Translations under genes and position numbers: made by a program | Origin: a virus | Strand: one strand, 5' to 3' | IMG/VR virus record: IMGVR_UViG_3300034524_000084 | Span: 1 to 64,000 of that record | Length of the DNA stretch: 64,000 nt | Part shown: positions 1 to 64,000 of the stretch, piece after piece | Numbering within the stretch: the stretch's first letter is position 1 | How the letters are laid out: each line of letters begins with the position of its first letter | Notes under the pieces: generated by a model | Told to the model about the DNA's origin: nothing | The model's database searches: none | Seen by the model: only the letters and a program-made list of their open reading frames with translations

Positions 1-554
1 TATTTTACAGTATTTTTTTCGAATTTGTTTATTTTAGAATCAACAAAACACCTAATACATACATTTTTTAAACCATCTTTACCTTTTGGTTCTTTATAGA
101 AAAATTCCTCAGTAGCAGGTAACCATCTTTTGCACTTACTGCACTGTTTCCATTTGTAAGGTGTTTTTACCTTACTCCAATAGACAAAATCATATTTCCA
201 CGCCAAATCATTTTCCCGCTTAATTTTCCTACAAATACTGCGTATTATTCCTTCCACAACGTCGCCACGCAAATTGAGCTCTTCCGCAATATCTTGCTCA
301 TTATATCCAATCATATATAAATTCAACACTTCTTTTTGCCTTTTCGTAAAATTACAACGTTCAATCATTCTATCTAAATCAGTATACAAACAAATAAGCT
401 CTTCATTAATACCACCAGTATCAACTTCATTATGTATCATCGCATCATACATATACCTATACTTGAGTAAACCTCTAATTGTATCCTCATCAGTTAGGGA
501 AACATTTTTCCATTCATATTCATCATCGTGTATATCAATTTTAACCCTTGCCAC
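1..554 (-). CDS. Sigma-70 region-4-like HTH protein with C-terminal Cys zinc ribbon (reaches window edge)
   Basis: Not in the ORF track because no complete stop lies inside the window. Read manually from GTG at 554 with GGAGGT RBS: MARVKIDIHDD...FTKRQKEVLNLYMIGYNEQDIAEEL...KQCSKCKRW...NVCIRC; open to the edge. Confidence 0.75.
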   Translation of the reverse strand, partial: MARVKIDIHDDEYEWKNVSLTDEDTIRGLLKYRYMYDAMIHNEVDTGGINEELICLYTDLDRMIERCNFTKRQKEVLNLYMIGYNEQDIAEELNLRGDVVEGIIRSICRKIKRENDLAWKYDFVYWSKVKTPYKWKQCSKCKRWLPATEEFFYKEPKGKDGLKNVCIRCFVDSKINKFEKNTVK

Positions 555-575
555 ATAAATTACCTCCAATCATTA

Positions 576-1013
576 TTATTTTAATGTGCTATCATTAAAT
601 TTTTTATATAACCATTTAACATCAATTCCAACAAACATTTTTCTTATCCATTCTGGATTAAAAGTTTTATCTATAAGTTGTTGAAATTCTTTATCTTCTT
701 TGAGCAATGCCTCCCAAAAATTATCAAAAAATATATGCTGGCGAAAAACAAACACCTGTATAAGTGCATCCCAAAAACTATTTTTCTGATACCCCATACC
801 ATCAACAAATATTCTCCAAGCTTTTTTAATTAACCCACTCCAATAAGATGCCAACGTAATAAGATTTATTTTATCTTCTTTTGTAAACTCATAATCTGTA
901 TGCTTGTATTTATATACTGATTCATAACATTTTTCATATAAATTAGGCATATCTGGAATAAAATTTTGCGCAAAATAAGAACTAATATTTTTTATTTCTT
1001 TCAAATCTTCCAC
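576..1013 (-). CDS. Hypothetical protein
   Basis: 145-aa ORF with AGGAGG RBS, in a minus-strand operon. Confidence 0.7.
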   Translation of the reverse strand: MEDLKEIKNISSYFAQNFIPDMPNLYEKCYESVYKYKHTDYEFTKEDKINLITLASYWSGLIKKAWRIFVDGMGYQKNSFWDALIQVFVFRQHIFFDNFWEALLKEDKEFQQLIDKTFNPEWIRKMFVGIDVKWLYKKFNDSTLK

Positions 1014-1040
1014 AATATCCTCCTCCTTAAAATCATTATT

Positions 1041-1385
1041 TTATCTCGCTTTGAAATAATTATATTTCACTCTTTCTTTAGTAGGTAATATTTCTTTTAT
1101 ATCTTCGAGTGCCTTCTGTGTGGCTTCTTTTGTAGATTTACACATATAATACACAAAAATCCAAATCACTAATAGCCAAGACAAAGGATGCCATAATCTT
1201 ATATATATCCACCAATAATCATTAACATAGTAGGGGACTATAGCACCCATATAAAACAATATCTTGCCCAATAATTTTAATTCTTGTTTGGTTCGCTTTT
1301 TGGTAAAATATCTCTCGTCAATATACACACAATTCACCTCCTTATCATTATTATTTTTATTTGCGTCTAAAATAAAATTTCCCAC
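1041..1385 (-). CDS. Hypothetical membrane protein
   Basis: 114-aa ORF with hydrophobic segments; start uncertain (an RBS at ~1336-1342 suggests a later start). Confidence 0.6.
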   Translation of the reverse strand: MGNFILDANKNNNDKEVNCVYIDERYFTKKRTKQELKLLGKILFYMGAIVPYYVNDYWWIYIRLWHPLSWLLVIWIFVYYMCKSTKEATQKALEDIKEILPTKERVKYNYFKAR

Positions 1386-1520
1386 GCTTTAATTATATCA
1401 CACAACCATAAGTTTGTCAACATTTACAACCAAAAATCTTTATTAATATTATATATCATTTTAAATTTTCTGTCAATACCTTTATGAAAAATTTTCATAA
1501 AAAATTTTTATTCTAATCTG

Positions 1521-1548
1521 TTGACAAATAGGAAATTTGGTGTATAAT
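1521..1548 (+). promoter_or_regulatory. SigmaA-type promoter of the recombinase
   Basis: TTGACA-N16-TATAAT upstream of AAGGAGGT RBS. Confidence 0.65.
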
Positions 1549-1585
1549 AAAATTATAAACCACGATTGTTAAGGAGGTATATCAA

Positions 1586-2647
1586 ATGACTGCTTTAGAA
1601 ATAGCAAGAAAAAATGTGACAGGTTTTAAAATAGATAGTGTTGATAGCGCAATAAAACTATTTTTAGAAGAGAAAAAACTTAAAAGCGAAAACACAGCAA
1701 AAAATTATAAAATCCACATAGAGGAATTCTTAATGTATTGCTTAGGTAAAACATCTAATATCAAATGGGAGGAAATACTAAGCATTACTTACAATGATGT
1801 ATTACTATTTAGAAATCACTTGCTTAACAATAAACAACTGTCTCCACGCAGTATCAATTCAAAAATGGGTGCATTAAGAACATTTTATAAACACTTATAC
1901 AAAATCAATAAAGATATTGACCTTGATGTTATGAATGTTGACCCACTCCCAGAAGGCAAAAAAGAGGATAGAGCATGGGGGACATTAACAGAAGATGAAG
2001 TGCAAAAATTATATGAATTTTGCGAAAAAGAATATTATAAACCAATTACAAAAAGAATGTTTTTTGAAACCGCAATAGTTACTGCTTTGAGAAAAGAAGC
2101 TTTACTCTCTATGACTTGGGATGATATACAACAAAAGCAAGACAAATCAGGAGCAATGGTGTGGACTATATGCGTAAGAGATAAAGGCGGTAAGTATGAT
2201 TACAATCCAATTACAGATGAATTTTATAATAGGCTACTGCAAGTCAAACAAGAAAATGATGTCAATGATAATAAAGTATTTCAAATCAACGAAAAAACAT
2301 TAGTTAAAACATTAAAAGATTTCTGTAAAGCTAATAATATAGACGACGATAGAAGAATAACATTGCATTCCCTTAAATCAGCAAGCGGAGCAATTGTATA
2401 TAAGGCTACTGGAGGAGATATAGTTGCTACTTCAAAACATTTACATCATTCCCAAATAAACACAACATACCAACACTATGTAGGTAAATTCACAAACCTC
2501 ACATTAAAACCTTCATATAGCGTGTTTGGAAAACAAGTATCAATCAAAGATTTAGAAAAATACTCCAAAGAAGAATTATTAGAAGCCATAGCAAAAAGTG
2601 GAACATCAACAATAAGAGAAATATTAAGCCATCTCAAAAGGGACTAA
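1586..2647 (+). CDS. Tyrosine recombinase (XerC/integrase family)
   Basis: N-terminal SAM-like domain; TALRKEAL (R), KGGK (K), HSLK (HxxR with R to K), LHHS (H), TYQHY (Y). Confidence 0.88.
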   Translation: MTALEIARKNVTGFKIDSVDSAIKLFLEEKKLKSENTAKNYKIHIEEFLMYCLGKTSNIKWEEILSITYNDVLLFRNHLLNNKQLSPRSINSKMGALRTFYKHLYKINKDIDLDVMNVDPLPEGKKEDRAWGTLTEDEVQKLYEFCEKEYYKPITKRMFFETAIVTALRKEALLSMTWDDIQQKQDKSGAMVWTICVRDKGGKYDYNPITDEFYNRLLQVKQENDVNDNKVFQINEKTLVKTLKDFCKANNIDDDRRITLHSLKSASGAIVYKATGGDIVATSKHLHHSQINTTYQHYVGKFTNLTLKPSYSVFGKQVSIKDLEKYSKEELLEAIAKSGTSTIREILSHLKRD

Positions 2648-3686
2648 AAACTAGTCCCATTTTTTATAAACAAAATCAATGTAAGAAATAAAATTTTTAT
2701 AAAAAATAACAAAAAAACAATAAAAAATACATATTTTTCGTGAAAATTAATAGAAAAATCATAAATTTTAGCAAATTTTCGTAAATAAAAAGCAACAAAC
2801 TTATTTTTAAAAAAAAGAGAATTTGTATGTATTTGATAATTGGTAATGGTTATTAAACAACTAAAATTTGTAAAAAAATAATTGATTCCAATTATGTATT
2901 TTAAAATTATAACAATTTTCTATAGCAGCCTTTTAGAGAAGAGTTTTTTCTTTAAAGGTATAAACATATTACCCTACATTTTAAAAACGATTATAGGGCA
3001 AATTTGAGCACCTAACATTTGGAAATTGTATTTTAAGCATATTAGTAATATACTTTTACGCAATTTTAGTGAATTGTCTAAAAGTATATTAAAAAGCCAC
3101 TTTTAAGCAATTCAAAAAAATAATATTTTAGGGTATACCCTACCTAAAACAACAAAAAAAATAAAGCTTATTCAAGGAGAAAAATAGGTAATATTTGTAA
3201 ATAAATATAATGTTAGTCTAAAAATTGTTGTGTTTAAAATTAAAAACACAGCAAAATCAAGGATTAGAGGAAATTTAACTACAAAAAATTCTCTGTAGGA
3301 GGCTTTTAGACAAGAGATAATTTTCAAAAGGTATAAATATATTACCCCTTGAATTAACTCTTCTCTATTGTCATTTTTGGAATTTTCTAAATATTCAAAT
3401 GCCCTATTTTACTGCATTTCAAGGTTGGGATAAACTGGAAATATAATAGGGTATACCCTATATTTTTAATGCTATTTTTTTATTATTTTTATTTCCAATT
3501 ACTGGTGCAATAAGAGAAAGAGAATATTAAATTTGTCAGAAAATTTTTAATTATTAAAAAGCTTTAATACCTTTTGTGCACTATATATTATTATTTATAT
3601 TAAGTGTTACTACTAATCTAAGTATAGTAGTTATTCTTAGTATAAAAGATTTAATAAATATATTGAGTATTATTATTATTTAGTGT

Positions 3687-3760
3687 ATACTAGATTTCTA
3701 GTATATAAAATAATAAAATAATATATACTAGATTTCTAGTATATAAAATAATAAAATAAT
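3687..3760. repeat. Tandem duplication of a palindromic unit
   Basis: ATACTAGATTTCTAGTATATAAAATAATAAAATAAT twice in tandem; each copy contains an ATACTAGA/TCTAGTAT inverted repeat. Confidence 0.85.
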
Positions 3761-4493
3761 AATTGTTATTAAATATAAAATATATATTAAGTTTTTATTT
3801 TAAAAATATAAAGTATAATTATTATTTTATTGTTTTATATTATAAGTTTTATTTAATTTATATATTATAATTTTATAAAATAAAAATAAAAATTATTTTA
3901 TATTAATGTTTATCTTAATATTATTATAAATTAGTTTATTTATATTTAATTAGTATAATATAATAATTATTATTTCAATTTAAGTTAATCTAGAATCTAG
4001 TTAAATATATCAAAGTATTATTATTTTAAAATATATAATCTAAAAAATAATAATTTAATTTGTATTTACTTATTGTATTGTATTTTTATTATTTTAGTAT
4101 GTTTTATATATAAATGTTTACTAGTTATAATAATATATAATAATATAAATAGAATTTTAATAAATTTTTTGATAATTTAATAAACTGCTCAGTACAAAGT
4201 AAAATTGATTTATTTTTGTAGAAGTATAAACTTAAAAATACTGCTTTCTTTCAACCTTGATATGGTAATTAGTAATACTGAATATTTTGTTAGAAAGTTT
4301 ATACTCAGAATAAAGATTATACTATAGTAAGAAGGATAATTATATTTTTGAGTATATTATGAGAATATTTCTCTAAGATAGTGGTTACTAATTATAGCAA
4401 AGTAAGCTAAAGTATATATAAGCCGCTTCCATTTTATGCTAAAAAAGTAAAAATGACGCAATATATGAGGGTAGGGGAGGCGGTGCGTAGCGC

Positions 4494-4786
4494 AATCGGC
4501 GACGCCCGATTGAATTTTGCTTTTGGATGGCTTTGTAATATGGTTTTGGACTGGTTGAATTGTATTGCAATATGGGTTTAATCGGGGAAAACCGATAAAA
4601 GTATATTAAAAAGCTATTTTTAGGATTATACTTTAGCATAGTGAAGTGTAATCGGGAGAATCCGATTAAAATGGTATTAGTAATATGAAAAAATGACGAA
4701 ATCACAATAAAATGGAAAAAATTTTATGAAAATACACATAAAGAAAAGTATATTAGTAAGCCTATTTGAATCGGGAGCGTCCGATT
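4494..4786. repeat. Four AATCGG-N6-CCGAT(T/A) inverted-repeat sites
   Basis: Copies at 4494-4511, 4580-4597, 4650-4667 and 4769-4786. Confidence 0.85.
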
Positions 4787-5571
4787 AAGGATTTGGGTTG
4801 TTGAATTGGAAAAAATGGAAGAAATAGGTTGTAAAATTTGAGGGTAATCGGATGGAAAATTAAGGTAGGTAGGTGAGATGATGAGCTTGGGCAATTCTTG
4901 GCATTTCTGGTTATCTTTTCCTTTGAAAATATGGCAGTATATAGGATATGAATAAAATTTCGATAAAATTTTTTGTGCTTTTGGTGGCATATAAATATAC
5001 TTATACACCACAATTGTGTATACAATTCATACAATTGCGTAAATTAATAAAAGTATATTAAAATTTGAATTTTATTATGGTAGATCGTGGTAAATTATGG
5101 GAATGTAAATTATAGTAAATTATATTGGTAAAAATTAGGATATTAATGTGTATTAAAAAAACGATACACTTTAATACCATAACACGACAAACTTCACAGA
5201 AGAGATTTAAAATTGTTATGGTTTGACCATAACAATTGTATTTATACAATCACAACAATTTTTAATAATTTATTTTAAACAATTGATTTTAAATTTATAC
5301 TCATTTCAATTTTGTACTCATTACAATTTTATAATTATTATTAACTAATAATTATTTTATTTATCATTTTATCGACAATAATTGTTATATTGCTTAAAAT
5401 CATATTTTTAATACTATTTTAAAAATATGTTCTATATGGAACATTTTAAATTGTATAAATTGTTTATACATTTATAAAAAAATTAAAAAATTCACCAAAA
5501 AAATCTATTGACATGATAAAATAATAATGATATAATTATAATAGAATCAATCAAAAAAAGGAGGAGTAAAA

Positions 5572-5835
5572 ATGATAAATGTAAAATTTTACAAGGAGAA
5601 TGGAGAATTAAAAAAGTGTACTATAGAAGAGTTTTACGACATAATAAAAAATATAAAAAATACATCTCAAAAAATTTGCGATAACTGGAACGATAAAGAC
5701 AGTTTGGAAATAGTAGAAGTTTTTCTAAAATTTGAAGTAAAAAGAATAATAAGATACACAATCATTACCGATTTAGATTCAGGAATTATTTCCCAACTAC
5801 GTATAGATACTTTGATAAACTTACAAGAGGATTGA
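5572..5835 (+). CDS. Hypothetical early protein
   Basis: Own promoter, GGAGGAG RBS, hairpin plus U-tract over the stop. Confidence 0.75.
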   Translation: MINVKFYKENGELKKCTIEEFYDIIKNIKNTSQKICDNWNDKDSLEIVEVFLKFEVKRIIRYTIITDLDSGIISQLRIDTLINLQED

Positions 5836-5945
5836 AAAATCCTCTTCTTTTTTTTAAAAAATATAGAAAATCTATTGACATATAATAATAATAGTGATAA
5901 AATATAATCAGTAAGGAAAAATAAAAAATAAGGAGGAAGAAAAAA

Positions 5946-6365
5946 ATGGATGCTATTGCAAAAATAGAAATTTTTATAAACGGAGAAATAGAAGGAGAGG
6001 TTAGCATTACTGTTGTATATGTATATTTTCGGGAAGATTTTATCTCCAAAAAAAAGGAGGATTTGATAGAAAAAATAAGAAAAATTTTGAAGAAATATAG
6101 TAAAATTACAAGTGTAAGTATAGAATTAGAAAAAAAAGATAATATAGCTGATGTTTATAAAAAAATAAATGGTATTAGATTCAATTTTCATGAGAATATA
6201 CTAGAAAAATACGATAAAGATTTTAGATGTTATGTTTTCTATAAAGGATTTGATACTGACAATCAAACAAAAAAAGAATTATTCAAAGAAATAGAAAATA
6301 TTTACAACGACGCACAGGAAATATACATACAAGAATTACAAAAAAAGCTCCAAGAAGTGGTTTAG
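5946..6365 (+). CDS. Hypothetical early protein
   Basis: Own promoter, AGGAGG RBS, terminator AGAAGTGG/CCACTTCT plus U-tract. Confidence 0.75.
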   Translation: MDAIAKIEIFINGEIEGEVSITVVYVYFREDFISKKKEDLIEKIRKILKKYSKITSVSIELEKKDNIADVYKKINGIRFNFHENILEKYDKDFRCYVFYKGFDTDNQTKKELFKEIENIYNDAQEIYIQELQKKLQEVV

Positions 6366-6382
6366 ACCACTTCTTTTTTTAT

Positions 6383-6528
6383 ACATAGAACTAATAAAAT
6401 TTTTGACGACTGGAATACACCAGAGAGTGAATACATCACAGAGATATATTTACAACATTTTCCGCGAAAAACAACATAGAACTAATAAAATTTTTGACGA
6501 CTGGAATACACCAGAGAGTGAATACATC
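6383..6528. repeat. Perfect 55-bp direct repeat separated by 36 bp
   Basis: ACATAGAACTAATAAAATTTTTGACGACTGGAATACACCAGAGAGTGAATACATC at 6383-6437 and 6474-6528. Confidence 0.9.
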
Positions 6529-6733
6529 TTTTGCAATAAATCCTGCAAAAAATTTATAAAAAAAATTAAAAAATTCACCATTATATAACAGATAACAATT
6601 ATTATAACAGCAACACATTATTAATTAATAAAAAAATAAAAAGATTTTTTTAAAAAAACTATTGACATAATATAATAATAGTGCTAAAATATAATTAGCA
6701 AATCAAAAAAGTAATAAAAAGGAGGAACAAAAA

Positions 6734-6985
6734 ATGAATAGATTCGAATTGTCAAATTATGTAATTTCAAAAAATTATACAAAAGAGGAAATAAAAAACA
6801 TTTTGCAAAAGATTGATAAAAAAATAGAATTTTTACAAAAAAAGTTTAATAATAAATATGATAAAATTGAGATAGTTAATGCTATTATAAAAAATGAAAA
6901 AACTTTAATAATAAAAATGTTTTTCATTCTTTATCTTCAAAATCTTCTAAGTTTAAATTTTGAAGACTTAGAAGAAGTTATTTAA
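6734..6985 (+). CDS. Hypothetical early protein
   Basis: Promoter plus GGAGGA RBS. Confidence 0.7.
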   Translation: MNRFELSNYVISKNYTKEEIKNILQKIDKKIEFLQKKFNNKYDKIEIVNAIIKNEKTLIIKMFFILYLQNLLSLNFEDLEEVI

Positions 6986-7085
6986 ATAAAATCTCTATTT
7001 TAATAAAAAAAAATTCAAAAAAATGCTTGACTCTATAATAATGATGTATAATTAAAATAGAAAATCAATTAAAGGAGGAATAAAA

Positions 7086-7487
7086 ATGTTTTTAAATTAC
7101 AATTATAGAGCTTTTCCTTCTGAAAGAATGAAGGCAGTTTTTAAAATTTTTAACATCTTGGAAGGCTTAAATGAAATAAGTCAGAAATCAAAAGATTTTT
7201 CCAAAAATGCAAAATCTTTACTTGCTATAACAAGCGTACAAGCAAAGAAAGAAATAGACTCTATTATCAAGAGAGAGCACTTGATAATAGAGCTCTCTCA
7301 AATCACAGACAATCATAGTGGCGATGCTAAAGAGCATCGCTGGACTATATCGTCTCTGGAAGAGATGGCTTTTCAGAGGTGGTATAAGGATAGAGCTGGG
7401 AGTATCCCAGAGATTTCCATTACCGTCAAGGATAGAGACGGCAAGGAAATCTTTAGCATTAGTTATACGGAATGGGTAAAATTATAA
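7086..7487 (+). CDS. Hypothetical early protein
   Basis: AAGGAGG RBS; followed by GAGAGAGT/ACTCTCTC-U terminator. Confidence 0.75.
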   Translation: MFLNYNYRAFPSERMKAVFKIFNILEGLNEISQKSKDFSKNAKSLLAITSVQAKKEIDSIIKREHLIIELSQITDNHSGDAKEHRWTISSLEEMAFQRWYKDRAGSIPEISITVKDRDGKEIFSISYTEWVKL

Positions 7488-7632
7488 AAAAATATCCTCA
7501 AAAGAGAGAGTAGTAAACTCTCTCTTTTTTTATAACCAGCAAAAATTTTATATATTTTTTATAGAAAACACTTGACAAATATAAATGATGATGATATAAT
7601 TATAACAGAAACGAAAAAGGAGGAATAAAAAA

Positions 7633-8016
7633 ATGGTTAAATTGGATTATATTCATTTGCAAAAATTAGAAGGACTGGAAAGAGAGAGCATTGTCTACTC
7701 TTTCCAGGAGGTAAACAGTATTTTACAAAAATGGGCTATTGAAGATAGCCCAGATTTTGGATATGACAAGACAATTATAGAAATTTTTTATCAAGATGGA
7801 AATAAATTATCTTTTAGATTTGATTTAAGTAAAAAGCATAAGGGAGGAGTTAATATAACAGATTTCATTAAAAATGAATTAGAAATATATGCAGGCTTGA
7901 GGAAACCTTATTACATGACAGATGAGCAATATCAAGAATTTTTATCAATTTATATAACTGAAGAAGATAGACAAAAAGCAAAAGAAATTTTACAAAATTA
8001 TCAGTTAGAGGACTAA
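7633..8016 (+). CDS. LPD25-like (large polyvalent protein-associated domain) protein
   Basis: GYDKTxIxIxxxDG...RFDL pattern, recalled as typical of LPD25. Confidence 0.55.
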   Translation: MVKLDYIHLQKLEGLERESIVYSFQEVNSILQKWAIEDSPDFGYDKTIIEIFYQDGNKLSFRFDLSKKHKGGVNITDFIKNELEIYAGLRKPYYMTDEQYQEFLSIYITEEDRQKAKEILQNYQLED

Positions 8017-8302
8017 AAAGTCCTCTTTTTATTTTTTATTCATAACAGAAAATTATTATTATGTAATAAAATTTATTTTTTTAAAACTGCAAGATTAAGA
8101 AAAGATGTAATAGAATAAAAGGACTGATTTAGTCCTTTTATTTTTTATTTATAACAGAAAACTATTATTATTTAGCAATATATAACAGCTTGAATTATTC
8201 AGAATATTTAAAATATAAAAACTTCAATTTTGCTCTTGACATACAACAAAAATAGTGATACAATTATGATAGAATAAAAAAATTAAAGGAGGAATTTTTA
8301 AA

Positions 8303-8485
8303 ATGAAAACATATTTAGTTATTGAAACAGGAGTTTGTGATTCTCCATGGTGTCCAGGCTATCATTTTACAAGTGTTACTAAAGTTTTCAAAAATAAAGA
8401 AAAAGCCGAACAGTATTTGTTTGGCTTAAAAGAAAAAAATCCTCACTCACATTTTACAATTGAAGAAATAGAATTGCAGGATTAA
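8303..8485 (+). CDS. Small hypothetical protein
   Basis: Promoter, RBS and terminator; CDSPWC motif. Confidence 0.7.
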   Translation: MKTYLVIETGVCDSPWCPGYHFTSVTKVFKNKEKAEQYLFGLKEKNPHSHFTIEEIELQD

Positions 8486-8669
8486 AAAAATCCTGCTTTA
8501 TTTTTTTTGTTTTAAATTGTCTTATAATTCTAAAAAATAATAATATTTATTTATATAACAGCAAAATTATTAGAAAATTTAAAATATAAAAACTTTCGAT
8601 TTTCCTATTGACATATTTAAAAAATGATGATATAATTATAACAGAAACGAAAAAGGAGGAATAAAAAAA

Positions 8670-8819
8670 ATGAGCGAAAAAGAAAAAGAAAGAATACATC
8701 GAGAGATTCAAGAGCTTTCTTTAAAAATAAAGGAAGCTCTTGAGGAAAATGATGAAGACTATTATTATTATTTAATAGAAAAAAGAGAAATTTTATATTA
8801 TTTATTGGAGGAGGAATAA
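8670..8819 (+). CDS. Small acidic hypothetical protein (49 aa)
   Basis: Below the ORF-track cutoff; MSEKEKERIHREIQEL...LLEEE directly after a promoter and AGGAGG. Confidence 0.65.
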   Translation: MSEKEKERIHREIQELSLKIKEALEENDEDYYYYLIEKREILYYLLEEE

Positions 8820-8823
8820 AGAA

Positions 8824-9081
8824 ATGAAAGGAAAATTTTTTGTTGTCAGAGAATTTATACCCTTCAAGAAAGGGTATAAATTCCATGTTGTTGCGACTGA
8901 ACAGGCGAATAACATGCGCCATTGGAGTTATACTCATATGGCATCTTTTTATCGAAAAGAAGATGCCGAGGAGTATGCGGAGTTAATGACAGAAAAATAT
9001 AAAAATTATATGTCTCCTGCATTTTATATACAAGATGCAGAAGGTGGAGAGAGTGCTATCGGTTATTATTGTAAAGATTGA
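8824..9081 (+). CDS. Hypothetical early protein
   Basis: GGAGGAGG RBS; AGCGGTAT/ATACCGCT terminator. Confidence 0.75.
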   Translation: MKGKFFVVREFIPFKKGYKFHVVATEQANNMRHWSYTHMASFYRKEDAEEYAELMTEKYKNYMSPAFYIQDAEGGESAIGYYCKD

Positions 9082-9476
9082 GCGGTATTAAATACCGCTT
9101 ATTTTTTTATGTTTTTTTAAAAAATAATTATTATTAATAAAAAGTAAATTTTAATGCTATTAATTTCCATTCCACTATGGTTAGATTAAATTTATAACAG
9201 CAAGCACTTTATAGTTAACTATATAACAGTTAATCTTTAAATTATCAAAAAATGTAAACGATTGATTTTGAACTATAACAGCTTTACAAATTTAAGTCGA
9301 TGTTTATTATGTTTTATATTTTTATATATTTATATAAACATTTTATATAGGTAATTATTATTGTTAGAAAATTCTTAATATAAAAACTTCAATTTTTTTA
9401 ATAAAAATATATTGACAAGTAAGAGTAATAATGATATAATTATAACAGGACAAAAAAATAAAGAAGGAGGTATAAA

Positions 9477-9815
9477 ATGAAACGTTTAACTTCTTTTAAG
9501 CGCATAAAACCTTGTGACAGAAACAGGAACTATGAAGAAATAAAAAAGGTAACATCTGATAAGTTATACAAAAAAATGAAGGAATATTTTACAAAATACA
9601 CTTATGTGATACTAAATGAGTTTGAAAGAGCTAATCCTGACAAGATTCTGGAAGAATTTGCCATAGAAGAACTACCAGACATTAACATAAAGGAGGTGGC
9701 AGTTGGTTTAAGTGGAGGGGATTATAACATTTTATACATTCTGAAGAAAAGTATATCCCTAAAAGAATTTATGAAGTTTTATAAAATGTTACATGAGTCA
9801 CATTACAAGAAATAA
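9477..9815 (+). CDS. Hypothetical early protein
   Basis: Promoter plus AAGGAGGT RBS. Confidence 0.75.
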   Translation: MKRLTSFKRIKPCDRNRNYEEIKKVTSDKLYKKMKEYFTKYTYVILNEFERANPDKILEEFAIEELPDINIKEVAVGLSGGDYNILYILKKSISLKEFMKFYKMLHESHYKK

Positions 9816-9949
9816 AACAAGAGATTTTTTTAAATATAACAGCAAAATTATTAGAAAATTTAAAATATAAAAACTTTATTTTTTCTCTTGACAAATAAAC
9901 TTAATAATGATATAATTAAATTAGAAAATTTAAGGAGGAGGAATAAAAA

Positions 9950-10333
9950 ATGTTGACAGTTAAGGATATTTTAGATTGGGGAGAGTTAGATGTACAGGTA
10001 TTAGAAAATTGGCTAAATGTAGCTGAAAAATTTGGAATCACATTAGACGAAATAAAAGAAGAACTAGAGCATGAGGAAATGGACAAAACTGATATTAACA
10101 GCTGGTATTATATGACAATGTATTTGATAACAGAAGCAATAACAGATGAAATATTTGAAGTCGTAGATGGCGATGAAAGGATTATGGAAAAGGCTAACAA
10201 ATTAACATTTAATTTTGAACCTTACATTAATTGCATGGATTCTCATTTTAACAATATTCTTGATGAAGTAGATTTTACAAAAGACAAAGAAGAAATTGTC
10301 AATGAAGTTATTGAAAAATTAGAAAGAAATTAA
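9950..10333 (+). CDS. Highly acidic hypothetical protein (possible DNA mimic)
   Basis: D/E-rich 127 aa; own promoter. Confidence 0.75.
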   Translation: MLTVKDILDWGELDVQVLENWLNVAEKFGITLDEIKEELEHEEMDKTDINSWYYMTMYLITEAITDEIFEVVDGDERIMEKANKLTFNFEPYINCMDSHFNNILDEVDFTKDKEEIVNEVIEKLERN

Positions 10334-10508
10334 TTTTCATAACAGGGCAGGGCTTATGCCTTGTCCTGTTATAACAGAAGTTTTAGGGTACTTATAAAGG
10401 GTTAAAATAAACACGGAGGATTTGTATAACCTACTTGTTAAAATTCAAAATAATTGGGAATATATAACAGCACAAGATTAAAAAAATAAAAAAAGAGGAG
10501 GTTAAATT

Positions 10509-10820
10509 ATGTCAAGAAGGTTAACTTTTGAATACATAGCTGATAATAGATTTAAGAATTATTGGGGAGAAAATGGATTTGACTATTTGGAAAACTTAGA
10601 CAAAAAATTAAAAGAAGTATTATCAAAATATGATTGTTTACAATTAGAAGAAACAAATCCGAGAGTTATTCATTTTCCAGGAGATCCAAGTATTGGGGAG
10701 CCACCAAACGTGCAAATTAGAAAAAAGTATTATATAACAAAAATAGGAAGAAAATTAACATGGGATGATGTTTATGAGCTAATAAACAGTGTAAAAGCTC
10801 CAGTATATAAATTTATATAA
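10509..10820 (+). CDS. Hypothetical protein
   Basis: GAGGAGG RBS. Confidence 0.72.
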   Translation: MSRRLTFEYIADNRFKNYWGENGFDYLENLDKKLKEVLSKYDCLQLEETNPRVIHFPGDPSIGEPPNVQIRKKYYITKIGRKLTWDDVYELINSVKAPVYKFI

Positions 10821-11000
10821 ATTAAAAAAGGGAGGGTTTAAAATGTCTTTGAAAACTTACACAAGAAAAAGCAAGGATTTAATAGTAAGAATGGGAATAA
10901 ATAACGTAACAAAAAAGAAAAACTACAAAAAATTTTATAACAGATATAACAGAAGGAAAACGAGAGAAGAAATAAAAAATATAATGAAGGAGGTATTAGT

Positions 11001-11351
11001 ATGATAACTATAAAAGAAATAAAAACTAACGAATATCCCACAAGGTATGTAGCTTTCAAAAATCCCACCTATTTTGTGGAAAATATTAGTCCACAAAATA
11101 GAGGAGGATATGAATTTGCAGTTTATTATGAGCCTTACCAAAATAAGGAATATCCACATATAACAGATGGTATATATATCGAAATAGTGTCTTATCAAGG
11201 CAAAAAAATTTTATTGGATTGTCATTTAACAATACCTAACAAAAATAGGCAACAGAAAGGTTTTACAAAGCTATATAACAGCTATAAAGAAGCCAAACAA
11301 GAGGCTTTTAAGTGGCTTGAAGAAGCGCATAAATTTTTACAAGAAGTTTAA
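11001..11351 (+). CDS. Hypothetical protein
   Basis: AAGGAGGT RBS. Confidence 0.72.
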   Translation: MITIKEIKTNEYPTRYVAFKNPTYFVENISPQNRGGYEFAVYYEPYQNKEYPHITDGIYIEIVSYQGKKILLDCHLTIPNKNRQQKGFTKLYNSYKEAKQEAFKWLEEAHKFLQEV

Positions 11352-11431
11352 TAGATTTTTTAAAAAACACTTGACAAATGATAAAGATAATGATATAATT
11401 AAATTAGAAATTAAAAAAGGAGGAATTAAAA

Positions 11432-11947
11432 ATGGTAAAAGTAAGAATTCCAGGTTATAACAGACAGGAAGGCTACAGAGTCTTTGAGGTTTTAGATAGG
11501 GATGAGGTAGAAAAAATTTTGGACGAATTAGACCCCACAGACATTTGGGATATGACTTATGATGAAGGTGATGGTTATAGTTTTTCAGGAACGGCTTATA
11601 CTTACTTGGATGCAAGGGATGGGACATTACATACTGCTTGGTTACAGCAAAATACGACAGAACACCCATGGGATTCATTTTACAAAATTATCCTCTGTAG
11701 TATGGAAACAGGGGATAATTGGTGGGATTTTATGACACCAGATGAGCTATTAGACTGGGACGAACAAAGAGAGTTTTTAGATTATGATGGTACACTTGAA
11801 GAGTTTATTATGGAAAAGTATGGAGAAGAAGAATTGCAAAACAGAATAGAGAATGCAAAGGATTATTGGGCTTATGAGTTTAATTTTGATTGGGACTATA
11901 TAAAAGAACAGTTAGATTATCTTTACAGCTTTATTATAGAGGACTGA
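11432..11947 (+). CDS. Highly acidic hypothetical protein (possible DNA mimic or anti-defence protein)
   Basis: 171 aa, rich in D/E/W/Y; own promoter and terminator. Confidence 0.78.
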   Translation: MVKVRIPGYNRQEGYRVFEVLDRDEVEKILDELDPTDIWDMTYDEGDGYSFSGTAYTYLDARDGTLHTAWLQQNTTEHPWDSFYKIILCSMETGDNWWDFMTPDELLDWDEQREFLDYDGTLEEFIMEKYGEEELQNRIENAKDYWAYEFNFDWDYIKEQLDYLYSFIIED

Positions 11948-12107
11948 AAAGTCCTCTATTTTATTCATAACAGCAGATATATTTTAATTGCATAAATTAT
12001 TTAAACATTTTTAATTTAAAGACTTTAATTTTATTCTTGACAAATAAAATTAATAATGCTATAATTAGTATAGAATAAAAAACAAATTATTAAGGAGGAG
12101 ATTAAAA

Positions 12108-12304
12108 ATGTTAACAAAAAACAAAAAGAATTATTAATACAATTGGCTAATCTTATAGCTGAAATTCAGAATGAAATAGACGTGCAATATGAACAATATA
12201 ATGACATAAAATTTGCGGCAACTATAGAATACATTTTTAATAACAGCGATGATTTTTTAGTTATGCATAAAGTTATTGAAAGGATATTAAGAGAGGAGGA
12301 ATAA
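12108..12304 (+). pseudogene. Small gene frameshifted in an A6 tract
   Basis: Promoter, RBS and ATG; one extra A at 12116-12121 would give MLTKKQKELLIQLANL...ILREEE. Confidence 0.55.
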
Positions 12305-12308
12305 TGAA

Positions 12309-12509
12309 ATGGATAAAGAAATTATCAAAGCTTTTGAGGAATTTAAAAATTCAAGTATTAGTTTTGCCGAAGTAATTTTAAAGCACAATTTAGATAGAGA
12401 GAATAATTTTTGGGAAAACTATCCATTTAATAAAGATTTTGCAGAAATTGTAGATGATATAATTGATTGGTATAATACCATTTTTAACGAAAAGGAGGAG
12501 ATAAAATGA
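12309..12509 (+). CDS. Small acidic hypothetical protein
   Basis: GAGGAGG RBS; YPFNKDF motif. Confidence 0.7.
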   Translation: MDKEIIKAFEEFKNSSISFAEVILKHNLDRENNFWENYPFNKDFAEIVDDIIDWYNTIFNEKEEIK

Positions 12510-12619
12510 AAATTTTAAGTGTGTTAGGTGAATTATTTACTTTGATTTTAGGAATGTTTACAATTTATTTGTGGGTATGTATTTTAGCAGTTACATTAAA
12601 ATAATAAGGAGGTATTGGT

Positions 12620-13486
12620 ATGAAAATAACATTATATACTAATTATTTAGCTATTTCGGGAATAGACATAAAATATACTTTCGATTTAGATACATTAGAA
12701 GGGACAAAAGAATTTGTAGACTATCAGGAAGGAATAGTAAAAACCGATATTATAACAGAAAAAGACAAGGAAATAATCAAAGCTGAATTGGATAATATAG
12801 AATTTCAACACAAAATCCAAGAAGCAAAAGAGATGAATAAAAAGAGTATAAAATTATCATTTTATAAATCTCCTGAAAAACATTTTGAAGAAAAATTAGA
12901 AGGGGCTAAAGAAAAATTGAAAAAAGACCTGTTTAACATGGTTGCAGAAATTGAAAGGGAAGTCCAATATCCATTTCAGTATAATAATTTAATAATTATT
13001 AGAGATAAAATTAATAATAATAAATTTTTTAAAGACCATATAACAGTTGAGCAATTACAGTTATTAGAAAACAAAATAAAACAAGCTAAAAAGATTAAGG
13101 AAGAGTATGAATATAAACACGAGATTATATTTAGTGTTAAACAAGATAATAATAACAGTATATTTTGTTATATGGATAGTAGCGGTTATTATTATCTTGT
13201 AACACAAAGACAGTATAAAACTAAAGCTATAACAGAATTATTTAGACAATTACTTACACAAGAAGGTTATATAATAACAGACAATGAATTAACATTGCTT
13301 GATTATTATATATATAGAGAGACAAAGAAAAATATTGAAATAACAAGGATTGAATTAGAAAGAATGAGACAAGGCAAACAAATGCCATATATTATATATC
13401 AAGAAATAGGAGACAGAATGTTAAAGAAGATTTTTGACCCGTTATTGATAAACGAAAATTATAATGATATAATAACAGTAAATTAA
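12620..13486 (+). CDS. Hypothetical protein
   Basis: 288-aa ORF with RBS. Confidence 0.78.
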   Translation: MKITLYTNYLAISGIDIKYTFDLDTLEGTKEFVDYQEGIVKTDIITEKDKEIIKAELDNIEFQHKIQEAKEMNKKSIKLSFYKSPEKHFEEKLEGAKEKLKKDLFNMVAEIEREVQYPFQYNNLIIIRDKINNNKFFKDHITVEQLQLLENKIKQAKKIKEEYEYKHEIIFSVKQDNNNSIFCYMDSSGYYYLVTQRQYKTKAITELFRQLLTQEGYIITDNELTLLDYYIYRETKKNIEITRIELERMRQGKQMPYIIYQEIGDRMLKKIFDPLLINENYNDIITVN

Positions 13487-13493
13487 ATTTAAA

Positions 13494-13940
13494 ATGGAGG
13501 GGATTATTGTGGATAAAGATATTATTGAGTTATGGGAAAAGAATAAACACAAGCTAAGAGAATATTTTGCTACTCATGAACAAAGCCTTTATCCTGATTA
13601 CGAAAGTTTGGTTAAGTTAATTGTAAAATTTATACTTAATGATGAGGGTAGTCTTGAAGAATATGACGCAGACAATATAACAGTTATTACTAATGGGGAT
13701 TATCAAGGAATACTTATATTTATTATCCCTAAAGATATGTATTATCCTACAGAGGAAGACTTTTTGGTAACATATGTATATTATGGTAGTTGTGAAGCGT
13801 GTGATGTATTAAAAGGTATAAGATATGCTTATTATGATGATGCTTATTATGATGATGATAGTGTACCTAATCAAGAACAAATTGAAGATTATATGACTTT
13901 ATGTTTGCATATTATTCAACATATGAAAAAATTGTATTAA
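13494..13940 (+). CDS. Conserved-looking acidic phage protein
   Basis: GDYQG...YGSCxxCD motif; true start probably GTG at ~13509. Confidence 0.75.
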   Translation: MEGIIVDKDIIELWEKNKHKLREYFATHEQSLYPDYESLVKLIVKFILNDEGSLEEYDADNITVITNGDYQGILIFIIPKDMYYPTEEDFLVTYVYYGSCEACDVLKGIRYAYYDDAYYDDDSVPNQEQIEDYMTLCLHIIQHMKKLY

Positions 13941-14111
13941 GGAGGGATATTATGAATTTACAAGAATTAGAAAAAGAATTAAAAATTTGGGAGGATTATT
14001 TTAAAAAATCCTCCCAGTATTTGAAACCTGATGAGATAAGATATAGTTACAATTTCATGCAATATAACAAAATAAAAGAAATGATACAAAAACTTAAAGG
14101 AGAGGAAAACA

Positions 14112-14471
14112 ATGGAGCATAATAGTATAACAGCAAAAATGGTAGAGACTTTCCTGAAAAAGACATATAACAGAATTAAAAAGGATGCTTTGTATGTTAT
14201 GCAATATTATTCGCAATATCCAACACTTATAAATGATTATTACAAGTTATTGGGTATGTATTCTGACAGATTGTGGAATTTACATAGTTGGGTGAAGAAG
14301 GTTGACAATACCGCAAAGTTACAAGAGCTTTTAAGGTCTTACGATAGAGAATATAAAATATTTAAAAATATGGAAAAAGATGAGTTTTTATATAGTGATT
14401 TAGCTGACTGGTATGAAGATATTATTATTGGTTTAGAAAAAATTATGCAAAATTTTTCTAAAGAGTATTGA
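14112..14471 (+). CDS. Hypothetical protein
   Basis: GGAGAGG RBS. Confidence 0.7.
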   Translation: MEHNSITAKMVETFLKKTYNRIKKDALYVMQYYSQYPTLINDYYKLLGMYSDRLWNLHSWVKKVDNTAKLQELLRSYDREYKIFKNMEKDEFLYSDLADWYEDIIIGLEKIMQNFSKEY

Positions 14472-14715
14472 CATTATAAGAATAACGATTTATAATAATG
14501 CAAAAGGAGGAGATATTATGACTATAACAGCTTTCAATAAGTTTATGCAAGATTTAAAAAATTTTGTTAATAAAATGAATGAAAATAATATACCTAAAAA
14601 TGAGCAAAAAATTTTGTTAAAGCACTATATAACAATATATAACATTCAACATAACAGTAAAATAAATTTAAATAAAAATAATATTGATTTATTAGTAGGA
14701 TAAGGAGGATTAGTT

Positions 14716-14973
14716 ATGGAGGAATTAAAAAACTTGATTAATATGTTTAATAGCATATTAGACCAATTAATAGAATTACAAGAAATACAAAGAAAGATAA
14801 ATGAGGCTATAAGCTTTGAAAGTGAATTTGATGATAATGGGTATGAAATAGTTAAAGCTTTAGTGATAGATAAAAATAAAATAGAAAAACTTGTAAAAAT
14901 ACACATGACTTTTAGTGAAGATTATGAATATTTAGAAGATAAGATTAAAGAAATGCCAGTAATTTGGAGATAA
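14716..14973 (+). CDS. Hypothetical protein
   Basis: AAGGAGG RBS. Confidence 0.7.
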   Translation: MEELKNLINMFNSILDQLIELQEIQRKINEAISFESEFDDNGYEIVKALVIDKNKIEKLVKIHMTFSEDYEYLEDKIKEMPVIWR

Positions 14974-14985
14974 GGAGGAGATAAT

Positions 14986-16116
14986 ATGAGATTTAAAGTA
15001 AATAAAATAGAGTTAGAAAAAGCTTTAAATGTTGTTAAGGAGGGATTAGGAAAAACATATCCTATTTTGAAAAATGTACTTATAACAGTGGATAATGGAA
15101 AGATAATAAAATTTACTGCATTTAACTTAAAAGAAATGGTGAGTTATACCATTATTTCTAATATTTCTAAAGATTTAGAAGATGGAGCAGTTGTGGTTGA
15201 TTTAAAAGAGTTGTTAGATATAGTAAAAACTTTGCCTAATATAGAATTAGAAGCATTTATAGAAGATAACAGATTTATAATACAATATAATGATTCTCAA
15301 ATACAGATAGCTATTAATTTAAGTCCTGAAGAATATCCAATGAGCATTCATGTTGTTGATATAGATAATACATTTGATATAACAGTAGAAAATTTACAGA
15401 GTGCTATAGACAAAGTAATATTTGCAGTGGATAAGGCAGGAAAGTATACATCAAGACCAGTATTACAAGGTGTTTTATTTGATATAACAGATGATACGAT
15501 AAATATAGTGGGTTCAGACGGGTATAGGATGGCATTATATCAAACAAAAATAAATTGTAATATTGGGATAGATACCCAATTAGTTATACCTGCTAAATTA
15601 TTAGAAAAAATTTATAAAGTTATAAAGTTAACTAAATATAAAGGAGATATAGAGGTTTATTATAACAGCAAAAATATATCATTCTATACGGAAGAATTTG
15701 AGGTGAGCGGTTATTTGGTGGATGGAAAATATTTTGACTATAAGGCAGTATTGCCAAAAGAGTTTAATACTAAGCTAATAGTTAATAAAAAAGATTTTGA
15801 AAGTATGCTCAAAAGAATGAAGGCTATACCTTCAACAAAAGAAATGCCAATGGCAAAAATTATAACAGACAATAATAAAATTTACATACATTCCCACAAT
15901 GGAACTATGAGTTTAATTGAAAATATGCCAGCTAAAATAACAGGTGATAAAGTGGAGATAGCTTTTAGGGTGGCTTATATTCTTGATTATTTAAAGAAAG
16001 TTGGTACTAAAGAGGTGGTAATAAATATTGTGAATTCAAATTCACCAGTTATTTTAGAGGAAACTAATGACAATGAAAAATATCAATATTTAGTTATGCC
16101 AGTAGCTTTAAATTAA
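14986..16116 (+). CDS. dnaN: DNA polymerase III beta sliding clamp
   Basis: 376 aa; YPILKNVLI, RPVLQGVLF, GSDGYRMA, GKYFDYKAVLP, C-terminal YLVMPV. Confidence 0.93.
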   Translation: MRFKVNKIELEKALNVVKEGLGKTYPILKNVLITVDNGKIIKFTAFNLKEMVSYTIISNISKDLEDGAVVVDLKELLDIVKTLPNIELEAFIEDNRFIIQYNDSQIQIAINLSPEEYPMSIHVVDIDNTFDITVENLQSAIDKVIFAVDKAGKYTSRPVLQGVLFDITDDTINIVGSDGYRMALYQTKINCNIGIDTQLVIPAKLLEKIYKVIKLTKYKGDIEVYYNSKNISFYTEEFEVSGYLVDGKYFDYKAVLPKEFNTKLIVNKKDFESMLKRMKAIPSTKEMPMAKIITDNNKIYIHSHNGTMSLIENMPAKITGDKVEIAFRVAYILDYLKKVGTKEVVINIVNSNSPVILEETNDNEKYQYLVMPVALN

Positions 16117-16209
16117 CATAATACATATAACAGCAAAGGAGGTATGGTTATGAGTCCATGAAATATAAATAATAATAACAAATGAATGGCAATTTAAGGG
16201 GGACAACGA

Positions 16210-17334
16210 ATGTCAAATGAAATTGATATATTGAACAATGTTAAAAAACCGTTATTTTTACCCAATACACAATTGATGACTATAAAGATGGTTGCAGATT
16301 ATTATGAGGTTGATACTAAAACAATTGATAAAATTATAAATCGTCATTTTGATGAATTAACAGAAGATGGATATGAGGTTTATTCAAGGGCAGAATTAAT
16401 AAATCTTTGGATTCAAAAAAATGCCAATTTTAAAAATTTAAAAGGTAAAACAGTAGTTACTATTAACAATCAAAATATTATTATACCCAATAGAGGTTTA
16501 AGGCTTTTTACAGCACGAGCTTTATTACATATAGGTATTTTATTAAGGGATAGTATAATAGCCGAAAAAGTAAGACAAGAAATAATAAAATCAGGGAATT
16601 TAAAATTAATTAAGATGTTAGAAGATAATAATCCTAATATACATAAAAAACAGATGACACTTTATGAAATATTATTAAGTGTATATAAAGATATTTGTGT
16701 GATAGAGAAAGAAAGAAAAATTGGTGCTTATAGAGTGGATTATTTAATTAATAATAAAATTGTTATTGAATGTGATGAATTAGGACATAAAGATAGAAAT
16801 AAAAAATATGAAAAAGAAAGAGAAGCATATTTAAAATCGTTAGGATATATAGTAATTAGGTTTAATCCTGATGATAGTAATGCTAATGTTTTTGAATTGT
16901 TAAATAAAATTAATAAATATCTTTATGGAGGTGAATATTTGGTGTTATATAATATTTTGGAAAAAGTAAAAACACCAAAATTTATAAAAGGAACAAAATT
17001 AATGAATATTAAAATGTTGGCAGATTATTATAAAGTAAGTGTGGAAGACATACAAAAAATAATTAAAAATAATGATGAATTCAGTTATATAATAGATATT
17101 TCAGACAAGAAAAATATTTTATTTTCAGAAAAAGATATTTTAAAAATGGCAATGTTTTTAGATGGAGATGTGGCAATGAAAGTTAGAAATAAGATATTAG
17201 ATATATATGAGGCATCTAATAATCAAACAATAACAAAAGAAGACAGATTATTATTAAATATTATATATTCTGATACAGAAGAAAGCAAATTAAAAGCATT
17301 AAGAGAATATAAAAAATATAAAAATATGATATAA
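16210..17334 (+). CDS. DUF559/Vsr-like endonuclease flanked by duplicated DNA-binding-like domains
   Basis: YRVDYL...IECDELGH...ERE.YL...G..VIRF core; IKMVADYYEV and IKMLADYYKV repeats. Confidence 0.7.
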   Translation: MSNEIDILNNVKKPLFLPNTQLMTIKMVADYYEVDTKTIDKIINRHFDELTEDGYEVYSRAELINLWIQKNANFKNLKGKTVVTINNQNIIIPNRGLRLFTARALLHIGILLRDSIIAEKVRQEIIKSGNLKLIKMLEDNNPNIHKKQMTLYEILLSVYKDICVIEKERKIGAYRVDYLINNKIVIECDELGHKDRNKKYEKEREAYLKSLGYIVIRFNPDDSNANVFELLNKINKYLYGGEYLVLYNILEKVKTPKFIKGTKLMNIKMLADYYKVSVEDIQKIIKNNDEFSYIIDISDKKNILFSEKDILKMAMFLDGDVAMKVRNKILDIYEASNNQTITKEDRLLLNIIYSDTEESKLKALREYKKYKNMI

Positions 17335-17381
17335 ATTTTGAAAAATTGAAATAACAAATTGATATCAAGGAGGTAAAATGT

Positions 17382-18161
17382 ATGGAGGATGAAATTAAAT
17401 TAGAGTTAGTTAAAAGCGAAGAGTTTTTAGGTGTTAAGTGTGATTTTTATAGAGACCAAGATAATAATATATATATGACAAGGGAGCAAATTGGGCAAGC
17501 ATTACAGTATAGTAATCCTCTTATTTCGATAAGCAATATACATAATAGAAATAAAGAAAGATTAGATAAATTTTCAGTGGTAATCAAATTGATTAGTACT
17601 GATGGAAAACAATATGATACTACTTTATATACAGAACGTGGTATTTATGAAATATGCAGATTATCAAAACAGCCAATTGCAAATGATTTTTATGATTGGG
17701 TGTACGACCAAATAACATTAATTAGAAAGGCAGGGGGAGTAATTAATGATAAAGAGCTTTTTATTGAAACTTATTTTGGGGCATTAGATGAAGCCAGGAA
17801 AGAACTTGTGAGAGGTTTTATGACCCAAATTGAAGAACAACAGAAACGTATATTGGAAATGCAACCAAAAGTTGATAAATGGACAGCTTATATGGACAGC
17901 AAGGATAATATAACAGTTGAAAAGTTTGCAAAAGCACTTAACATTCCAAACATTGGGAGAAATAAAATGTTTGACATTTTAAGAAAACATAAGATTTTGA
18001 GAGATAACAATATGCCATATCAAGATTATATTAACAGAGGTTATTTTGATGTAATAATAAATGTTGTAAATGGTTTTAATGTAACACAAACACTTATAAC
18101 ACCAAAAGGGGCTGAGTGGTTGTACGACAAGCTCAAAGAATGGGGTTACATAACAGCTTAA
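17382..18161 (+). CDS. Phage antirepressor (BRO-N plus KilAC/ANT)
   Basis: MTREQIGQALQY...LYTERGIYEI; C-terminal QPKV...IGRNKMFDILR...PYQDYI.RGYF...TLITPKG. Confidence 0.88.
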   Translation: MEDEIKLELVKSEEFLGVKCDFYRDQDNNIYMTREQIGQALQYSNPLISISNIHNRNKERLDKFSVVIKLISTDGKQYDTTLYTERGIYEICRLSKQPIANDFYDWVYDQITLIRKAGGVINDKELFIETYFGALDEARKELVRGFMTQIEEQQKRILEMQPKVDKWTAYMDSKDNITVEKFAKALNIPNIGRNKMFDILRKHKILRDNNMPYQDYINRGYFDVIINVVNGFNVTQTLITPKGAEWLYDKLKEWGYITA

Positions 18162-18416
18162 TTTTAAGGGTTTTGCGGTTTTCCCATAAAAACCGCATTT
18201 TATAAAAAATATTGACAAATACAAATTATGATGATATAATATAACAGGAGGTGTTTAAATGGGCGATATAAAGGAATTCAAAGGACGTATAGATGTTAAA
18301 TATATTGAAGAAATTATTAATAATTTATCAGAGGAAGAAATTCTAAAACTTTTAAGCTTGCCAGATGAAGAAATTATGGAATTATTAGATGTTGATGATG
18401 AGGAGGGTGATGATAA

Positions 18417-18944
18417 ATGAGAGAATATTATGTTAGCACTAAAGAAGTTGAAGGCAAAAAGTTTTATTATATGGATTTTGGGTATGAAACTCACGGAAGA
18501 ACAAGTTTTAGGTTGTGGGTTTCTTCAAAATTAATAAAAACAGATGATAATAATAGAGAATATATAGAATTCCCTATAACAGCAAAGATAGTAGAGACCG
18601 AAAAAGGAACTACAATTTTGAAACCACTACAAGAAGGTGAACAATATTATGTATTTGACTTATATCAACCATGTGGTTATCGAGGTAGTGCTTATATAAC
18701 AGTGTTAGAACCAGAGCCTTTAAATGTTAAAGTTTACAGGTACTACCATTCACCATTAGGAAATTTAGGAGAAGATTATGGTATGTTAATTATGGTAAAT
18801 TCTGATAAGGTAAAAATTAAATGGGAAAGAACAGGACGTACTTACGGAGCACCCAAAGAAGGATACAGAGTGTATTATGCCGATGGGAAAACGGAAGAAA
18901 TAGAACATATTGATTTAGAGGATTTGGAAGAGATAGAAAGTTAA
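18417..18944 (+). CDS. Hypothetical protein
   Basis: 175-aa ORF with RBS and downstream terminator. Confidence 0.75.
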   Translation: MREYYVSTKEVEGKKFYYMDFGYETHGRTSFRLWVSSKLIKTDDNNREYIEFPITAKIVETEKGTTILKPLQEGEQYYVFDLYQPCGYRGSAYITVLEPEPLNVKVYRYYHSPLGNLGEDYGMLIMVNSDKVKIKWERTGRTYGAPKEGYRVYYADGKTEEIEHIDLEDLEEIES

Positions 18945-19069
18945 AGTGAGAGGGTATTTTACCCTCTCACAAAATAATAATAAAAACATTCCTCCTCTAG
19001 TGTATAAAATACATAAGAATTGAATATAATAATAACAGAAGATAAAAATATGAGGAGGAGGTGTGTGTC

Positions 19070-19408
19070 ATGAAAAGGGGTGAGATATGGTTAGCTAATT
19101 TAGGGAAAAGAGAGGGGTCTATACAAAGTGGTATAAGACCCGTAATAATAGTGAGTAATGATAAAAATAATGAACATAGCCCTACTGTTAATGTAATACC
19201 AATTACAAGTAATATTAATAAAAACAATTTACCAGTGCATGTATATATTGGGATTGAATGTGGATTATTAAAACCTTCTGTTGCGCTGGTAGAGCAAGAC
19301 ACAACAATAGATAAAACAATGTTAATTAAAAAAATAGGACAATGTACATATCAAACTATGGAAAAAATTAATCGGGCTATTTTGATACAAAAGGGATTAA
19401 TAGCATAA
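19070..19408 (+). CDS. mazF: PemK/MazF family endoribonuclease
   Basis: KRGEIWLANL...SIQSGIRPVIIVSND..N..SPTV.VIPITS...HV; start taken at ATG 19070. Confidence 0.9.
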   Translation: MKRGEIWLANLGKREGSIQSGIRPVIIVSNDKNNEHSPTVNVIPITSNINKNNLPVHVYIGIECGLLKPSVALVEQDTTIDKTMLIKKIGQCTYQTMEKINRAILIQKGLIA

Positions 19409-19432
19409 TAACAGTTAGGGGGGAATGAAAAT

Positions 19433-19708
19433 ATGAATTTTGTTGTATTAATAGAAGTTGAAAAAGAAGCAAAAATTAAAGATTTAGATAAAATTATTAA
19501 TATCCTCAATAAAAAAAATAATATAAAAGGTGATATATATTGTCAAATAGATAATAAACATATTATTAAATGCTATATTTATCCAGAACAGAAATATAAA
19601 ATAAGCGATATTGAAAAAATGTTAAATAATTATAATACTAAGGTTGAGGAAATAAAGATAATAAAAACAAAGAGGGGTGAAATAAATGATGATGACAATG
19701 AAGAATGA
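19433..19708 (+). CDS. Hypothetical protein
   Basis: RBS; in operon. Confidence 0.6.
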   Translation: MNFVVLIEVEKEAKIKDLDKIINILNKKNNIKGDIYCQIDNKHIIKCYIYPEQKYKISDIEKMLNNYNTKVEEIKIIKTKRGEINDDDNEE

Positions 19709-20036
19709 TATAGAGGAGGAAGTAATTAAGCTTGCCGAGCAATATGGATATAATGTTAGAATTTTGTATGATAATTCTTTATTGATAACATCTAAATATT
19801 CTGAATGGTATGTTATTAATAAGAGAAATTATTTTTTACTAAGACATTATAGTAGTAATAGTAAAAAAATAAGATTTCACATACAAAAAAATAGAGGTAA
19901 TCAAAAATTGAAATTTGATAATTTATATAAGGTGTTTAAATATATATATAATCATGATAGGGCAGATATAATAAAGAAGAACAGAGTACCTTATCGTATT
20001 GAAAGATTATTTTATTTAATAGAAAAAGCAAAATAA
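19686..20036 (+). CDS. Hypothetical protein
   Basis: RBS; in operon. Confidence 0.65.
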   Translation: MMMTMKNDIEEEVIKLAEQYGYNVRILYDNSLLITSKYSEWYVINKRNYFLLRHYSSNSKKIRFHIQKNRGNQKLKFDNLYKVFKYIYNHDRADIIKKNRVPYRIERLFYLIEKAK

Positions 20037-20095
20037 AAATGTTGACAAATACATATATTATTAATATAATATAGGTAAGAAAGGAGGAAAATAAA

Positions 20096-21409
20096 ATGAA
20101 AGTTGAACCACGAGAGTTGTATAATAGTCTTAATGCTATGATAAAAATGTATGGCAAAAATAATAAAGTTTTAGAGGAAGTAACAAATTTATTGATAAAA
20201 AAAGGTATTCCGAGGGGATATGCCAAAAAGATATTAATGGGTATTACACCAGTTGAGATATTAGATAGAGCAATATTATATGTTGTTACCTCAGCATTTT
20301 ACCAGGTTACCAATGAATCAATTGTAAATACCGAAAAATACTTTACTGACGAAGAGATTAAAGAGGGAGAAAAATTCCGATATATAACAGAGAAAAAGGA
20401 AAGTTTTCCAGTTATTTTTGAAGATGTGCTCAAAGTTAGTGATGATTATTATATAACAACATTAACAGCGCAAAAAATAAAAGAATTGTATGATGGCTTT
20501 GTGGTGACATATAACAAAGAAACGCAACGCAATACAATTGCGAGAAGAATTCGCAACAGTGTAATAGAAATGATTAACGTAAATTGGAAATCAGTTAAAG
20601 AAATAGAAGAAGAAATATTAAAAGGATTGTTTATAACAAATGCTATAACATTCAATATACTTAAAAACGGGGAAGAAGAATTTGAATATGATGAAAAAAA
20701 TAGAACTCTAACAGTATATAAAGGTGAAATTGATATATTAGATGGTTTTCATAGAAGTTTAGGTATGATTAATGCAGTATCAGTAAATCCTGAAGTGCAA
20801 TATATAACAGCAGTTAATATAACAAATTTTGATATTGAAAAAGCAAGAAGGTTTATTGTGCAAGAAGATAAGAAAAATAAGATTGCTAAAAAACACATTG
20901 AAGCTTATAAAGAAACATTAGAAAATGCTATTGTACGCAAGATTAATGAGAGTCCTAATTGTGATTTAAAAGGGAAAATAACAACTAATGGTAGGTTAAT
21001 ACAATTCAATCAAGCTCTTGTGGAGTTTGAGGTATTGACTCAAGCTATAAAATATCATTTTGATATAAAAACACAAAGAGAAGCTAACCAAATAGCCGAT
21101 TATCTTATAGAGGGGTTTAACGAAATAATTGGCTTATATCCAGATGAATTTTTGGATAATTACGCTAAGGTTAAACAAAGAAGTACAATAAATCATAATT
21201 ATACTTTTATTGGTTATGTAGCATTGTTGGCAAAATTGAGAGAAAACCCACAATGGAAAGAAAAATTGAGAAAGACTTTAGAAAAAATAGATTTTTCTAT
21301 AAAGAATCCCGATTGGGAGGCAATAGGATTATTCAATGGTAGATTAACTATTAAGGTGATTGAAAGTATCAGTAAATATTTTATAGATAAAATAGTAAAG
21401 GAGGGATAA
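20096..21409 (+). CDS. DGQHR/DndB-like (ParB/Srx fold) protein, SPbeta YopQ-like
   Basis: YNKETQR...ITFNI...IDILDGFHRS motif; directly upstream of an integrase-like gene, as in SPbeta. Confidence 0.7.
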   Translation: MKVEPRELYNSLNAMIKMYGKNNKVLEEVTNLLIKKGIPRGYAKKILMGITPVEILDRAILYVVTSAFYQVTNESIVNTEKYFTDEEIKEGEKFRYITEKKESFPVIFEDVLKVSDDYYITTLTAQKIKELYDGFVVTYNKETQRNTIARRIRNSVIEMINVNWKSVKEIEEEILKGLFITNAITFNILKNGEEEFEYDEKNRTLTVYKGEIDILDGFHRSLGMINAVSVNPEVQYITAVNITNFDIEKARRFIVQEDKKNKIAKKHIEAYKETLENAIVRKINESPNCDLKGKITTNGRLIQFNQALVEFEVLTQAIKYHFDIKTQREANQIADYLIEGFNEIIGLYPDEFLDNYAKVKQRSTINHNYTFIGYVALLAKLRENPQWKEKLRKTLEKIDFSIKNPDWEAIGLFNGRLTIKVIESISKYFIDKIVKEG

Positions 21410-21410
21410 T

Positions 21411-22358
21411 ATGGAATTATATAACCAAGAATTAAAAGAGAGATTTTTAGAACAATATTCAGAATCAACAAGATTAACGTATAGAAATATTTTTAAAAAG
21501 ACAGCACCAAAGGAGAATGAATTACAAAAAGATTTATATCAATTTAATTTAGAAGAATTAGATGACTTATTGTATTCGCTTGGCAGTACTTCTGCGCAGT
21601 ATATAGCAACTGTTTTAGCGGTATTGTCAAAATATGTTGATTTTTGCATACAAGAAGGATATATAGGTAATCCAGCGGGAATTAATTATGTAAGGTTAAT
21701 TAATCCTACTTTAGAAAATTTAAAAAAATATGAACATGGAATCGACAAAAAATATAGGTATATTGATAGAGAAGAATTACAACAAATAATTAATATGTGT
21801 GTAAATGCTCAAGATGCAGTTATATTTGCATTGTTATTTGAGGGAGTAATGGGGGAAAATTTAGAGGAATTAATTAATCTAAGAGTAGATGATTGTAATT
21901 TTATGGATAATATTCTTACTTTAAGGCGTAACGATGGGACAAAAAGGAGAATATCAGTACAACAAGATACTATGAAACTTATTAATAAAGCAATTAATCA
22001 AGTTGAATATTATAGAGTATCGGACATAGCTAATGGAGTGTTCTTATTACAAAGGACACCTTATGTGTTGAGACCTATAGTAAGCGAGAAAGTTCCAACT
22101 GAAAAAGTAAGTCATCAAATAATCAGGAATAGATTAAAAAAAATAGCAGAAATGTATGGAAATCCATACCTAAATCCTAAAAATATTTTTAGGAGTGGTA
22201 TGATAGATTATATAAGAAGATATATGAAGAAATATGATATAAAATCTTTCAAAGATTTAAAGTATAGCGATATGGCAAACATTTTACGGAGATTTGGAAT
22301 AGAGGCTACGACACAAAATGTTTATTTATATCGTACCAGATTGAGGGAATATGTTTAG
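21411..22358 (+). CDS. Tyrosine-recombinase-fold regulator, SPbeta YopR/MrpR-like
   Basis: YNQELKERFL...E..LQKDLYQFN...NAQDAVIFALLFEG...EELINL...NIFRSGMI; canonical R and HxxR catalytic motifs absent. Confidence 0.75.
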   Translation: MELYNQELKERFLEQYSESTRLTYRNIFKKTAPKENELQKDLYQFNLEELDDLLYSLGSTSAQYIATVLAVLSKYVDFCIQEGYIGNPAGINYVRLINPTLENLKKYEHGIDKKYRYIDREELQQIINMCVNAQDAVIFALLFEGVMGENLEELINLRVDDCNFMDNILTLRRNDGTKRRISVQQDTMKLINKAINQVEYYRVSDIANGVFLLQRTPYVLRPIVSEKVPTEKVSHQIIRNRLKKIAEMYGNPYLNPKNIFRSGMIDYIRRYMKKYDIKSFKDLKYSDMANILRRFGIEATTQNVYLYRTRLREYV

Positions 22359-22391
22359 AGGGGCAGTTCCCTCAAATACATAGTGTAAACG

Positions 22392-23024
22392 CTATTTTTT
22401 AGGTTTTTTAAATACACCCATATAAACACCGTTAATAATTATATCGTTAGCAGGGTGTACGATATCAGAATAAGCAGGGTTAGAAGAACGCAGGATAACC
22501 ATATCAGAATTTTCAGGATGATATAAATGTTTTAAACAAGTTTCATTCCCATCAATTATAACAGTAACTATTTGTCCATTGTAATCCACATAATTTTGTA
22601 CTCTTATAAGCACAACATCACCATCTTCTATGCCATCTCCTATCATGCTATTGCCTTCTGCTCTTAAAAGAAAATGTTCGTACCCGACACTCAACATTTC
22701 TTTTGGAAATGGCATATATCCTTGTAGATGCTCTTCGGCAAATAGGGGTTGTCCTGCACGAATATTACCTAAAATAGGTAATATAACCATTTCTACTTCT
22801 TTAACATTTGAAAAGTTGGGTGTTTCATTTTCAAAAAAATATTGTATTGGTACATTTAAAATTTTAGCAATTTTTTGTAATATATTTACATTTGGTTTTA
22901 TTGTATTGTTTTCGTATTTATTCAGTGTAGAATGAGATATGCCCAAAAGTTGCGCTAATTGTTTTTGATTTAAACCTTTATTCATACGTGCTTTTCTAAT
23001 TTTTTTACCAAGAGTCATTTTCAA
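22392..23024 (-). CDS. cI/LexA-like repressor (XRE HTH plus S24 peptidase)
   Basis: N-terminal HTH, AG cleavage site (IRAGQP), GNSM serine, CLK lysine. Confidence 0.92.
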   Translation of the reverse strand: MKMTLGKKIRKARMNKGLNQKQLAQLLGISHSTLNKYENNTIKPNVNILQKIAKILNVPIQYFFENETPNFSNVKEVEMVILPILGNIRAGQPLFAEEHLQGYMPFPKEMLSVGYEHFLLRAEGNSMIGDGIEDGDVVLIRVQNYVDYNGQIVTVIIDGNETCLKHLYHPENSDMVILRSSNPAYSDIVHPANDIIINGVYMGVFKKPKK

Positions 23025-23086
23025 AACTCCTTTCTATTTTAATAATATTATTATAATCAATTTCAAAAAAATATGCAAATTTTTTA

Positions 23087-23115
23087 TTGACATTTCTTAA
23101 TAAGAAATGTATAAT
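23087..23115 (+). promoter_or_regulatory. Promoter with a palindromic operator between -35 and -10
   Basis: TTGACA-N17-TATAAT overlapped by ACATTTCTTA-A-TAAGAAATGT (23090-23110); divergent from the repressor gene. Confidence 0.8.
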
Positions 23116-23180
23116 AAAATTAAATTGTAATAATTTATTTTTAATCATAAAATATAAAAAATATAAATGGAGGTATGTAA

Positions 23181-23579
23181 ATGAAAATAGAAAGTATTCA
23201 GCAAGTAAGATTAGAAAATGAATACATGAAGAGGTGGTATAGTATTTTATGTGATACCCCAGAGAGAGAAAAAGAGTTTATTGAAAATTTTTATGAGGAG
23301 GGCAAGTGGTTATTAGTACCCTTAGCAAAATATCGACTTTATCAAATTCAGCGAGGTAGGGGGCAAAATATAACAGCAGAAGAACTTGCAAAAACAAAAG
23401 AAAAGGACGAGCTTTTATACAAATTACAAGAAATATTTCTTTATCCTATTTATGAGTCAACTTTAAGACTAATAAAGAAAACATTTGATAATTACGAAGA
23501 GTTGTTAAGCTTACATAACAAATATATAGAGTATTCCGCAGAAAAATTAATTTTAGATTATAGAAATGAGCTTATATAG
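23181..23579 (+). CDS. Hypothetical protein
   Basis: GGAGGT RBS. Confidence 0.72.
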   Translation: MKIESIQQVRLENEYMKRWYSILCDTPEREKEFIENFYEEGKWLLVPLAKYRLYQIQRGRGQNITAEELAKTKEKDELLYKLQEIFLYPIYESTLRLIKKTFDNYEELLSLHNKYIEYSAEKLILDYRNELI

Positions 23580-23647
23580 ATTAAAAAGATAAATAGAGGG
23601 AAAACGAGGGAAGGGTATAAAAACAAAAATAGGAGGTTGATATTATT

Positions 23648-24169
23648 ATGCATATAGCTTTAACAGGCTGGGCAGGGGCAGGGAAAACTACAGTTGCCCA
23701 GTATTTAGAGCAAAAATATGGTTATAAAAAAATTAGTTTTGCAGATGGGATTAAAGATATTGCAATGAGGTATTTCTTTATGAATGAGAAAGATAGAAGA
23801 TTATTGCAGCAAATTGGAGAAAAAATGAGAGAAATAGATCCTGATGTATGGGTTAAATATACACTTCACAGAATAGAGTATATAGAGTTAGATTATCCAG
23901 TTGTAATTGACGACTTGAGACGCATGAATGAATTTGAAGGCTTGCAAAAGGAAGGGTTTGTGGTAATACGTATTGAAGCAGATGAAGATATAAGAATTGA
24001 TAGGCTAATCAAAAGAGATGGTTTTTGTGATAGAACTTTACTTTATAATGAAAGTGAAAATGGGGTTGCGCATTTGGAATTCCCTACAATATATAATAAT
24101 GGTACATTGGATGAATTATATGAGAATGTGGACAAAATGATGGTTGATTTATTAATCCCTAAATATTAA
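23648..24169 (+). CDS. Deoxynucleoside monophosphate kinase-like P-loop protein
   Basis: GWAGAGKT, SFADGIK, RRLLQQIG, VIDDLR, ESE. Confidence 0.85.
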   Translation: MHIALTGWAGAGKTTVAQYLEQKYGYKKISFADGIKDIAMRYFFMNEKDRRLLQQIGEKMREIDPDVWVKYTLHRIEYIELDYPVVIDDLRRMNEFEGLQKEGFVVIRIEADEDIRIDRLIKRDGFCDRTLLYNESENGVAHLEFPTIYNNGTLDELYENVDKMMVDLLIPKY

Positions 24170-24221
24170 AAATATAATGATTTAAAAGAGATAATGTTAT
24201 GTTATAATAGGACATCATGGG

Positions 24222-24776
24222 GTGGTATTTATGTATTATTTTCGATTGATTTTATTTTTTGTGTTACTGTTTTTGTTTGTAGTAACACCAATACATACTA
24301 TTAATAAAAGTGAAATTTTATTGAAAAATAACGAAATTTACAAAGAAAAAATTGCAAAAATAAAAGAAAATAATAATGATAATACAGTTCAAACTCAAAA
24401 AAATGCAAGTTTAAATAATAATAACACCAAAAATGATAAAAAACAACAATATAAAGTAGTTATTATGGAGGTTACCGCATATACCTTAAATGAATGTGGT
24501 AAATCTCCTGATAATAAATATTATGGTATAACGGCAAGCGGAACAAGAGCAAGAGAATATCGTACTGTTGCAGCAAGCAGAAGTATACCTTTTGGTACAA
24601 GACTCAGAATACCAGCTTTTGAAGAATTTGTTGGGAAGAGTAATATTGAGTTTGTTGTTGAAGATAGAGGAGGGGCTATAACAGAGGGAAAGTTAGATAT
24701 ATATGTATCAGATGTTAATTTAGCTAAACAGTGGGGCAGGAGAAAGGTTGAAGTGATAATTTATGGGAGGGATTAG
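24222..24776 (+). CDS. Exported 3D-domain cell-wall protein
   Basis: Signal peptide; VTAY, GITASG, VAA...IPFGT, EDRGGAI...LDIY...WGRR. Confidence 0.88.
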   Translation: MVFMYYFRLILFFVLLFLFVVTPIHTINKSEILLKNNEIYKEKIAKIKENNNDNTVQTQKNASLNNNNTKNDKKQQYKVVIMEVTAYTLNECGKSPDNKYYGITASGTRAREYRTVAASRSIPFGTRLRIPAFEEFVGKSNIEFVVEDRGGAITEGKLDIYVSDVNLAKQWGRRKVEVIIYGRD

Positions 24777-25200
24777 TAGAATGTTAGTAAAAATTGGGTT
24801 ATTTTTTATTATAATTTTCTTCTTGGTGTGGGTATATGCTATTTTTTCTTTGAAAACAGGAAATCATAATAATAGAGATTGGAGATGATAATATGTGGTT
24901 AGCTTTGATAATAGTGTTATATGGTACAGTGTCTGCTTTGGTAGGGTTTATGCTATGCGCTTCATTCACAGCTGGTAAAATAAGCGAGTTAGAAGGGCAA
25001 CTATATGAATTACAGCAAGAATTGGGTAGAACGAGCCGAGAAAGAATACAAAGAAAATGTTAAATTTTTTGGGAAAGAGTATACATCTGATGGAGAAGTT
25101 ATGGCTGCCAGAGATGCATATAGGATTGTGAGTTGTGAATATAATTTATTGGGACGTATCTATGAAATGTATAAACAAATAAAAGAATCTGGGTGATAAA

Positions 25201-25458
25201 ATGGATAAAGGTAAACTAGTTTTTACTTTTTATGGTGTTCTAACAGGTACAAAATATAAGATTTACCCAACAGAAGGTAGATATGAGATTATTTATGAAG
25301 AATTACCCAAAGAAATGGTCGAGGCAATGGTAAGTGGGCATATAGAACGATTGGGTGTGGCTTTTAGAACTTTTTATTATACTCTTATGTATAATTTAGG
25401 AGTTTTTGCAATGATAGATAAAATATCGAAGAAAATTAATGAAAAAGCGAGGCGATAA
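25201..25458 (+). CDS. Hypothetical protein
   Basis: ORF in operon. Confidence 0.55.
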   Translation: MDKGKLVFTFYGVLTGTKYKIYPTEGRYEIIYEELPKEMVEAMVSGHIERLGVAFRTFYYTLMYNLGVFAMIDKISKKINEKARR

Positions 25459-26473
25459 GGTGGTAATTACAGAAACACAATTTAAAACGATACAAACAAA
25501 TAAAATACCTACTAAAATAAAACTTTTCACACATACTGATTTAGATGGAGTTGGGTGTGCTATATTAGCAAATATAGTAAGTGTGGTTAATAATATTGAT
25601 GTAGAAATAGAATTTTGTGATTATAATAATATAAATAACAAAGTTAATGATTTTTTGAAGGTGATTAACAATTATGACAAAGTATTTATAACAGATATAT
25701 CGGTAAATGAAGAGGTGACAGAAAAGCTTGATAAATATAATGATAAAGTGGTTTTATTAGATCATCACAAGACAGCAAACTTTTTAAATAAGTATAAGTG
25801 GGCGCATGTATATGAAACTTTAGTTATTGATTTAGAAATTGATGTGTATATAAAAGTATGTGGAGCGTATTTATTTTTAGATTATTTAATTGCTTCAGAT
25901 TATCTAAAAAATTTTAAATTTTTAGATACTTTAACTGACTTTGTGGAAGTAATCCGAGAATATGATGTTTGGGAATGGATAGAAATTGATAATATTTTAG
26001 CAAAACAGTTGAATGATTTATTGTATATTTTAGGTAGAGAGAGATTTATTGAGGAATTCACTGAGCAACTGTTAAATGGGAAATTTGTAATAAATGACAA
26101 GTTAAATTTTTTATTGGAATTAGACCAAGAAAAGATTGATGATTATATAGAAAACAAAAATAAAAATTTGATTGTTAGAGATATAAAAGGATATAATGTT
26201 GGCATTGTATTTGCAGAAAGATACATATCAGAATTAGGAAGTAGATTAATGGAACTACATCCCGAATTAGATTTTGTTGTAATTATAAATATAGACAAGA
26301 CAATTAGCTATAGGACAAACAAAAATAATATTGATTTAGGCGAATTTGCTAAAATATATGGTGGTGGGGGGCACCCACAAGCAGCAGGAAGTCCTGTAAG
26401 TGATGAGGTAAAGAATAAAATTATTGATATGTTGTTCGAGAAAAAATTTACAAAGGGTATTGACAAAATATAA
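25439..26473 (+). CDS. DHH/DHHA1 phosphoesterase
   Basis: HTDLDG, ITD, LDHH, GGGGHPQAAG. Confidence 0.9.
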   Translation: MKKRGDKVVITETQFKTIQTNKIPTKIKLFTHTDLDGVGCAILANIVSVVNNIDVEIEFCDYNNINNKVNDFLKVINNYDKVFITDISVNEEVTEKLDKYNDKVVLLDHHKTANFLNKYKWAHVYETLVIDLEIDVYIKVCGAYLFLDYLIASDYLKNFKFLDTLTDFVEVIREYDVWEWIEIDNILAKQLNDLLYILGRERFIEEFTEQLLNGKFVINDKLNFLLELDQEKIDDYIENKNKNLIVRDIKGYNVGIVFAERYISELGSRLMELHPELDFVVIINIDKTISYRTNKNNIDLGEFAKIYGGGGHPQAAGSPVSDEVKNKIIDMLFEKKFTKGIDKI

Positions 26474-26558
26474 ATTTAGTGTTAAGATAAAATTACAGAT
26501 AAAAATAATAAAAATTTTTCAAAAAAGGTATTGACAAAATAAAAATATGTGGTATAAT
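26460..26558 (+). promoter_or_regulatory. Tandem sigmaA promoters ahead of the RNA repeat array
   Basis: TTGACA-N17-TAAGAT at 26460 and TTGACA-N16-TATAAT (extended TG) at 26531. Confidence 0.7.
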
Positions 26559-26578
26559 TAAAATGTAAGGTAAAGATA

Positions 26579-26858
26579 AAGATACGTACAGCGACGTTTC
26601 TTAATAGAGATTGTGGGTCTCTAAGTATGTGTATCTTGTTTGAATAAACAGGAAAGGCGCATACAGCAAATGTTCTTGGGGGCAAGCCGATGCTTGCGTT
26701 TATGAGCGTCTTGATACAATGAAAGGCACTTACAGCAAATAGTACAAGGATAAGCCTGTTAAGCTTATGTCCTCAGTGCCTTGCTAACTTACGATAAAGT
26801 AACTCTAAAGTTAGTTTCGATACTAACAGCATAATAATAATGATTAAAAGTATCGAGG
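26579..26858 (+). ncRNA. Array of four structured RNA units with ACAGC motif; two carry tRNA anticodon stem-loops (His GTG, Asn GTT)
   Basis: Closing stems AAGATAC/GTATCTT, AAGGCGC/GCGTCTT, AAGGCACT/AGTGCCTT and TCGATACT/AGTATCGA, each followed by ACAGC. Inner hairpins TAGAGA-TTGTGGG-TCTCTA and ATAAGC-CTGTTAA-GCTTAT. Confidence 0.75.
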
Positions 26859-26867
26859 AGGGATATT

Positions 26868-28340
26868 ATGAGTGAAAAATTTATAAAAGCATTAGAGAGA
26901 GAGAATAATTATACTACTACAGAAAATGGAGCAATAGCACTAAAAAGCACAAATAGTACTCTGTTGGATTTGTTCGGTGAAATAGGGGCTCTAAGGGGAA
27001 GGACGGAGAATGAAATAGAAGCAAAATTTATAAAAGCATTCGCAGAAGATAAATTATTGGCAACTAAAATGGCATTTTACGCAAGAGATATTAGAGGTGG
27101 TCTTGGTGAAAGAAGAGTGTTTAGAGTAATTTTAAAATACTTAGCTAATGTTCGTCCAGAAATAGTGATAAAAAACCTGTATAATATACCTTTTTATGGT
27201 AGATGGGATGACTTATATACCCTAATAGGTACCCCAGTAGAAAAAAGCATGTGGGAATTCATAAAAAGACAGTTGCAAGAAGACTTAGAAAGCATGGCTA
27301 ATAATAAACCAGTAAGCTTGTTAGGGAAATGGTTAAAGTCAGTAAACACAAGCTCACAAGAATCAAGAGTATTAGGTAAATTAACCGCCAAAAATTTAGG
27401 ATTAAGTGAAAAACAATATAGAAAAATATTGTCAGAGCTTAGGAAATATATAGATGTAGTAGAAAGAAAGATGACGGCTAACGAATGGGATAAAATAAAT
27501 TACTCATCTGTTCCTTCAAGAGCTATGACGATATATAGAAATGCTTTCTATAGACATGACCCTAACAGATTTGATGAGTTTATTGAAAATGTTAAGCAGG
27601 GAAAAGAAAAAATAAATTCATCTACCTTATATCCTTACGATATATTAGAAAGAATGTGTGATGGAGGGTTTGATTTAGCATATATAAAGTATGACCCAGT
27701 ATTAGAAGAACAATGGAAAGCACTACCGAACTATATAGATGGCGAACATAATGTATTGGTAATGGCAGACACTTCAGGTAGTATGATAGGTAGACCAATG
27801 GCAACATCGGTAGGATTAGCGATATACTTTGCTGAAAGGAATAAAGGTATATGGCGCAACAAATTTATGACGTTCTCTTCTGAACCTTCATTTGTAAAAA
27901 TAAAAGGTGATACATTATATGAAAAATTGAAGTGTGTGCCAGAAATTGTAGGAAATACAAATTTAGAAGCTGCATTAAAATTAATTTTAGATACTGCTAT
28001 TAAGCATAAATTAACACAAGAAGATATACCAAAATCATTAATCATTATATCAGATATGCAATTTGATGATGCTACTAAGGATTATGGTAAAATGACATTT
28101 TACGATACAATGAAAGAAATATATAACAGAGCAGGATATGAAATACCAAATATAGTATTTTGGCAAGTAGATAGTAGAAGAGATTCATTCCAAGTCACAT
28201 CAGAATATAAAGGAGTACAATTAGCAAGTGGACAATCGCCAAGCGTATTTAAATCGATACTTAATACAATAGGGAAAACCCCACATGAAGCAATGTTAGA
28301 AATATTGAATAATCCAAGATATGATTATGTGGTAGTCTAA
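26868..28340 (+). CDS. TROVE/Ro60-like helical plus vWA protein (DUF2828-like)
   Basis: TENGA, RDIRGGLGERR, YGRWDDL, KWLKS, YSSVPSRAM, LYPYDI, MIDAS DTSGSM, TNL, IISDMQFD, IVFW. Confidence 0.85.
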   Translation: MSEKFIKALERENNYTTTENGAIALKSTNSTLLDLFGEIGALRGRTENEIEAKFIKAFAEDKLLATKMAFYARDIRGGLGERRVFRVILKYLANVRPEIVIKNLYNIPFYGRWDDLYTLIGTPVEKSMWEFIKRQLQEDLESMANNKPVSLLGKWLKSVNTSSQESRVLGKLTAKNLGLSEKQYRKILSELRKYIDVVERKMTANEWDKINYSSVPSRAMTIYRNAFYRHDPNRFDEFIENVKQGKEKINSSTLYPYDILERMCDGGFDLAYIKYDPVLEEQWKALPNYIDGEHNVLVMADTSGSMIGRPMATSVGLAIYFAERNKGIWRNKFMTFSSEPSFVKIKGDTLYEKLKCVPEIVGNTNLEAALKLILDTAIKHKLTQEDIPKSLIIISDMQFDDATKDYGKMTFYDTMKEIYNRAGYEIPNIVFWQVDSRRDSFQVTSEYKGVQLASGQSPSVFKSILNTIGKTPHEAMLEILNNPRYDYVVV

Positions 28341-28347
28341 GTTGTAA

Positions 28348-28402
28348 AAGGCGCTTGCAGCAACTACTCGGGGGTTCTTGAAAAACCTTGCTGGGCGCCT
28401 TG
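28348..28402 (+). ncRNA. Fifth RNA unit, with Ser(TGA) anticodon stem-loop
   Basis: AAGGCGCT/GGCGCCTT closing stem, TGCAGCAA motif, GGGGTT-CTTGAAA-AACCTT hairpin. Confidence 0.75.
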
Positions 28403-28660
28403 TTTTTATCAAAAATAAGGAGGGGGATAACATGAAAGGGAGAGTAATTATTGATTTGAGTGATTTTAATGAACTTGTAACCAATAATGAGGAACTTAGC
28501 TGGATAATATCGGTTATATCGGGAGCAACATCAATAGTACCACAAGATAAAACATTTAAGTTTGTAGTTGACACAAATAAACTCAAAAAATTAATACAAA
28601 AATATGGATTATACTACAAATCTACAGAAGTAGATGATAACGAAAAATTAGAAGTAGAAT

Positions 28661-29137
28661 TTGTATGATTGGAGTGGTTATATGATAACAAAAGAAATAT
28701 TAGAAAAATTAAGGAAAGAACAATTTGAATATATGAGAGCTAAATATCCAATGGGTGATTTACCTAAATCTATGTTTATTGGTGGAAAATTTAATTTTAA
28801 TAATTGGAATGGTGCAGATGACTTAATTAGATGTTATTTTTATGATGTTGAGATGTCTGATAAGTGGCAAATAGGGTATGAATTAAGAGATGGTTATTTG
28901 ATTGTGAATTTATTTTATCATTGGGATCAAGCTTTTGCTATTGTAATTCATTATTGGCTTAATAATTCAGAAGAAATGTTTGAGGAAATACATGATATAT
29001 ACTATTTTTCATGGTATAAGCATCATGGACATACAGATATAGCTATTAAAAATGGGCATATCATGACGGAGGATGAATATATTGAATTGCTTAATTTGAT
29101 AGAAAAAACTGGATATGAATTTTGGATAGGCAAATAA
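28661..29137 (+). CDS. Hypothetical protein
   Basis: Aromatic-rich ORF with YYFSWYK.HG.T motif. Confidence 0.7.
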   Translation: MYDWSGYMITKEILEKLRKEQFEYMRAKYPMGDLPKSMFIGGKFNFNNWNGADDLIRCYFYDVEMSDKWQIGYELRDGYLIVNLFYHWDQAFAIVIHYWLNNSEEMFEEIHDIYYFSWYKHHGHTDIAIKNGHIMTEDEYIELLNLIEKTGYEFWIGK

Positions 29138-29335
29138 GGGGCGATGAAGAATGACAAAAATAGAAGAATATTTAACAATGAAGAAAAAGACAAAAAAATA
29201 GAAGAGATATTTGAGAAAGCAAAAAAGCTCTTGGATGAAGAAAATGCGTAAAAATTGGTGAATATAATTTAGAAGATGTAGAAAAAGTTTTAGGGAAATT
29301 ATTTGAATGTTTGTATACTGAAGGTGTAAATTATT

Positions 29336-29752
29336 TTGTTATACCAGATTAAAAGGGAGGAGATTAATATGATTAAGAAAGTCGAAATTGAAAAAAGTAA
29401 AGAATATAATTTAGCTGGAGAACCAAGAGATATTATGTGGATTACTTTTGTTTGTGAAAATAATAGAAGGGTAAGTACTAGCTTGGATTTTGCGAATGCT
29501 TATCATTTATTAGATTGGAATGGGAATAATCCTGTAGAATTGTTGAGGGAAGTTTTGGAACTAAATAAGGAGTTGTATTTGTGGAGTAGTAGCAGGGCAG
29601 AATTAGAAAAATTATTAGAAGAAGTTGAACCTCATGAACTTGACATAAAATATGAGTGGTTAAAAAGAGAAGAACAAAAATTGTTAGAGCAGCTCAAAAA
29701 GATAAGAGACGAGATAGAAAATATTGAATTTATAAAAAGAGAGGGGATGTAA
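29336..29752 (+). CDS. Hypothetical protein
   Basis: The RBS points to a start at ATG ~29369. Confidence 0.7.
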   Translation: MLYQIKREEINMIKKVEIEKSKEYNLAGEPRDIMWITFVCENNRRVSTSLDFANAYHLLDWNGNNPVELLREVLELNKELYLWSSSRAELEKLLEEVEPHELDIKYEWLKREEQKLLEQLKKIRDEIENIEFIKREGM

Positions 29753-29754
29753 TT

Positions 29755-29994
29755 GTGAGTTATAAACATTTACCAAGTCAATTATTTTTGAATGAACACG
29801 AAGAAATATTAGCTTCTTTTGAATGGATGAAAGATGTGTTAGATGAATTTAAAAAAGCAATAAAGATAAGATATAATGATAACACAGCATATGTTAAAAT
29901 AAATAAGGGGTTAATTGAAGAATTATTAAAGAAAACAGATGTATTACAAGAAGTGCCAGATGATATAGATATTGTATTTGAGTGGGAAAGATAA
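29755..29994 (+). CDS. Hypothetical protein
   Basis: ORF in operon. Confidence 0.6.
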   Translation: MSYKHLPSQLFLNEHEEILASFEWMKDVLDEFKKAIKIRYNDNTAYVKINKGLIEELLKKTDVLQEVPDDIDIVFEWER

Positions 29995-30181
29995 AACAAA
30001 AGAAGAATAAATTGTGGTTTTGTCAAATAAAAATAATAAAAATTTATCAAAAAATATCTTGACAAACTAAGAAAATATGCTATAATATTTATCGAGGAGG
30101 TGATATGAGGCAGTAATAAAGTGGTAAACTTAAATGATAATAGTAAACAATATAAATAATGATTAAGGAGGAGATTGTACT

Positions 30182-30982
30182 GTGGCGGAACAAAGATTAT
30201 ATAAACATTTAGAAGAATTAGTTTATAATAATAATCCAACAATTATTTGTAATTGGGCTACAGGTTTAGGACGAACATATGGAGTTGCGCAAAAGATAAT
30301 AAAAAATAGACTATCAAATGTTTTATATGTGAGTTTTGATTCAAAAATAGACCATTTAGCAAATAAAATATCTGTAATAGTTAAAGACAAAGATTTCCCA
30401 GATAGAGATAATGTTTTTCTACGAATATCTAAAGAATATATAATTATTAAATATCGAGACAATGAGCATACAAAAACCCAAATTTTTAATGCTGAAACAT
30501 TGAGAAGCGGAGATTATGTTCCTGATTGTTTTGATTTAATAATCTTTGATGGGGTATTGCCTTTTAATATTGGTTATAAAGCAAAACAGATGGTATCAAT
30601 GATTAGTGTTAATAATTATGATAAAAAATTGCAAAGATTGTACCCAATGGCTGATATTATCGAGTATGATTATAGATATGGTGTCGAACAAGGTATTTTA
30701 GATGAAAACACAATTAAAAAAATAGAAGATGAATCTTATTATTATGATAAGTTTGCTATTTTAGATAAACCTGAAAGCAAATTAATAAATAATAATTATA
30801 ATGATAGATATCACGAAGTTGCTGATACTTATATAGTTACAGATCGAAACAAATTTTTGGTACAAACATTAGCAAAACTTTATACTGAATATGATGGAAT
30901 TTTCCCAAGTGAAGGGACATTATCGTATAGATTGACTTTGTTAAATATGATTTTTCGAATTAAAAAAGCTTTGGAAAGTTAA
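30182..30982 (+). CDS. Degenerate P-loop/SF2-like protein
   Basis: WATGLGRT and DLIIFD resemble Walker A and B; own promoter at 30059. Confidence 0.55.
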   Translation: MAEQRLYKHLEELVYNNNPTIICNWATGLGRTYGVAQKIIKNRLSNVLYVSFDSKIDHLANKISVIVKDKDFPDRDNVFLRISKEYIIIKYRDNEHTKTQIFNAETLRSGDYVPDCFDLIIFDGVLPFNIGYKAKQMVSMISVNNYDKKLQRLYPMADIIEYDYRYGVEQGILDENTIKKIEDESYYYDKFAILDKPESKLINNNYNDRYHEVADTYIVTDRNKFLVQTLAKLYTEYDGIFPSEGTLSYRLTLLNMIFRIKKALES

Positions 30983-31266
30983 GCTACAAATAATTCAATA
31001 AAAGAGTAGTTTTATTTAATAAGTGCAAATTATAATAATAATGGTATAGGAGGTGGTAGCGTGGTATTAACAAAACATCAAATAGAAACATTCTCTGTAG
31101 AAAAGACTACGCATCATGTACATGCAGAACCCAATGATTATTTTCTTGAAATATCAGACGAAAAAATACTTTCCTTAGTAAAAATTCGTATTAAAGATAC
31201 TGAAACTTATGTAAAAAAAGATGACTTAAAGATAATTTTAAATAATCTATAAGGAGGTAATTTTTA

Positions 31267-32244
31267 GTGGGAATTAAAAAAGCAAGTGCAGTAAGGAAAA
31301 AGCCGTTAAAAATTTTATTGTTTGGAGATGCAGGCACAGGCAAAACTCATTTTTCGCTTCAAGCAACTCCTGGCAAGACATTAGTGTTTGACACTGAAAA
31401 CGGTACGGATTTATTTGAAGGCAGGAAGGGATTTGAGTTTGATTACTGGGTAGACGATGAAGGAATGAAAACTGCAAGCATTAAAGAGCTTAATAAAGCT
31501 ATCGATTATTTAGAGACACCAGAAGGGCGTGAACAGTATGAAACATTTGTGGTAGATAATATATCGGATATTTGGGATAATATTCAAGCACAGAGGTTGG
31601 AATACAAAGATAATTTAGCGATAAAAAGAGGTAAAGCAATAGAGGATAGAAACGAAACAGAGATTGAAGCATTCAATATGAAAGATTGGGCAGACATGAA
31701 GAAAATTTATAAAAATATGATGTTAAGATTAAAAAATTTACCACAGAATATTATATTAATAGCAAGAGAAAAAGAAATATCAGAGACTAAACCAGATGGT
31801 AGCGTGGTTAAAACTGGTGAATACATATTTGATGCAGAAAAAGGGACAAAGTATGCTGTAGATTTTATAATTAGGTTAGTTTTTGACGAAAAAACCAACA
31901 AAAGATATGCAGTTATAATAAAAAGCAGAAGTGATGTATTAAAGAAAAATGAAGTGGTAGAAAATCCAACATTTGCCCTATTTGACAAGGTTGTTAATTC
32001 AATGAAAGATGGGGTAGAAGCTGATAGGTTAAGCACTAAAGAAGAAAACATTTTTGACGAAGAGGAAGAACTAAAAGATATTCTGCAAGAAATTCATGAA
32101 TTAGCAACTACTATAGCAAAAGTAAATAGAGAGACTGTAATAGAAGCCATTAAAAAACATCACAGCAGCGCTAACTATAACAGCATTAAAGACATAGAAG
32201 TAGCAAGAAAAGTTTTAGAAGAATTGCAAAGTATTAATATTTAG
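31267..32244 (+). CDS. AAA_24/Sak4-like recombination ATPase
   Basis: GDAGTGKT, FDTENG, VVDNIS, ILIAREK; directly upstream of ssb. Confidence 0.8.
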   Translation: MGIKKASAVRKKPLKILLFGDAGTGKTHFSLQATPGKTLVFDTENGTDLFEGRKGFEFDYWVDDEGMKTASIKELNKAIDYLETPEGREQYETFVVDNISDIWDNIQAQRLEYKDNLAIKRGKAIEDRNETEIEAFNMKDWADMKKIYKNMMLRLKNLPQNIILIAREKEISETKPDGSVVKTGEYIFDAEKGTKYAVDFIIRLVFDEKTNKRYAVIIKSRSDVLKKNEVVENPTFALFDKVVNSMKDGVEADRLSTKEENIFDEEEELKDILQEIHELATTIAKVNRETVIEAIKKHHSSANYNSIKDIEVARKVLEELQSINI

Positions 32245-32256
32245 GAGGTAATTTTA

Positions 32257-32667
32257 TTGAGTATAAGAAATCATGTAGTTTTGATAGGACGTACAACTAA
32301 AGAACCAATTTTAAAAAAATTGCCCTCTGGAACATCAGTTATAAATTTTACATTGGCAGTTAGTAGCAACAGAAAAGATGATAAAGGTAATTATCTTACT
32401 GATTTTATACCTGTTGTAGCTTGGGGTAAAACAGCTGAATTTATAGATAAATATGTCTCCAAAGGAACTAAAATAGTTGTTATGGGGAGTTTACAAACAA
32501 GAAGTTGGGTTGACCAATCGGGAGCCAAGCATTTTGCAATGGAGGTTTTAGCTGACAATATAGAGTTTGCAGATGGAAAAAAGGATAATAATCCTAAGAA
32601 TAATGTAAATAATAATGATTTTGGTGATTATCCTTTTACTTCTGATGGAGAGGATTTGCCATTTTAA
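32257..32667 (+). CDS. ssb: Single-stranded DNA-binding protein
   Basis: NHVVLIGRTT, FTLAV, DFIPVVAWGKTAE, C-terminal DLPF. Confidence 0.95.
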   Translation: MSIRNHVVLIGRTTKEPILKKLPSGTSVINFTLAVSSNRKDDKGNYLTDFIPVVAWGKTAEFIDKYVSKGTKIVVMGSLQTRSWVDQSGAKHFAMEVLADNIEFADGKKDNNPKNNVNNNDFGDYPFTSDGEDLPF

Positions 32668-33005
32668 GATTAGGATAGGGGGTAATACCCCTATCTCAAA
32701 ATAAAAATTTAAGGAGGAGGAATAATGGTTATTAAAGATGATTCATTAGAAAAAGAGTTAATGCAAGAAGTGCGGAAAATTATACTCGAATCATTGAAGG
32801 ACTCTTATGTTATAGAATACACACAAGGCAATATAAGAAGTTTAGAAGAAGTTTTTGAAATAAAACAAAAGCAGGTAAAAGAATTACAAGGATTAGTGCG
32901 TAAGCTGACTGATGAAAACAATAAACTTATGCAGCAAATTAAGGAGTTGCGAGAAAAAATCGATGCATATAAAAATATTATAAGAATTCTTATAGGAAAT
33001 GATAA

Positions 33006-33329
33006 TTGAAAGGAGAAGTATTGATGAGCAAGGGAATAAAACTAAAAAATGCATGGGGATTGATTGATGAATTAGCTGATGAGTTCACACAAAGAAAATT
33101 TGAGTTAGACGATATTTTATATGATATTTCTGTTAAAATTTTTGAGTATAGAATAAACAATGATTTAACTGTAGAACAGCTTGCTGAAAAGTTAGGAATT
33201 ACTCCAGAGCAAATAAAAGATTTAGAAAGTGGATTATATGATTTTAGCATTAGTGAGTTGTGGTGGATAGCTAAAAAACTTAGGTGGAACTTAGAAATAA
33301 AGTTTTTAGATAGTTGGATAGAGCTGTAA
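33006..33329 (+). CDS. XRE-family HTH protein
   Basis: RINNDLTVEQLAEKLGIT...LESG. Confidence 0.8.
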   Translation: MKGEVLMSKGIKLKNAWGLIDELADEFTQRKFELDDILYDISVKIFEYRINNDLTVEQLAEKLGITPEQIKDLESGLYDFSISELWWIAKKLRWNLEIKFLDSWIEL

Positions 33330-33640
33330 TTTTTGGAGGGGTAGTGATGTTAAATCTAATACAAGCAATAAAAGAAATACAAGAAAAGATAGATAAATTG
33401 ATTGACGAAAAAGAAGAAAAAATTAAAGAAATTACCCAAAAATATGAAGAAGAAATACAGAAATATAATAATGCTTTATCAATTATTCGAGAATTAAATG
33501 AGGCTTGTGAATATTGCGAAGGGGTAGGGAAGGTTTATGTAAAAGATGATTCTTCAGATCCTTATAATCGAGCTGAGTTAATGGATTGTCCAGTTTGTTT
33601 GGGGACAGGTAAAAAGTCACTAAAAATAATGGAGGAATAA
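33314..33640 (+). CDS. Coiled-coil protein with DnaJ-like zinc finger
   Basis: CEYCEGVG...CPVCLGTG. Confidence 0.65.
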   Translation: MDRAVIFGGVVMLNLIQAIKEIQEKIDKLIDEKEEKIKEITQKYEEEIQKYNNALSIIRELNEACEYCEGVGKVYVKDDSSDPYNRAELMDCPVCLGTGKKSLKIMEE

Positions 33641-33642
33641 AT

Positions 33643-33891
33643 ATGGACAAAAGTCAATTAAGGAGGATTTTATATCAGAAAGGTTGTACTACTGATGAAG
33701 TAGAATCAATAATAAAATCAGTGTTACCTGAAGCAATATTAATGCAAGTAGAATTTGTAACTGGTATTGTGTGGCAATGTTCAAATTGTCATAGAACTTT
33801 TGTGTTATCTAATCCACAATTGGAGGGTTATAATTATTGCCCTGTTTGTGGTGCACGGTTTGTAGAATATGCCTACTTGGAGGATGAGTAA
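33643..33891 (+). CDS. Zinc-ribbon protein
   Basis: CSNC...YCPVCGA. Confidence 0.7.
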   Translation: MDKSQLRRILYQKGCTTDEVESIIKSVLPEAILMQVEFVTGIVWQCSNCHRTFVLSNPQLEGYNYCPVCGARFVEYAYLEDE

Positions 33892-34382
33892 TGATGCGTG
33901 AAATAAAATTCCGTGTACGGGATAAAAAAAATAAAAAGATGTATTGTGGGTTTGAACTGGACGACAAATATGAATTCGACAGACCCAATTTGATAGACTT
34001 TAATGGAGAACTATATGCATCAGGTAATATTGGAGATGGTTTTGGAAGTCAATATATAAATTATTGCAATCAGGAAGATTTTGTGCTGATGCAATACACA
34101 GGATTAAAAGACAAAAACGGAAAAGAAATTTATGAAGGTGATATTGTACGAGTTATTACAGATAAGAAGGGTGTAATTGGGGAAGTTGTTTATATCCCAG
34201 AAGAAACCGCTTTTTGTGTGAAAGCCAAAGGGTTTGAAACATTCCCTTTAGGATTGTTAAGTAATTTTTTTGAGATTGAGGTATTAGGTAATATTTATGA
34301 AAATCCAGAGTTATTGGAGGAGGGAGGAGGTATTCTATGCAAAACAAATTGCCATATGATACATCAGCCGAAGCAGGTATAA
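33891..34382 (+). CDS. YopX family protein
   Basis: REIKFR, LMQYTGLKDKNGKEIYEGDIV, EVLGNIYENPELL. Confidence 0.92.
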   Translation: MMREIKFRVRDKKNKKMYCGFELDDKYEFDRPNLIDFNGELYASGNIGDGFGSQYINYCNQEDFVLMQYTGLKDKNGKEIYEGDIVRVITDKKGVIGEVVYIPEETAFCVKAKGFETFPLGLLSNFFEIEVLGNIYENPELLEEGGGILCKTNCHMIHQPKQV

Positions 34383-35677
34383 TAGCAACACTTTTGCAAC
34401 ATCCTGATTTTATTTTACATAGTGATTATTTGTCTGCATCGCATTTTTACCATAAAGACAATGGGGCCTTTTATTGGGCTATTCAGGAATTATACAAAAG
34501 TGGTGTAACTAAGATAGACTCGTTTAATTTACTTACACAGATTAATAGTCATAATGGAATTAAAAATTTAATAAGCAGGTATAATATTGAGTCAATAGAT
34601 GACTATATAGAAAAATCAAAAAATATTGCGAGACATACAGTAGAAGAATATAAAAAATTAGTAGAAATAGTTGTAGCATTAGCTTTTAAAAGAGAACTCC
34701 ATAAAAAGTTAATGGAAATTGATGATGTGTGTTTAGATGAAAATAATAATGATATTGCAAAATTAAGTAATTTTGCATACAATTCTTTAGATGAAGTTAT
34801 TACTCAATTTATTACTGCGGAAACAATTGTGCTTTTTGGTGATATAGTAGATGAATTATGGAAAGAAATTGTAGAAAGGAGAAATCCTAACGGTATGTAT
34901 GGAATACCATCGAAATATTCATCAATAAATAAGTATTTTACTTATGAGCCTGGTGAATTAGCTTTATTCCAAGCAAGAATGAAGCGTGGCAAGTCTGCGT
35001 TTATGATGAATGAAGCTATACATAAATTACAAAATGGAATACCAGTTGCTTATTTTGATACTGAAATGCAGTCGAGATTATTTTTTGAGAGAATGTTAGC
35101 TTATCTTACTAAAATCCCAGTGCAAAAAATTAAATCAGGCAATTATACTACAAGTGAGGAGCAACAAATAGAAGAAGCTAAAAAATGGTTAAAGAAACAA
35201 AAATTTGTACATATATATAACCCTGAATGGACAAATGATAAAATTCTTATTACTGCAAAAATTCTTAAACATAAAATCAATTTAGGATTTTTGGTATTTG
35301 ATTATATAAAAAGCAACACTAAATCTTCAAGTGAACAATATAATGAATTAGGGGCAAAAGCTGATTTTTTAAAAAATAATGTAGCAGGCGCTCTTAATAT
35401 TCCTGTGTTAGCGGGAGCACAACTAAACAGACAAGGACAAACAGCAGATAGTGATAAATTAGAAAGATATTGTAGTGTAAGTATAATTTGGCGAGAAAAA
35501 ACAAAAGATGAAATACTTACAGATGGAGAAAATTGTGGCAACTATGCCTTAAACGTAAAATTAAATAGATTAGGTGAACAAATGCAAGAAGATGACTACA
35601 TAGATTTCAGGTTTGATGGTAGTATAATGACTATCGAGGAGGCAGAGCAACATTCTAAAGAATTGCCTTTCAACTGA
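34337..35677 (+). CDS. dnaB: Replicative DNA helicase
   Basis: ARMKRGKS Walker A variant, FDTEM, VFDYIK, AQLNR. Confidence 0.9.
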   Translation: MQNKLPYDTSAEAGIIATLLQHPDFILHSDYLSASHFYHKDNGAFYWAIQELYKSGVTKIDSFNLLTQINSHNGIKNLISRYNIESIDDYIEKSKNIARHTVEEYKKLVEIVVALAFKRELHKKLMEIDDVCLDENNNDIAKLSNFAYNSLDEVITQFITAETIVLFGDIVDELWKEIVERRNPNGMYGIPSKYSSINKYFTYEPGELALFQARMKRGKSAFMMNEAIHKLQNGIPVAYFDTEMQSRLFFERMLAYLTKIPVQKIKSGNYTTSEEQQIEEAKKWLKKQKFVHIYNPEWTNDKILITAKILKHKINLGFLVFDYIKSNTKSSSEQYNELGAKADFLKNNVAGALNIPVLAGAQLNRQGQTADSDKLERYCSVSIIWREKTKDEILTDGENCGNYALNVKLNRLGEQMQEDDYIDFRFDGSIMTIEEAEQHSKELPFN

Positions 35678-35682
35678 TTGGG

Positions 35683-36705
35683 GTGAGGCATTTGCAAGAG
35701 ATTGTGAGGCTAATCAAAGAAAGGTTGTTTAATAATCCTATTTTGATTAAAGGTATTTTAGAAAAATTAGGTTTTCATAAAATAAGAGAATTAAATAACG
35801 AAATAAGAGCAGCTTTACCTGATGGTAATAATTGGACAAGTACAGTAGTGAAACTTAATGAAAATCTTTCAACATATATATATTCAAGAAATGACTATGA
35901 TGGGGCAGATATTATATCATTAGTGCAATACATAAAAAAAATGAATTTTTGTCAAGCTATTGAATGGTTATGTTTAGAATTAGGTATAGATTATAATAAT
36001 AATGATATTGAAATAAAGCTTGAAAGTAGTTCATACAAGATTTTTAAAATGTTTGAAAAGAGGGGAGGTGAAAATATTATCCATGAAATATTAGACGAAG
36101 AAATATTAAAACAATATGAAGATAGGGTTATACAAGAATGGCTTGATGAAGGTATTTCTGAAGAAACACAGCGTAAATTTGAGGTTAAATTTGACTCTAA
36201 AACTAATAGAATAGTGTTCCCTATTAGGGATGAAAATGGTAATCTAATTAATATTAAAGGAAGAACTTGTTTCAGTAATTATAAGGAATTAGGTATACCT
36301 AAGTATATTTATTATTATAAGTTGGGTACTAATGATATATTGTATGGGTTGTATCAAAACAGAAATAGTATTCAAGATACATTAATAATTGTAGAAGGCG
36401 AAAAATCCGTTATGAAATTTGATAGTTTAGGAATCAACAATGTAGTAGCAGTTGGTACGCATACTATTAACAAATACCAATTAGATAAAATTTTAGCTTT
36501 AAAATGCAGAGAAGTAGTTATTGCGTTTGATAAGGATGTACAATATAAAGAATTAATTGAAGAAGCTAAAAAGCTTAATAGGTACGTTAACGTAAGTATT
36601 ATATATGATACTAATAATTATTTAAATGAAAAAGATGCGCCAATCGATCAAGGAATTTTAGTATGGGAAGAATTGTTTGAGAGGAGAGTTAGAATTGGAA
36701 ATTAA
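35683..36705 (+). CDS. dnaG: DNA primase (TOPRIM)
   Basis: RIVFPIRD, KGRT, PKY, IVEGEKS, AFDKD. Confidence 0.88.
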   Translation: MRHLQEIVRLIKERLFNNPILIKGILEKLGFHKIRELNNEIRAALPDGNNWTSTVVKLNENLSTYIYSRNDYDGADIISLVQYIKKMNFCQAIEWLCLELGIDYNNNDIEIKLESSSYKIFKMFEKRGGENIIHEILDEEILKQYEDRVIQEWLDEGISEETQRKFEVKFDSKTNRIVFPIRDENGNLINIKGRTCFSNYKELGIPKYIYYYKLGTNDILYGLYQNRNSIQDTLIIVEGEKSVMKFDSLGINNVVAVGTHTINKYQLDKILALKCREVVIAFDKDVQYKELIEEAKKLNRYVNVSIIYDTNNYLNEKDAPIDQGILVWEELFERRVRIGN

Positions 36706-37462
36706 AGAAAAAATAGAACAAATGTGTTGGAGTTATTCTAGGTTAAATGCATATCATACTTGTCCTTATATGTTTTATCTTCAATACATAAAAGAATATC
36801 AAGGAATCCCATCGGCATTTGGCTTATTTGGAAGTTTTGTGCATTCAATTTTAGAAAAATATTTTAAAGGTGAATTACTTGTTTTTGAATTAAGTGAATA
36901 TTACAAAGAAAACTTTGATAAAGAAGTATATGTAGACTTTCCTCCTAATGCTTATGTAGATTTACGCCAGCGATATTTTGAAACTGGGTTGGATTTCTTT
37001 AATAATTTTAATGGATATGAGAACTTAAAAATTCTTGAGGTAGAACCTGAAGTCAACTTTAAAATAGCTAAATATTGTATGCGTGGGTTTATTGATTTAT
37101 TAGCACGAGACCAAGATAATAACTTGATAATTATCGATCATAAAACGAGGTCAGAATTTAAATCAAGGAAGGAATTAGATGAATATTTAAGACAATTGTA
37201 TTTGTATAGCATACCAATTGTTGAAAAATATAAAGAATACCCTAAAGAACTAATTCTTAACATGATAAAAGAAAAAAGAGATATAAAAGTAGAATATAAT
37301 ACTAAAAAATTAGAAGAGGCTAAAATGTGGGTAATTCATACAATTGATACGATAAAAAATGATAATGAATTTAAAGCCAAACCATCTCAGTTTTTCTGTG
37401 ATTACATATGTAGTGTTAGAGAGTATTGCCCTAATAGCAATAAGTATTTGGGGATAGCTTAG
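36677..37462 (+). CDS. PD-(D/E)xK RecB/Cas4-like nuclease
   Basis: WSYSRL..Y..CP, G..VH..LE, GFIDL, IIDHKT, QLYLY, C-terminal CxxxC...C. Confidence 0.88.
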   Translation: MRGELELEIKEKIEQMCWSYSRLNAYHTCPYMFYLQYIKEYQGIPSAFGLFGSFVHSILEKYFKGELLVFELSEYYKENFDKEVYVDFPPNAYVDLRQRYFETGLDFFNNFNGYENLKILEVEPEVNFKIAKYCMRGFIDLLARDQDNNLIIIDHKTRSEFKSRKELDEYLRQLYLYSIPIVEKYKEYPKELILNMIKEKRDIKVEYNTKKLEEAKMWVIHTIDTIKNDNEFKAKPSQFFCDYICSVREYCPNSNKYLGIA

Positions 37463-37474
37463 GGGGTATTTGAA

Positions 37475-40400
37475 ATGTTCGTGAGTTTGCATAATCACTC
37501 TATGTATTCTTTATTAGATGCTATTTCAAAACCAGACGAAATAATAGAAAAAGTTAAACAATTAGGGCAAAATGCATTTGCTATTACAGATCATGGAGTG
37601 GTTTATGGTGCAGTAGAATTTTATAAGTTAGCTAAAGAAAATGGACTCAAGTTTATTTATGGTGCTGAAATGTATATTTGTGATGATATTAATATAAGAG
37701 ATAAAAATAATAAATATTATCATCTTGTTGTGTTAGCAAAAAATGAAACGGGAAGGATAAACTTAAATAAGCTAATAAGCGCAAGCAATTTAAAGGGGAA
37801 GTACTACAAACCACGTATTGATTTTAATATTCTCAAACAACATAAAGAAGGATTAATAGTTTTAAGTGCTTGTATGGCGGGGGAAATACAAAGAGCAATA
37901 CAAGATAGTGATATAGTTTTAGCTAAAAAGATAGCATTAAAATATAAAAATGAATTCGGGAACGATTATTACTTAGAAATTCAAAGTCATCGAGACCCCG
38001 AACAACAAAGACTCAATAGAATTGTAGTTGATATAGCTAAAGAATTAGGTATACCTTATGTAGTTACTACTGATAGTCATTATGTTAATAAAGAAGACCA
38101 AGAATACCATAGTATATTTGTGTCAATAGGACGAGAAAGAGAACCAGGAGAAACATACAATGATTGTTATTGGCAGTCAGAGGAAGAAATATATAAAATT
38201 AATTTAGGAACACTCACAGAAGAAGAAATAGAAGTAGCAATAGAAAATACAGTTAAAATAGCTGAACAGTGTAATGTAGATATGCCTTTATCACCTCCAA
38301 TTATACCGCATGTGCAAATACCAAAAGAATTCAACTCTGAAATGGAATATTTAAAATATTTGTGTAAAAAAGGATGGGAAAAACGTGGTATAAGCAAACT
38401 ACCAAATGTGAAAGAGTATAAAGAAAGGTTGCTTTACGAATTAGATGCTGTCGAAAAAATGGATTTTGCAGGATATTTCTTACTTGTGAGAAGTTATACA
38501 AATCAACTCAAGAGAAAAGGAATAGCAAGAGGCAGCAGTGGTGGTTCACTAATAGCATATTTGTTGGGTATCGTTGATATTGACCCTATAAAATATGGTT
38601 TATATTTTGAAAGATTTATTGATACTTCTATATTACAAAAGATAGAAGAAGGTACTCTTAAACCAGAAGAATTAAAAGTACCTGATATAGATGTTGATAT
38701 GAGCCCAGCAGAAAGAGAAGAAGTTTTACGATTTATTATAAATACATACGGGCAAGAAAATGTGGTAAATATAGGAACATTCCAATATTTGAGGGCTAAA
38801 AACGCCATTAAAGATATTGGTAGAGTTTTAGGAATACCTTTTGAAATTACGAATAAAATTACTAAAAACCTTGATAAAGAGACTATAGAAGAAGCTCTTG
38901 AGATGGGGTTATTAGACGAATACAAAGAGCAATATGGTGAACTATTTAAATATGCGCAAAAATTAGCGGGGCTACCAAAAGCTTTATCTGTACATGCAAG
39001 TGGGAAAATTATTACTACCAAACCAGTAAACCATTATTTCCCTGTAACAACAAATGATGATGGTGAGGTAATAATACAATGTGATATGCATTCAGCAGAG
39101 GCATTAGGGTTAGTTAAAATTGATTTATTAGGGTTGCGTACTTTAGATGTAATATATGATGTTTTAGAGATGATAGGTAAAGATTATTCCTATATTGACC
39201 CACACAAGATTAATTTAGAAGATGATAATGTATTTAAGTTATTTAGAGATGGTAGAACTAATGGAGTGTTTCAGTTTGAATCCAACGGAATGAAAGATGT
39301 ATTAAAGAGAATGCAGGTATCAAGCTTAGATGATTTAGGTGTTGCTAATGCACTTTTTAGACCAGGAGCAAAGAAATATATTGACAACTATATCAACAGA
39401 AAATTTGGAGTAGAAAAATTTGAGTACTTACACCCTGACTTAGAACCAATTTTAAAAAATACGTATGGTATTATAGTATTCCAAGAACAATTAATTGAAA
39501 TAGGCAGATTAGCAGGATTGAGAAACCCAGACCTTTTAAGGAAGGCAACTGCTAAAAAAATACCAGAACTAATGGAGGTAATTGAACCCGAACTTAAAGA
39601 AGGGCTCAAGAAAAGAGGATGGACTCAAGAACAAGTTGACAAATTGTGGGATGATATAATTGACTTTGCACACTATTCATTTAATAAAGCTCATTCTTTT
39701 GCTTATGCTTTAACTGCTTACATTACAGCTTTCTTAAAGGTATATCACCCTAAAGAATTTATGTGTGCTCTATTGAATTCCTATGAAGGCAAAATAGATA
39801 AAATTGCTGAATCTTTAGAAGAATTAAGAAGGATGGAAATTCAAGTAGAAAAGTTTGATTATAAAAACTGTTATTCTTTATGTGAAATTAAAAATGGTAA
39901 ATTTTATTATGGAGTTGGGTTAATTAAACATTGTAATAGAGATATAGCTACTGAATTAAGAAAACTTAATAAACATTATGATAGTTTTATAGATTTGTTA
40001 GTTGATATAGTTAATGAAACATCAATTAATTCAAAACAAATGGAAACATTAATAGTATTAAATTTCTTTAGTGAGTTTGGTAACAATAAAAAGTTACTAA
40101 CGTTATGGAAAGAGTTTAAAGAAGGCAAAAACAAGTATAGTAAAAACTATGCTGAAAAAACCAAGGTTAAACGTGTGGAAGCATTAAAGAAAATAGAAAA
40201 AGAAATACTAAATGAGAAAATTTCCCTACATGAACAAATAATGTATGAGTACGAGTTTTTAGGTTATCCTATTTCAACTTATGATGTGCCCAAACAATAC
40301 TCTATAGTGCTTGAATTAGACAAAAAATATACTCCTAAAGTATTATTATACAATTTAAACACAGGTAAAACTGCTACAGTAAAAGTATCTCAAAAGTTAT

Positions 40401-40549
40401 TCAATCGCAATAAATTTAAGGTAGGTGATGTATTATATATTACAAAATTTATTAAAAAACCTCAGGTCAAATATGAAGATGGGCAATACATAGAAGTAAG
40501 GGGGGAATTTGATTGGTGGATTGAAAAATATGAGATAAAATCATTTTAA
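37475..40549 (+). CDS. dnaE: DNA polymerase III alpha subunit
   Basis: PHP domain (HNHS, TDHG, DSHY), RGSSGGSL, PDIDVD, KIDLLGL, YSFNKAHS. Confidence 0.96.
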   Translation: MFVSLHNHSMYSLLDAISKPDEIIEKVKQLGQNAFAITDHGVVYGAVEFYKLAKENGLKFIYGAEMYICDDINIRDKNNKYYHLVVLAKNETGRINLNKLISASNLKGKYYKPRIDFNILKQHKEGLIVLSACMAGEIQRAIQDSDIVLAKKIALKYKNEFGNDYYLEIQSHRDPEQQRLNRIVVDIAKELGIPYVVTTDSHYVNKEDQEYHSIFVSIGREREPGETYNDCYWQSEEEIYKINLGTLTEEEIEVAIENTVKIAEQCNVDMPLSPPIIPHVQIPKEFNSEMEYLKYLCKKGWEKRGISKLPNVKEYKERLLYELDAVEKMDFAGYFLLVRSYTNQLKRKGIARGSSGGSLIAYLLGIVDIDPIKYGLYFERFIDTSILQKIEEGTLKPEELKVPDIDVDMSPAEREEVLRFIINTYGQENVVNIGTFQYLRAKNAIKDIGRVLGIPFEITNKITKNLDKETIEEALEMGLLDEYKEQYGELFKYAQKLAGLPKALSVHASGKIITTKPVNHYFPVTTNDDGEVIIQCDMHSAEALGLVKIDLLGLRTLDVIYDVLEMIGKDYSYIDPHKINLEDDNVFKLFRDGRTNGVFQFESNGMKDVLKRMQVSSLDDLGVANALFRPGAKKYIDNYINRKFGVEKFEYLHPDLEPILKNTYGIIVFQEQLIEIGRLAGLRNPDLLRKATAKKIPELMEVIEPELKEGLKKRGWTQEQVDKLWDDIIDFAHYSFNKAHSFAYALTAYITAFLKVYHPKEFMCALLNSYEGKIDKIAESLEELRRMEIQVEKFDYKNCYSLCEIKNGKFYYGVGLIKHCNRDIATELRKLNKHYDSFIDLLVDIVNETSINSKQMETLIVLNFFSEFGNNKKLLTLWKEFKEGKNKYSKNYAEKTKVKRVEALKKIEKEILNEKISLHEQIMYEYEFLGYPISTYDVPKQYSIVLELDKKYTPKVLLYNLNTGKTATVKVSQKLFNRNKFKVGDVLYITKFIKKPQVKYEDGQYIEVRGEFDWWIEKYEIKSF

Positions 40550-40894
40550 GGGGGTAAAAGTGTGAGTAAGAAGTTGTGGAAATTATTATGGGGTATTTTA
40601 GTTGTATTAACTTTATATAATATGGTTGGTGTTGTTTTAGATATTGTATCAATCAGTAAGTTTGCTTATGAATTGGCATTAGCTTTATTGTTTATTTTTG
40701 AGGTGTTAATGTTTAATGCTGAAATTAAAATAAAATAAATTTGGGAGGATGATTTGTATGAAAAAATTCCAGACTATTGAAGAACTAAATGAATACATCA
40801 AAAAAGAGTATGCTTGTGAGAATATTGAAGATCTACTGAAAGACTATGAGAGAGTATTGGATATTTTAAGTAAAATAGCATATTTGGCTAACCA

Positions 40895-41554
40895 GTTGAT
40901 AAAACAAATTATATTGTTAAATTAATAGATAAAAAACTTGCAAAACAAATAATAATAGAAAATCATTATTCTCACAAGTGGACATCATGTAAATATGCAC
41001 TTGGCTTATATGATAATAATATTTTGTTGGGAGTTGCAATTTATGGATTCCCAGTAGGACGACAAGTAGTTAAATCAATATCGCCAATCTTAGAAAACAA
41101 AAATGTTTTAGAGTTAACAAGATTTTGGGTAAGTGATTTAGCGGAATACAATACTGAAAGTTACTTTTTGAGTTAAACTTTTAAATGGTTAAGAAATAAT
41201 GATAAAGATGTTTGGGTGTTAATTGCATATTCTGATCCTATGTACGGTCATGTTGGTTATATTTATCAAGCTACTAATTGGTTGTATCAAGGGAATAGTA
41301 CAATGTTGGTAAAGGGTTATTTGCATTATGTTAATGGAGAGTGGTTACATCCAAGAACTTGTGTGGCAAGATATGGGACTATTAAATCCCATGAATTATT
41401 AAAAATAGATCCTAATTATAAAAGACGAGAAATGCCAAAAAAACATAGATATATTTATATTCTGAATAAAAAGTATAAGAAATTAATTTTAAATACTTTA
41501 AAACATCCAATATTGCCCTATCCTAAAAATAATAATGATAATGGAGGTATATAA
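40895..41554 (+). pseudogene. Mom-like (GNAT) adenine-modification gene, interrupted
   Basis: The frame upstream of ORF 41216 reads NHYSH...GVAIYG.P...LELTRF...NTESYFLS*TFKWL...YSDP..GHVGYIYQATNWLYQG. In-frame TAA at 41174-41176 and no clear start. Confidence 0.75.
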
Positions 41555-42143
41555 TTTGAGTAGTACTAATAGAAGTCAAGCAAGAGATTTTCACATTTCC
41601 GATTATTATGTTACTCCCACATCAGAGATAGTAAAATTTTTGTATGAATTTTTGCAAATAGAGAGTATAGAGATAGAATATAGAAAAAATATAAAAGTAT
41701 TAGATCCAGCAGCAGGGGGAGATAAAATACATAAAATGAGCTATCCAGAAGCTTTAAAAAAGTTTGGGTTTGAAAACATAGACACTATAGATATTAGACA
41801 AGATTCGCTTGCACAATATAAACAGGATTACTTGATGACTAATTGTAAAAACAAATATGATATGATAATAACTAATCCTCCTTTCAGTCTTGCTCTAAAT
41901 TTTATACAAAAAGCATTAGATGATGTAAAAGATGATGGATGGGTAATAATGTTACTACGTTTGAACTTTTTCGGTGGTAAACAACGCTTTGGGTTCTGGC
42001 AACATAATATGCCTAAGTATTGTTTTGTACATCATAAACGTATGAGTTTCACAGATGATGGCAAGACAGATTCTATTGAATATTGTCATATGGTGTGGCA
42101 AAAAGGATATAAATCTGAGTTCACGAAGTTGATGGTAATATAA
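41535..42143 (+). CDS. DNA adenine methyltransferase
   Basis: DYYVTP, LDPAAGG, ITNPPF, LLRLNF; likely start TTG ~41556. Confidence 0.85.
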   Translation: MIMEVYNLSSTNRSQARDFHISDYYVTPTSEIVKFLYEFLQIESIEIEYRKNIKVLDPAAGGDKIHKMSYPEALKKFGFENIDTIDIRQDSLAQYKQDYLMTNCKNKYDMIITNPPFSLALNFIQKALDDVKDDGWVIMLLRLNFFGGKQRFGFWQHNMPKYCFVHHKRMSFTDDGKTDSIEYCHMVWQKGYKSEFTKLMVI

Positions 42144-42210
42144 TAATGATTTAAATAAAATTGGTCTTTTATTAAAATCATACATTATAATAATAAGGAG
42201 ACGTGATTAT

Positions 42211-42930
42211 ATGTTAGAATTGAATAAGATTTACAATATGGATTGTTTAGAAGGTCTTGATTTATTAGATAATGAGTCAGTTGACCTCATAGTAACAAGT
42301 CCTCCTTATTACAATGCCAACAAAAAATACCAGCGTGGTAGTGGAATTCATTACACAATGGATATTGGTGAACCGCTTTATGTTGTTGAAGATATATTTC
42401 AAAAAAGTTATCGAATTTTAAAAAATGATGGTTTTTTGTGTATTAATTTAGGATTTTCATATGGTGAAACAGGTGTATTAAGACCATTTTATATTTTACA
42501 GCGAGCCATAAAATTAAAGTGGTTTGTTATTGATACAATTATTTGGGTTAAAACAAATCTAATTCCTATTAAAAATAGATTAACTAATGCATTTGAGTAT
42601 ATTTTTGTTTTAGCCAAACATCCACATACTGAGTATCCTTCTAAACCTACTTATGTAAAAAATGTTATCGAGACTTCTATATCTAAACCAAAAGATGCTT
42701 ATTTTCACAATGCAGTTTTTCCTTTAGAAATCCCTAAATTTTGTATTGAAATTTTTACTAAAAAAGGTGATATTGTTTTAGATCCTTTTATGGGTAGTGG
42801 AACAACAGCAATAGCAGCTTTAGAGTTAGGGAGAAAATTTATAGGATTCGAGATAAATCCTGAATATGTCGAGTTGGCTAATCAAAGAATTAAGAATTAT
42901 TTTAATGAAACAGGGAGCAAATCAAAATGA
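42211..42930 (+). CDS. Beta-class N4-C/N6-A DNA methyltransferase
   Basis: DCLEGL, VTSPPY, H.AVFP, VLDPFMGSGTT. Confidence 0.92.
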   Translation: MLELNKIYNMDCLEGLDLLDNESVDLIVTSPPYYNANKKYQRGSGIHYTMDIGEPLYVVEDIFQKSYRILKNDGFLCINLGFSYGETGVLRPFYILQRAIKLKWFVIDTIIWVKTNLIPIKNRLTNAFEYIFVLAKHPHTEYPSKPTYVKNVIETSISKPKDAYFHNAVFPLEIPKFCIEIFTKKGDIVLDPFMGSGTTAIAALELGRKFIGFEINPEYVELANQRIKNYFNETGSKSK

Positions 42931-43132
42931 TAATTGAAAGAAAATGGGCTATGCCTAATAAAATCTAACTTTTATTAGGTGGGATTATGGGCCTTATGCC
43001 CAAGCGATTAAGAGTGAATTAAATGACCTTATATTTTACGGTTTAGTAAAGAGGGAAACAGTTTGCTACCATGATGGAAGAAAAGTATATTTACATAAAC
43101 CTAGTGATACAAATATAGCAATCAAATTTCCA

Positions 43133-43477
43133 TTGGATGCCAATAAAAGGTATATAGCAGATAGAATTATTTTAGAGTTGAGTTATAAATCGTATGAAGA
43201 TATGATAAAGATAGTATATTCCACTCCTCCAATGGAAAAAATCCTTAAAGAAGAAGAAAGTACTGGATCAAAATTATATGGGAGGAGGTTGAATATGAAA
43301 GAGGCTGAGAAAATCTACAGTCCAACTAAAGAAAGATTAATAGCTGCTAGAAAAAGAAGACTGGAGAGAAAAAGCAAAGGTTCTGATAAAGAATATCTAG
43401 AATGTATTATTAAGGAATATACAGCATTAGAGCCCTTACGAAGGGAGGCATCAAAGGTTGGCATCTACAAATTATAG
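43133..43477 (+). CDS. Hypothetical protein (possibly 5'-truncated)
   Basis: Open frame with no clear RBS; overlaps the next ORF. Confidence 0.45.
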   Translation: MDANKRYIADRIILELSYKSYEDMIKIVYSTPPMEKILKEEESTGSKLYGRRLNMKEAEKIYSPTKERLIAARKRRLERKSKGSDKEYLECIIKEYTALEPLRREASKVGIYKL

Positions 43478-43682
43478 TTCCCCACAGTTTCTCAGTAAAG
43501 ATGATTTAATAGATGAGCGAACATTTAATTTTGGGGAGATATGGAAAATTAGAGATTGTCTTATTTCTATTCCAGATGCAGATAGAATAAATAGTAGAAA
43601 TGAACATTATTATGTGATAAAATTTAAAGGTGGGCATTCAGAAAAAATACCCACCCCAACTATTGACAAAGAGCCTATTTAA
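43458..43682 (+). pseudogene. Possible truncated PemK-like toxin fragment
   Basis: GGAGG RBS; FGEIWKIRD resembles the G-E-I-W start of PemK folds but the RP and TS motifs never appear. Confidence 0.3.
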
Positions 43683-43786
43683 TAATGGCTTTGCTTATAT
43701 CGGCTTTTATATGGTTTATTATTAAAAAACAAGATTAAAATAAAACTGGAGTTTTAGTGATATATAAATAATTCACAGGGGGAATA

Positions 43787-44878
43787 TTGATGTATAAGTA
43801 TCCGCTTGGATTAACACAACAGTTTAGGTTTTGTGGAAATCCATTTAGAATAGATACATACAAAGGTTGTGATTTTGGATGTTTGTATTGTTATGCAAAT
43901 ACCAGAAAGGGTAATTATAAAAATACATTTGATATAGCGGATTTTAATGTGATAGAAAGTATGTTTAAAAAAGCGTTTGAATCTGATAGAGAATATTCTA
44001 ATATTAATATTGAATTATTGAGGCATAAAGTTCCCCTACATTTAGGGGGAATGTCTGACCCTTTTCAAAGAAGAGAATGGAAATACGGACTTACTTATAA
44101 ATTATTAGAGTTAAGTAATAAATATAAATATCCTATAATTATTTCTACTAAAATTGCTAATTTACCTCAAAAATATTGGGATATATTAAATCCAGAAATT
44201 CATGCTTTTCAAATTAGCTTAATGGGATACAATGAGAATTTTGTTAGAAAATATGAAATAAATACCCCAACACCCCAAGAAAGAATTGAATTCATAAAAT
44301 TGTTAAAATCAAAAGGATTTTGGGTAGGACTAAGAATACAACCTTTAATTGATATTGATGAAGCTATATTATTAATCAAAAATGTTGAGCAATACAATAT
44401 TAACTATATCACTATTGAACATCTGAAAATTCCAGTTGATAATAAATCAACAAGGAAACTATTTGATGATGTTTTTAAAAAATATAATTTTTATAAACCT
44501 AAACAAGGTAGAGCATATGAAATACCAAGAAATATAAAGATAGAAAATATAAATAAAATTAAATCAATTACAAATATACCAATAGGTGTTGGCGATAATG
44601 ATTTACATGAGCTTACTGATACAAGAAACTGTTGTGGAATTGACACAATTAATAAAAACTTTAATAATTGGCTTAAATATAATTATACTTATTTTGCTAC
44701 AGCTAAAGGGACAGAAAATAAAAAAAATATATGGTATCCACAAAACAATTGTAGGTTTGTTTTGAATAGTGCTGACAGAGGAAGTAAAGATTTTAAAACA
44801 GTAAAGGATTATGTAGATTATTATTGTGAAACTTTTCAATATAGTGTTTTTAAAAGCAACCAAAATAATTCTCAATAA
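43787..44878 (+). CDS. Radical SAM protein (spore photoproduct lyase-like)
   Basis: DTYKGCDFGCLYCYA (CxxxCxxC), GGMSDPFQ, ISTK, RIQPLI. Confidence 0.88.
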   Translation: MMYKYPLGLTQQFRFCGNPFRIDTYKGCDFGCLYCYANTRKGNYKNTFDIADFNVIESMFKKAFESDREYSNINIELLRHKVPLHLGGMSDPFQRREWKYGLTYKLLELSNKYKYPIIISTKIANLPQKYWDILNPEIHAFQISLMGYNENFVRKYEINTPTPQERIEFIKLLKSKGFWVGLRIQPLIDIDEAILLIKNVEQYNINYITIEHLKIPVDNKSTRKLFDDVFKKYNFYKPKQGRAYEIPRNIKIENINKIKSITNIPIGVGDNDLHELTDTRNCCGIDTINKNFNNWLKYNYTYFATAKGTENKKNIWYPQNNCRFVLNSADRGSKDFKTVKDYVDYYCETFQYSVFKSNQNNSQ

Positions 44879-44927
44879 TTACACATAAAAATAATAATGA
44901 TTTACAAAAAATAAGGAGGTAATTTGC

Positions 44928-45236
44928 ATGACAGCAAATGAATATATGGAGAAATTATATTATGCTTTGCTTAAATACTTCGATAATGCAAATAAACCAG
45001 TTATATCTCCACGTGGGGGATTACTAGAAACAAAGAATGTATACGAGGGCAAAGAAGGATGTTTGAGATTAGCAAGAGAATTTGGATATGGATTAAAAGA
45101 TTACCCCGAAAAGGAAAGATTGGATGCAGCACAATCAAGTTATAGTTATTTATGTGTGCGAATATATAATTTTAAACCTCCTGTTTCTGCTAAAGAATGG
45201 ATTCAAGAAATAATGAAAACATGGGAAGATAAATAA
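44928..45236 (+). CDS. Hypothetical protein
   Basis: AAGGAGGT RBS. Confidence 0.7.
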   Translation: MTANEYMEKLYYALLKYFDNANKPVISPRGGLLETKNVYEGKEGCLRLAREFGYGLKDYPEKERLDAAQSSYSYLCVRIYNFKPPVSAKEWIQEIMKTWEDK

Positions 45237-45271
45237 CACATAAAAATAATAAAAATTTTTAAAAAAAACTC

Positions 45272-45299
45272 TTGACAAAGAAAAAATGTGTGGTATAAT
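45272..45299 (+). promoter_or_regulatory. SigmaA promoter of the cas12f locus
   Basis: TTGACA-N16-TATAAT with extended TG. Confidence 0.7.
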
Positions 45300-45389
45300 A
45301 TAAAATGTAAGCGTGAGGTGAATACAATGGATACGAGTTAAAAAATTTATTTTAAACGTACATAATAATAATAATAAGGGGTATGGTAA

Positions 45390-46763
45390 ATGGCAAAAAG
45401 AAAAAAAGAAAAAAGAACTATTATTAAAACACTAAAACTTGAATTGGTAGATGTTCTAAATTATCAACCACCTATTTCAACAGATGAAAAAGAATATACA
45501 AAAAAAGAAAAAGAAAGAATGCTTAAAAAAGAACTTAGAGATTTACAAAAAAGAATAGCGCAAACTAGCAATTATATTATGCGTGAATATTTTTTATGGG
45601 AATTGCGAAAAAATGCAGCTTCTAAAAATGGCATTGTGCTTAATGAAAAAGAAGAATTGGGTACCACACTTCAAAACAAAGGGTATAGAATCGCAGCTGA
45701 AACTTTGAAAGGATTGAATACAAGTAATATATCTGCTTTAACATCGTGGTTATGGGAAAATTGGAAGAAAGCCCGAAAAAGAGTATTGAATGGTAGTATA
45801 AGCTTGCCATCTTATGGTAATAAACAACCAATACATATTAATGGTAAAAATTATAAAATAATAGCATATAAAAATAATAATGAGTATATAATAGAAATAA
45901 CATTTTTAAGTCCTTCTGAAAAAAGAAATCGCACATTAAAATTTGTTACTGCAAAACAAGACAAATATCATCAAGATATTATGAACAAAATATTAAATGG
46001 CGAATACAGACAAGGCTCAGCACAACTTATTTTAGAAGATAATCCTAATAAAAATTTAAGTGCACAAAAAATATTTTTTCATTTTAATTATGAATTTATA
46101 CCAAAACAAAAAGAAGAAATATCTGACAGAATTTTAGGAATTGATTTAGGGCTGAAAAATGTGATAGCGATGCAAGTTTATGATCCACAACATCAACAAT
46201 TTATAAGTCTTGATAATAATGAGTGCGTGATAGATGGTTTAGAACTAGTTATTTACAGAAATAAAATAGAAGCTTTAAGAAATAAGATAAGTAAAGCAAC
46301 AAAATGGAAGGGGAAAGGTAATGTAGGTCATGGTTACAAAAAAAGAAATAAAAATGTATTAAATATACGCAAGAAAATTTCTAACTTTAGAAAAACTTAT
46401 AACTATAAATTAGCTAAATATATAATTGATTTTGCATTAAAGTATCAATGTAAATATATTAAAATGGAAAAATTAACAAGACATGGGTTTAGTGATACAT
46501 TACTTCAAAATTGGACATTTAATGATTTGCAAAACAAGATAAAAAATAAAGCTAAAGAAAATGGAATTGAGGTTTTATTTGTTGAACCGCAGTATACTTC
46601 TCAACAATGCAGCAAATGTGGATATATAGATAAGGAAAACAGGGAAACAAGGGATAATTTTAAATGTAAGAAGTGCGGTTTTGAAATAGATGCTGATATA
46701 AATGCAGCACGAAATATAGCACTTTCGGAAAAAATTATTAAAGAAGATGATGATGATGAATAA
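45390..46763 (+). CDS. cas12f1: Type V-F miniature CRISPR nuclease (Cas12f1/C2c10-like)
   Basis: RuvC-I GIDLG, RuvC-II KMEKL, RuvC-III DADINAARNI, zinc finger CSKC/CKKC. SLPSY, ILNGEY, GHG.KKR and LQNWT..DLQ.KI match AsCas12f1 as recalled; followed by an anti-repeat and an array. Confidence 0.88.
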   Translation: MAKRKKEKRTIIKTLKLELVDVLNYQPPISTDEKEYTKKEKERMLKKELRDLQKRIAQTSNYIMREYFLWELRKNAASKNGIVLNEKEELGTTLQNKGYRIAAETLKGLNTSNISALTSWLWENWKKARKRVLNGSISLPSYGNKQPIHINGKNYKIIAYKNNNEYIIEITFLSPSEKRNRTLKFVTAKQDKYHQDIMNKILNGEYRQGSAQLILEDNPNKNLSAQKIFFHFNYEFIPKQKEEISDRILGIDLGLKNVIAMQVYDPQHQQFISLDNNECVIDGLELVIYRNKIEALRNKISKATKWKGKGNVGHGYKKRNKNVLNIRKKISNFRKTYNYKLAKYIIDFALKYQCKYIKMEKLTRHGFSDTLLQNWTFNDLQNKIKNKAKENGIEVLFVEPQYTSQQCSKCGYIDKENRETRDNFKCKKCGFEIDADINAARNIALSEKIIKEDDDDE

Positions 46764-46764
46764 A

Positions 46765-46850
46765 TAGTACCTTGAAAATAAAATACGAGGTGTTTCCACA
46801 CCTCAAGCCGAGTTCGCCATTCTCGGCAATCCCTCATAGTAATAAAACAA
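46765..46850 (+). ncRNA. Predicted tracrRNA
   Basis: Hairpin GAGGTG-TTTCCA-CACCTC (loop pairs with repeat TGGAA), hairpin GCCGAG/CTCGGC, anti-repeat CAATCCCTCATAGTAATAAAAC at 46827-46848. Boundaries approximate. Confidence 0.75.
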
Positions 46851-46956
46851 AATGGCTGTCGTCGATCCCTAAAGGGTTTTGCATTATTGTACATCGACGA
46901 CAAAAAAGAGGATACATAACCTCGGAAATACAAGAAATATCGGTGTTTCAAAACGG

Positions 46957-47187
46957 GTTTTAATATAACATATGAGGGAATGGAATATAAAGGATATACT
47001 AATATATCTAATTCATTTATTTGTTTTAATATAACATATGAGGGAATGGAATCTGCTTTTCTGACTCTACCTATCATGTTTTCAATCCCTCGTTTTAATA
47101 TAACATATGAGGGAATGGAATGATGGTAGCAGGGTAAAATATAGAAACCTTGAAAGAGTTTTAATATAACATATGAGGGAATGGAAT
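46957..47187 (+). CRISPR. CRISPR array, 4 identical 30-bp repeats and 3 spacers
   Basis: GTTTTAATATAACATATGAGGGAATGGAAT at 46957, 47023, 47092 and 47158; spacers of 36, 39 and 36 bp. Confidence 0.96.
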
Positions 47188-47201
47188 AGGGAGGTGTTCT
47201 C

Positions 47202-47894
47202 TTGATAAAAATAGATAATATCACTATTACCAACCTTGAAAATGCTGTACGTGGAATGAGAAACCCACTTGAAAGCTGGCATAAATCTGACAGCTACTAT
47301 TGTGATGGCAACTGCGAACAATGCAGATTGTATGAACAACTTTGCTGGGCATTAGGTGATAAACCTTACATTTTAGGTAATAACGACCACAAGTTAGCTA
47401 TGACTCTTATAAGAGCAGGCACAGACCACGCAAAGTTTTTAAGACAAATATTTGTGAGTATGGACATTACAGCCCCATTGTACTGGTGGAAAGAAATGGA
47501 TACATATAAAATTGGGACAACAACAAATTCCACTTCAACAATGCATAAACTGGGAACAAGATTACTTAAAGAAGAAGACTTTAGTTGGGACAATGAAGAA
47601 GGCGAATTTGAGGATTCTACTTTCAGGCAAAATTATTTACTTGAGCTTAATAGAATGATTTATAAATATCAAGAATATAAAGCAAAAGGTGAACATGAAA
47701 AAGCAAAAAATTTATGGAGAAAAATTGTGCAAGACTTACCCTCGTCATACAATCAAATGCGCACATGGACAGGCAATTATGCAGTGTTGAGAAATATATA
47801 TCATGCACGCAAAAATCATAAACTCAAAGAATGGAGAGATTTTTGTAAGTTTTTAGAAGAATTACCTTATGCAGAATTTATAATAGGAAAGTGA
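47202..47894 (+). CDS. ThyX/Thy1-like flavin-dependent thymidylate synthase homologue
   Basis: GMRNP, H.KFLRQI, ITAPLYWWKE.DTY, S.STMH, LP.SY.Q.R, R..HKL.EW. Confidence 0.7.
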   Translation: MIKIDNITITNLENAVRGMRNPLESWHKSDSYYCDGNCEQCRLYEQLCWALGDKPYILGNNDHKLAMTLIRAGTDHAKFLRQIFVSMDITAPLYWWKEMDTYKIGTTTNSTSTMHKLGTRLLKEEDFSWDNEEGEFEDSTFRQNYLLELNRMIYKYQEYKAKGEHEKAKNLWRKIVQDLPSSYNQMRTWTGNYAVLRNIYHARKNHKLKEWRDFCKFLEELPYAEFIIGK

Positions 47895-47905
47895 GGGTAA
47901 TATAA

Positions 47906-48148
47906 ATGTATGATGTGTTTAATTTATATAGTCTATATAAAGGATTGAAGGATTATTTAGAAGAAGAAATTCTAAAGTATGAAAGTTATATTAAGTACTA
48001 CAGAGAAAAAATAAAAGAAACACCGTCTGATTCTCCAGAATATGATGAAACAATAGTCAATTTTTGGGAAATGAAGGGAATATACAAAGGATTTAAAAAT
48101 ATACTGGGTTTCTTAGAAGAGCTTGAAAAAGAATATTTAAAAAATTAG
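47906..48148 (+). CDS. Hypothetical protein
   Basis: ORF in operon. Confidence 0.6.
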   Translation: MYDVFNLYSLYKGLKDYLEEEILKYESYIKYYREKIKETPSDSPEYDETIVNFWEMKGIYKGFKNILGFLEELEKEYLKN

Positions 48149-48158
48149 GTGATTAATT

Positions 48159-48419
48159 ATGTCAAATAAAATTTTAGTTGAATATAATAATAATAATGAT
48201 GTTGTTATTGAAATTGGCAGAAAAATAAAACTCAATCTTACTTTACAAGAAGCATATCAACTTTGTAATGAATTAGAAAAACTGTTATATGACGAAAAAT
48301 CTTACTCCGAATTAGAGGATGAGGTATTAGGATTGGAATTGCGAATTAGAGAACTTGAAGACCAATTAAGCAACTATGAAGAATTGTTAGACACATACAA
48401 CTATTATCACAACTGGTAA
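48159..48419 (+). CDS. Hypothetical protein
   Basis: ORF in operon. Confidence 0.6.
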   Translation: MSNKILVEYNNNNDVVIEIGRKIKLNLTLQEAYQLCNELEKLLYDEKSYSELEDEVLGLELRIRELEDQLSNYEELLDTYNYYHNW

Positions 48420-48510
48420 TTATATGTGCTTTTTAAGGGGGGTGAGATATGGAGTAGCAATTGGGTTTATACACAAAAACTAATATAGCAATTATAGGAG
48501 GTAGGTTTTA

Positions 48511-51500
48511 GTGCAAATCAAAAAAAGAAATGGTAAATTAGTAGAATTTGATGAGTTAAAAATAATTAGGGCAATTGAAAAAGCAATGGCAGAAACAAAA
48601 GATGGAGTGGATAGATACGTGAGTATGTCTATCGCTAAAAAAATTAAAGAAGAATTAGAAAAACAAGATGAAATTAAAAGCGTAGAAGATATACAAGATA
48701 TGGTAGAAGTAGAATTAATGAAAGTAAGACCAGATGTGGCTAAGAAATACATACTCTACAGAGAAAAAAGAGCACAAATTAGGCAAAATGGTTGGGAGAT
48801 GACTGATTTACAAAGGGATATATTCAAAAATAAATACGAATACAACAATGAAGGGTTTTTCAATTTTGCAAATAGGGTAGCAGGTGGCAACGATTATATA
48901 GCAAAGTTAATTGTAAACAAAAAATTCTTACCTGCTGGTAGAGTTTTAGCAGGTAGAGGATTGCAAAATAAAGGAATAAAGGTAACTTATAGTAATTGCT
49001 TTATCGCAGGAACAAAGATTATTACTAAACGTGGTTTAATTAATATTGAAGACGTAAAAGTAGGAGATTATGTTTTAACTTCTGACAATACATGGCAACC
49101 AGTTAATTATGTGATGAATAGAGAATATAATGAAGATTTATACAAGATAGAATTTGAGTATGGATTAGAACCCGTTATTTGTACTGCTAACCATGAATTC
49201 TTAGCTACAGATGGATGGGTAAGGGCTGATAGATTAGTAGGTTATCAAATGGATAGAAAATATTATTCTAATGCACACTTTGTTAAATTGCCCAAACCAT
49301 CTTTTAAAATACCAGAATTTAAAATAAAATTATCTAATTATATTACCTTAAAAGAAAATCAAAAGATTGAAAAAATGGATGATGGTTATATAAGACTAGT
49401 CACCGTTAGTAATGGTGGTAATGGTGCAAAAAATGTACCACATTATAGTAACAAAATTAAAGACGAAATAGTTATCAATAGAGATGTTAGATATTTGTTA
49501 GGAAGATGGATAGGAGATGGAAGTACCACAAGGCGAAAAGGGCAAAAAAATCATAGTATTTTTCAAATTGTATTTAATTCGCAAAAAGAACAAGAGGCTT
49601 TGTTAAAGTGCGCTAAAATTATAGAAGATAATTTTGGGATCAAACCATCAATACGAATTAATGAAAAACAGCATACCGCAATACTAAGAGTTGAAAATCC
49701 ATTATTAGCTGAATTCGTGGCAAAGTATATCGGTTTTAATGCCCAAACAAAACGTATTCCTAAAGATTTAATAGGGGATATGGATGTAATTATAGGAATT
49801 ATTGATTCAGATGGCACTCTGACAAAAATGGGGAATATTTCTTTAGTATTCAATAATAAAGAATTATTAGAAGATATTAGATTATCTTTGGCTTTAAATG
49901 GTATATATACAAAAGAACCCCAAAAAATTAAACAATCCATGTCTAACACTTATAGAACTTACTCGGCTTACAAGATACTAATCCCGACACCTTTTGTGAA
50001 ACACTATCTTATAGATAAAATTAATAAAAAATACGAAGATGACAGAGTGGAACATATAAAAAATGAGACACTAAAAAGAGGTACGTTTTATAAAATTGTT
50101 GATGGTAATATCTATACTATTGTAAAAAATATCACAATATTAAAAAATAATAAAATCACTGTGTATAATCTCTCAGTGGAAAATAATCATACGTATACAG
50201 CGAATGGGGTGGTAGTCCATAATTGTTATGTCATTCCCGCTCCTGAGGATAACCTTGAATCAATATTTGATACTGCAAAATATTTAGCGAGAACATATAG
50301 CTATGGTGGTGGCTGTGGAATTGATATATCAAAGTTAAGACCTAAAGGTGCAAAAGTAAATAATGCAGCTAAAGAAAGCACTGGAGCAGTTTCATTTATG
50401 GAGTTATTTTCTACTACAACTGGATTGATAAGTCAAAAAGGCAGACGTAGGCAATAAATATTGCCTCCGAAAATGCATTGCATAGAGTAGGAGGATGTTA
50501 ATGATACAAAAAGAGATTTTAGAGGAATATCTCAAACAAGGAATAAGTTTAAGAGGAATTGGGCGAATTACAGGGTATAATCATAGGACTTTAGGATATT
50601 GGGCAAAAAAATACCAACTTACTCATCTAATAAAGCCTAACCATATAAAATATAAGGATGAGCATTATTTCCAAAAAATAAACACTAAAGAAAAGGCATA
50701 TATTTTAGGTTTTATATTGGGCGATGGATATATAAGCGATGAAGCCATACAAATAAGTATAAAACTAAGTGACAGAGAAATACTTGACCTTATAGCCGAT
50801 GAACTTGGCGCAAGGCTAATAATTGACGAGCGAACCAATAAAAAACAAAAAAAATACCCTTCAGCGGAAATTAATATAGGAAACAAATATATAGTGAAAG
50901 ATATACTTAGATTAAGTGGAGGCAAACTCAAACAAGATAGGCATATACCAATTATTTCACCAAAATTGGAAAATTATTTGGTACAAGGATTTTTTGATGC
51001 TGAAGGAACTATAACTTGGGGACACCGAAAAGATAGGGATAGAATTTGGCACAAAGTAGCATTTATTTCACAACTCAAAATGTTGGAAGGTATCCAAAAT
51101 ATACTTATTAAAAATGGTATTCCTACTAAAATTAGACCAAAATCAGACGGTAATTGTTATGTGATGGAAATTGCTAATAAAGAGATGGTTTTAAAACTGA
51201 TGGAGTATATTTACCAAGACAAAGAATTTATTATCTTAAAACGAAAATACCAAAATTATCAAGCCCTGCGTCTTGAATTGGGTGAAGTCGGTGGAGCCTA
51301 AACATACCTTATGGTATGCATGGTAACACCGAGCCAAGCCTACCGAATGGCTCTTAGGGTAGGTAGGAAGGTGTAGAGACTATGGGGTGAGGAAGCCTAC
51401 CAATAATCCTCAATAAGCGCCCAAGCCCTTATACATTTTGTATAGGGGTAAGATATAGTCCAACCCACGTGGAAACACGTGGATTATTGGGGGCATTAAT

Positions 51501-52881
51501 GATAAGTATAGATTGCCACCACCCAGACATTATAGATTTTATTAACATAAAAAATGATTTGACTAAAGTTACTAAAGCAAACATCTCAATAAGAGCAACA
51601 GATGATTTTATGCAAGCAATAAAAAATAATGAAGATTTTGAGTTATTTTTTGAAATTCCTGAAACTGGCGAAAAAATATCTAAAAAGGTCAGAGCAAGAG
51701 ATTTATTATATGAAATAGCTAAATCAAACTGGAATATGGGAGAGCCAGGATTTTTGTACTGGGATAGAATTGAGAAATGGAATTTATTATATGGCAATAA
51801 AGAATTTAAATTTGGGGGAGTAAATCCGTGTGGTGAAGAGCCTCTCCCAGACTTCGGCTCATGTAATCTTGGTAGTATGAATTTATCTGAATATGTAGTT
51901 AAACCATTCACAAAAGAAGCTTATTTCGATTTTGATAGCTTTGCAAGAGATGTAAAAGAAGCAGTTGTCTATCTCAATGAAATACTTGATGAGGGAATGT
52001 ATTTACACCCACTGAAAGAACAACAAGAAGTAGTAAGAGATTGGAGACAAATTGGGTTGGGCATCATGGGGCTCGCAGATATGTTTATAAAATTAGGTAT
52101 ACGCTATGGTTCACCAGAATCATTAGAATTGGCAGATAAAATAGGTTATGTAATGATTAATGCAGCTATGCAACAATCGGCACTACTTGCAAAGGAATAT
52201 GGCACATATCCTAAATATGACAAAGAAGCAACTTTATCATCACCTTTTTTCCAATACAATGCTGATGAAGTCACAAAAACATTGGTTGAGAAATATGGAT
52301 TAAGAAACAGCCAGCTCCTTACAATTGCTCCTACAGGCAGTATTTCCACTATGCTTGGTGTATCAGGAGGTATTGAACCCATTTTTGAGATATCTTATAC
52401 GAGAAAAACTGAAACACTGAATGGTACTGAAAGCTATTATAAAGTATATACACCAATTGTTGCAGAATATATGAAATTGTACAATTTAAAATCAGGAGAA
52501 GAATTACCTGACTATTTTGTTACAGCAATGACAATTCCATATCAAGAAAGAATAAAAATGCAGGCAGTATGGCAGAAACATATTGATGCAAGTATATCAT
52601 CAACTGTAAATCTTCCCGAAGAAACTGCAATAGAAGACATCATGAATATTTACATGATGGCTTGGGAAGAAGGATTAAAAGGAATTACAGTATTTAGAAA
52701 TAATTGTTTTAGAACAGGAATATTACTTACAGAACCACCTAAAACACAACAAACACAACAAGAAACAAAAAATACAAATTTAGAAGAAGAAGATAAATGT
52801 CCAATCTGTGGTGGCAAATTAAAACATATAGGTGGATGTACTGAATGTGAAGATTGTGGTTGGAGTGCTTGCTCAGTTTGA
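48511..52881 (+). CDS. nrdJ: Class II ribonucleotide reductase split by an intein and a group I intron (exons 48511-50448 and 51490-52881)
   Basis: ATP cone, PAGRVL, SNC, GGGCG, spliced GRR|GALM, NPCGE, CNLGS, TIAPTGS, C-terminal cysteines; no small-subunit gene nearby. Confidence 0.92.
48997..50223 (+). mobile_element. Intein with LAGLIDADG endonuclease (409 aa)
   Basis: YSN|CFIAGT...CTANHEF...LGRWIGDGS...IGIIDSDG...VYNLSV...VVHN|CYV. Confidence 0.93.
50449..51489 (+). mobile_element. Group I intron
   Basis: Follows an exon U and ends in G. IGS GCGTCT (51268-51273) pairs with exon AGACGT; R element GTAGAGACTA, S element AAGATATAGTCC, P9 CCACGTG-GAAA-CACGTGG. Confidence 0.9.
50495..51301 (+). 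CDS. Intron-encoded LAGLIDADG homing endonuclease
   Basis: AYILGFILGDG and VQGFFDAEG motifs; N-terminal HTH. Confidence 0.9.
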   Translation: MLMIQKEILEEYLKQGISLRGIGRITGYNHRTLGYWAKKYQLTHLIKPNHIKYKDEHYFQKINTKEKAYILGFILGDGYISDEAIQISIKLSDREILDLIADELGARLIIDERTNKKQKKYPSAEINIGNKYIVKDILRLSGGKLKQDRHIPIISPKLENYLVQGFFDAEGTITWGHRKDRDRIWHKVAFISQLKMLEGIQNILIKNGIPTKIRPKSDGNCYVMEIANKEMVLKLMEYIYQDKEFIILKRKYQNYQALRLELGEVGGA

Positions 52882-52938
52882 GCAAGTGCTACCCCACCCA
52901 ATTAAATAAAATTAGTATTTTAAAAGGAGGAATTTGTT

Positions 52939-53370
52939 ATGCTAAAAATTAAAATTAAATACTTTGATGATAAACTTGAAAGAATTAAAAAAATAGAAAT
53001 TGGTAACTGGATTGATTTAAGAGCTGCTAAAGATGTAAAACTTAAAGCAGGAGAGTTTGCATTAATCCCACTAGGGATTGCTATGGAATTACCTGAAGGA
53101 TATGAAGCTCATGTAGTACCACGTTCAAGCACCTTTAAAAATTTTGGTATTATCCAAACAAATAGTATTGGGATAATTGATAATTCCTATTCAGGAGATA
53201 ACGACCAATGGTTTTTTCCTGCTTATGCTTTAAAGGACACAGAAATACATTTTAACGATAGAATTTGTCAATTCAGAATAGTACCAGTTATGCCAGAAGT
53301 AGAATTTATCGAGGTAGAACACTTAGACAATGAAGATAGAGGTGGGCATGGCAGTACAGGAATTAAATAG
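52939..53370 (+). CDS. dut: dUTPase (trimeric)
   Basis: [28 protein letters not shown]. Confidence 0.93.
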
Positions 53371-53584
53371 TGGGAGGTATTTCCTCCCTTTATTATAAAT
53401 ACAAGGAGGTATCTTTATGATTTTAGTGAAAACTTGTGCTTGGTATATTATCATTATAACGATATTTGGAATATTGATTGGTATTAAAAACAAGAAAGCT
53501 ACCGAGTTATTAGGTGAAATTCTTTTAAATTTACCTATGTGGTATTTAGCATATTTCGTCATTAAATTATAAGGAGGTACTTCA

Positions 53585-53824
53585 ATGGCAAAAGAAGAAT
53601 ACTGGGTATGTGATAGATGTGGGAAAAAAGAACGTAAATCAATGGATGAGTTTGATTTTATAGATAATACATGGTGGGAAATTAATTTAGGAAGGGCTGG
53701 ATATGGAAGTAAATTAGATGGATGTGAGGTCAAATTCACACTGTGTGATGACTGTCTATTTGAAATCTTTAATTCACTTGCAAAACAAGCTCAAAAAAGA
53801 ATTTTGGATACTTCTATTTTTTAA
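53585..53824 (+). CDS. Small Cys-containing hypothetical protein
   Basis: CDRC...GYGSKLDG...LCDDC. Confidence 0.7.
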   Translation: MAKEEYWVCDRCGKKERKSMDEFDFIDNTWWEINLGRAGYGSKLDGCEVKFTLCDDCLFEIFNSLAKQAQKRILDTSIF

Positions 53825-53837
53825 GGGGGAAATACTG

Positions 53838-55028
53838 ATGTTGAGAGTAAAAGGAGAATACAATGAAGCAATAATTTATACTGACCACGTAGAAGAAGAA
53901 GCCTTAAAACAAATTGCAGAATTATGTAATCAAGAAGCGTTTAAAGATTCAAAAATTCGCATTATGCCTGACGTACACTCGGGAGTAGGTTGTACTATAG
54001 GGACGACAATGACGATTAAAGATAAAGTTATTCCTAATCTTGTTGGTGTAGATATTGGCTGTGGAATGGAAGTAGCTGTTATACAAGAAAAAGATATAAA
54101 TTTAGAAAAGCTTGATAGAATTATACATGATTTTATTCCAGCAGGTCAAAACATAAGAGAGAAAGAACATCATTACATTGAAATGGTTAATTTAGATGAG
54201 TTACGATGCAAAAACAATATAAATATCGATAGGGCAAGATTAAGTATAGGTACGCTTGGGGGAGGAAATCACTTTATTGAGGTTGACAAAGATCCTGAGG
54301 ATAATATTTATATTGTAGTTCATTCAGGCAGTCGTTATTTAGGAAAACAAGTTGCTGAATATTATCAAGAAACTGCTTATAAAGAACTAACATCATTAAG
54401 AGAAGAAAAACAAAAAATTATAGAAAAATTAAAAGCTGAAGGAAGACAAAGAGAAATTCAAAGTAAATTAGAAAAATTAAAAACTCCTAAAATTAAAAAA
54501 GACCTTGCGTACTTAAAAGGAAAATCCTTTGACGACTATATCCATGACATGAAAATTGTCCAACTATATGCTGTCTACAATAGAAAGGCTATTATAGATG
54601 AAATAATAAATAAAATGAACCTGACTGTAGTAGACCAATTCACAACAATACATAACTATATAGATTTAGAAAATATGATACTAAGAAAAGGTGCTATTTC
54701 TGCACAAAAAGGCGAAAGAGTAATAATACCAATAAACATGCGTGATGGAAGTATTATCGCTATCGGAAAAGGTAATCCTGATTGGAATTATTCTGCCCCT
54801 CATGGAGCAGGGAGAATTATGAGTAGAAACAAAGCTAAAGAATTATTAAAACTTAATGATTTTGTAGAATCAATGAAAGGGGTATATTCAACCACAATAA
54901 ATGAATACACAATTGATGAAGCTCCAATGGCTTACAAACCTATAGAAGAAATAATAAATAATATTCAAGAAACAGTATATATCGACAAAATTATAAAACC
55001 TATTTACAATTTTAAAGCAATAGAATAG
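53838..55028 (+). CDS. rtcB: RtcB RNA 3'-phosphate/5'-OH ligase
   Basis: MPDVH, VGVDIGCG, GTLGGGNHFIE, HSGSR, HNY, RKGA, SAPHGAGR, DEAP.AYK; start set at the ATG after the GGGGG RBS. Confidence 0.95.
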   Translation: MLRVKGEYNEAIIYTDHVEEEALKQIAELCNQEAFKDSKIRIMPDVHSGVGCTIGTTMTIKDKVIPNLVGVDIGCGMEVAVIQEKDINLEKLDRIIHDFIPAGQNIREKEHHYIEMVNLDELRCKNNINIDRARLSIGTLGGGNHFIEVDKDPEDNIYIVVHSGSRYLGKQVAEYYQETAYKELTSLREEKQKIIEKLKAEGRQREIQSKLEKLKTPKIKKDLAYLKGKSFDDYIHDMKIVQLYAVYNRKAIIDEIINKMNLTVVDQFTTIHNYIDLENMILRKGAISAQKGERVIIPINMRDGSIIAIGKGNPDWNYSAPHGAGRIMSRNKAKELLKLNDFVESMKGVYSTTINEYTIDEAPMAYKPIEEIINNIQETVYIDKIIKPIYNFKAIE

Positions 55029-55029
55029 G

Positions 55030-55503
55030 GTGATACAGTTGAGAATCCTTTCATTCGATCAATCTACAAAATTAACTGGATGGGCATTTTTTAACAGTAA
55101 AGAACTAGAAGGATATGGCATAATTGATGGAAGTAAAATAAAAAATCTCGACGAAAAATTGTTATACCAAAAAAATGAAATCATTAAGCTTTATAATAAC
55201 TTTTCTCCAGATTTTGTAATTATTGAGGATATACAATATCAAAAAAATATTTTCACTTACAAAGAATTAGCAGAATTGTTGGGTATTATAAGCAATTATT
55301 TTTACGAACACAAAATTAATTATTTAATTATACCTCCTTCACAATGGAAAAGCTATTGTGATATAAAAGGACGAAAGCGTGCTGAACAAAAAGAAAACAC
55401 AATACAGTTTGTTAAAAATAAATTCAACATTGATGTGTCTGATGATATTGCTGATGCTATATGTATTGGATGGTATGGGACAAACATAATTAAAGAGAGG
55501 TGA
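55030..55503 (+). CDS. ruvC: RuvC-like Holliday junction resolvase
   Basis: SFDQS...TGWA, IIED, P.QWK, DDIADAI. Confidence 0.85.
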   Translation: MIQLRILSFDQSTKLTGWAFFNSKELEGYGIIDGSKIKNLDEKLLYQKNEIIKLYNNFSPDFVIIEDIQYQKNIFTYKELAELLGIISNYFYEHKINYLIIPPSQWKSYCDIKGRKRAEQKENTIQFVKNKFNIDVSDDIADAICIGWYGTNIIKER

Positions 55504-55507
55504 TGCT

Positions 55508-55726
55508 ATGGAAAATTTTGACAGCTTACAAGTAAAAGAGGGAGATTCTTTATTGATGGATGTAAAAGAAGTACAAGAGTTATTAAAAATAGGGGAAACA
55601 AAAACGTATGAAATTATAAGAAAAGAAAATATTCCACATATTAGAGTAGGAAGACAAATCAAAGTTTTAAGGCAAGGATTATATGATTGGATTAAGGAAA
55701 AAATGAAAAATAATACTTATACATAA
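55508..55726 (+). CDS. Excisionase-like HTH_17 protein
   Basis: LMDVKEVQELLKIG...YEII...IPHIRVGRQI. Confidence 0.85.
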   Translation: MENFDSLQVKEGDSLLMDVKEVQELLKIGETKTYEIIRKENIPHIRVGRQIKVLRQGLYDWIKEKMKNNTYT

Positions 55727-55822
55727 GAAGGTGTTGCTCACACCTTCTTATTGTTATACAATTTCAAAAAAGATAAAACAAAATAAAAAATAGGGCATTA
55801 TGATAAAAAATCTGATGCCTTT

Positions 55823-56113
55823 TTGACTACATTTGACGACAAAATAGATAAAAATACATAAAAAAATTAAAAATAGATAAAAAATTACAATTTTAAAAAT
55901 CCGCAAAAATAAAGGCTTGACAAAAAAGATAAAACTATTTATAATTAGATATTGTTGAGAGGTCAAGACTTTGACTCTGGCATTCGTAGGTTCGAATCCT
56001 ACCATCCCAGCCATATTTGAAGGATTCGATGTAGTCAAATTGACTACATTTTGACGACATAAATTGTCTGACAATTTCATAGTCAAGGTCTTGACTACAT
56101 TTTATGTAGTCAA
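55823..56113. repeat. Integrase arm-type sites TTGAC(T/G)ACA
   Basis: Direct copies at 55823, 55833, 56040, 56051 and 56091; inverted ATGTAGTCAA at 56029 and 56104. Confidence 0.8.
55966..56013 (+). other. attP core equal to the 3' half of tRNA-Gln(TTG)
   Basis: AGACTTTGACTCTGGCATTCGTAGGTTCGAATCCTACCATCCCAGCCA: anticodon loop, T-arm and CCA present; 5' half absent. Confidence 0.88.
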
Positions 56114-56179
56114 TTTTTTATATTTTTGTTCTTGACTTTTCACAAGTGATATTATAAAATAAACAAAGGAGAGATAAGT

Positions 56180-57307
56180 ATGGCAGGTTCAATCAGAAAA
56201 AGGGGGAATAAATATCAGGTTGTAATTGAATTAGGAACAGATGTGAATGGCAAGAGATTAAGAAGATATTTTACTGCCAATTCTGAGGCTGAAGCTAAGA
56301 AAATTTTAATAGAGCAAGAATATCTATTACAACAGAATAGTTTCTTAATTCCGTCTGACATGACTTTTGGGGAATTCCTTAATTATTGGTTTGATAATTA
56401 TGTAAAAATTAAAAATGAAAAAACCACACAAACTGAATACCGACGAGTATTAGATAAATATATTATCCCTAAATTAGGAAACATAAAATTACAGAAATTA
56501 ATGCCACATCATATACAGAGTTATTATAAATATCTAATGGAAGAAGTTGGATTGTCTCCTAATACTGTCTACAAACATCATGCTAATATACGTAAGGCAT
56601 TAGATTACGCTCTAAAACAAAAATTTGTAAGTGCCAATGTGGCTGATGCTGTAGAATTACCTAAGAAAATTGAATTTGAAGGCAACTCATATACAATTGA
56701 ACAATTGCAAAAATTATTAGAAAAATCAAAAGATACTTATTTGGAAGCACCTATAGCTTTAGCTGTTTACTTGGGATTACGAAGAGAAGAAATTGCTGGA
56801 TTAAGATGGGAACATGTCAATTTTGAAGAAAGAACTATATCAATAAAAGAAGTAAAAGTTAGAGCTGATAGGGAAGTTATAGTTAAAAAACCAAAAAATA
56901 AAAGTAGCGAAAGGATACTTCATATTCCTGATGGGTTATATAATATTTTAAAGAAATGGAAAGATAAACAAGAATATCATAAAAATCTTTTTGGTAAAAA
57001 ATACGTAGAATCAGATTATGTGTGTACTTATTTTGATGGTAGACCTATAAAACCAGATAAACTAAGCAGGAGATTTAAGGAATTTCTATTAAGAAATAAT
57101 TTACCTCCTATTAGACTACATGATTTACGACATACATTTGCTACAGTATTATACCAAAATGGTGTGCCTGTTAAAAATATCTCAGAAGCATTGGGGCATT
57201 CTGATATTACTACCACACTTAAAATTTATGCCCATGTTATCGACAAAACCAACAAAGAAGCTGTGAATAAAATGGATGATCTACTAAAAATCCATAAGGA
57301 GACATGA
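56180..57307 (+). CDS. int: Phage tyrosine integrase
   Basis: MAGSIRKRG arm-binding N-terminus, GLRREE, HDLRH, LGHS, IYAHV. Confidence 0.95.
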   Translation: MAGSIRKRGNKYQVVIELGTDVNGKRLRRYFTANSEAEAKKILIEQEYLLQQNSFLIPSDMTFGEFLNYWFDNYVKIKNEKTTQTEYRRVLDKYIIPKLGNIKLQKLMPHHIQSYYKYLMEEVGLSPNTVYKHHANIRKALDYALKQKFVSANVADAVELPKKIEFEGNSYTIEQLQKLLEKSKDTYLEAPIALAVYLGLRREEIAGLRWEHVNFEERTISIKEVKVRADREVIVKKPKNKSSERILHIPDGLYNILKKWKDKQEYHKNLFGKKYVESDYVCTYFDGRPIKPDKLSRRFKEFLLRNNLPPIRLHDLRHTFATVLYQNGVPVKNISEALGHSDITTTLKIYAHVIDKTNKEAVNKMDDLLKIHKET

Positions 57308-57468
57308 GTATGTTTTTTAGAGAAATATGGTTAGATAAGGGAAATCCAGCTTATATTTTTGCAAAAGGTAATAATGTGTGGATAATGTCAATTGAAGATA
57401 ATATTAACAACAATAAAGAAATATTAGATGTAATTGATGAATACGGTAAAGATAGGGATTTTTCGTTT

Positions 57469-58816
57469 CTGACATACTCTCTCCACTGAAGTGGAGAGGT
57501 TCTTTAAGCGAAGTTTGGTAGTCTATGCTACCCTTATTCGCTTGGGGCTGCCAAACCCTCTACTCCTATCCAGTACTGGATTTGGAGCTACTCTCTTTAA
57601 TATATTTATTGCACCATTTATATCTGCATTCATTACTGCACCGCATTTGCTACAGACGTATAATCCTCTGTATATGCGATTATTTTTCTTCACTACACCG
57701 CATACACTGCAAGTCTGTGATGTGTACGCTTCATCTACCTTTTCTACTTCTATTCCATATTCTTTAGCTTTGTATTTTATCATATCAAATAATCTACCAA
57801 ACGGTATTTTGTGTAGTTTCTCGTTATTTTTATGTCCTATATCCATATTTGTTATTCCATCGCTCATTCCACCTATCACTATCTTGCTTACTCCTTTTTC
57901 TTTCGCTAATTCTACTATATGTCTTGAAACTTTATGTATATAGTCTTTTACAAAATTATTCTCTTTGATTATTAAATTGTGAAACTTTTGCGATGTTTTG
58001 TATCCTTGTTTTGAAATTACAGATTGAATCTTCGCTTTTTCTTTGGCTAATAATCTTAATCTTGAGATAAGGTGACTGCCATCGATGATAAATGTTTCTG
58101 GATTTTCTTCTATAACAATTGAAGCGAGATTCTTTACTCCAAAATCTATTCCCATTAATTTATCTCTTTTAGGCTTGATTTCTGGTATTTCTTTTTTGTA
58201 GATGATATGGACAAAGTAGGTGGTATATCCATAAGAAGTTTTTGGAACAATTTCAATTTCCTGTACAGTATTGAGCGATAGATTTTTCGGTAAATCTATC
58301 CATAGATATTTGGACTCAATACCGTACTTTTCTTTTAAATATTGCTTTGTTTGTGTGGACAATGATAGTCTGATTTTGCTATTAATTATTTTTATGCCAT
58401 TTTTCTTCCATCTTACAGGGATATGCCCGTTTTTGGGTTGATACTTCGGCTTTTTAGTATATCCATCAAAAAAATTCTTCCAAGCTATCTGTAGTTTTTG
58501 CAGTATTGCTTGTGCAGATTGTGAATGCAAGTTTTTATACCAGAAATTATCCTTTAAGCACTTTTCTAACTGATTTACTAATACTTCTCTGTTTTGAACA
58601 GCATAGTTTGCAACGTTCCACAATTTTGATGCTGAGTATGTTAAATGTCCCAATATTATTCTGTGTTCGCTGTTGCAGTTAGAGAGTTGAAATACTATAA
58701 CTCTTGTTACTATCACTTTTCTCACCTTCTTTCTGTTTTAGATCTGCTTTATTTTATCACATTTTTACCGCCTTTCATCTCTCCAATAAATTGGAGAGCG
58801 TTCTCGGCGGATGATC
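57469..58816 (-). mobile_element. IS200/IS605-family IS1341-type element (tnpB only)
   Basis: Subterminal hairpins CTCTCCA-N-TGGAGAG at both ends; inserted 3' of TTAC on the minus strand; right end TCAG; no target duplication and no tnpA. Confidence 0.85.
57523..58725 (-). CDS. tnpB: TnpB RNA-guided endonuclease
   Basis: LWNVANY, HSQSAQ, GIDFGV, DYIHKVSR, EAYTSQTCSVC, CSKCG, NADINGAINI. Confidence 0.93.
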   Translation of the reverse strand: MRKVIVTRVIVFQLSNCNSEHRIILGHLTYSASKLWNVANYAVQNREVLVNQLEKCLKDNFWYKNLHSQSAQAILQKLQIAWKNFFDGYTKKPKYQPKNGHIPVRWKKNGIKIINSKIRLSLSTQTKQYLKEKYGIESKYLWIDLPKNLSLNTVQEIEIVPKTSYGYTTYFVHIIYKKEIPEIKPKRDKLMGIDFGVKNLASIVIEENPETFIIDGSHLISRLRLLAKEKAKIQSVISKQGYKTSQKFHNLIIKENNFVKDYIHKVSRHIVELAKEKGVSKIVIGGMSDGITNMDIGHKNNEKLHKIPFGRLFDMIKYKAKEYGIEVEKVDEAYTSQTCSVCGVVKKNNRIYRGLYVCSKCGAVMNADINGAINILKRVAPNPVLDRSRGFGSPKRIRVA

Positions 58817-58960
58817 GTAAATATTATGTATAGCACTGATTTTGATGTAGAACAATATATTTTAGATGAAGAAAAATACAAAGAAGAAGTAGAAGATGAG
58901 GACTAAATAAAAAAAAGACCCCTATAAGCCCTAATTAAAGAGCTTATGGGGGATAAATTT

Positions 58961-59278
58961 TTATTTTAATCCTTTTTCTTTTAATACCATATTCATTTCT
59001 TTTACTGCTGCTTCAATTAGTATATTAATTTCATCATCAGATAATTTGTTGCCAATCATCTTTTTAATTATTGCAACAGCTTCCGCTTTTTTGTCTGCGC
59101 CGTTACCAGAACCTAAAGTTTGTTCTATTGCCAATACCACATTTTTAACTAAATTATATGCTTTCTTAAATTTTTCATTGCTAAGTTTTGTTTGTAAAAA
59201 TTGTATTACATAACCTAATACTACTAAAACAACTAATTGTATGGCATAAAACAAAATTTGTATTATTAGTTCTCTCAC
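58961..59278 (-). CDS. Holin (LL-H-like)
   Basis: N-terminal TM segment, V.AIEQ...G.G.DKK, LIEAAVKEM; next to the amidase. Confidence 0.85.
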   Translation of the reverse strand: MRELIIQILFYAIQLVVLVVLGYVIQFLQTKLSNEKFKKAYNLVKNVVLAIEQTLGSGNGADKKAEAVAIIKKMIGNKLSDDEINILIEAAVKEMNMVLKEKGLK

Positions 59279-59290
59279 AATGATTCCTCC

Positions 59291-60019
59291 TCAAGTAATA
59301 ATATTTTTAATTTGATTTATTTGATTTGCTAATTTGTCTCTTTCTGCTCTTACTTGGTTATAATTGTTTATTAAATCATTATAATCTTTTCTTAGTTGTT
59401 CGTAGTTAGCTTTAAGTTGATTATATTCAGTTAAAGATATTACCTGTGGTTGTTGAGGTTGTGGAGAGGGTTGAGATACTGTTTGTAAACCCAATGCCTT
59501 TTTCAGAGCATCCGCAATAGCTTTAGCTAATTCATCTAAAAAATTTTCATCTGCCAAAAATTTAGCATCACCAGGATTGTTTATAAATAAATTTTCTATA
59601 ACAATAGCAGGCATTTTCGTTTTATTAAGCACATAAAAATTAGCTTGCTTAAATCCTCTATCAATTAACCCTTTGGAAACATAAAATTTCGCTAAACTAT
59701 CATGGATTTTTTTACCTAAATCAATAGACTTTTGAGAAGCTTTTGTAGAAATATAACTTTCGAAGCCTGTTGCTAATACATTTGCACTGTTTATATGAAT
59801 ACTAATAAAATAATCTGCATTTGCTTTGTTTGCTATATCGCACCTTTCTTGAAGAGACACTGTTTTATCTGTGTCTCTTGTGAGAATCACATCGCATGAG
59901 CCTTTTAATAAGTCTCTTATTTTTAAGGCAAGTTTAAGAGTTATATCTTTTTCCTTGAGCCCATTTCCTGTTGCGCCAGGGTCATAACCGCCATGTCCTG
60001 GATCTAATATTAATTTCAT
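59291..60019 (-). CDS. Endolysin, N-acetylmuramoyl-L-alanine amidase (Amidase_3)
   Basis: LDPGHGG.DPGA, EKD, ISIHINS, PAIVIEN.FI; C-terminal coiled coil. Confidence 0.93.
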   Translation of the reverse strand: MKLILDPGHGGYDPGATGNGLKEKDITLKLALKIRDLLKGSCDVILTRDTDKTVSLQERCDIANKANADYFISIHINSANVLATGFESYISTKASQKSIDLGKKIHDSLAKFYVSKGLIDRGFKQANFYVLNKTKMPAIVIENLFINNPGDAKFLADENFLDELAKAIADALKKALGLQTVSQPSPQPQQPQVISLTEYNQLKANYEQLRKDYNDLINNYNQVRAERDKLANQINQIKNIIT

Positions 60020-60024
60020 ACATA

Positions 60025-60240
60025 TTACCTCCCAATCATTAAATTAACTACAAGTATAACTAAAGAAGTAATAACGCCTCCCATTAAAGCTATGAGCCAT
60101 GTGTATATGCCGTCCACTTTTTGTTCAAGGTTTTGTAAGCTACCGTTTTGTTTTGACTGCCATTCCTCCAATTTTTTTAATCTTTCATCATGTTTACCTA
60201 ATAGTACCTCCATGTCATTCACCTTCTCCTCTAAATTCAT
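60025..60240 (-). CDS. XhlA-like haemolysin/holin accessory protein
   Basis: MNLEEKV...HDERLKKLE coiled coil plus C-terminal TM segment; RBS supports a start at 60240. Confidence 0.75.
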   Translation of the reverse strand: MNLEEKVNDMEVLLGKHDERLKKLEEWQSKQNGSLQNLEQKVDGIYTWLIALMGGVITSLVILVVNLMIGR

Positions 60241-60318
60241 AGTACATACCCCTTTCTGCCAAAAAGAATACAATAAGAAAAGAGTAGGTGATAACCCTAC
60301 TCTTTTTGACAATAATAT

Positions 60319-60552
60319 TTATTCGTTCTCTGCTTCTTCGTTAGGTACTGTCTTTTGTTCTACTTCTTCCTTCTCCTGTTTTGAATATTGCACCAACTCT
60401 TGTCGATATACTCTTTCGTATTCCTGGTCCAGTAATCGCTTCAGTTCATCTACAACGGGCTTGACAAGTGCTATATGCAAGGATGCCTCGTTAATTTTAT
60501 TTATCAAGTCTTGCTTTAACTGCTCTACGGCAACCGTTAATGGCTTATTCAT
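60319..60552 (-). CDS. Hypothetical tail-region protein
   Basis: Translationally coupled ORF. Confidence 0.65.
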   Translation of the reverse strand: MNKPLTVAVEQLKQDLINKINEASLHIALVKPVVDELKRLLDQEYERVYRQELVQYSKQEKEEVEQKTVPNEEAENE

Positions 60553-60836
60553 TTTTTAGCCCCCTTTTGCTTAATTTTAATAGAAGTAACCTTAAGGTTA
60601 GCTTTTTTAACCTTATTGGGTGTTACAACACTCTCTACCAAATTGTTGTAATTATTGAACTCTTCACCTAAATCTATGTTCAGCGCTGTTGCTAGTCTAA
60701 CTACTGCTTGTCGCAAAAGCTTTAGTTCGTCCTCTAGTTCATATTTACGCCTAATTGACTCTTTTGTTTCGTTGTCTATTACTTTTGTACGTTCTTCCGC
60801 TGAATATCCTTGTTCTATCACTCTAACTTTTCCCAC
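60549..60836 (-). CDS. Hypothetical tail-fibre-associated protein
   Basis: IRRKY..EDELKLLR...EFNNYN. Confidence 0.65.
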   Translation of the reverse strand: MGKVRVIEQGYSAEERTKVIDNETKESIRRKYELEDELKLLRQAVVRLATALNIDLGEEFNNYNNLVESVVTPNKVKKANLKVTSIKIKQKGAKK

Positions 60837-61273
60837 TGCACTTCACCGTCCTCTCCAAACGGAGTCGAATACTCTCCATCAAACCGTCTGGTGTATATTG
60901 GCAGTTCACGTAAATCGGCACAGTTAGGCGGTATATAAAAGTTACATAGTGTTAAAACAACATTTTCCACTTCGGGAGGGTGTGTATAATTCCGACCACG
61001 TACAACTACAACAGGTTCCTTTGGGTCGTCTTTTAGGTAAATTCGTACATTTTGTTCTACATCCTCTATAGGAAACTCTATTTTGGTTTCTGGGAATATT
61101 GTTCCTTTCCAGACTCCTTTGCCAATCACTAAAGCCATAGGGTTATCGAGGGAATGAGAAATGTGGAATCCAATATCTCCACAGTCCCTTTTAATGTAAC
61201 GCACATAAATCAAAATTATACACCTCCAACCGCAATTGCTCTTACATATCCCGTTGCTGTGCCTGCCATACAC
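60818..61273 (-). CDS. Hypothetical tail-region protein
   Basis: ORF downstream of the tail fibre; true start probably near 61213. Confidence 0.6.
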   Translation of the reverse strand: MYGRHSNGICKSNCGWRCIILIYVRYIKRDCGDIGFHISHSLDNPMALVIGKGVWKGTIFPETKIEFPIEDVEQNVRIYLKDDPKEPVVVVRGRNYTHPPEVENVVLTLCNFYIPPNCADLRELPIYTRRFDGEYSTPFGEDGEVQWEKLE

Positions 61274-63876
61274 ACCTCACAGGACGATGCAGTTACATTG
61301 CGTACTTTAGTTCCTAAATTATTATCATCTCTGTGAATGACAATTGGCGTAGATGCAAAATCTGGATAGTCCCATGTTACCCATGCTCCAGAAGCAGAGT
61401 ATTTGGATGTCGAGGCTATGGCAGGGTTTGTATACGAGTCTGTTGATTTTACTGCCTTGCCAGACGACGTCCCAGCCCTTAATGTAATCTGCCCCGATAC
61501 TGTACCACCCGATGTTAGCAAAAAACTAGAAGCGTGATATCCATCTAATAAATCAGCATCTAAACCGCTACCTGCACCATCGTTGCCTGCATGCCAGACG
61601 GTGTTGTTGTTAATCTTTACTCCATTATTGCTTGGCGTTTTGATATGAACAATATCGCTTGCGTCATTAGTCACCTGAATAATAAGTTCCTGATTTTCAC
61701 CACCACTAGGGTTTTGTAACGTAATACTGGCAGTATCTCCAGAACCTCCAAAAGCATCATTTGGAAATGCAATACCTCCACTAGGTCCAGCGGGTACTAT
61801 AAGTCTTCCCGTCATCGTATCCCCTGCTTTGTTGACAAAACTACTTGCATGTAACCCATCTAACAAATCAGCATCTAAACCAGACCCATGACCGTCATTA
61901 TTTTCACTCCAAACTTTTCGCCATGGGCCAAACACATCGGTTCCTACATCTCTTGCTGAACGTATATATAAATATGCTTCGCCACCATCACTACCTGGCC
62001 ACGCTTGTAAAATCTGTACACATGAGTTACCAGTTGTACCTTTATAAGAAAAAATTGTTCCGTAAGATACTGGATAACCATTGTTATATACAATCCCAGC
62101 AACAAAACCTACAGGCCATGCTGATGGTGGTGCGGATGATGGTATATTAATTTTGGCGATTAAACTAGGAACAGTCAAAGTGCCCGCTATATATACATCT
62201 CCCCCTACATCCAAAACACCTTGCTCCCATATCTTTCCTATACCTACACCTTGTTTTCCCCACGACATTGTCACAACGCCTGTAGAAACCTCTTTTGTCG
62301 ATGTAACCGAATAAAATTTATCTACTAGCCTTAGTCTTACGTCATAGCTAGAAGTAATATCATATCCACTATATACCTTTGTTCCGCTAAATGAAGAACC
62401 AACGCTAAATGATTCTTTTGTTGTCCAAGTACCAGAGGTTTTAGGTTTAGTTTCAATATATAAAGTTGCAGTGTTTTTGCTATTAAGGGTAGAAAAACTT
62501 CCTCCATAAGTTACTTTTATATAAGTTCCCATATTATTGTCGGTTCCATCAGAATTGCACCTTTTTACAGTAAAACTTGTAATTGTAGGAGAACTATATG
62601 CCAGTACAGTAACGTTTACAGTTTTGGTTTTAGTCCTTCCTCGGCTATCAGTGACTGTAGCACTAATAGTTCTTGTGCCAGAATTGGTTATAGTATTGGT
62701 AGTGGCACTTTGAGCATTATAATTTATACCATCGTATGTGATTTTGTATGAGGTAATTGTGCTTCCATACGCTCCTGTTGCTCCTACAATGGAAATATTT
62801 ATTTTGGATAGATTTTGTGCATATACTCCACTACCTAATCCTAAAGCAGCTACAGCACTATTGGCTTCGGAATGAGAAATATTTGTAAAATCTGGTACTA
62901 CACTATCAGGTACTATAGTTGTTAAACTTGCACTCTTGGTACCTACTAGAGCCGTACCATTGTAAGTGTCGATATAAATAGTGCCTGTGGTTGAAGTACT
63001 GTTAGGGATATAATTCATAAAATTATTTGGAACTGTCCACTGATAGCTCGTTGAGGTGGTTTGAGAAACAATTGTACCAGTATTGTTGTTCCAATTGTAC
63101 CTGATGGTATGAGTGAGCTTTGAGTGTGCTCTGCTGATATTGATAGTCACTGAGCTACCATAGTTTACTGAACCAGCACTCAAGCTCACCGAACTGACAG
63201 GAATCGCCAAAGTAAGGGTGGTAGACTTCGTACCTACTAAAGTACTTCCTGAATACGTATCACAATAAATCGTGCATGTGGCACTGGCTGCATTGGATAA
63301 CCCAGCAATTAAACTTGTGGGAACTGTCCATGTGTAACTAGTACCAACATCAGTTGCTATAGTACCGCTTTGTCCAGCTACGCTGTACCGTAGTGTATGC
63401 GTGAAACTCGACGAATACCGACTTATATTTATCGTTACACTCTTACCAAATTCTACGTTGCTAGAACTCACGGATACGGAGCTTGTGCGTGGTATAGTGT
63501 CCAATGTGGTGCTCCACGATTGACTGGACGAACTAAACCTGTCGTGTCTTATATATGCTGATATATTTAAAGTTTTATTACCATCTGCGTTATGTGTTAT
63601 ATCCAAAGTCCGACTAAATACTACAGTATAACTATTATATGTGAACTTATGGTCAGGAGTTATTGAAGATGTATATTGAGTTCCATCAATTGTCACGTAA
63701 CACGTTCCACTACCGTACGTGGTATATCCAGTATTTGTTCTCCATACTTGTATTTCAACCGTTACATTAGACGTATTGTTAGTAACATTCTGAGAATTAA
63801 GTGTTAATTTTACACGATATTTTACATATTGATTGCTGGTATCCATAGTTTGAGAATACCGGGTCCATATGGCCAT
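61216..63876 (-). CDS. Siphophage minor tail/tail-fibre protein (DUF859-like)
   Basis: S/T-rich beta repeats, IPRTS, VTDSRGR, duplicated NDG.GSGLDADLLDG.HAS fibre motif. Confidence 0.85.
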   Translation of the reverse strand: MAIWTRYSQTMDTSNQYVKYRVKLTLNSQNVTNNTSNVTVEIQVWRTNTGYTTYGSGTCYVTIDGTQYTSSITPDHKFTYNSYTVVFSRTLDITHNADGNKTLNISAYIRHDRFSSSSQSWSTTLDTIPRTSSVSVSSSNVEFGKSVTINISRYSSSFTHTLRYSVAGQSGTIATDVGTSYTWTVPTSLIAGLSNAASATCTIYCDTYSGSTLVGTKSTTLTLAIPVSSVSLSAGSVNYGSSVTINISRAHSKLTHTIRYNWNNNTGTIVSQTTSTSYQWTVPNNFMNYIPNSTSTTGTIYIDTYNGTALVGTKSASLTTIVPDSVVPDFTNISHSEANSAVAALGLGSGVYAQNLSKINISIVGATGAYGSTITSYKITYDGINYNAQSATTNTITNSGTRTISATVTDSRGRTKTKTVNVTVLAYSSPTITSFTVKRCNSDGTDNNMGTYIKVTYGGSFSTLNSKNTATLYIETKPKTSGTWTTKESFSVGSSFSGTKVYSGYDITSSYDVRLRLVDKFYSVTSTKEVSTGVVTMSWGKQGVGIGKIWEQGVLDVGGDVYIAGTLTVPSLIAKINIPSSAPPSAWPVGFVAGIVYNNGYPVSYGTIFSYKGTTGNSCVQILQAWPGSDGGEAYLYIRSARDVGTDVFGPWRKVWSENNDGHGSGLDADLLDGLHASSFVNKAGDTMTGRLIVPAGPSGGIAFPNDAFGGSGDTASITLQNPSGGENQELIIQVTNDASDIVHIKTPSNNGVKINNNTVWHAGNDGAGSGLDADLLDGYHASSFLLTSGGTVSGQITLRAGTSSGKAVKSTDSYTNPAIASTSKYSASGAWVTWDYPDFASTPIVIHRDDNNLGTKVRNVTASSCEVCMAGTATGYVRAIAVGGV

Positions 63877-64000
63877 AATTCATCCCTCCACTTTTAACCT
63901 ACCCAGCGAACTAATGTTATGGTGTCATCATACTTCTCAATTAAATGGTTACCAACTTTAATGCTATTCAAAATTTCAGCCTCAGTGATATACATCTTTT

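Follow-up and report, generated by a model that had tools for sequence, protein, structure and literature searches.

A one-strand array of the heptamer ATAACAG in an SPbeta-like phage, purged in the same orientation elsewhere, points to a one-directional DNA signal

The window analyzed here (the whole 64-kb stretch of DNA) belongs to a 98-kb temperate SPbeta-like phage, whose early region carries a dense array of the heptamer ATAACAG on one strand. The orientation that is stacked in a 12-17 kb block, whose early cassette genes change fast, is removed from the remaining genome, and together the array and the purge point to a one-directional DNA signal of a previously undescribed kind; our search found no described phage that combines a dense block with a genome-wide, orientation-specific purge. 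Machines that track along DNA are known to read only a handful of short polar words (Chi, KOPS, cosQ), every one of which opened a field. ATAACAG is a new word, conserved across phages with almost no early genes in common and under selection that rewrites protein sequences. Our best guess, to which we assign a probability of about 30%, is a Chi-like array located beside pac and read by an end-loading helicase-nuclease.

The ATAACAG block and its surroundings

The exact heptamer occurs 64 times in the window, 60 times on the plus strand and 4 times on the minus strand. Between positions 6585 and 20810 the ratio is 54:1, with 3-12 copies expected, which confirms the enrichment and the strand polarity reported in the initial annotation; its count of about 50 becomes 54, and the roughly six further copies it placed up to 32.2 kb number exactly six, the last of them at 32177. 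Plus-strand copies are absent from positions 1-6584, past 32183 and across the remainder of the 97,780-bp genome, and the distribution is accordingly not uniform. For the 14.5-kb block, Markov models predict 2.7 (order 1), 4.6 (order 2) or 12.5 +/- 3.2 copies (order 3; 200 simulations, highest count 20), while dinucleotide shuffles of the whole window yield 13.4 +/- 3.4 copies on both strands. Within the genes of the block 32 copies are observed, compared to 10.8 +/- 2.5 under synonymous shuffling (highest value 19 in 1000 shuffles) and 2.4 +/- 1.5 under codon permutation, i.e. the enrichment persists against codon-aware as well as Markov backgrounds. The genic copies are read in both possible frames (I-T-x, 23 copies; x-N-S/R, 9 copies; the third frame holds TAA), and 23 of 26 I-T-[VADEG] tripeptides are spelled with ATAACAG. 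The features of the region are as follows:

1586-2647, plus strand: tyrosine-recombinase-like gene at the head of the block, with HxxK where HxxR is usual
2650-5500, no strand: divergence zone, rich in AT and almost devoid of ORFs, that contains direct repeats, dyads and palindromic units of 38 bp in tandem
6585-20810, plus strand: dense ATAACAG block, 54 copies
7572-7608, plus strand: extended -10 promoter of consensus type; ATAACAG lies 1 nt past the -10 box and covers the expected start site
10339-10377, no strand: hairpin holding the sole minus-strand copy of the block
14986-16116, plus strand: phage dnaN (sliding clamp), 7 ATAACAG copies in two reading frames
16210-17334, plus strand: DUF559/ORF6N endonuclease-like gene, 0 ATAACAG copies
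19061-19408, plus strand: MazF/PemK-like gene, weighed below as an RNA-level reader
20096-21409, plus strand: gene of a YopQ-like protein (DndB/ParB-type fold); every complete relative has it in synteny with the block, at 36-42% identity
21411-22358, plus strand: gene of an MrpR/YopR/SroF-like recombinase-fold repressor with Pfam and PDB matches
22392-23024, minus strand: LexA/CI-like repressor gene (HTH and S24 peptidase) that closes the lysogeny module
22558-32183, plus strand: thin tail of six further ATAACAG copies, about 2 expected

The two gene arms diverge at 2650-5500, the block begins just to the right of this zone, and the rightward replication genes begin past the LexA/CI-like repressor. 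The recombinase-like gene at 1586-2647 is syntenic in the relatives G005 and G006 (35% identity), and a search for its counterpart in G002 found none. The count of seven copies inside dnaN agrees with the initial annotation. The neighboring endonuclease-like gene (16210-17334) is missing in the relative L073 and is therefore regarded as a recent insertion into the block. The product of 21411-22358 matches the Pfam domains MrpR_N_CB (CB, 3.5e-25) and MrpR_C_cat (degenerate CAT, 2.1e-11) and the structures 8a0a, 8bj6 and 9rd5 (E-values 1e-22 to 1e-24), and is thus a member of the MrpR/YopR/SroF family. In every case the mrpR-like gene keeps its synteny with the ATAACAG block.

The base 5' of the word is T in 39 of the 54 block sites and G seldom follows it; otherwise the flanks are uninformative (at most 0.14 bit per position outside the 8 bp). 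Copies are both genic (32) and intergenic (22, at about threefold higher density), and their spacing is approximately that of random placement. The promoter layout of 7572-7608 is repeated at 8608-8644 and 9412-9448, with near-equivalents at 18212-18247 (word directly after the -10 box), 13445-13478 (overlapping the -10 box) and 19004-19038; 5 of 16 consensus promoters carry ATAACAG, and the remaining 10-11 strong promoters exhibit ATAATAG-like words in its place.

Conservation of the word and its purge outside the block

A search for an analogous polar word in related phages identified the same heptamer, with the same polarity and map position, in at least four other SPbeta-like phages (the word and layout recur in G001a, G005 (= G001b), G006, G002, L073 and L074), with 30-54 copies on one strand of each block, this phage included. 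The block is always positioned between the divergence zone, which in SPbeta is the pac zone, and the yopQ/mrpR lysogeny module. Its cassette genes are unrelated between phages and MrpR/YopQ identity is only 36-42%; G002 carries the block though the only genes it has in common with this phage are structural and packaging ones. The unrelated phage G007 has neither block nor purge, and SPbeta, searched for a dense polar k-mer array, contains none. In two comparisons with relatives that are 80-88% identical, 23 of 31 and 31 of 35 sites are kept, versus 32% and 57% of all aligned 7-mers (P = 2e-6 and 6e-5); the promoter-site copies are swapped for ATAATAG in relatives, and the tail copies are those most often missing from the close ones. 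The earlier proposal of a polar binding code rather than a protein-level signal gains support and strength from the codon tests, from site conservation in relatives and from the recurrence of one word amid unrelated genes. In this phage clade ATAACAG (core ATAACA, preferably following T) acts in cis and is under selection that is strong enough to alter codons and amino acids.

Outside the block, across four genomes, the early arms contain 0 copies in the block orientation versus 12-21 expected and the structural arms 1 versus 11-15, whereas the opposite orientation is represented by 10 copies (7-9 expected) and 22 copies (27-30 expected), respectively; it is near expectation in 4 of 5 genomes. 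The empirical rank of the purge is 0.1-0.3%, and the effect holds under codon-aware shuffles, in G001a and at the hexamer level, where, homopolymers aside, ATAACA shows the strongest depletion on both arms. On the structural arm the purged orientation is antisense and sense copies are at expectation. The purge tracks absolute orientation on both oppositely transcribed arms; therefore ATAACAG looks like a DNA-level signal read in one absolute direction by a one-directional mover along the chromosome. This speaks against both an RNA target and stoperators oriented by transcription. The block holds candidate anti-defence and host-takeover genes and adjoins the likely packaging origin, and from this location and content ATAACAG probably bears either on the survival of phage DNA (entering or replicating) against host nucleases or on the timing of DNA movement.

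Proposed readers that move along DNA

In SPbeta the divergence zone yonP-yonR contains pac and packaging is of the headful type (PMC8270828; 10.1101/2021.11.22.469490). If this arrangement holds here, the block would adjoin pac at the end of the packaged unit, by the DNA ends of packaging and injection. An AddAB/RecBCD-class helicase-nuclease would load at such a free end, degrade inward, recognise the exact word from one side only and upon recognition switch from destruction to RecA loading. With 30-50 copies the stop would be near-certain even at 10-20% recognition per copy; it would protect either the entering end or pac together with the adjoining genome unit, and the array would favour recombinational circularisation. 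The packaging direction decides whether ATAACAG or CTGTTAT would be the strand that is read, and which of the ends would gain protection.

The resemblance to Chi (E. coli GCTGGTGG, B. subtilis AGCGG, S. aureus GAAGCGG, L. lactis GCGCGTG) begins with the word itself, which is likewise short, exact and of one orientation (54:1), and its one-mismatch variants are close to background, as is typical of Chi-type words and not of operators. The high copy number, the nearly random spacing, the presence of sites in genes as well as between them, the selection that changes codons and amino acids, and the purifying selection on sites in relatives all fit a Chi-like array, as do the lack of the word in the recently inserted 16210-17334 gene and the absolute orientation of the purge. 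One word amid unrelated genes is what a conserved reader, perhaps of the host, would be expected to leave. The effect of Chi rises with copy number, and in phages its active orientation is tied to the packaging origin. A precedent exists within the same phage family: the B. subtilis Chi, said to have been established as AGCGG by Chedin et al. in 1998, leaves an absolute strand footprint on SPbeta, with 24 copies on one strand (13 expected) versus 2 on the other (10.8 expected), across both arms. There, however, the favoured orientation is enriched genome-wide, as Chi generally is, whereas ATAACAG is confined to one 12-17 kb block (about 1 copy per 270-400 bp) and purged elsewhere, and a Chi-like function alone leaves the harm of same-orientation copies elsewhere unexplained. 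Moreover, known Chi words are G-rich and ATAACAG is AT-rich. Host chromosomes carry their Chi in excess and with a replication skew; in 13 Thermoanaerobacter-like genomes ATAACAG occurs at only 0.8-1.55 times the frequency of a control word, short of a Chi-like excess, but this sole candidate host family is suggested only by an 87% identical TnpB and may not be that of the host. Under the packaging direction reported for SPbeta, protection of the entering end would need the pyrimidine-rich CTGTTAT to be read, which would be unusual for a Firmicute. The block of G005 ends sharply about 4 kb ahead of yopQ and looks module-bound rather than distance-bound, and the reader enzyme is putative. If ATAACAG is a Chi, it would be the first AT-rich one, and the Chi of a lineage of uncultured anaerobes would thereby become known.

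A more doubtful possibility is that the phage's own DNA translocator (terminase and portal, or the ejection channel) reads ATAACAG from one side only; in the last-packaged, first-injected segment the word would be a brake or would flag "end of unit ahead". Such a polarity code of virion DNA would account for all the distribution facts together: readable copies elsewhere would slow, stall or abort translocation and be purged, so that the orientation is missing along the entire path on both arms, while the opposite orientation would be invisible to the machine. The sharp block edge at the presumed pac side, the independence from gene content, the block in G002 with its shared packaging genes, and G007 without block or purge agree with this. 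The suggestion in the initial annotation of a signal on the first-injected DNA likewise fits the geometry that synteny with SPbeta would imply, with pac in the divergence zone and headful packaging. Lambda cosQ, a 7-bp polar termination signal, is a counterpart, as are the KOPS/SRS words of FtsK/SpoIIIE; these are 7-8 bp polar words read by one-directional DNA translocases, and for KOPS/SRS the wrong orientation is counter-selected. However, cosQ is a single copy adjoining cosN, and KOPS/SRS are spread over whole replichores and mirrored at origin and terminus, whereas the ATAACAG block is single; we found neither a mirror block beyond the divergence zone nor a polarity flip along any of the genomes. 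Against the reading stand also the lack of precedent for a multi-copy array of this sort, the view that headful cutting is sequence-independent, and the fact that a motor leaving pac in the other direction would meet all copies first. If true, this would be the first case of a headful phage that controls DNA movement through sequence.

Repressor, fork, RNA and restriction readings

About as doubtful as the translocator reading, in our estimation, is that the copies are sites for a phage DNA-binding protein (MrpR-like, reading a short core plus AT-rich shape, YopQ-like, or another conserved factor). Such sites would keep the toxic early cassette block silent or insulated in the lysogen, as an expanded analogue of SPBRE boxes or mycobacteriophage stoperators. 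The yopQ/mrpR pair is directly downstream of every block, the G005 block has sharp, module-like edges, and MrpR-family repressors bind as monomers to asymmetric sites. Their boxes, however, span 15-26 bp, of which 24 bp are read (PMC10516654; 10.1101/2025.11.27.690993; 24 of 26 bp in the phi3T box, 10.1101/2025.11.27.690993), and a 7-8 bp word without conserved flanks matches the MrpR/SroF boxes badly. The SPBRE/SroF boxes of SPbeta and phi3T come from the same phage family, with a homologous repressor gene beside the block, and SPBRE lies between the -10 box and the ribosome-binding site in the orientation of transcription, just as the five promoter-proximal ATAACAG copies do. SPBRE is, however, a 15-bp motif (26 bp in phi3T) at about 10 promoters, whereas ATAACAG is mostly off promoters: 11 of 16 consensus promoters lack it and relatives have replaced the promoter copies. 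The heptamer is also identical in phages whose MrpR-like proteins are 37-41% identical, although repressor-box pairs of Bacillus phages are phage-specific, and SPbeta has no such array. The option of MrpR/YopR operators, as put in the initial annotation, is thus unsupported in the form in which it was made, but keeps some likelihood because of the constant synteny of the mrpR-like gene with the block. Cluster A mycobacteriophage stoperators (L5 gp71, TipsytheTRex repressor; PMC9283540) offer a precedent for many asymmetric, strictly oriented sites of a monomeric repressor over a phage genome, at promoters and elsewhere. They are, however, 13 bp long, number 20-36 per genome, are mostly intergenic and follow transcription on both arms, as opposed to 7-8 bp, two thirds genic, a single block and a purge that obeys absolute orientation and spares the sense copies of the structural arm.

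It is quite improbable that ATAACAG acts as a polar barrier to the replication fork or a translocase, similar to Tus-Ter, with a protein at each copy stopping the replisome from one side only, the block serving as a terminus beside pac and a presumed origin zone, and same-orientation copies barred from the fork path. The orientation-specific purge with one dense block would follow this logic, the divergence zone contains iteron-like repeats, and DnaB, DnaG, Pol III alpha and DnaN are all phage-encoded; but a phage precedent is lacking, replication would have to be unidirectional, and the barrier protein is putative.

The likeness to T7 and EcoP15I, a case in which the Type III sites all share one strand, is that one orientation of an asymmetric word is missing genome-wide regardless of local context. 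Escape from Type III cleavage, however, needs all copies to point one way, whereas here the block and scattered opposite copies coexist and the genome would stay cleavable, and the strong local excess is left unexplained.

Least probable is an RNA-level signal that times or silences early messages, i.e. a cleavage word for the phage MazF-like or a host RNase or the seed target of a small RNA. In its favour, the word has the exactness of a seed match, contains ACA and is in sense orientation in every gene of the block, a MazF-like gene is located within the lysogeny operon and MazF activity steers phi3T lysogeny (PMC10769878). However, the purge hits the non-transcribed orientation of the structural arm instead of following the transcribed strand, the copies near promoters overlap the expected start of transcription and would be incompletely transcribed, some copies directly follow terminator T-tracts, and the MazF/PemK-like gene is absent from G001 and G005 and at another location in G006.

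The hairpin at 10339-10377 comes after the gene at 9950-10333, and in its stem the minus-strand copy at 10366 pairs with the plus-strand copy at 10339; inverted ATAACAG pairs of a similar kind are also present in the blocks of G005 and G001a.

A strand-polarised heptamer in an SPbeta-type early arm

The window makes up the initial 64 kb of a phage contig of 97,780 bp. The contig has ends that share a 127-bp overlap, which indicates a circular assembly, and its architecture is of the SPbeta type:

2.6-5.5 kb: AT-rich divergence zone, full of repeats
+ strand: early arm, in which small single-gene cassettes make up the first 15 kb or so
58-98 kb, - strand: structural arm

The cassette region contains 16 near-consensus sigma-A promoters and numerous terminators. 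It is followed by a MazF-like gene, two small genes, a YopQ-like gene (DndB-fold), an MrpR/YopR-like gene, whose product matches PDB structures 8a0a, 8bj6 and 9rd5 with E-values of 1e-22 to 1e-24, and a LexA-like repressor gene on the opposite strand, to the right of which lie the genes for replication (DnaB, DnaG, Pol III alpha), RNR, RtcB and the integrase.

The exact count of ATAACAG is 60 on the + strand and 4 on the - strand of the window, and 60 and 8, respectively, in the complete genome. The block at 6585-20810 holds 54 + copies and 1 - copy, another six + copies follow (the last at 32177), and the + strand of the rest of the genome has none, so that the initial annotation's estimate of about 50 copies in ~14 kb with about six more up to 32.2 kb is borne out. 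Markov simulations trained on the block itself predict 2.7, 4.6 and 12.5 copies at orders 1, 2 and 3. The word is preceded by T at 39 of the 54 sites and seldom followed by G; its flanks are otherwise devoid of information, and variants with one mismatch are close to background. The 32 copies located within genes occupy both stop-free frames, in agreement with the earlier remark on different reading frames, while the 22 intergenic copies are about three times as dense. The excess also persists under codon-aware controls, with 10.8 +/- 2.5 genic copies expected from synonymous shuffling and 2.4 +/- 1.5 from codon permutation. As 23 of the 26 I-T-[VADEG] tripeptides are spelled with ATAACAG and the tripeptide is itself over-abundant, selection has acted on both codons and residues. 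We regard these facts of distribution as solid.

The same word in related phages and its purge outside the block

The initial annotation proposed to look for analogous polar k-mers in related phages, and the identical heptamer does fill a block there, on the early-gene strand and at an equivalent map position:

Relatives carrying the ATAACAG block
G001a, 195 kb: 49 copies in 17 kb
G005 (= G001b), 154 kb: 30 copies in 12.5 kb
G006, 139 kb: 43 copies in 17 kb
G002, 68.8-kb fragment: 14 copies in 11 kb
L073 and L074, close relatives, partial contigs: 34-35 copies in 10 kb before mrpR

Near the block, the studied genome shares with G001a, G005 and G006 only the yopQ-like, mrpR-like and lexA-like genes (31-42% identity), and its cassette genes are unrelated to theirs. 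In L073 and L074, which are 80-88% identical to it in DNA, 23 of 31 and 31 of 35 of its ATAACAG sites have survived, while aligned 7-mers as a whole are conserved at 32% and 57%; the losses are mainly C to T changes that yield ATAATAG. An endonuclease-like gene (16210-17334, DUF559/ORF6N/HTH) without a single ATAACAG is missing from L073 and so represents a recent insertion, probably a mobile one, between dnaN and the antirepressor gene. No comparable word was found in SPbeta or in an unrelated 42.7-kb phage, and the MrpR tree neither supports nor refutes a single clade of word-bearing phages. By megablast the block had no match among GenBank phages, and probing for relatives with DnaN was likewise without result; a scan with a promoter-plus-word 17-mer gave mostly chance matches, yet recovered G002. 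No prophage was detected with MrpR-like proteins in the genome collection, nor in searches of 40 genomes from the class and 401 from the phylum of the candidate host. The 349-kb record that contains G001a (G001, IMGVR_UViG_3300024999_000029) consists of two distinct SPbeta-like genomes, head to tail and in the same orientation, of which the first 154 kb is contig G005; it could represent tandem prophages or an assembly chimera.

Outside the block, the block orientation of the word is nearly absent. All genomes were turned so that the word in the block reads +; early-arm counts come from the studied genome (33-57 kb only, since 21-33 kb holds the six-copy tail), G005 and G006, and structural-arm counts also from G002. 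As G005 and G006 are fairly closely related, the pooled counts are partly non-independent:

ATAACAG outside the block, observed and expected
Rest of early arm, block orientation (sense): 0 observed, 12-21 expected
Rest of early arm, opposite orientation: 10 observed, 7-9 expected
Structural arm, block orientation (antisense): 1 observed, 11-15 expected
Structural arm, opposite orientation: 22 observed, 27-30 expected

The block-orientation counts belong to the lowest 0.1-0.3% among k-mers of similar expectation. Codon-aware shuffles predict 7.4 (synonymous) or 14.4 (permuted) copies for the structural genes, where 1 is observed, and 11.0 or 12.4 for the early-arm genes, where there is none; they reveal nothing unusual in the opposite orientation. 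The independent genome G001a has 2 copies against 8-13 expected and 0 against 4-6, with the opposite orientation also low. In the block orientation no hexamer other than homopolymers is as depleted as ATAACA on either arm (48 vs 123-148 and 34 vs 122-195); in the opposite orientation its depletion is a mere 0.6-0.8-fold, and its polarity does not flip along any genome examined. In four loci of distant MrpR homologues (L039-L041 and L082), ATAACA is reduced 4-8-fold on the mrpR strand, and the 6-10 kb of upstream flank covered contains no ATAACAG block; either a block lies at a greater distance, or the purge extends beyond the clade.

Candidate readers of the word

Known short polar words are read by DNA-tracking enzymes. 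AGCGG, the Chi sequence of B. subtilis, occurs in SPbeta (NC_001884, 45000-94999) 24 times on the + strand (13 expected) and twice on the - strand (10.8 expected), and the bias spans both oppositely transcribed arms. We know of no earlier description of such absolute Chi strand polarity in this prophage; the footprint indicates that a helicase-nuclease signal is able to mark this phage family in precisely such a manner. On these grounds we rank first, as a guess, that the block is a Chi-like array beside pac, read by an end-loading enzyme of the AddAB/RecBCD class. With 10-20% recognition of each site, 30-50 copies would make a stop nearly certain. SPbeta-like phages package by the headful mode in one direction, and their genome opens at pac, in the yonP-yonR divergence zone (PMC8270828; 10.1101/2021.11.22.469490); by synteny, the block would adjoin pac. 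However, the word is AT-rich, the candidate host family has no excess of it, either strand could be the one that is read, and a Chi-like array supplies no ready cause for the purge elsewhere. The distribution is best explained if the machinery with which the phage packages or ejects its DNA reads the word, but for this there is no precedent.

We also give some weight to operator sites of the MrpR-like protein, since binding might need no more than a short core and the shape of AT-rich DNA. MrpR-type operators are 15-bp SPBRE elements at ~10 promoters (PMC10516654), which we re-derived in this analysis, and the family's alternative is a 26-bp box with 24 bp contacted by a clamp-like monomer (10.1101/2025.11.27.690993); unlike either, ATAACAG has no informative flanks and is found at only 5 of the 16 strong promoters. 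Moreover, promoter copies are replaced by ATAATAG in relatives, and the word stays the same although the MrpR-like proteins have diverged widely and their tree does not group the phages that carry it. A silencer array of the phage is also a possibility, as is a polar fork barrier.

Of the "polar DNA or RNA binding code" postulated initially, the DNA part is favoured. An RNA-level reading would follow the transcribed strand, whereas the structural arm purges the untranscribed orientation, which argues against it; furthermore, the copies next to promoters lie across the expected start of transcription, and G001 and G005 lack the phage's MazF-like gene. Stoperators follow the direction of transcription on both arms (PMC9283540), and the antisense purge of ATAACAG on the structural arm argues against a logic of that type.

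Several other candidates were rejected. The AACAGCA "handle" of Ro60-region RNAs has one copy only; complementarity to a tRNA-Asn-like anticodon loop fails as the Ro60 RNA region has no CTGTTAT, the exact complement, and pairing with the true loop would require TTAACAG, which is rare. TGACGCA, CAGATAT, TTAAAGA and GGTTCGA, enriched in distant MrpR loci, are codon-level or tRNA-derived, not analogues. Type III restriction escape is contradicted by both orientations side by side, an integron-like cassette recombination site by the two thirds of copies within genes and by block borders not convincingly at the word, and a -10 element of a phage sigma factor by transcripts that would begin within ribosome-binding sites. 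The recombinase-like gene at the block head was dropped as a universal reader, since no homologue was found in G002.

Additional features of the genomes

Eleven promoters at 5508-20070 are perfect TTGACA-17-TATAAT, mostly with extended -10; their common upstream blocks and ATAAYAG-like start region show repeated duplication of a promoter cassette. At 3672-3765 and 3079-5074 of the window, the divergence zone contains 38-bp units in tandem, which carry a TATACTAGATTTCTAGTATA palindrome, and 4 copies of TAAAAGTATATTAAAAAGC, all candidate origin or pac elements; its AATCGG-N6-CCGATT dyad is not conserved among relatives. Adjoining this repeat-rich zone is the block-head gene, tyrosine recombinase-like with HxxK for HxxR and conserved in three phages (window 1586-2647, G005 78950-80029, G006 88257-89351), and its product could serve in cyclisation or resolution, or be a further degenerate recombinase.

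Two short ORFs, possibly pieces of a terminase, precede the portal gene on its upstream side (L105 3590-7076, genome 87.6-91.1 kb); one of them corresponds to one undivided 422-aa ORF next to the portal gene in G002. LAGLIDADG and other endonuclease ORFs lie between the two, and intron-like or homing elements may interrupt the large terminase.

The whole genomes of the studied phage, G005, G006, G001a and G002 show strong depletion of four palindromes, GATC, GGCC, CCGG and CATG (early arms: GGCC 3 vs 147 expected, CCGG 0 vs 78). This is classic restriction avoidance, and it may aid identification of the host.

What the first reader, a model, noticed from the sequence alone, without database searches (positions are those of the whole stretch)
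26579..28402. Ro60/TROVE-like vWA protein flanked by small RNAs displaying different tRNA anticodon loops
Seen: five units share a covarying 7-8-bp closing stem (mostly AAGRYRC...GYGYCTT) followed by an unpaired (A/G)CAGC motif. They lie at 26579-26637, 26654-26712, 26723-26782, 26817-26856 and 28348-28401, bracketing the DUF2828-like gene. Three contain a 6-bp stem with a 7-nt loop that reads as an anticodon loop: TTGTGGG (His GTG), CTGTTAA (Asn GTT) and CTTGAAA (Ser TGA), each with U33 and purine-37. There is no D arm, T arm or CCA, so they are not tRNAs. Unit 2 has a CGAT loop that does not fit the pattern. Known: bacterial Ro60 (Rsr) binds Y RNAs, some of them tRNA mimics, and is often encoded with RtcB; several anti-phage systems (PrrC, RloC, PARIS) cut anticodon loops. 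Inference: a constant protein-binding scaffold with interchangeable anticodon payloads, acting as decoys for host anticodon nucleases or as substrates for tRNA repair. I do not recognise this as a described system.
Basis: partly seen in the sequence, partly recalled or inferred. Interest (0 to 1): 0.93.

Follow-up and report, generated by a model that had tools for sequence, protein, structure and literature searches.

The report
Ro60-like phage protein with anticodon-mimic RNAs
A 98-kb phage with no tRNA genes encodes a ring protein predicted to fold like the RNA-binding autoantigen Ro60, flanked by five small RNAs that share one conserved "handle"; three of them display look-alikes of tRNA anticodon loops, which points to an undescribed Y-RNA-like particle involved in the phage-host fight over tRNAs.

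Summary
All five units are at the stated coordinates. Each has a 7-bp closing helix, then two bases and ACAGCAA (or a near variant), a variable insert, the 3' strand and a conserved G.

A covariance model built from 14 units finds the same handle beside DUF2828 genes, always on the gene's strand. This holds in phages of Bacillus, Staphylococcus, Listeria, Enterococcus, Campylobacter, Fusobacterium, Mycobacterium and E. coli. In 40 units the helix is always paired and all 7 pairs covary. No Rfam family or tRNA finder matches the window's units.

The protein model (pLDDT 88) matches only Ro60 structures over its full length.

The anticodon-loop reading holds statistically. Of 64 units, 14-15 carry a 7-nt hairpin loop identical to a real phage tRNA anticodon loop, against 0.1-0.5 in shuffles. 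Two close relatives keep the stems but swap loops (His/Asn, Asn/Ser).

The phage has no tRNA genes but does encode RtcB.

Function (decoy, bait or tether) is untested, and no expression data could be obtained. I found no paper on this. This scan has already noted the same system on other DNA, in more than 100 genomes.

The parts
26531..26558 (+). Consensus sigma-70 promoter (TTGACA, 16 nt with TG, TATAAT) about 20 nt before unit 1. It probably drives the RNA array and the gene.
   Evidence: The only 12/12 match in 25300-29300. The same promoter-then-unit arrangement is present in Bacillus phage Thrax4 (L003) and in the relatives L100 and L117.
26579..26638 (+). Unit 1: handle (helix 26579-26585 / 26631-26637, ACAGCGA 26588-26594, G 26638) plus a 6-bp hairpin 26605-26623 with the 7-nt loop UUGUGGG (His GUG type).
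   Evidence: R1 47.9 bits. Hairpin. The same stem carries the Asn loop in relative L117.
26654..26713 (+). Unit 2: handle (26654-26660 / 26706-26712, ACAGCAA 26663-26669) plus hairpin 26682-26697 with a CGAU tetraloop (not anticodon-like).
   Evidence: R1 48.2 bits. In L100 the unit at this position has a 6-bp hairpin with loop UUGAGGA (Leu GAG type) instead.
26723..26783 (+). Unit 3: handle (26723-26729 / 26776-26782, ACAGCAA 26732-26738) plus a 6-bp hairpin 26750-26768 with loop CUGUUAA, identical to tRNA-Asn anticodon loops.
   Evidence: R1 41.5 bits. The loop is in the reference set of real phage tRNA loops. L100 keeps the stem with loop UUGCUAA (Ser GCU).
26816..26858 (+). Unit 4: handle without a structured payload (helix 26816-26823 / 26850-26857, ACAGCAU 26826-26832). 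Its 3' strand overlaps the Shine-Dalgarno GAGGAGGG 26855-26862 of the DUF2828 gene. It is a candidate autoregulatory operator.
   Evidence: Best non-seed R1 hit in the window (16 bits, E 0.26). Conserved in L100 (R1 26.1 bits) and seen by eye at the same place in L117 (no R1 hit there), with an A-U to G-U change in the helix. In L011 the Shine-Dalgarno also lies in the 3' strand of a handle helix.
26868..28340 (+). Gene for a 490-aa DUF2828 + DUF7788/vWA protein, predicted to be a Ro60-like ring protein with an intact MIDAS motif.
   Evidence: Pfam DUF2828 142 bits and DUF7788 134 bits. PHROG 850 'RNA-binding protein'. AF2 pLDDT 88. The Foldseek matches at E <= 0.001 are all Ro60 structures. 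D301, S303 and S305 are invariant in 25 homologues.
28348..28407 (+). Unit 5: handle (28348-28354 / 28395-28401, GCAGCAA 28357-28363, G 28402) plus a 6-bp hairpin 28371-28389 with loop CUUGAAA, identical to tRNA-Ser(UGA) loops. The U run 28403-28407 suggests it also ends the transcript.
   Evidence: R1 38.1 bits. The loop is in the reference set. The unit and its loop are conserved after the gene in L100 and L117.
53718..55028 (+). RtcB RNA ligase gene, 25 kb away. It is a possible functional partner (repair of cut tRNAs), not part of the locus.
   Evidence: PF01139 217.8 bits.

Best explanation
The DUF2828 protein is a phage version of the Ro60 ring protein, and the five units are its partner RNAs, a new kind of Y RNA.

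Each RNA has a constant 'handle': a 7-bp helix formed by its two ends, with the single-stranded ACAGCAA leaving the helix and a G after the 3' strand. I infer that the handle is the protein-binding site. Each RNA also has a variable 'payload'. In this phage three payloads are hairpins that copy the anticodon loops of tRNA-His, tRNA-Asn and tRNA-Ser(UGA).

The array and the gene are transcribed from one strong promoter. Unit 4 lets free protein cover its own ribosome-binding site, and unit 5 ends the transcript.

The particle offers anticodon-loop look-alikes to host factors that read anticodon loops. The most likely such factors are anticodon nucleases of anti-phage defence, so the RNAs would act as protein-stabilised decoys or baits. 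This would spare the host tRNAs that this tRNA-less phage depends on, with the phage's RtcB ligase repairing what still gets cut.

Shown by computation: the fold, the conserved covarying handle, its linkage to the gene, and the anticodon-loop mimicry with loop swapping.

Inferred: binding, processing, autoregulation and the decoy role.
For: Fold:
- AF2 model pLDDT 88, pTM 0.86.
- All 12 listed Foldseek matches at E <= 0.001 are Ro60/Rsr/phage Ro60, aligned over the full length at TM 0.43-0.56. The next matches are isolated vWA domains.
- The MIDAS motif is invariant.

Handle:
- 40 units, 100% paired, 7 of 7 pairs with changes on both sides, covariation 0.88 against 0.09-0.15 for slid partners.
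- CAGC is invariant.

Linkage:
- Nearly all R1 hits lie on the gene's strand within about 3 kb of it, in 30 or more loci. One hit of 44 and two of 48 are on the minus strand, all at E > 0.5.
- In five whole cultivated phage genomes (603 kb) all 15 hits lie next to the gene. In the window's own genome hits occur only at this locus.
- Searching from the RNA side, 12 of 23 IMG/VR pattern matches that have a closing helix have a DUF2828 gene in the fetched piece, against 2 of 59 without a helix.

Anticodon mimicry:
- 14-15 of 64 units have a hairpin whose 7-nt loop equals a real tRNA anticodon loop, against a shuffle mean of 0.13-0.47 (0 of 300 shuffles reach it).
- 19-22 fit YU-NNN-R-N, against 1.7-4.3 in shuffles.
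- The same loops recur in unrelated phages: Asn in L001; Ile in L010 and a Campylobacter phage; Lys in Bacillus phage FADO, L104 and L107.
- Relatives at 97% and 81% protein identity keep the stems but exchange loops.

Context:
- The phage has no tRNA genes but has RtcB.
- In other phages the gene abuts tRNA arrays and units sit in tRNA-sized slots.
- A related LeBron unit matches the tRNA-like part of YrlA.

Literature:
- Isolated anticodon stem-loops can be cut by a defence nuclease (Cas13b6; PMC13692257).
- PARIS targets Lys, Thr and Asn tRNAs (PMC12409363).
- A Ro60-like protein of the Felixounavirus Bas63, encoded next to its tRNAs, counters the Ppl defence (PMC11482910).
Against: - There is no evidence of transcription, processing or binding.
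- About 60% of units in the family have no anticodon-like hairpin, including U2 and U4 here. Anticodon display therefore cannot be the whole function.
- In the one example I compared from memory (a Bacillus phage Lys unit against B. subtilis tRNA-Lys) the stem differs from the cognate tRNA stem. The RNAs would also lack the tRNA body and probably the modifications that some anticodon nucleases need.
- Bas63 gp130 countered Ppl when expressed alone (PMC11482910), so the protein may act without these RNAs. That gp130 is a DUF2828 orthologue is my inference from its description and from the synteny in wV8.
- RtcB is 25 kb away, not in the operon.
- The units in the statistics are not phylogenetically independent. 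The window, L100 and L117 are one lineage, although at least nine lineages contribute.
Confidence: 0.55

Rival explanations
1. It is a Y-RNA-like particle, but the payloads are tethers or gates, as in the classical Ro60 model. The hairpins would recruit the ring to a host RNA-handling enzyme (exoribonuclease, RNase P/Z, RtcB, a tRNA-modifying enzyme or an aminoacyl-tRNA synthetase), or regulate access to the ring's cavity. The aim would be to degrade, repair or reprogramme RNAs, not to decoy nucleases.
For: - Ro60 fold.
- Y RNAs tether Ro60 to PNPase in Deinococcus, and the Ro60 of Thermus phage phiLo forms a similar complex (PMC4201824, PMC12135203).
- Family members carry tRNA 'top halves' in YrlA topology.
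- RtcB is present in this phage and lies near the gene in a Listeria phage.
- Many payloads are not anticodon-like.
Against: - It does not by itself explain why loops copy specific anticodon loops so exactly, or why they are exchanged between close relatives.
- No candidate partner has been identified.
Confidence: 0.22
2. The hairpins are sponges for anticodon-loop-specific tRNA modification enzymes or anticodon-binding domains of synthetases (t6A, i6A and queuosine pathways). They would change host decoding during infection.
For: - The commonest mimics have U36-A37 (Asn, Ile, Lys, Ser GCU, Thr: t6A class), A36-A37-A38 (Ser UGA: i6A class) or U33-G34-U35 (His, Asn: queuosine class) (the class assignments are from my own knowledge).
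- Several such enzymes are known to accept stem-loop substrates.
Against: - The set of anticodons is mixed and fits no single enzyme class.
- No benefit to a phage has been demonstrated.
- The link with RtcB and tRNA arrays points to damage rather than modification.
Confidence: 0.08
3. The units are only cis-acting mRNA elements of the DUF2828 operon (leader stabilisers, a translational operator and a terminator). They are not stand-alone RNAs, and the anticodon-like loops are incidental.
For: - U4 overlaps the Shine-Dalgarno, and U5 is a GC-rich helix followed by a U run.
- A unit lies within 40 nt of the start codon in many lineages.
Against: - Units also lie among tRNA genes, far from the start codon and downstream of the gene, and some are embedded in tRNA-like RNAs.
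- The enrichment of anticodon loops is far above chance.
- Up to six units per locus is more than regulation would need.
Confidence: 0.08
4. The units are decaying remnants of tRNA genes (an acceptor-like 7-bp helix plus an anticodon arm) with no present function.
For: - The 7-bp terminal helix and anticodon arm resemble a tRNA stripped of its D and T arms.
- Relatives place units inside tRNA arrays.
Against: - An invariant non-tRNA motif (ACAGCAA) and a fully covarying helix are kept across phages of five bacterial phyla.
- Loops keep U33 and R37 while being exchanged.
- The array has a perfect promoter.
Confidence: 0.03

Closest known systems
Ro60 (Rsr) with Y RNAs of bacteria and mycobacteriophages: YrlA/YrlB (Rfam RF02553; Chen et al. 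2014, PMC4201824)
   Same: - A ring protein of HEAT repeats plus a vWA domain.
- Small RNAs encoded within a few kb on the same strand.
- Modular RNAs with a terminal helix as the protein-binding part and a variable, often tRNA-like, effector part.
- Association with RtcB.
   Different: - The protein is in Pfam DUF2828/DUF7788, not TROVE, and is recognisable as Ro60 only by fold.
- The handle is a 7-bp helix plus ACAGCAA, not GNCGAAN0-1G.
- The window's RNAs are 54-63 nt, lack the T/D/acceptor mimic and instead display anticodon-loop mimics.
- There are several units per locus.
Thermus phage phiLo Ro60 with Yrl1/Yrl2 (PMC12135203; PDB 9KOP, 9L5Y)
   Same: - A phage-encoded Ro60 with partner RNAs just upstream of the gene.
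- It is the best structural match to the window's protein.
- It has been proposed to hijack host RNA enzymes in counter-defence.
   Different: - phiLo Ro60 is a canonical TROVE protein, and its RNAs carry the CGAA motif in a stem-bulge-stem.
- No anticodon-like payloads are reported.
Phage tRNAs as counter-defence against tRNA-cutting immunity (T5 tRNA-Lys/Thr/Asn against PARIS, PMC12409363 and PMC11464382; tRNA-Tyr against Retron-Eco7, PMC11555353)
   Same: - The phage supplies RNA copies of the part of tRNA that defence nucleases attack.
- The anticodons involved overlap (Lys, Asn, Thr).
- In many phages the DUF2828 gene sits in the tRNA cluster.
   Different: - Those are complete, functional, nuclease-resistant tRNAs that replace the host's.
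- The units here cannot decode. They have no cloverleaf and no acceptor end, and they keep the canonical loop sequence, so they would act as decoys, not replacements.
Bas63 gp130, a Ro60-like counter of the Ppl defence (PhageMaP preprint, PMC11482910)
   Same: - A Ro60-like protein encoded directly upstream of the tRNA cluster of a Felixounavirus.
- The Felixounavirus wV8 has a DUF2828 homologue in exactly that position, with a handle unit between two tRNAs.
- The preprint gives experimental evidence for an anti-defence role.
   Different: - Orthology with the window's protein is inferred, not tested here.
- gp130 worked without added phage RNAs.
- The authors guessed that some annotated tRNAs are Y RNAs but did not describe the handle RNAs.

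Membership tests
Ro60 / TROVE-vWA ring proteins | Full-length fold: alpha-helical HEAT-repeat ring closed by a vWA domain | tested here: met
   AF2 pLDDT 88. All 12 listed Foldseek matches at E <= 0.001 are Ro60 structures, aligned over 517-568 columns with TM 0.43-0.56 and probability 1.00.
Ro60 / TROVE-vWA ring proteins | Sequence membership in Pfam TROVE, or a sequence hit to solved Ro60 | tested here: not met
   Pfam gives DUF2828, DUF7788 and a weak VWA_2, with no TROVE at E <= 0.01. phmmer against PDB sequences finds no Ro60 at E <= 10.
Ro60 / TROVE-vWA ring proteins | MIDAS motif (DxSxS...T...D) in the vWA domain | tested here: met
   D301, S303, S305 and D396 are invariant in 25 homologues.
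Ro60 / TROVE-vWA ring proteins | Binds Y RNA through a terminal helix, and threads RNA 3' ends through the cavity | not testable with these tools
   Needs EMSA, RIP or a solved structure.
YrlA Y RNA (Rfam RF02553) | Reaches the family's gathering score | tested here: not met
   The window has no YrlA match; its only Rfam matches at E up to 10 are two weak minus-strand hits to other families. A related LeBron unit scores 39.8 bits against a gathering score of 69.
YrlA Y RNA (Rfam RF02553) | GNCGAAN0-1G motif in the 5' strand of the terminal helix | tested here: not met
   The units have NN-ACAGCAA after the helix. In the LeBron alignment the model's CGAA positions are not matched.
YrlA Y RNA (Rfam RF02553) | Permuted tRNA-like domain (T arm, closed acceptor stem, D arm) | tested here: not met
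   Absent from the five window units. Present in larger units of relatives.
YrlA Y RNA (Rfam RF02553) | Encoded within about 4 kb of the Ro60 gene on the same strand | tested here: met
tRNA | Cloverleaf with D and T arms and an acceptor end, as recognised by tRNA finders | tested here: not met
   ARAGORN finds 0 genes in the window and in the whole genome. There is no Rfam tRNA hit.
Intrinsic terminator (unit 5 only) | GC-rich hairpin directly followed by a U run | tested here: inconclusive
   By eye the helix 28348-28401 is followed by five U at 28403-28407. The scan tool lists no terminator because the enclosed loop exceeds its 8-nt limit.

The most novel reading that the evidence does not exclude
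Phages use a Ro60-like ring protein as a carrier for a set of exchangeable RNA baits. Each bait copies the anticodon loop, or the upper half, of a particular tRNA. The anticodon nucleases of host immunity are then soaked up or misdirected. This would be a programmable RNA-decoy counter-defence whose specificity is rewritten simply by swapping a 7-nt loop.
Probability: 0.3. Interest if true: 0.95.

Novelty: new variant of a known kind. Interest (0 to 1): 0.85.

Why it matters
- It would give a partner RNA and a likely role to a protein family of unknown function. tblastn finds homologues in 701 phage records, including Felix O1-like, Listeria, Staphylococcus, Campylobacter and cluster L mycobacteriophages, several of which are used in therapy or biocontrol.
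- It would add a second, sequence-unrelated handle to the Ro60/Y-RNA theme. The function of bacterial Y RNAs is still an open question, and units that display single, recognisable tRNA parts make it testable.
- If the decoy reading holds, it is a new kind of counter-defence against the growing list of tRNA-cutting immune systems.

Tried and rejected
- Rfam at gathering score found nothing; at E <= 10 only two weak minus-strand matches (E 1.9 and 5.1) that look like chance.
- ARAGORN found no tRNA or tmRNA.
- Folding energies of single units are not distinctive.
- A sequence search of the protein against PDB found nothing useful. Only the fold search was informative.
- A simple helix-plus-motif script gives many false hits in this AT-rich DNA, so I replaced it with a covariance model.
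- The genome-contig scan with the protein returned no relatives.
- The 41 giant-virus-type DUF2828 loci (27-30% identity) gave no R1 hit on the gene strand.
- The excess of ACAGCAA on the + strand of the window (25 against 9.4 expected) mostly belongs to a separate early-region motif, TATAACAG, and not to further units.
- Reading the units as armless tRNAs was considered and dropped. U2 and U4 have no anticodon arm, and the conserved ACAGCAA has no tRNA counterpart.
Full report
**What is there.**

The window is the first 64 kb of a 97,780-bp IMG/VR phage record with direct terminal repeats. It has 30% G+C and no tRNA or tmRNA gene. The closest named homologue of the gene in question comes from Paraclostridium (89% identity), and parts of the gene resemble Fusobacterium phages.

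At 26868-28340 (+) lies a 490-aa protein with Pfam DUF2828 and DUF7788/vWA. It belongs to PHROG 850, 'RNA-binding protein'.

A perfect sigma-70 promoter at 26531-26558 is the only 12/12 match in 4 kb. Four small units follow it before the start codon, and a fifth comes right after the stop codon.

Every unit has the same plan:
- a 7-nt 5' strand;
- two bases, then ACAGCAA (ACAGCGA in U1, ACAGCAU in U4, GCAGCAA in U5);
- a variable insert;
- the complementary 3' strand and a G.

Exact coordinates are in 'parts'.

**Is it more than chance?**

By eye, the same plan appeared upstream of DUF2828 homologues that share only 44-50% protein identity: two human-gut phage scaffolds and Bacillus phage Thrax4.

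I built a covariance model (R1) from 14 units, specifying only the 7-bp closing helix.
- With filters off it finds, in the window, the four seed units plus U4 as the best non-seed hit. It finds nothing else in the whole genome.
- In 24 related loci it gave 44 hits at E <= 1, and 43 were on the gene's strand. Hits occurred in phages of Staphylococcus, Bacillus, Listeria, Enterococcus, Campylobacter, Fusobacterium, Mycobacterium and E. coli.
- In 19 metagenome loci it gave 48 hits, 46 of them on the gene's strand.
- In five complete cultivated phage genomes (603 kb) all 15 hits lie within about 3 kb of the DUF2828 gene, on its strand.
- In 41 loci of the distant giant-virus-type homologues (300 kb) there is no hit on the gene's strand.

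In the alignment of 40 units (26 not in the seed) the helix is paired in 100% of cells, against 28-51% when the partner is slid. All seven pairs change on both sides. These rows were fitted to the model, which favours pairing. CAGC is invariant, ACAGCAA is kept in 37-40 of 40, and the trailing G in 39 of 40.

I also searched from the RNA side. I scanned IMG/VR for one 14-base version of the handle. Among matches that also have a closing helix, 12 of 23 have a DUF2828 gene in the fetched piece. Among chance-like matches without a helix, 2 of 59 do.

This is a real, conserved, structured RNA family tied to this protein family.

**The protein.**

Sequence searches do not connect it to TROVE or to solved Ro60. 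An AlphaFold model built with 25 homologues is confident (pLDDT 88, pTM 0.86). All 12 listed Foldseek matches at E <= 0.001 in the PDB are Ro60: Thermus phage phiLo, Xenopus, human, and Deinococcus Rsr. They align over the full length. The next matches are isolated vWA domains. The MIDAS residues are invariant. Calling the protein 'Ro60/TROVE-like vWA protein' is therefore justified by fold.

**The anticodon-loop claim.**

U1, U3 and U5 each contain a 6-bp hairpin with a 7-nt loop: UUGUGGG, CUGUUAA and CUUGAAA.

As a reference I collected the anticodon loops of 120 real tRNAs found by ARAGORN in the fetched phage loci, which gave 65 distinct 7-mers. Among 64 distinct units:
- 14-15 have a hairpin whose 7-nt loop is identical to one of these reference loops. 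The mean in dinucleotide shuffles of the inserts is 0.13-0.47, and 0 of 300 shuffles reach the observed number.
- 19-22 fit YU-NNN-R-N, against 1.7-4.3 in shuffles.

The same loops recur in unrelated phages:
- Asn in L001;
- Ile (CUGAUAA) in L010 and in a Campylobacter phage;
- Lys (CUUUUAA) in Bacillus phage FADO, L104 and L107;
- Thr-like in mycobacteriophage LeBron.

In a census of 108 units, 41 are anticodon-like. Asn GUU and Ser UGA are the most frequent (7 each), followed by Ile, Lys and Ser GCU (3 each).

The most telling evidence comes from two close relatives, L100 (97% protein identity) and L117 (81%):
- The U1 stem (AGAGA) carries the His loop here but the Asn loop in L117.
- The U3 stem (AUAAGC) carries Asn here, Ser GCU (UUGCUAA) in L100, and His on a similar stem in L117.
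- U5 keeps Ser UGA in all three.
- At the position where the window has the CGAU tetraloop (U2), L100 has a Leu-GAG-type loop.

The loops change identity while keeping U33, a purine at position 37 and the 7-nt size. This is what selection for 'being an anticodon loop' predicts.

Caveat: the units are not phylogenetically independent, although at least nine lineages contribute.

**The wider family.**

In many phages the DUF2828 gene abuts the tRNA cluster, and units fill tRNA-sized slots between tRNAs.

Larger units carry a T arm, a closed acceptor stem and a D arm in permuted order. The LeBron example matches Rfam YrlA at 39.8 bits, below the gathering score of 69. It does so through the tRNA-like part only, not through YrlA's CGAA motif.

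In L001 and L002 the handle occurs in circularly permuted form: a hairpin followed by ACAGCAA, inserted in the anticodon arm of tRNA-like genes.

The family therefore presents either the upper half or the anticodon arm of tRNA on a common handle. The window's phage has only the small, anticodon-arm type.

**How it most likely works.**

By analogy with Ro60 and Y RNA (PMC4201824, PMC12135203), the handle is the protein-binding module and the insert is the effector module. This is inferred.
- U4 has no structured payload, and its 3' strand overlaps the Shine-Dalgarno. The same is true in L011, and a unit lies within 40 nt of the start codon in many lineages. This suggests that free protein represses its own translation (inferred).
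- U5's GC-rich helix followed by a U run probably ends the transcript (inferred).

For the payloads, the best-fitting role is as bait or decoy for factors that read anticodon loops.
- tRNA-cutting defences are widespread.
- At least one of them (Cas13b6) cuts isolated anticodon stem-loops (PMC13692257).
- PARIS targets Lys, Thr and Asn tRNAs (PMC12409363).
- The phage has no tRNA genes of its own with which to replace cut host tRNAs.
- It does encode RtcB, at 53718-55028. From my own knowledge, RtcB reseals the kind of RNA ends left by metal-independent anticodon nucleases.
- A Ro60-like protein of the Felixounavirus Bas63, encoded just upstream of its tRNAs, counters the Ppl defence experimentally (PMC11482910). 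The Felixounavirus wV8 has a DUF2828 homologue in that position.

Against the decoy reading:
- There is no evidence for expression or binding.
- Most units in the family are not anticodon-like.
- In the one example I compared from memory, the stem does not copy the cognate tRNA stem.
- gp130 acted without added RNAs.

The rivals (tether or gate for RNA enzymes, sponge for modification enzymes, purely cis-acting elements, tRNA remnants) are set out separately.

**Known or new.**

Rfam 15 has no family for these RNAs. Six full-text searches found no description of RNAs associated with DUF2828, of the ACAGCAA handle, or of anticodon-loop decoy RNAs in phages. The library lacks most subscription journals, so this is not proof of absence.

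The closest known systems are Ro60 with YrlA/YrlB and phiLo Ro60 with Yrl1/2. The window's units fail the YrlA membership tests: score, CGAA motif and tRNA-like domain. I class the finding as a new variant of a known kind.

This scan has already noted the same system on other DNA: 165 notes in at least 123 genomes, with follow-ups that reached the same reading. The family is thus not first seen in this window. What this window adds:
- a tRNA-less phage that carries only the minimal anticodon-arm units;
- direct evidence of loop swapping between close relatives;
- the operator-like unit (U4) and the terminator-like unit (U5).

**Limits.**

Closer relatives could therefore not be placed on contigs, and no read evidence was obtained.

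Noticed in passing
window 53718-55028 (+): RtcB RNA ligase gene (PF01139, 217.8 bits) in a phage that has no tRNA genes. It is flanked by dUTPase, a ribonucleotide reductase fragment and a RuvC-like resolvase.
   Followed up: partly
window 25439-26473 (+): A DHH/DHHA1 phosphoesterase (NrnA/exopolyphosphatase-like; PHROG 'DHH phosphoesterase') lies immediately upstream of the promoter of the RNA array. It could degrade short RNAs or nucleotide signals. Any link to the Ro60-like locus is untested.
   Followed up: partly
window about 6600-18600 (+), e.g. 8555, 9836, 14127, 15662, 16127: The 7-mer ATAACAG is strongly strand-biased (60 copies on + against 8 on - in the genome). About nine early-region copies extend to TATAACAGCAAA and so contain the handle's ACAGCAA, but without a closing helix. 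This explains the excess of ACAGCAA in the window. Its meaning is unknown.
   Followed up: partly
L001 1194-1720 and L002 1570-1790: tRNA-like genes whose anticodon arm is interrupted by a hairpin with a conserved CAUGUUCGUG loop followed by ACAGCAA. This is a circularly permuted form of the handle. ARAGORN reads the interruptions as 27-56-nt 'introns'.
   Followed up: partly
L100 2150-2270: In the 97%-identical relative, the first unit of the array appears rearranged. The 3' strand of a U1-like helix is present without its 5' partner, and a handle 5' part follows without a clear 3' partner. This suggests frequent recombination among units.
   Followed up: no
window 28346-28403 (-): The reverse strand of unit 5 also scores weakly with the model (10.9 bits). 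In U5, GCAGCAA can pair with a downstream UUGCUG, giving an alternative long hairpin that would hide the handle motif.
   Followed up: no
window 21411-22358 (+) and 56180-57307 (+): Two integrase-family genes lie in one phage genome (PHROG 5830, and Pfam Phage_integrase).
   Followed up: no
L086 4400-4760 (mycobacteriophage LeBron, after gp53): Three handle units lie in the 360-nt gap after the 'Ro-like RNA binding protein' gene. The middle one (about 4517-4643) is a YrlA-like permuted tRNA mimic. The first one has a Thr-like loop, AUGGUAA. gp53 is reported as toxic when overexpressed in M. smegmatis (PMC13148394).
   Followed up: partly

Follow-up and report, generated by a model that had tools for sequence, protein, structure and literature searches.

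A compact type V-F1 Cas12f module of a phage genome as a likely weapon against other phages

Results

Organisation of the locus and of its carrier genome

The locus lies in a stretch of 64,000 nucleotides (positions 1 to 64,000 of IMG/VR record IMGVR_UViG_3300034524_000084), which we refer to as the window, and consists of the following features:

45272..45299, + strand: sigma-70 promoter, consensus (TTGACA, 16 nt, TGnTATAAT), 12/12 match with TG extension
45390..46763, + strand: cas12f, 457 aa, type V-F1 (AsCas12f1-like), assigned from the Pfam TNB domain, matches to AsCas12f1 structures, alignment and tree
46787..46804, + strand: predicted tracrRNA hairpin 1, 7 bp, whose loop UUCCA pairs with the repeat 3'-end UGGAA (pseudoknot 1)
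46807..46827, + strand: predicted tracrRNA hairpin 2 (GCCGAG/CTCGGC), whose loop pairs with 46851-46856 (pseudoknot 2)
46830..46848, + strand: predicted split anti-repeat, UCCCUCAUA pairing with repeat nt 15-23 and UAAAAC with repeat nt 1-6
46857..46902, + strand: long hairpin 3, 10-bp stem GUCGUCGAUC.../...AUCGACGAC; sister phage L005 keeps the stem and its loop diverges
46903..46956, + strand: array leader, divergent in the sister phages except for ACGG at the junction with the first repeat
46957..47187, + strand: CRISPR array, four repeats and three spacers, repeat then spacer
46987..47022, + strand: spacer 1, 36/36 match to a DnaD-like replication-initiator gene of target phage family A (L010; one contig with L011), flank ATTA
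47053..47091, + strand: spacer 2, 37/39 (L007) and 36/39 (L013) matches to a tape-measure gene of family A, flank TTTA
47122..47157, + strand: spacer 3, 36/36 match to a gene just upstream of the large terminase gene of family B (L008, L009), flank TTTA

The original prediction had described a phage-encoded compact system with a promoter, an intact 457-aa nuclease, a structured intergenic region of 193 bp and four perfect 30-bp repeats separated by three unique spacers, and these elements were all found where it had placed them. The repeats are identical (GTTTTAATATAACATATGAGGGAATGGAAT; starts at 46957, 47023, 47092 and 47158), the first begins 193 nt past the cas12f stop codon, and the spacers measure 36, 39 and 36 nt.

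The carrier genome has 97,780 bp with a 126-bp direct terminal repeat and encodes a portal, tail proteins, DNA polymerase, helicase and ribonucleotide reductase, which bears out that the system is phage-encoded; the carrier is a tailed phage of ~98 kb, probably with a Clostridium-like host. It also has an integrase-like gene. The absence of cas1/cas2 genes, originally noted along with that of IS ends for the immediate neighbourhood, extends to the whole 97.8-kb genome, which gave no match to Cas1, Cas2 or Cas4 at E <= 1 and none to the Y1 transposase TnpA (PF01797). The adaptation module of its own that would make this a complete adaptive CRISPR-Cas locus is missing from the genome. A separate TnpB-family gene, overlooked in the first reading, lies 11 kb downstream at 57523-58725 (- strand), outside the cas12f locus. 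Among INPHARED phages the locus had no nucleotide match, and its array region gave short matches at chance level only. Its habitats are non-thermal, comprising subsurface, soil, landfill and wastewater runs.

The promoter sequence is identical in sister phage L005. As we found no further + strand promoter and no terminator between it and the array, the cas12f promoter probably also drives the tracrRNA and the array. A terminator-like match on the minus strand of hairpin 1 was rejected as a functional element, because the PAM side of the protospacers, the strand of the anti-repeat and all neighbouring genes point to + transcription.

The nuclease belongs with AsCas12f1

The protein scored 84.4 bits with Pfam PF07282 (Cas12f1-like TNB; cut-off 26.3). 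AsCas12f1 structures matched residues 78-451 at E 3.5e-60 and a 433-aa Cas12f (9nzq) matched at E 9.7e-60; ISDra2 TnpB matched at E 1.7e-5, some 55 orders of magnitude more weakly than AsCas12f1. In an 11-sequence alignment both the RuvC triad D252/E360/D436 and the zinc finger C407/C410/C426/C429 were invariant, as expected if the nuclease is intact. The triad aligns to the AsCas12f1 motifs GIDLG, ME and ADxNAA, in keeping with the original remark that the motifs follow this enzyme, in which D225, E324 and D401 are essential (bioRxiv 10.1101/2023.07.03.547593).

Phylogeny and profile models, proposed at the outset as the way to separate Cas12f from TnpB, came down on the Cas12f side. In the tree the TnpB outgroups form a clade of their own (support 100), apart from the window Cas12f, which sits in a Clostridium-associated AsCas12f1-like clade at a large distance from a Sulfoacidibacillus relative (L179). 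Homologs P0003-P0007 are 46-83% identical to it. An array is adjacent in 77 of 119 dereplicated relatives, and arrays with at least three repeats accompany 41/80 metagenomic, 39/67 genomic and 19/44 IMG/VR relatives. The generic NCBIfam guided_TnpB model gave 146.6 bits, and equivalog-level models stayed far under their cut-offs (IS200_TnpB, 54.8 against 425; IS607_TnpB, 34.8 against 350). Type V-F2 identity was rejected, NF049972 (CRISPR_Cas12f2) scoring 101.3 bits, far under its cut-off of 450. The type V-F1 assignment draws on a size within 400-700 aa with a split RuvC D/E/D, a C-terminal TNB zinc finger, greater closeness to characterised Cas12f1 than to TnpB, an adjacent array, a tracrRNA with anti-repeat between gene and array (in silico) and a 5' T-rich PAM read from natural targets.

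A tracrRNA is predicted between gene and array

The intergenic region (46764-46956, 193 nt) folds with an MFE of -50.9 kcal/mol (z = -4.34; none of 200 shuffled sequences folded as well), which agrees with its description as structured. Its pairings were compared with those of L005 and of a second tracr-like copy in the carrier genome, described below. The stem of hairpin 1 has one compensatory pair and that of hairpin 2 is invariant; the anti-repeat has two compensatory pairs in L005. The second genomic copy adds double compensation at three of the five pairs of pseudoknot 1 and at two pairs of pseudoknot 2. This brings the doubly compensated pairs to eight, spread over hairpin 1, anti-repeat 1 and the two pseudoknots. 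The cognate tracr:repeat pair has a binding energy of -18.3 kcal/mol, against -6.5 +/- 2.3 for shuffled repeats and about -7 for non-cognate pairs. From this in silico evidence the region is predicted to encode a tracrRNA, with an anti-repeat that covaries with its repeat and in the same layout as published for AsCas12f1 (PMC8548392), as first proposed. Hairpin 3 would be either the 3' domain of this tracrRNA or else a boundary element. The tracr region matched no Rfam family at E <= 0.1.

Spacers differ between sister phages and match other phages

The array is read on the + strand, because its protospacers have a 5' T-rich flank and because in L005 and L015 it is the terminal repeats at the distal end that are degenerate. 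In protein identity to the window, sister phage L005 stands at 96% and L015 at 95%, and the three arrays have no spacer in common among seven in total. As a separate observation, tracrRNA and repeat are swapped along with the 3' third of cas12f, the three forming a co-adapted cassette.

All five distinct spacers of the window and L005 match phage contigs in IMG/VR (36/36, 37/39, 36/36, 36/36 and 35/37), hitting tape-measure, major tail, replication-initiator and terminase-adjacent genes. The two mismatches of spacer 2 with its best target lie at spacer positions 27 and 31, and this target contig (L007) is matched by spacers from both sister phages, the window and L005. There was no self-match, and the L015 spacers had no target among the loci compared. 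Beyond short patches, the target phages have no nucleotide similarity to the carrier. Two subsurface metagenome runs (X2 and X7) contain both the exact spacer-3 target, in a non-array context, and a relative of the carrier. The expectation that the system is aimed at competing mobile elements is borne out in that all window spacers match other phages next to a T-rich 5' flank; the host loci also named at the outset are putative targets.

The 5' flanks of the five distinct protospacers read TTTA (three), ATTA (one) and CTCA (one), the last belonging to spacer 1 of L005. TTA therefore stands directly 5' of four of the five, against a background of 3.3% (P ~6e-6), and the flanks point to a likely PAM of the 5'-NTTA type, the T-rich motif that a spacer search against IMG/VR had been expected to reveal.

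A second tracr-like copy with a degenerate repeat attached

The second tracr-like copy lies 45 kb from the locus (92684-92566 of the genome, - strand), where it is joined to a degenerate repeat in which the partner bases of the pseudoknot have changed in step. The fusion leads directly into the ribosome-binding site, and then the start codon, of a phage gene. This gene is also present, without the insert, in the related phages L140 and L141; these phages contain the guide sequence of the second copy, flanked by TCTG and TTGA rather than TTA. Their upstream regions differ from each other, and the sharp end of homology in both may be a mere module boundary. With up to four mismatches allowed, the guide matched nothing else in the genome or in the loci compared, and it has no PAM-adjacent seed or partial match in the phage genome.

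Discussion

The best reading of the locus, and one we consider likely, is that of a functional type V-F1 Cas12f interference module which a ~98-kb tailed phage uses as a weapon against other phages. The original prediction of an active compact system stands as a prediction, given the catalytic triad, the zinc finger, the tracr pairing, the identical repeats and the PAM-flanked spacers that match phages. In the mechanism we propose, cas12f, the tracrRNA and the mini-array would be transcribed as a single unit from the strong constitutive promoter; the tracrRNA would bind each repeat through the split anti-repeat and a pseudoknot, pairings supported by covariation, and the repeat-spacer crRNAs would load into Cas12f. 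By analogy to AsCas12f1, crRNA processing and a homodimer that shares one guide RNA may be expected, and this complex would recognise the NTTA-type PAM seen in the protospacer flanks and cut both strands of matching DNA with its single RuvC site. The targets would be genes essential to siphovirus-like phages of the same communities, which belong to at least two unrelated families. The outcome may be the elimination of competitors in co-infection or, in view of the integrase-like gene, the shielding of a lysogen from superinfection.

It is very improbable that what we see is the frozen or decaying remnant of a cellular type V-F system, no longer used and with spacer matches that are historical. 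The very small array of three spacers, the absence of adaptation genes and the degenerate terminal repeats of L005 and L015 would fit such decay; yet the four repeats are identical, the promoter has a perfect consensus, the catalytic residues are intact, tracr:repeat pairing is kept by compensatory changes where the cassette differs, three near-identical phages carry seven different spacers and exact-match targets occur in the same samples.

Another possibility is that the main role is regulation or counter-defence towards the host, with Cas12f binding or cutting host or phage loci instead of rivals, as may be suggested by the phage spacers against host genes reported by Al-Shayeb et al. (PMC7162821) and by the second tracr-like copy, a possible regulatory guide in view of its degenerate repeat and its place directly before the ribosome-binding site of a phage gene. 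We regard this as very improbable, given that each of the five testable spacers finds its match in a structural or replication gene of a phage and none in a cellular gene, that the nuclease triad is intact and that the guide of the second copy has no PAM-adjacent partial match in the phage genome.

That the gene is a TnpB of the IS200/IS605 type, served by an omega RNA, and that the repeats are there by coincidence is scarcely credible and was rejected, despite the score of the generic guided_TnpB model, the JGI label of one homolog as IS605 OrfB transposase and the true TnpB-family gene elsewhere in the phage, since the genome has no Y1 TnpA (PF01797), the locus has a CRISPR array with PAM-flanked protospacers and a separate tracrRNA, IS200_TnpB and IS607_TnpB score under their cut-offs, the TnpB outgroups form their own fully supported clade and similarity to AsCas12f1 exceeds that to ISDra2 TnpB by ~55 orders of magnitude.

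Taking the interference module as the preferred reading, its closest characterised counterpart is AsCas12f1 of Acidibacillus sulfuroxidans (type V-F1; PDB 8J12, 7WJU, 8DZJ), likewise a miniature RuvC and zinc-finger effector with a D/E/D triad, whose tracrRNA is encoded between gene and array and whose crRNA reads repeat then spacer (PMC8548392). Residues Y76 and S92, with roles in PAM reading in AsCas12f1 (bioRxiv 10.1101/2023.07.03.547593), are conserved here as Y99 and S115 in the alignment, and the published AsCas12f1 PAM, NTTR (same study), fits the TTTA and ATTA flanks. However, the readers of the -1 base, H72 and K96 in AsCas12f1, are Q95 and S119 here, the protein is longer (457 aa against 422) with a longer Lys/Glu-rich N-terminus, and the repeat and tracrRNA sequences are unrelated, with a conserved tracr core of ~70 nt and one further hairpin here, where AsCas12f1 has a tracrRNA of 169 nt. 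The array also differs in scale, as three spacers are borne by the phage and 19 repeats by the Sulfoacidibacillus relative L179.

In 2020, Al-Shayeb et al. (PMC7162821) described phage type V-F (Cas14) systems that have no adaptation genes, so that the phage Cas12f weapon is an already known type, of which this example is unusually well documented. Like those variants of huge phages, it is a class 2 type V-F system with no Cas1, Cas2 or Cas4, a small array and spacers against other phages; it differs in its smaller carrier (98 kb against at least 200 kb), in a protein placed in the Clostridium-associated AsCas12f1-like clade and in that tracrRNA, PAM and specific targets could all be resolved from sequence. 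It also resembles virus-borne mini-arrays (reviewed in PMC11656645), which are tiny, carry one to three spacers against other viruses and have no adaptation module. In those arrays, however, the repeats are identical to the host's, the effector is that of the host and the targets are related viruses, whereas this phage supplies its own effector and tracrRNA and targets unrelated phages.

As the phage has no adaptation genes and yet near-identical phages carry wholly different spacers, the spacers must have an outside source. The most plausible one is Cas1-Cas2 of the host, working in trans, to which recombination of cassettes between phages would add. The borrowing of host Cas1-Cas2, suggested originally from the likeness of the repeat to clostridial type I-B arrays, has indirect support. 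In clostridial relatives the Cas12f repeat and the cas1-adjacent (I-B-like) repeat of one genome share 22-26 of 30 positions; compared directly, the two agree at 26/30 positions in Sarcina ventriculi and 22/30 in Clostridium brassicae, and in neither species was a Cas12f repeat shared with cas1-adjacent arrays within three mismatches. The comparison with host arrays gave none resembling the repeat of this phage. A 22-base degenerate pattern of it (GTTTNAANNTAANATATNNGGGANTGGAA) had no match in 185,579 species-representative genomes, and a looser I-B-like pattern gave, in 401 Clostridiaceae genomes, isolated matches only, none of them within an array and about as many as with the reversed control. 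It may be that this Cas12f clade copies host I-B repeats, so that host Cas1-Cas2 fills the phage arrays.

The second tracr-like copy could be seen as an omega-RNA-like guide that directs Cas12f against insert-free alleles, as a homing or exclusion device; alternatively, it could serve to bring translation of the downstream gene under the control of Cas12f. This reading, in which the effector works in a split mode with tracrRNA and crRNA and also in an unsplit single-guide mode (for homing or exclusion, or for translation control), is doubtful and is put forward tentatively, as is, separately, the copying of host I-B repeats by this clade. [quoted passage not shown]

The sequence reveals the effector, the pairing scheme of the predicted tracrRNA, the repeat, the likely PAM and a set of real targets, which makes this 457-aa protein a directly testable editor candidate. 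The likeness between Cas12f repeats and cas1-adjacent repeats in clostridia bears on how systems without adaptation genes are supplied with spacers. With sister phages that carry different spacers against the same rival, and with carrier and target in the same samples, the locus offers a clear field example of what is likely to be CRISPR warfare of phage against phage.

Results

The carrier, a virus record of IMG/VR (97,780 bp, of which the window covers the initial 64 kb) has a direct terminal repeat of 126 bp and encodes a DNA polymerase, a DnaB helicase, a split ribonucleotide reductase, a portal protein, tail proteins and an integrase-like recombinase, and therefore represents a tailed phage. 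The original prediction of a complete miniature Cas12f system lacking adaptation genes held for its elements, as the promoter, the 457-aa ORF, the structured intergenic region and four repeats are all present, and for the missing genes, as no Cas1, Cas2 or Cas4 gene was found anywhere in the 97,780 bp; neither was a Y1 transposase gene. The three spacers measure 36, 39 and 36 nt.

Features of the cas12f locus and of a second tracr-like copy
45272-45299 (+): promoter, perfect extended sigma-70 (consensus match)
45390-46763 (+): cas12f ORF, 457 aa
46764-46956 (+): intergenic region, 193 nt (folding against shuffles)
46787-46804 (+): tracr hairpin 1 (predicted fold)
46807-46827 (+): tracr hairpin 2 (predicted fold)
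46830-46848 (+): split anti-repeat, UCCCUCAUA with repeat nt 15-23 and UAAAAC with repeat nt 1-6
46851-46856 (+): segment pairing with the hairpin 2 loop, pseudoknot 2 (predicted pairing)
46857-46902 (+): hairpin 3, 10 bp (predicted fold)
46957, 47023, 47092 and 47158 (+): starts of four identical 30-nt CRISPR repeats
Genome 92684-92591 (-): tracr-like copy, 76% identical to 46781-46874 (E 3e-13)
Genome 92590-92566 (-): degenerate repeat, directly after the tracr-like core

Within the 90-nt leader of cas12f, a Shine-Dalgarno-like GAGGTG precedes a mini-ORF of four codons (ATG GAT ACG AGT TAA, 45323-45337, +), which may be a translational leader; this region is the same in the sister phage L005. 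Two genes upstream of cas12f lies a radical-SAM-domain gene (363 aa, 43787-44878, +) which is missing from L005, where its flanks are joined directly. The gene for the ribonucleotide reductase large subunit (48511-52881, +) consists of two ORFs, the first of which also has partial intein- or terminase-like matches; an HNH-type endonuclease gene (50495-51301) separates them, and an intron or intein insertion is suggested.

The possibility that the nuclease is a TnpB was not borne out. The protein has a Cas12f1-like TNB domain (Pfam, 84 bits), and its top solved relatives are the AsCas12f1 structures 8J12, 7WJU and 8DZJ (E about 1e-60, residues 78-451) together with a 433-aa Cas12f (9nzq), whereas ISDra2 TnpB matched with an E of only 1.7e-5. 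In a tree of 136 rows, twelve TnpB proteins formed one clade (support 100) outside all 124 Cas12f-like rows, and the window protein fell within a 25-member clade (support 99) containing Clostridium brassicae, C. tagluense, C. ihumii and five IMG/VR viral contigs. Rows of viral, genomic and metagenomic origin were intermixed throughout the tree, which indicates frequent exchange. The RuvC triad and zinc finger are indeed intact, since D252, E360, D436 and the four zinc-finger cysteines were unchanged in an alignment with ten homologs; the triad aligns with D225, E324 and D401 of AsCas12f1, which are required for cleavage (bioRxiv 10.1101/2023.07.03.547593). Adjoining arrays of at least three repeats accompany 41 of 80 metagenomic, 39 of 67 genomic and 19 of 44 viral relatives, many of those lacking one being short contigs on which an adjoining array could have been missed.

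A distinct TnpB-family gene is also encoded by the phage (400 aa, 57523-58725, -; guided_TnpB, 215 bits) and by a sister phage contig. Its product shares 33% identity with the window Cas12f over the latter's C-terminal half and has no Glu at the canonical RuvC glutamate position (KIVIGGMSDG, versus YIKMEKL in Cas12f), and may be nuclease-dead. A sub-threshold Rfam match to HgcC (28.4 bits, E 0.0034; 57456-57558, -) overlaps the 3' end of the gene; it could represent an omega RNA.

The 193-nt intergenic region folds at -50.9 kcal/mol (z = -4.34), a value equalled by none of 200 shuffles, and the predicted tracrRNA would pair with the repeat through the split anti-repeat and through pseudoknot 1, in which the hairpin 1 loop UUCCA pairs with UGGAA at the repeat's 3' end. 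We tested this model with two natural variants, namely L005 and the second tracr-like copy in the same genome. The L005 Cas12f is 96% identical to that of the window and its repeat differs (GTTTCAAGGTAATATATAGGGGAGTGGAAC); double compensation in its tracr restores two anti-repeat pairs and one hairpin 1 pair. Both pseudoknots of the second copy covary with the main locus, with doubly compensated pairs at three of five positions in pseudoknot 1 and two in pseudoknot 2, so that the variants combined give eight compensatory pairs. Co-folding, which shows predicted binding specific to cognate partners, gave -18.3 kcal/mol for the window tracr and repeat and -11.8 kcal/mol for those of L005, against about -7 kcal/mol for non-cognate combinations and -6.5 +/- 2.3 kcal/mol for the window tracr with shuffled repeats. 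The 169-nt tracrRNA of AsCas12f1 likewise lies between gene and array, with two repeat:anti-repeat segments (PMC8548392; bioRxiv 10.1101/2023.07.03.547593). Spacer 2 ends in 9 nt (CAATCCCTC, 47083-47091) that also open the anti-repeat region of the tracr (46827-46835), probably by coincidence, because the targeted tape-measure gene has the same 9 nt.

When IMG/VR was scanned for exact spacer prefixes and the sequences were then matched with mismatches allowed, each of the five spacers in the window and L005 had a protospacer, in agreement with the predicted aim at competing mobile elements.

Protospacers, with identity, 5' flank and target gene
Window spacer 1: 36/36 in L010; ATTA; DnaD-like replication initiator
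Window spacer 2: 37/39 in L007, 36/39 in L013; TTTA; tape measure
Window spacer 3: 36/36 in L008 and L009; TTTA; gene immediately upstream of the large terminase
L005 spacer 1: 36/36 in four contigs; CTCA; 3' end of major tail gene
L005 spacer 2: 35/37 in L007; TTTA; tape measure

Contigs L007, L011, L013 and L014 belong to a single phage family (89-93% nucleotide identity) and L008 and L009 to a second; on comparison of contigs, neither is related to the carrier, and none of the spacers matches the carrier genome. As the second spacers of the window phage and L005 both match L007, these sister phages appear to direct different spacers at the same rival. The expected T-rich PAM was found, TTA lying directly 5' of the protospacer in four of five cases (background 3.3%, P about 6e-6), and the side on which it lies means that the array is therefore transcribed from the + strand. 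This agrees with the NTTR PAM of AsCas12f1, whose T-reading residues Y76 and S92 (bioRxiv 10.1101/2023.07.03.547593) are kept as Y99 and S115. Two public runs of subsurface metagenomes (X2 and X7) contain an exact spacer 3 target contig, in non-array context, alongside a contig with a cas12f-locus relative, and in X2 there is also a variant of the target whose PAM-proximal six bases carry two synonymous changes.

The second copy (92566-92684, -; L139:2567-2685) lies outside the window, flanked by an SbcD-like exonuclease gene and a phrog_3314 gene, its tracr-like core and degenerate repeat being followed directly by the ribosome-binding site and ATG of the latter. The phrog_3314 protein is 98% and 95% identical in the related phages L140 and L141, which both lack the insert. 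Their homology to the carrier starts exactly with the base that follows the degenerate repeat, their sequences upstream of this point also differ from each other, and neither flank there (TCTG and TTGA) reads TTA; no other target of this copy's guide was found in the phage genome or the other loci compared. The fused arrangement resembles, by analogy, an unsplit omega-RNA stage of the TnpB-to-Cas12 transition attributed to Jin et al. 2025 (cited in PMC13565253).

Discussion

The window locus is quite probably a functional inter-phage Cas12f system, judging from its sequence. Identity between the window and L005 is 99-100% over the upstream 1.2 kb, to about 46400, and 55-88% beyond (46400-47300 versus L005:5110-6000), except for one 100-nt window of 97% (46701-46800). 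The low-identity stretch runs from the last third of cas12f through the tracrRNA and the array into the beginning of the next gene, and 15 of the 17 amino-acid differences between the two Cas12f proteins fall within residues 352-432, pointing to a recombination breakpoint inside cas12f. Because the drop covers these parts together, the C-terminal RuvC and zinc-finger part, tracrRNA and repeat would move jointly as a co-adapted cassette.

Spacers also turn over. The sister phage L015 has the same repeat as the window and a Cas12f 95% identical, and the seven spacers of the window, L015 and L005 have none in common. Degenerate repeats occur at the array end distal to the tracrRNA, the polarity expected if new spacers enter at the leader side. 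The idea that CRISPR systems of mobile elements draw on the host's adaptation machinery in trans is established (PMC9071438; PMC12814883), and the proposal that this phage borrows a host type I-B Cas1-Cas2 had indirect support: such borrowing is the most likely, although unproven, source of the spacers. Comparison of repeats at loci L162, L212, L168, L227 and L228 showed that the repeat of the Cas12f array and the I-B-like repeat next to cas1 in the same genome agree at 26/30 positions in Sarcina ventriculi and at 22/30 in Clostridium brassicae, where the last 13 nt are identical. However, the window repeat family was absent from 185,579 representative genomes (22-base pattern), and a search of 401 Clostridiaceae genomes yielded no array. 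A 62.7-kb contig of S. ventriculi carries the Cas12f locus at either end, suggesting that it is a circular episome.

In 2020, Al-Shayeb et al. (PMC7162821) described novel type V-F subtypes carried by phages; phage-borne systems of this type were thus already known, and the original prediction overstated the novelty of the locus. Its worth lies rather in completeness, with protein, predicted RNA pairing scheme, PAM and targets all resolved, and further in the co-varying cassette, the I-B-like repeats seen across the clade and the second, fused copy. The genome, which has terminal repeats, also encodes a tyrosine integrase-like protein (phrog_1, E 1.7e-49; 76735-77688, -; L236:12735-13688), and the carrier may be temperate. 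If so, the Cas12f system could serve as a prophage-encoded shield against superinfection.
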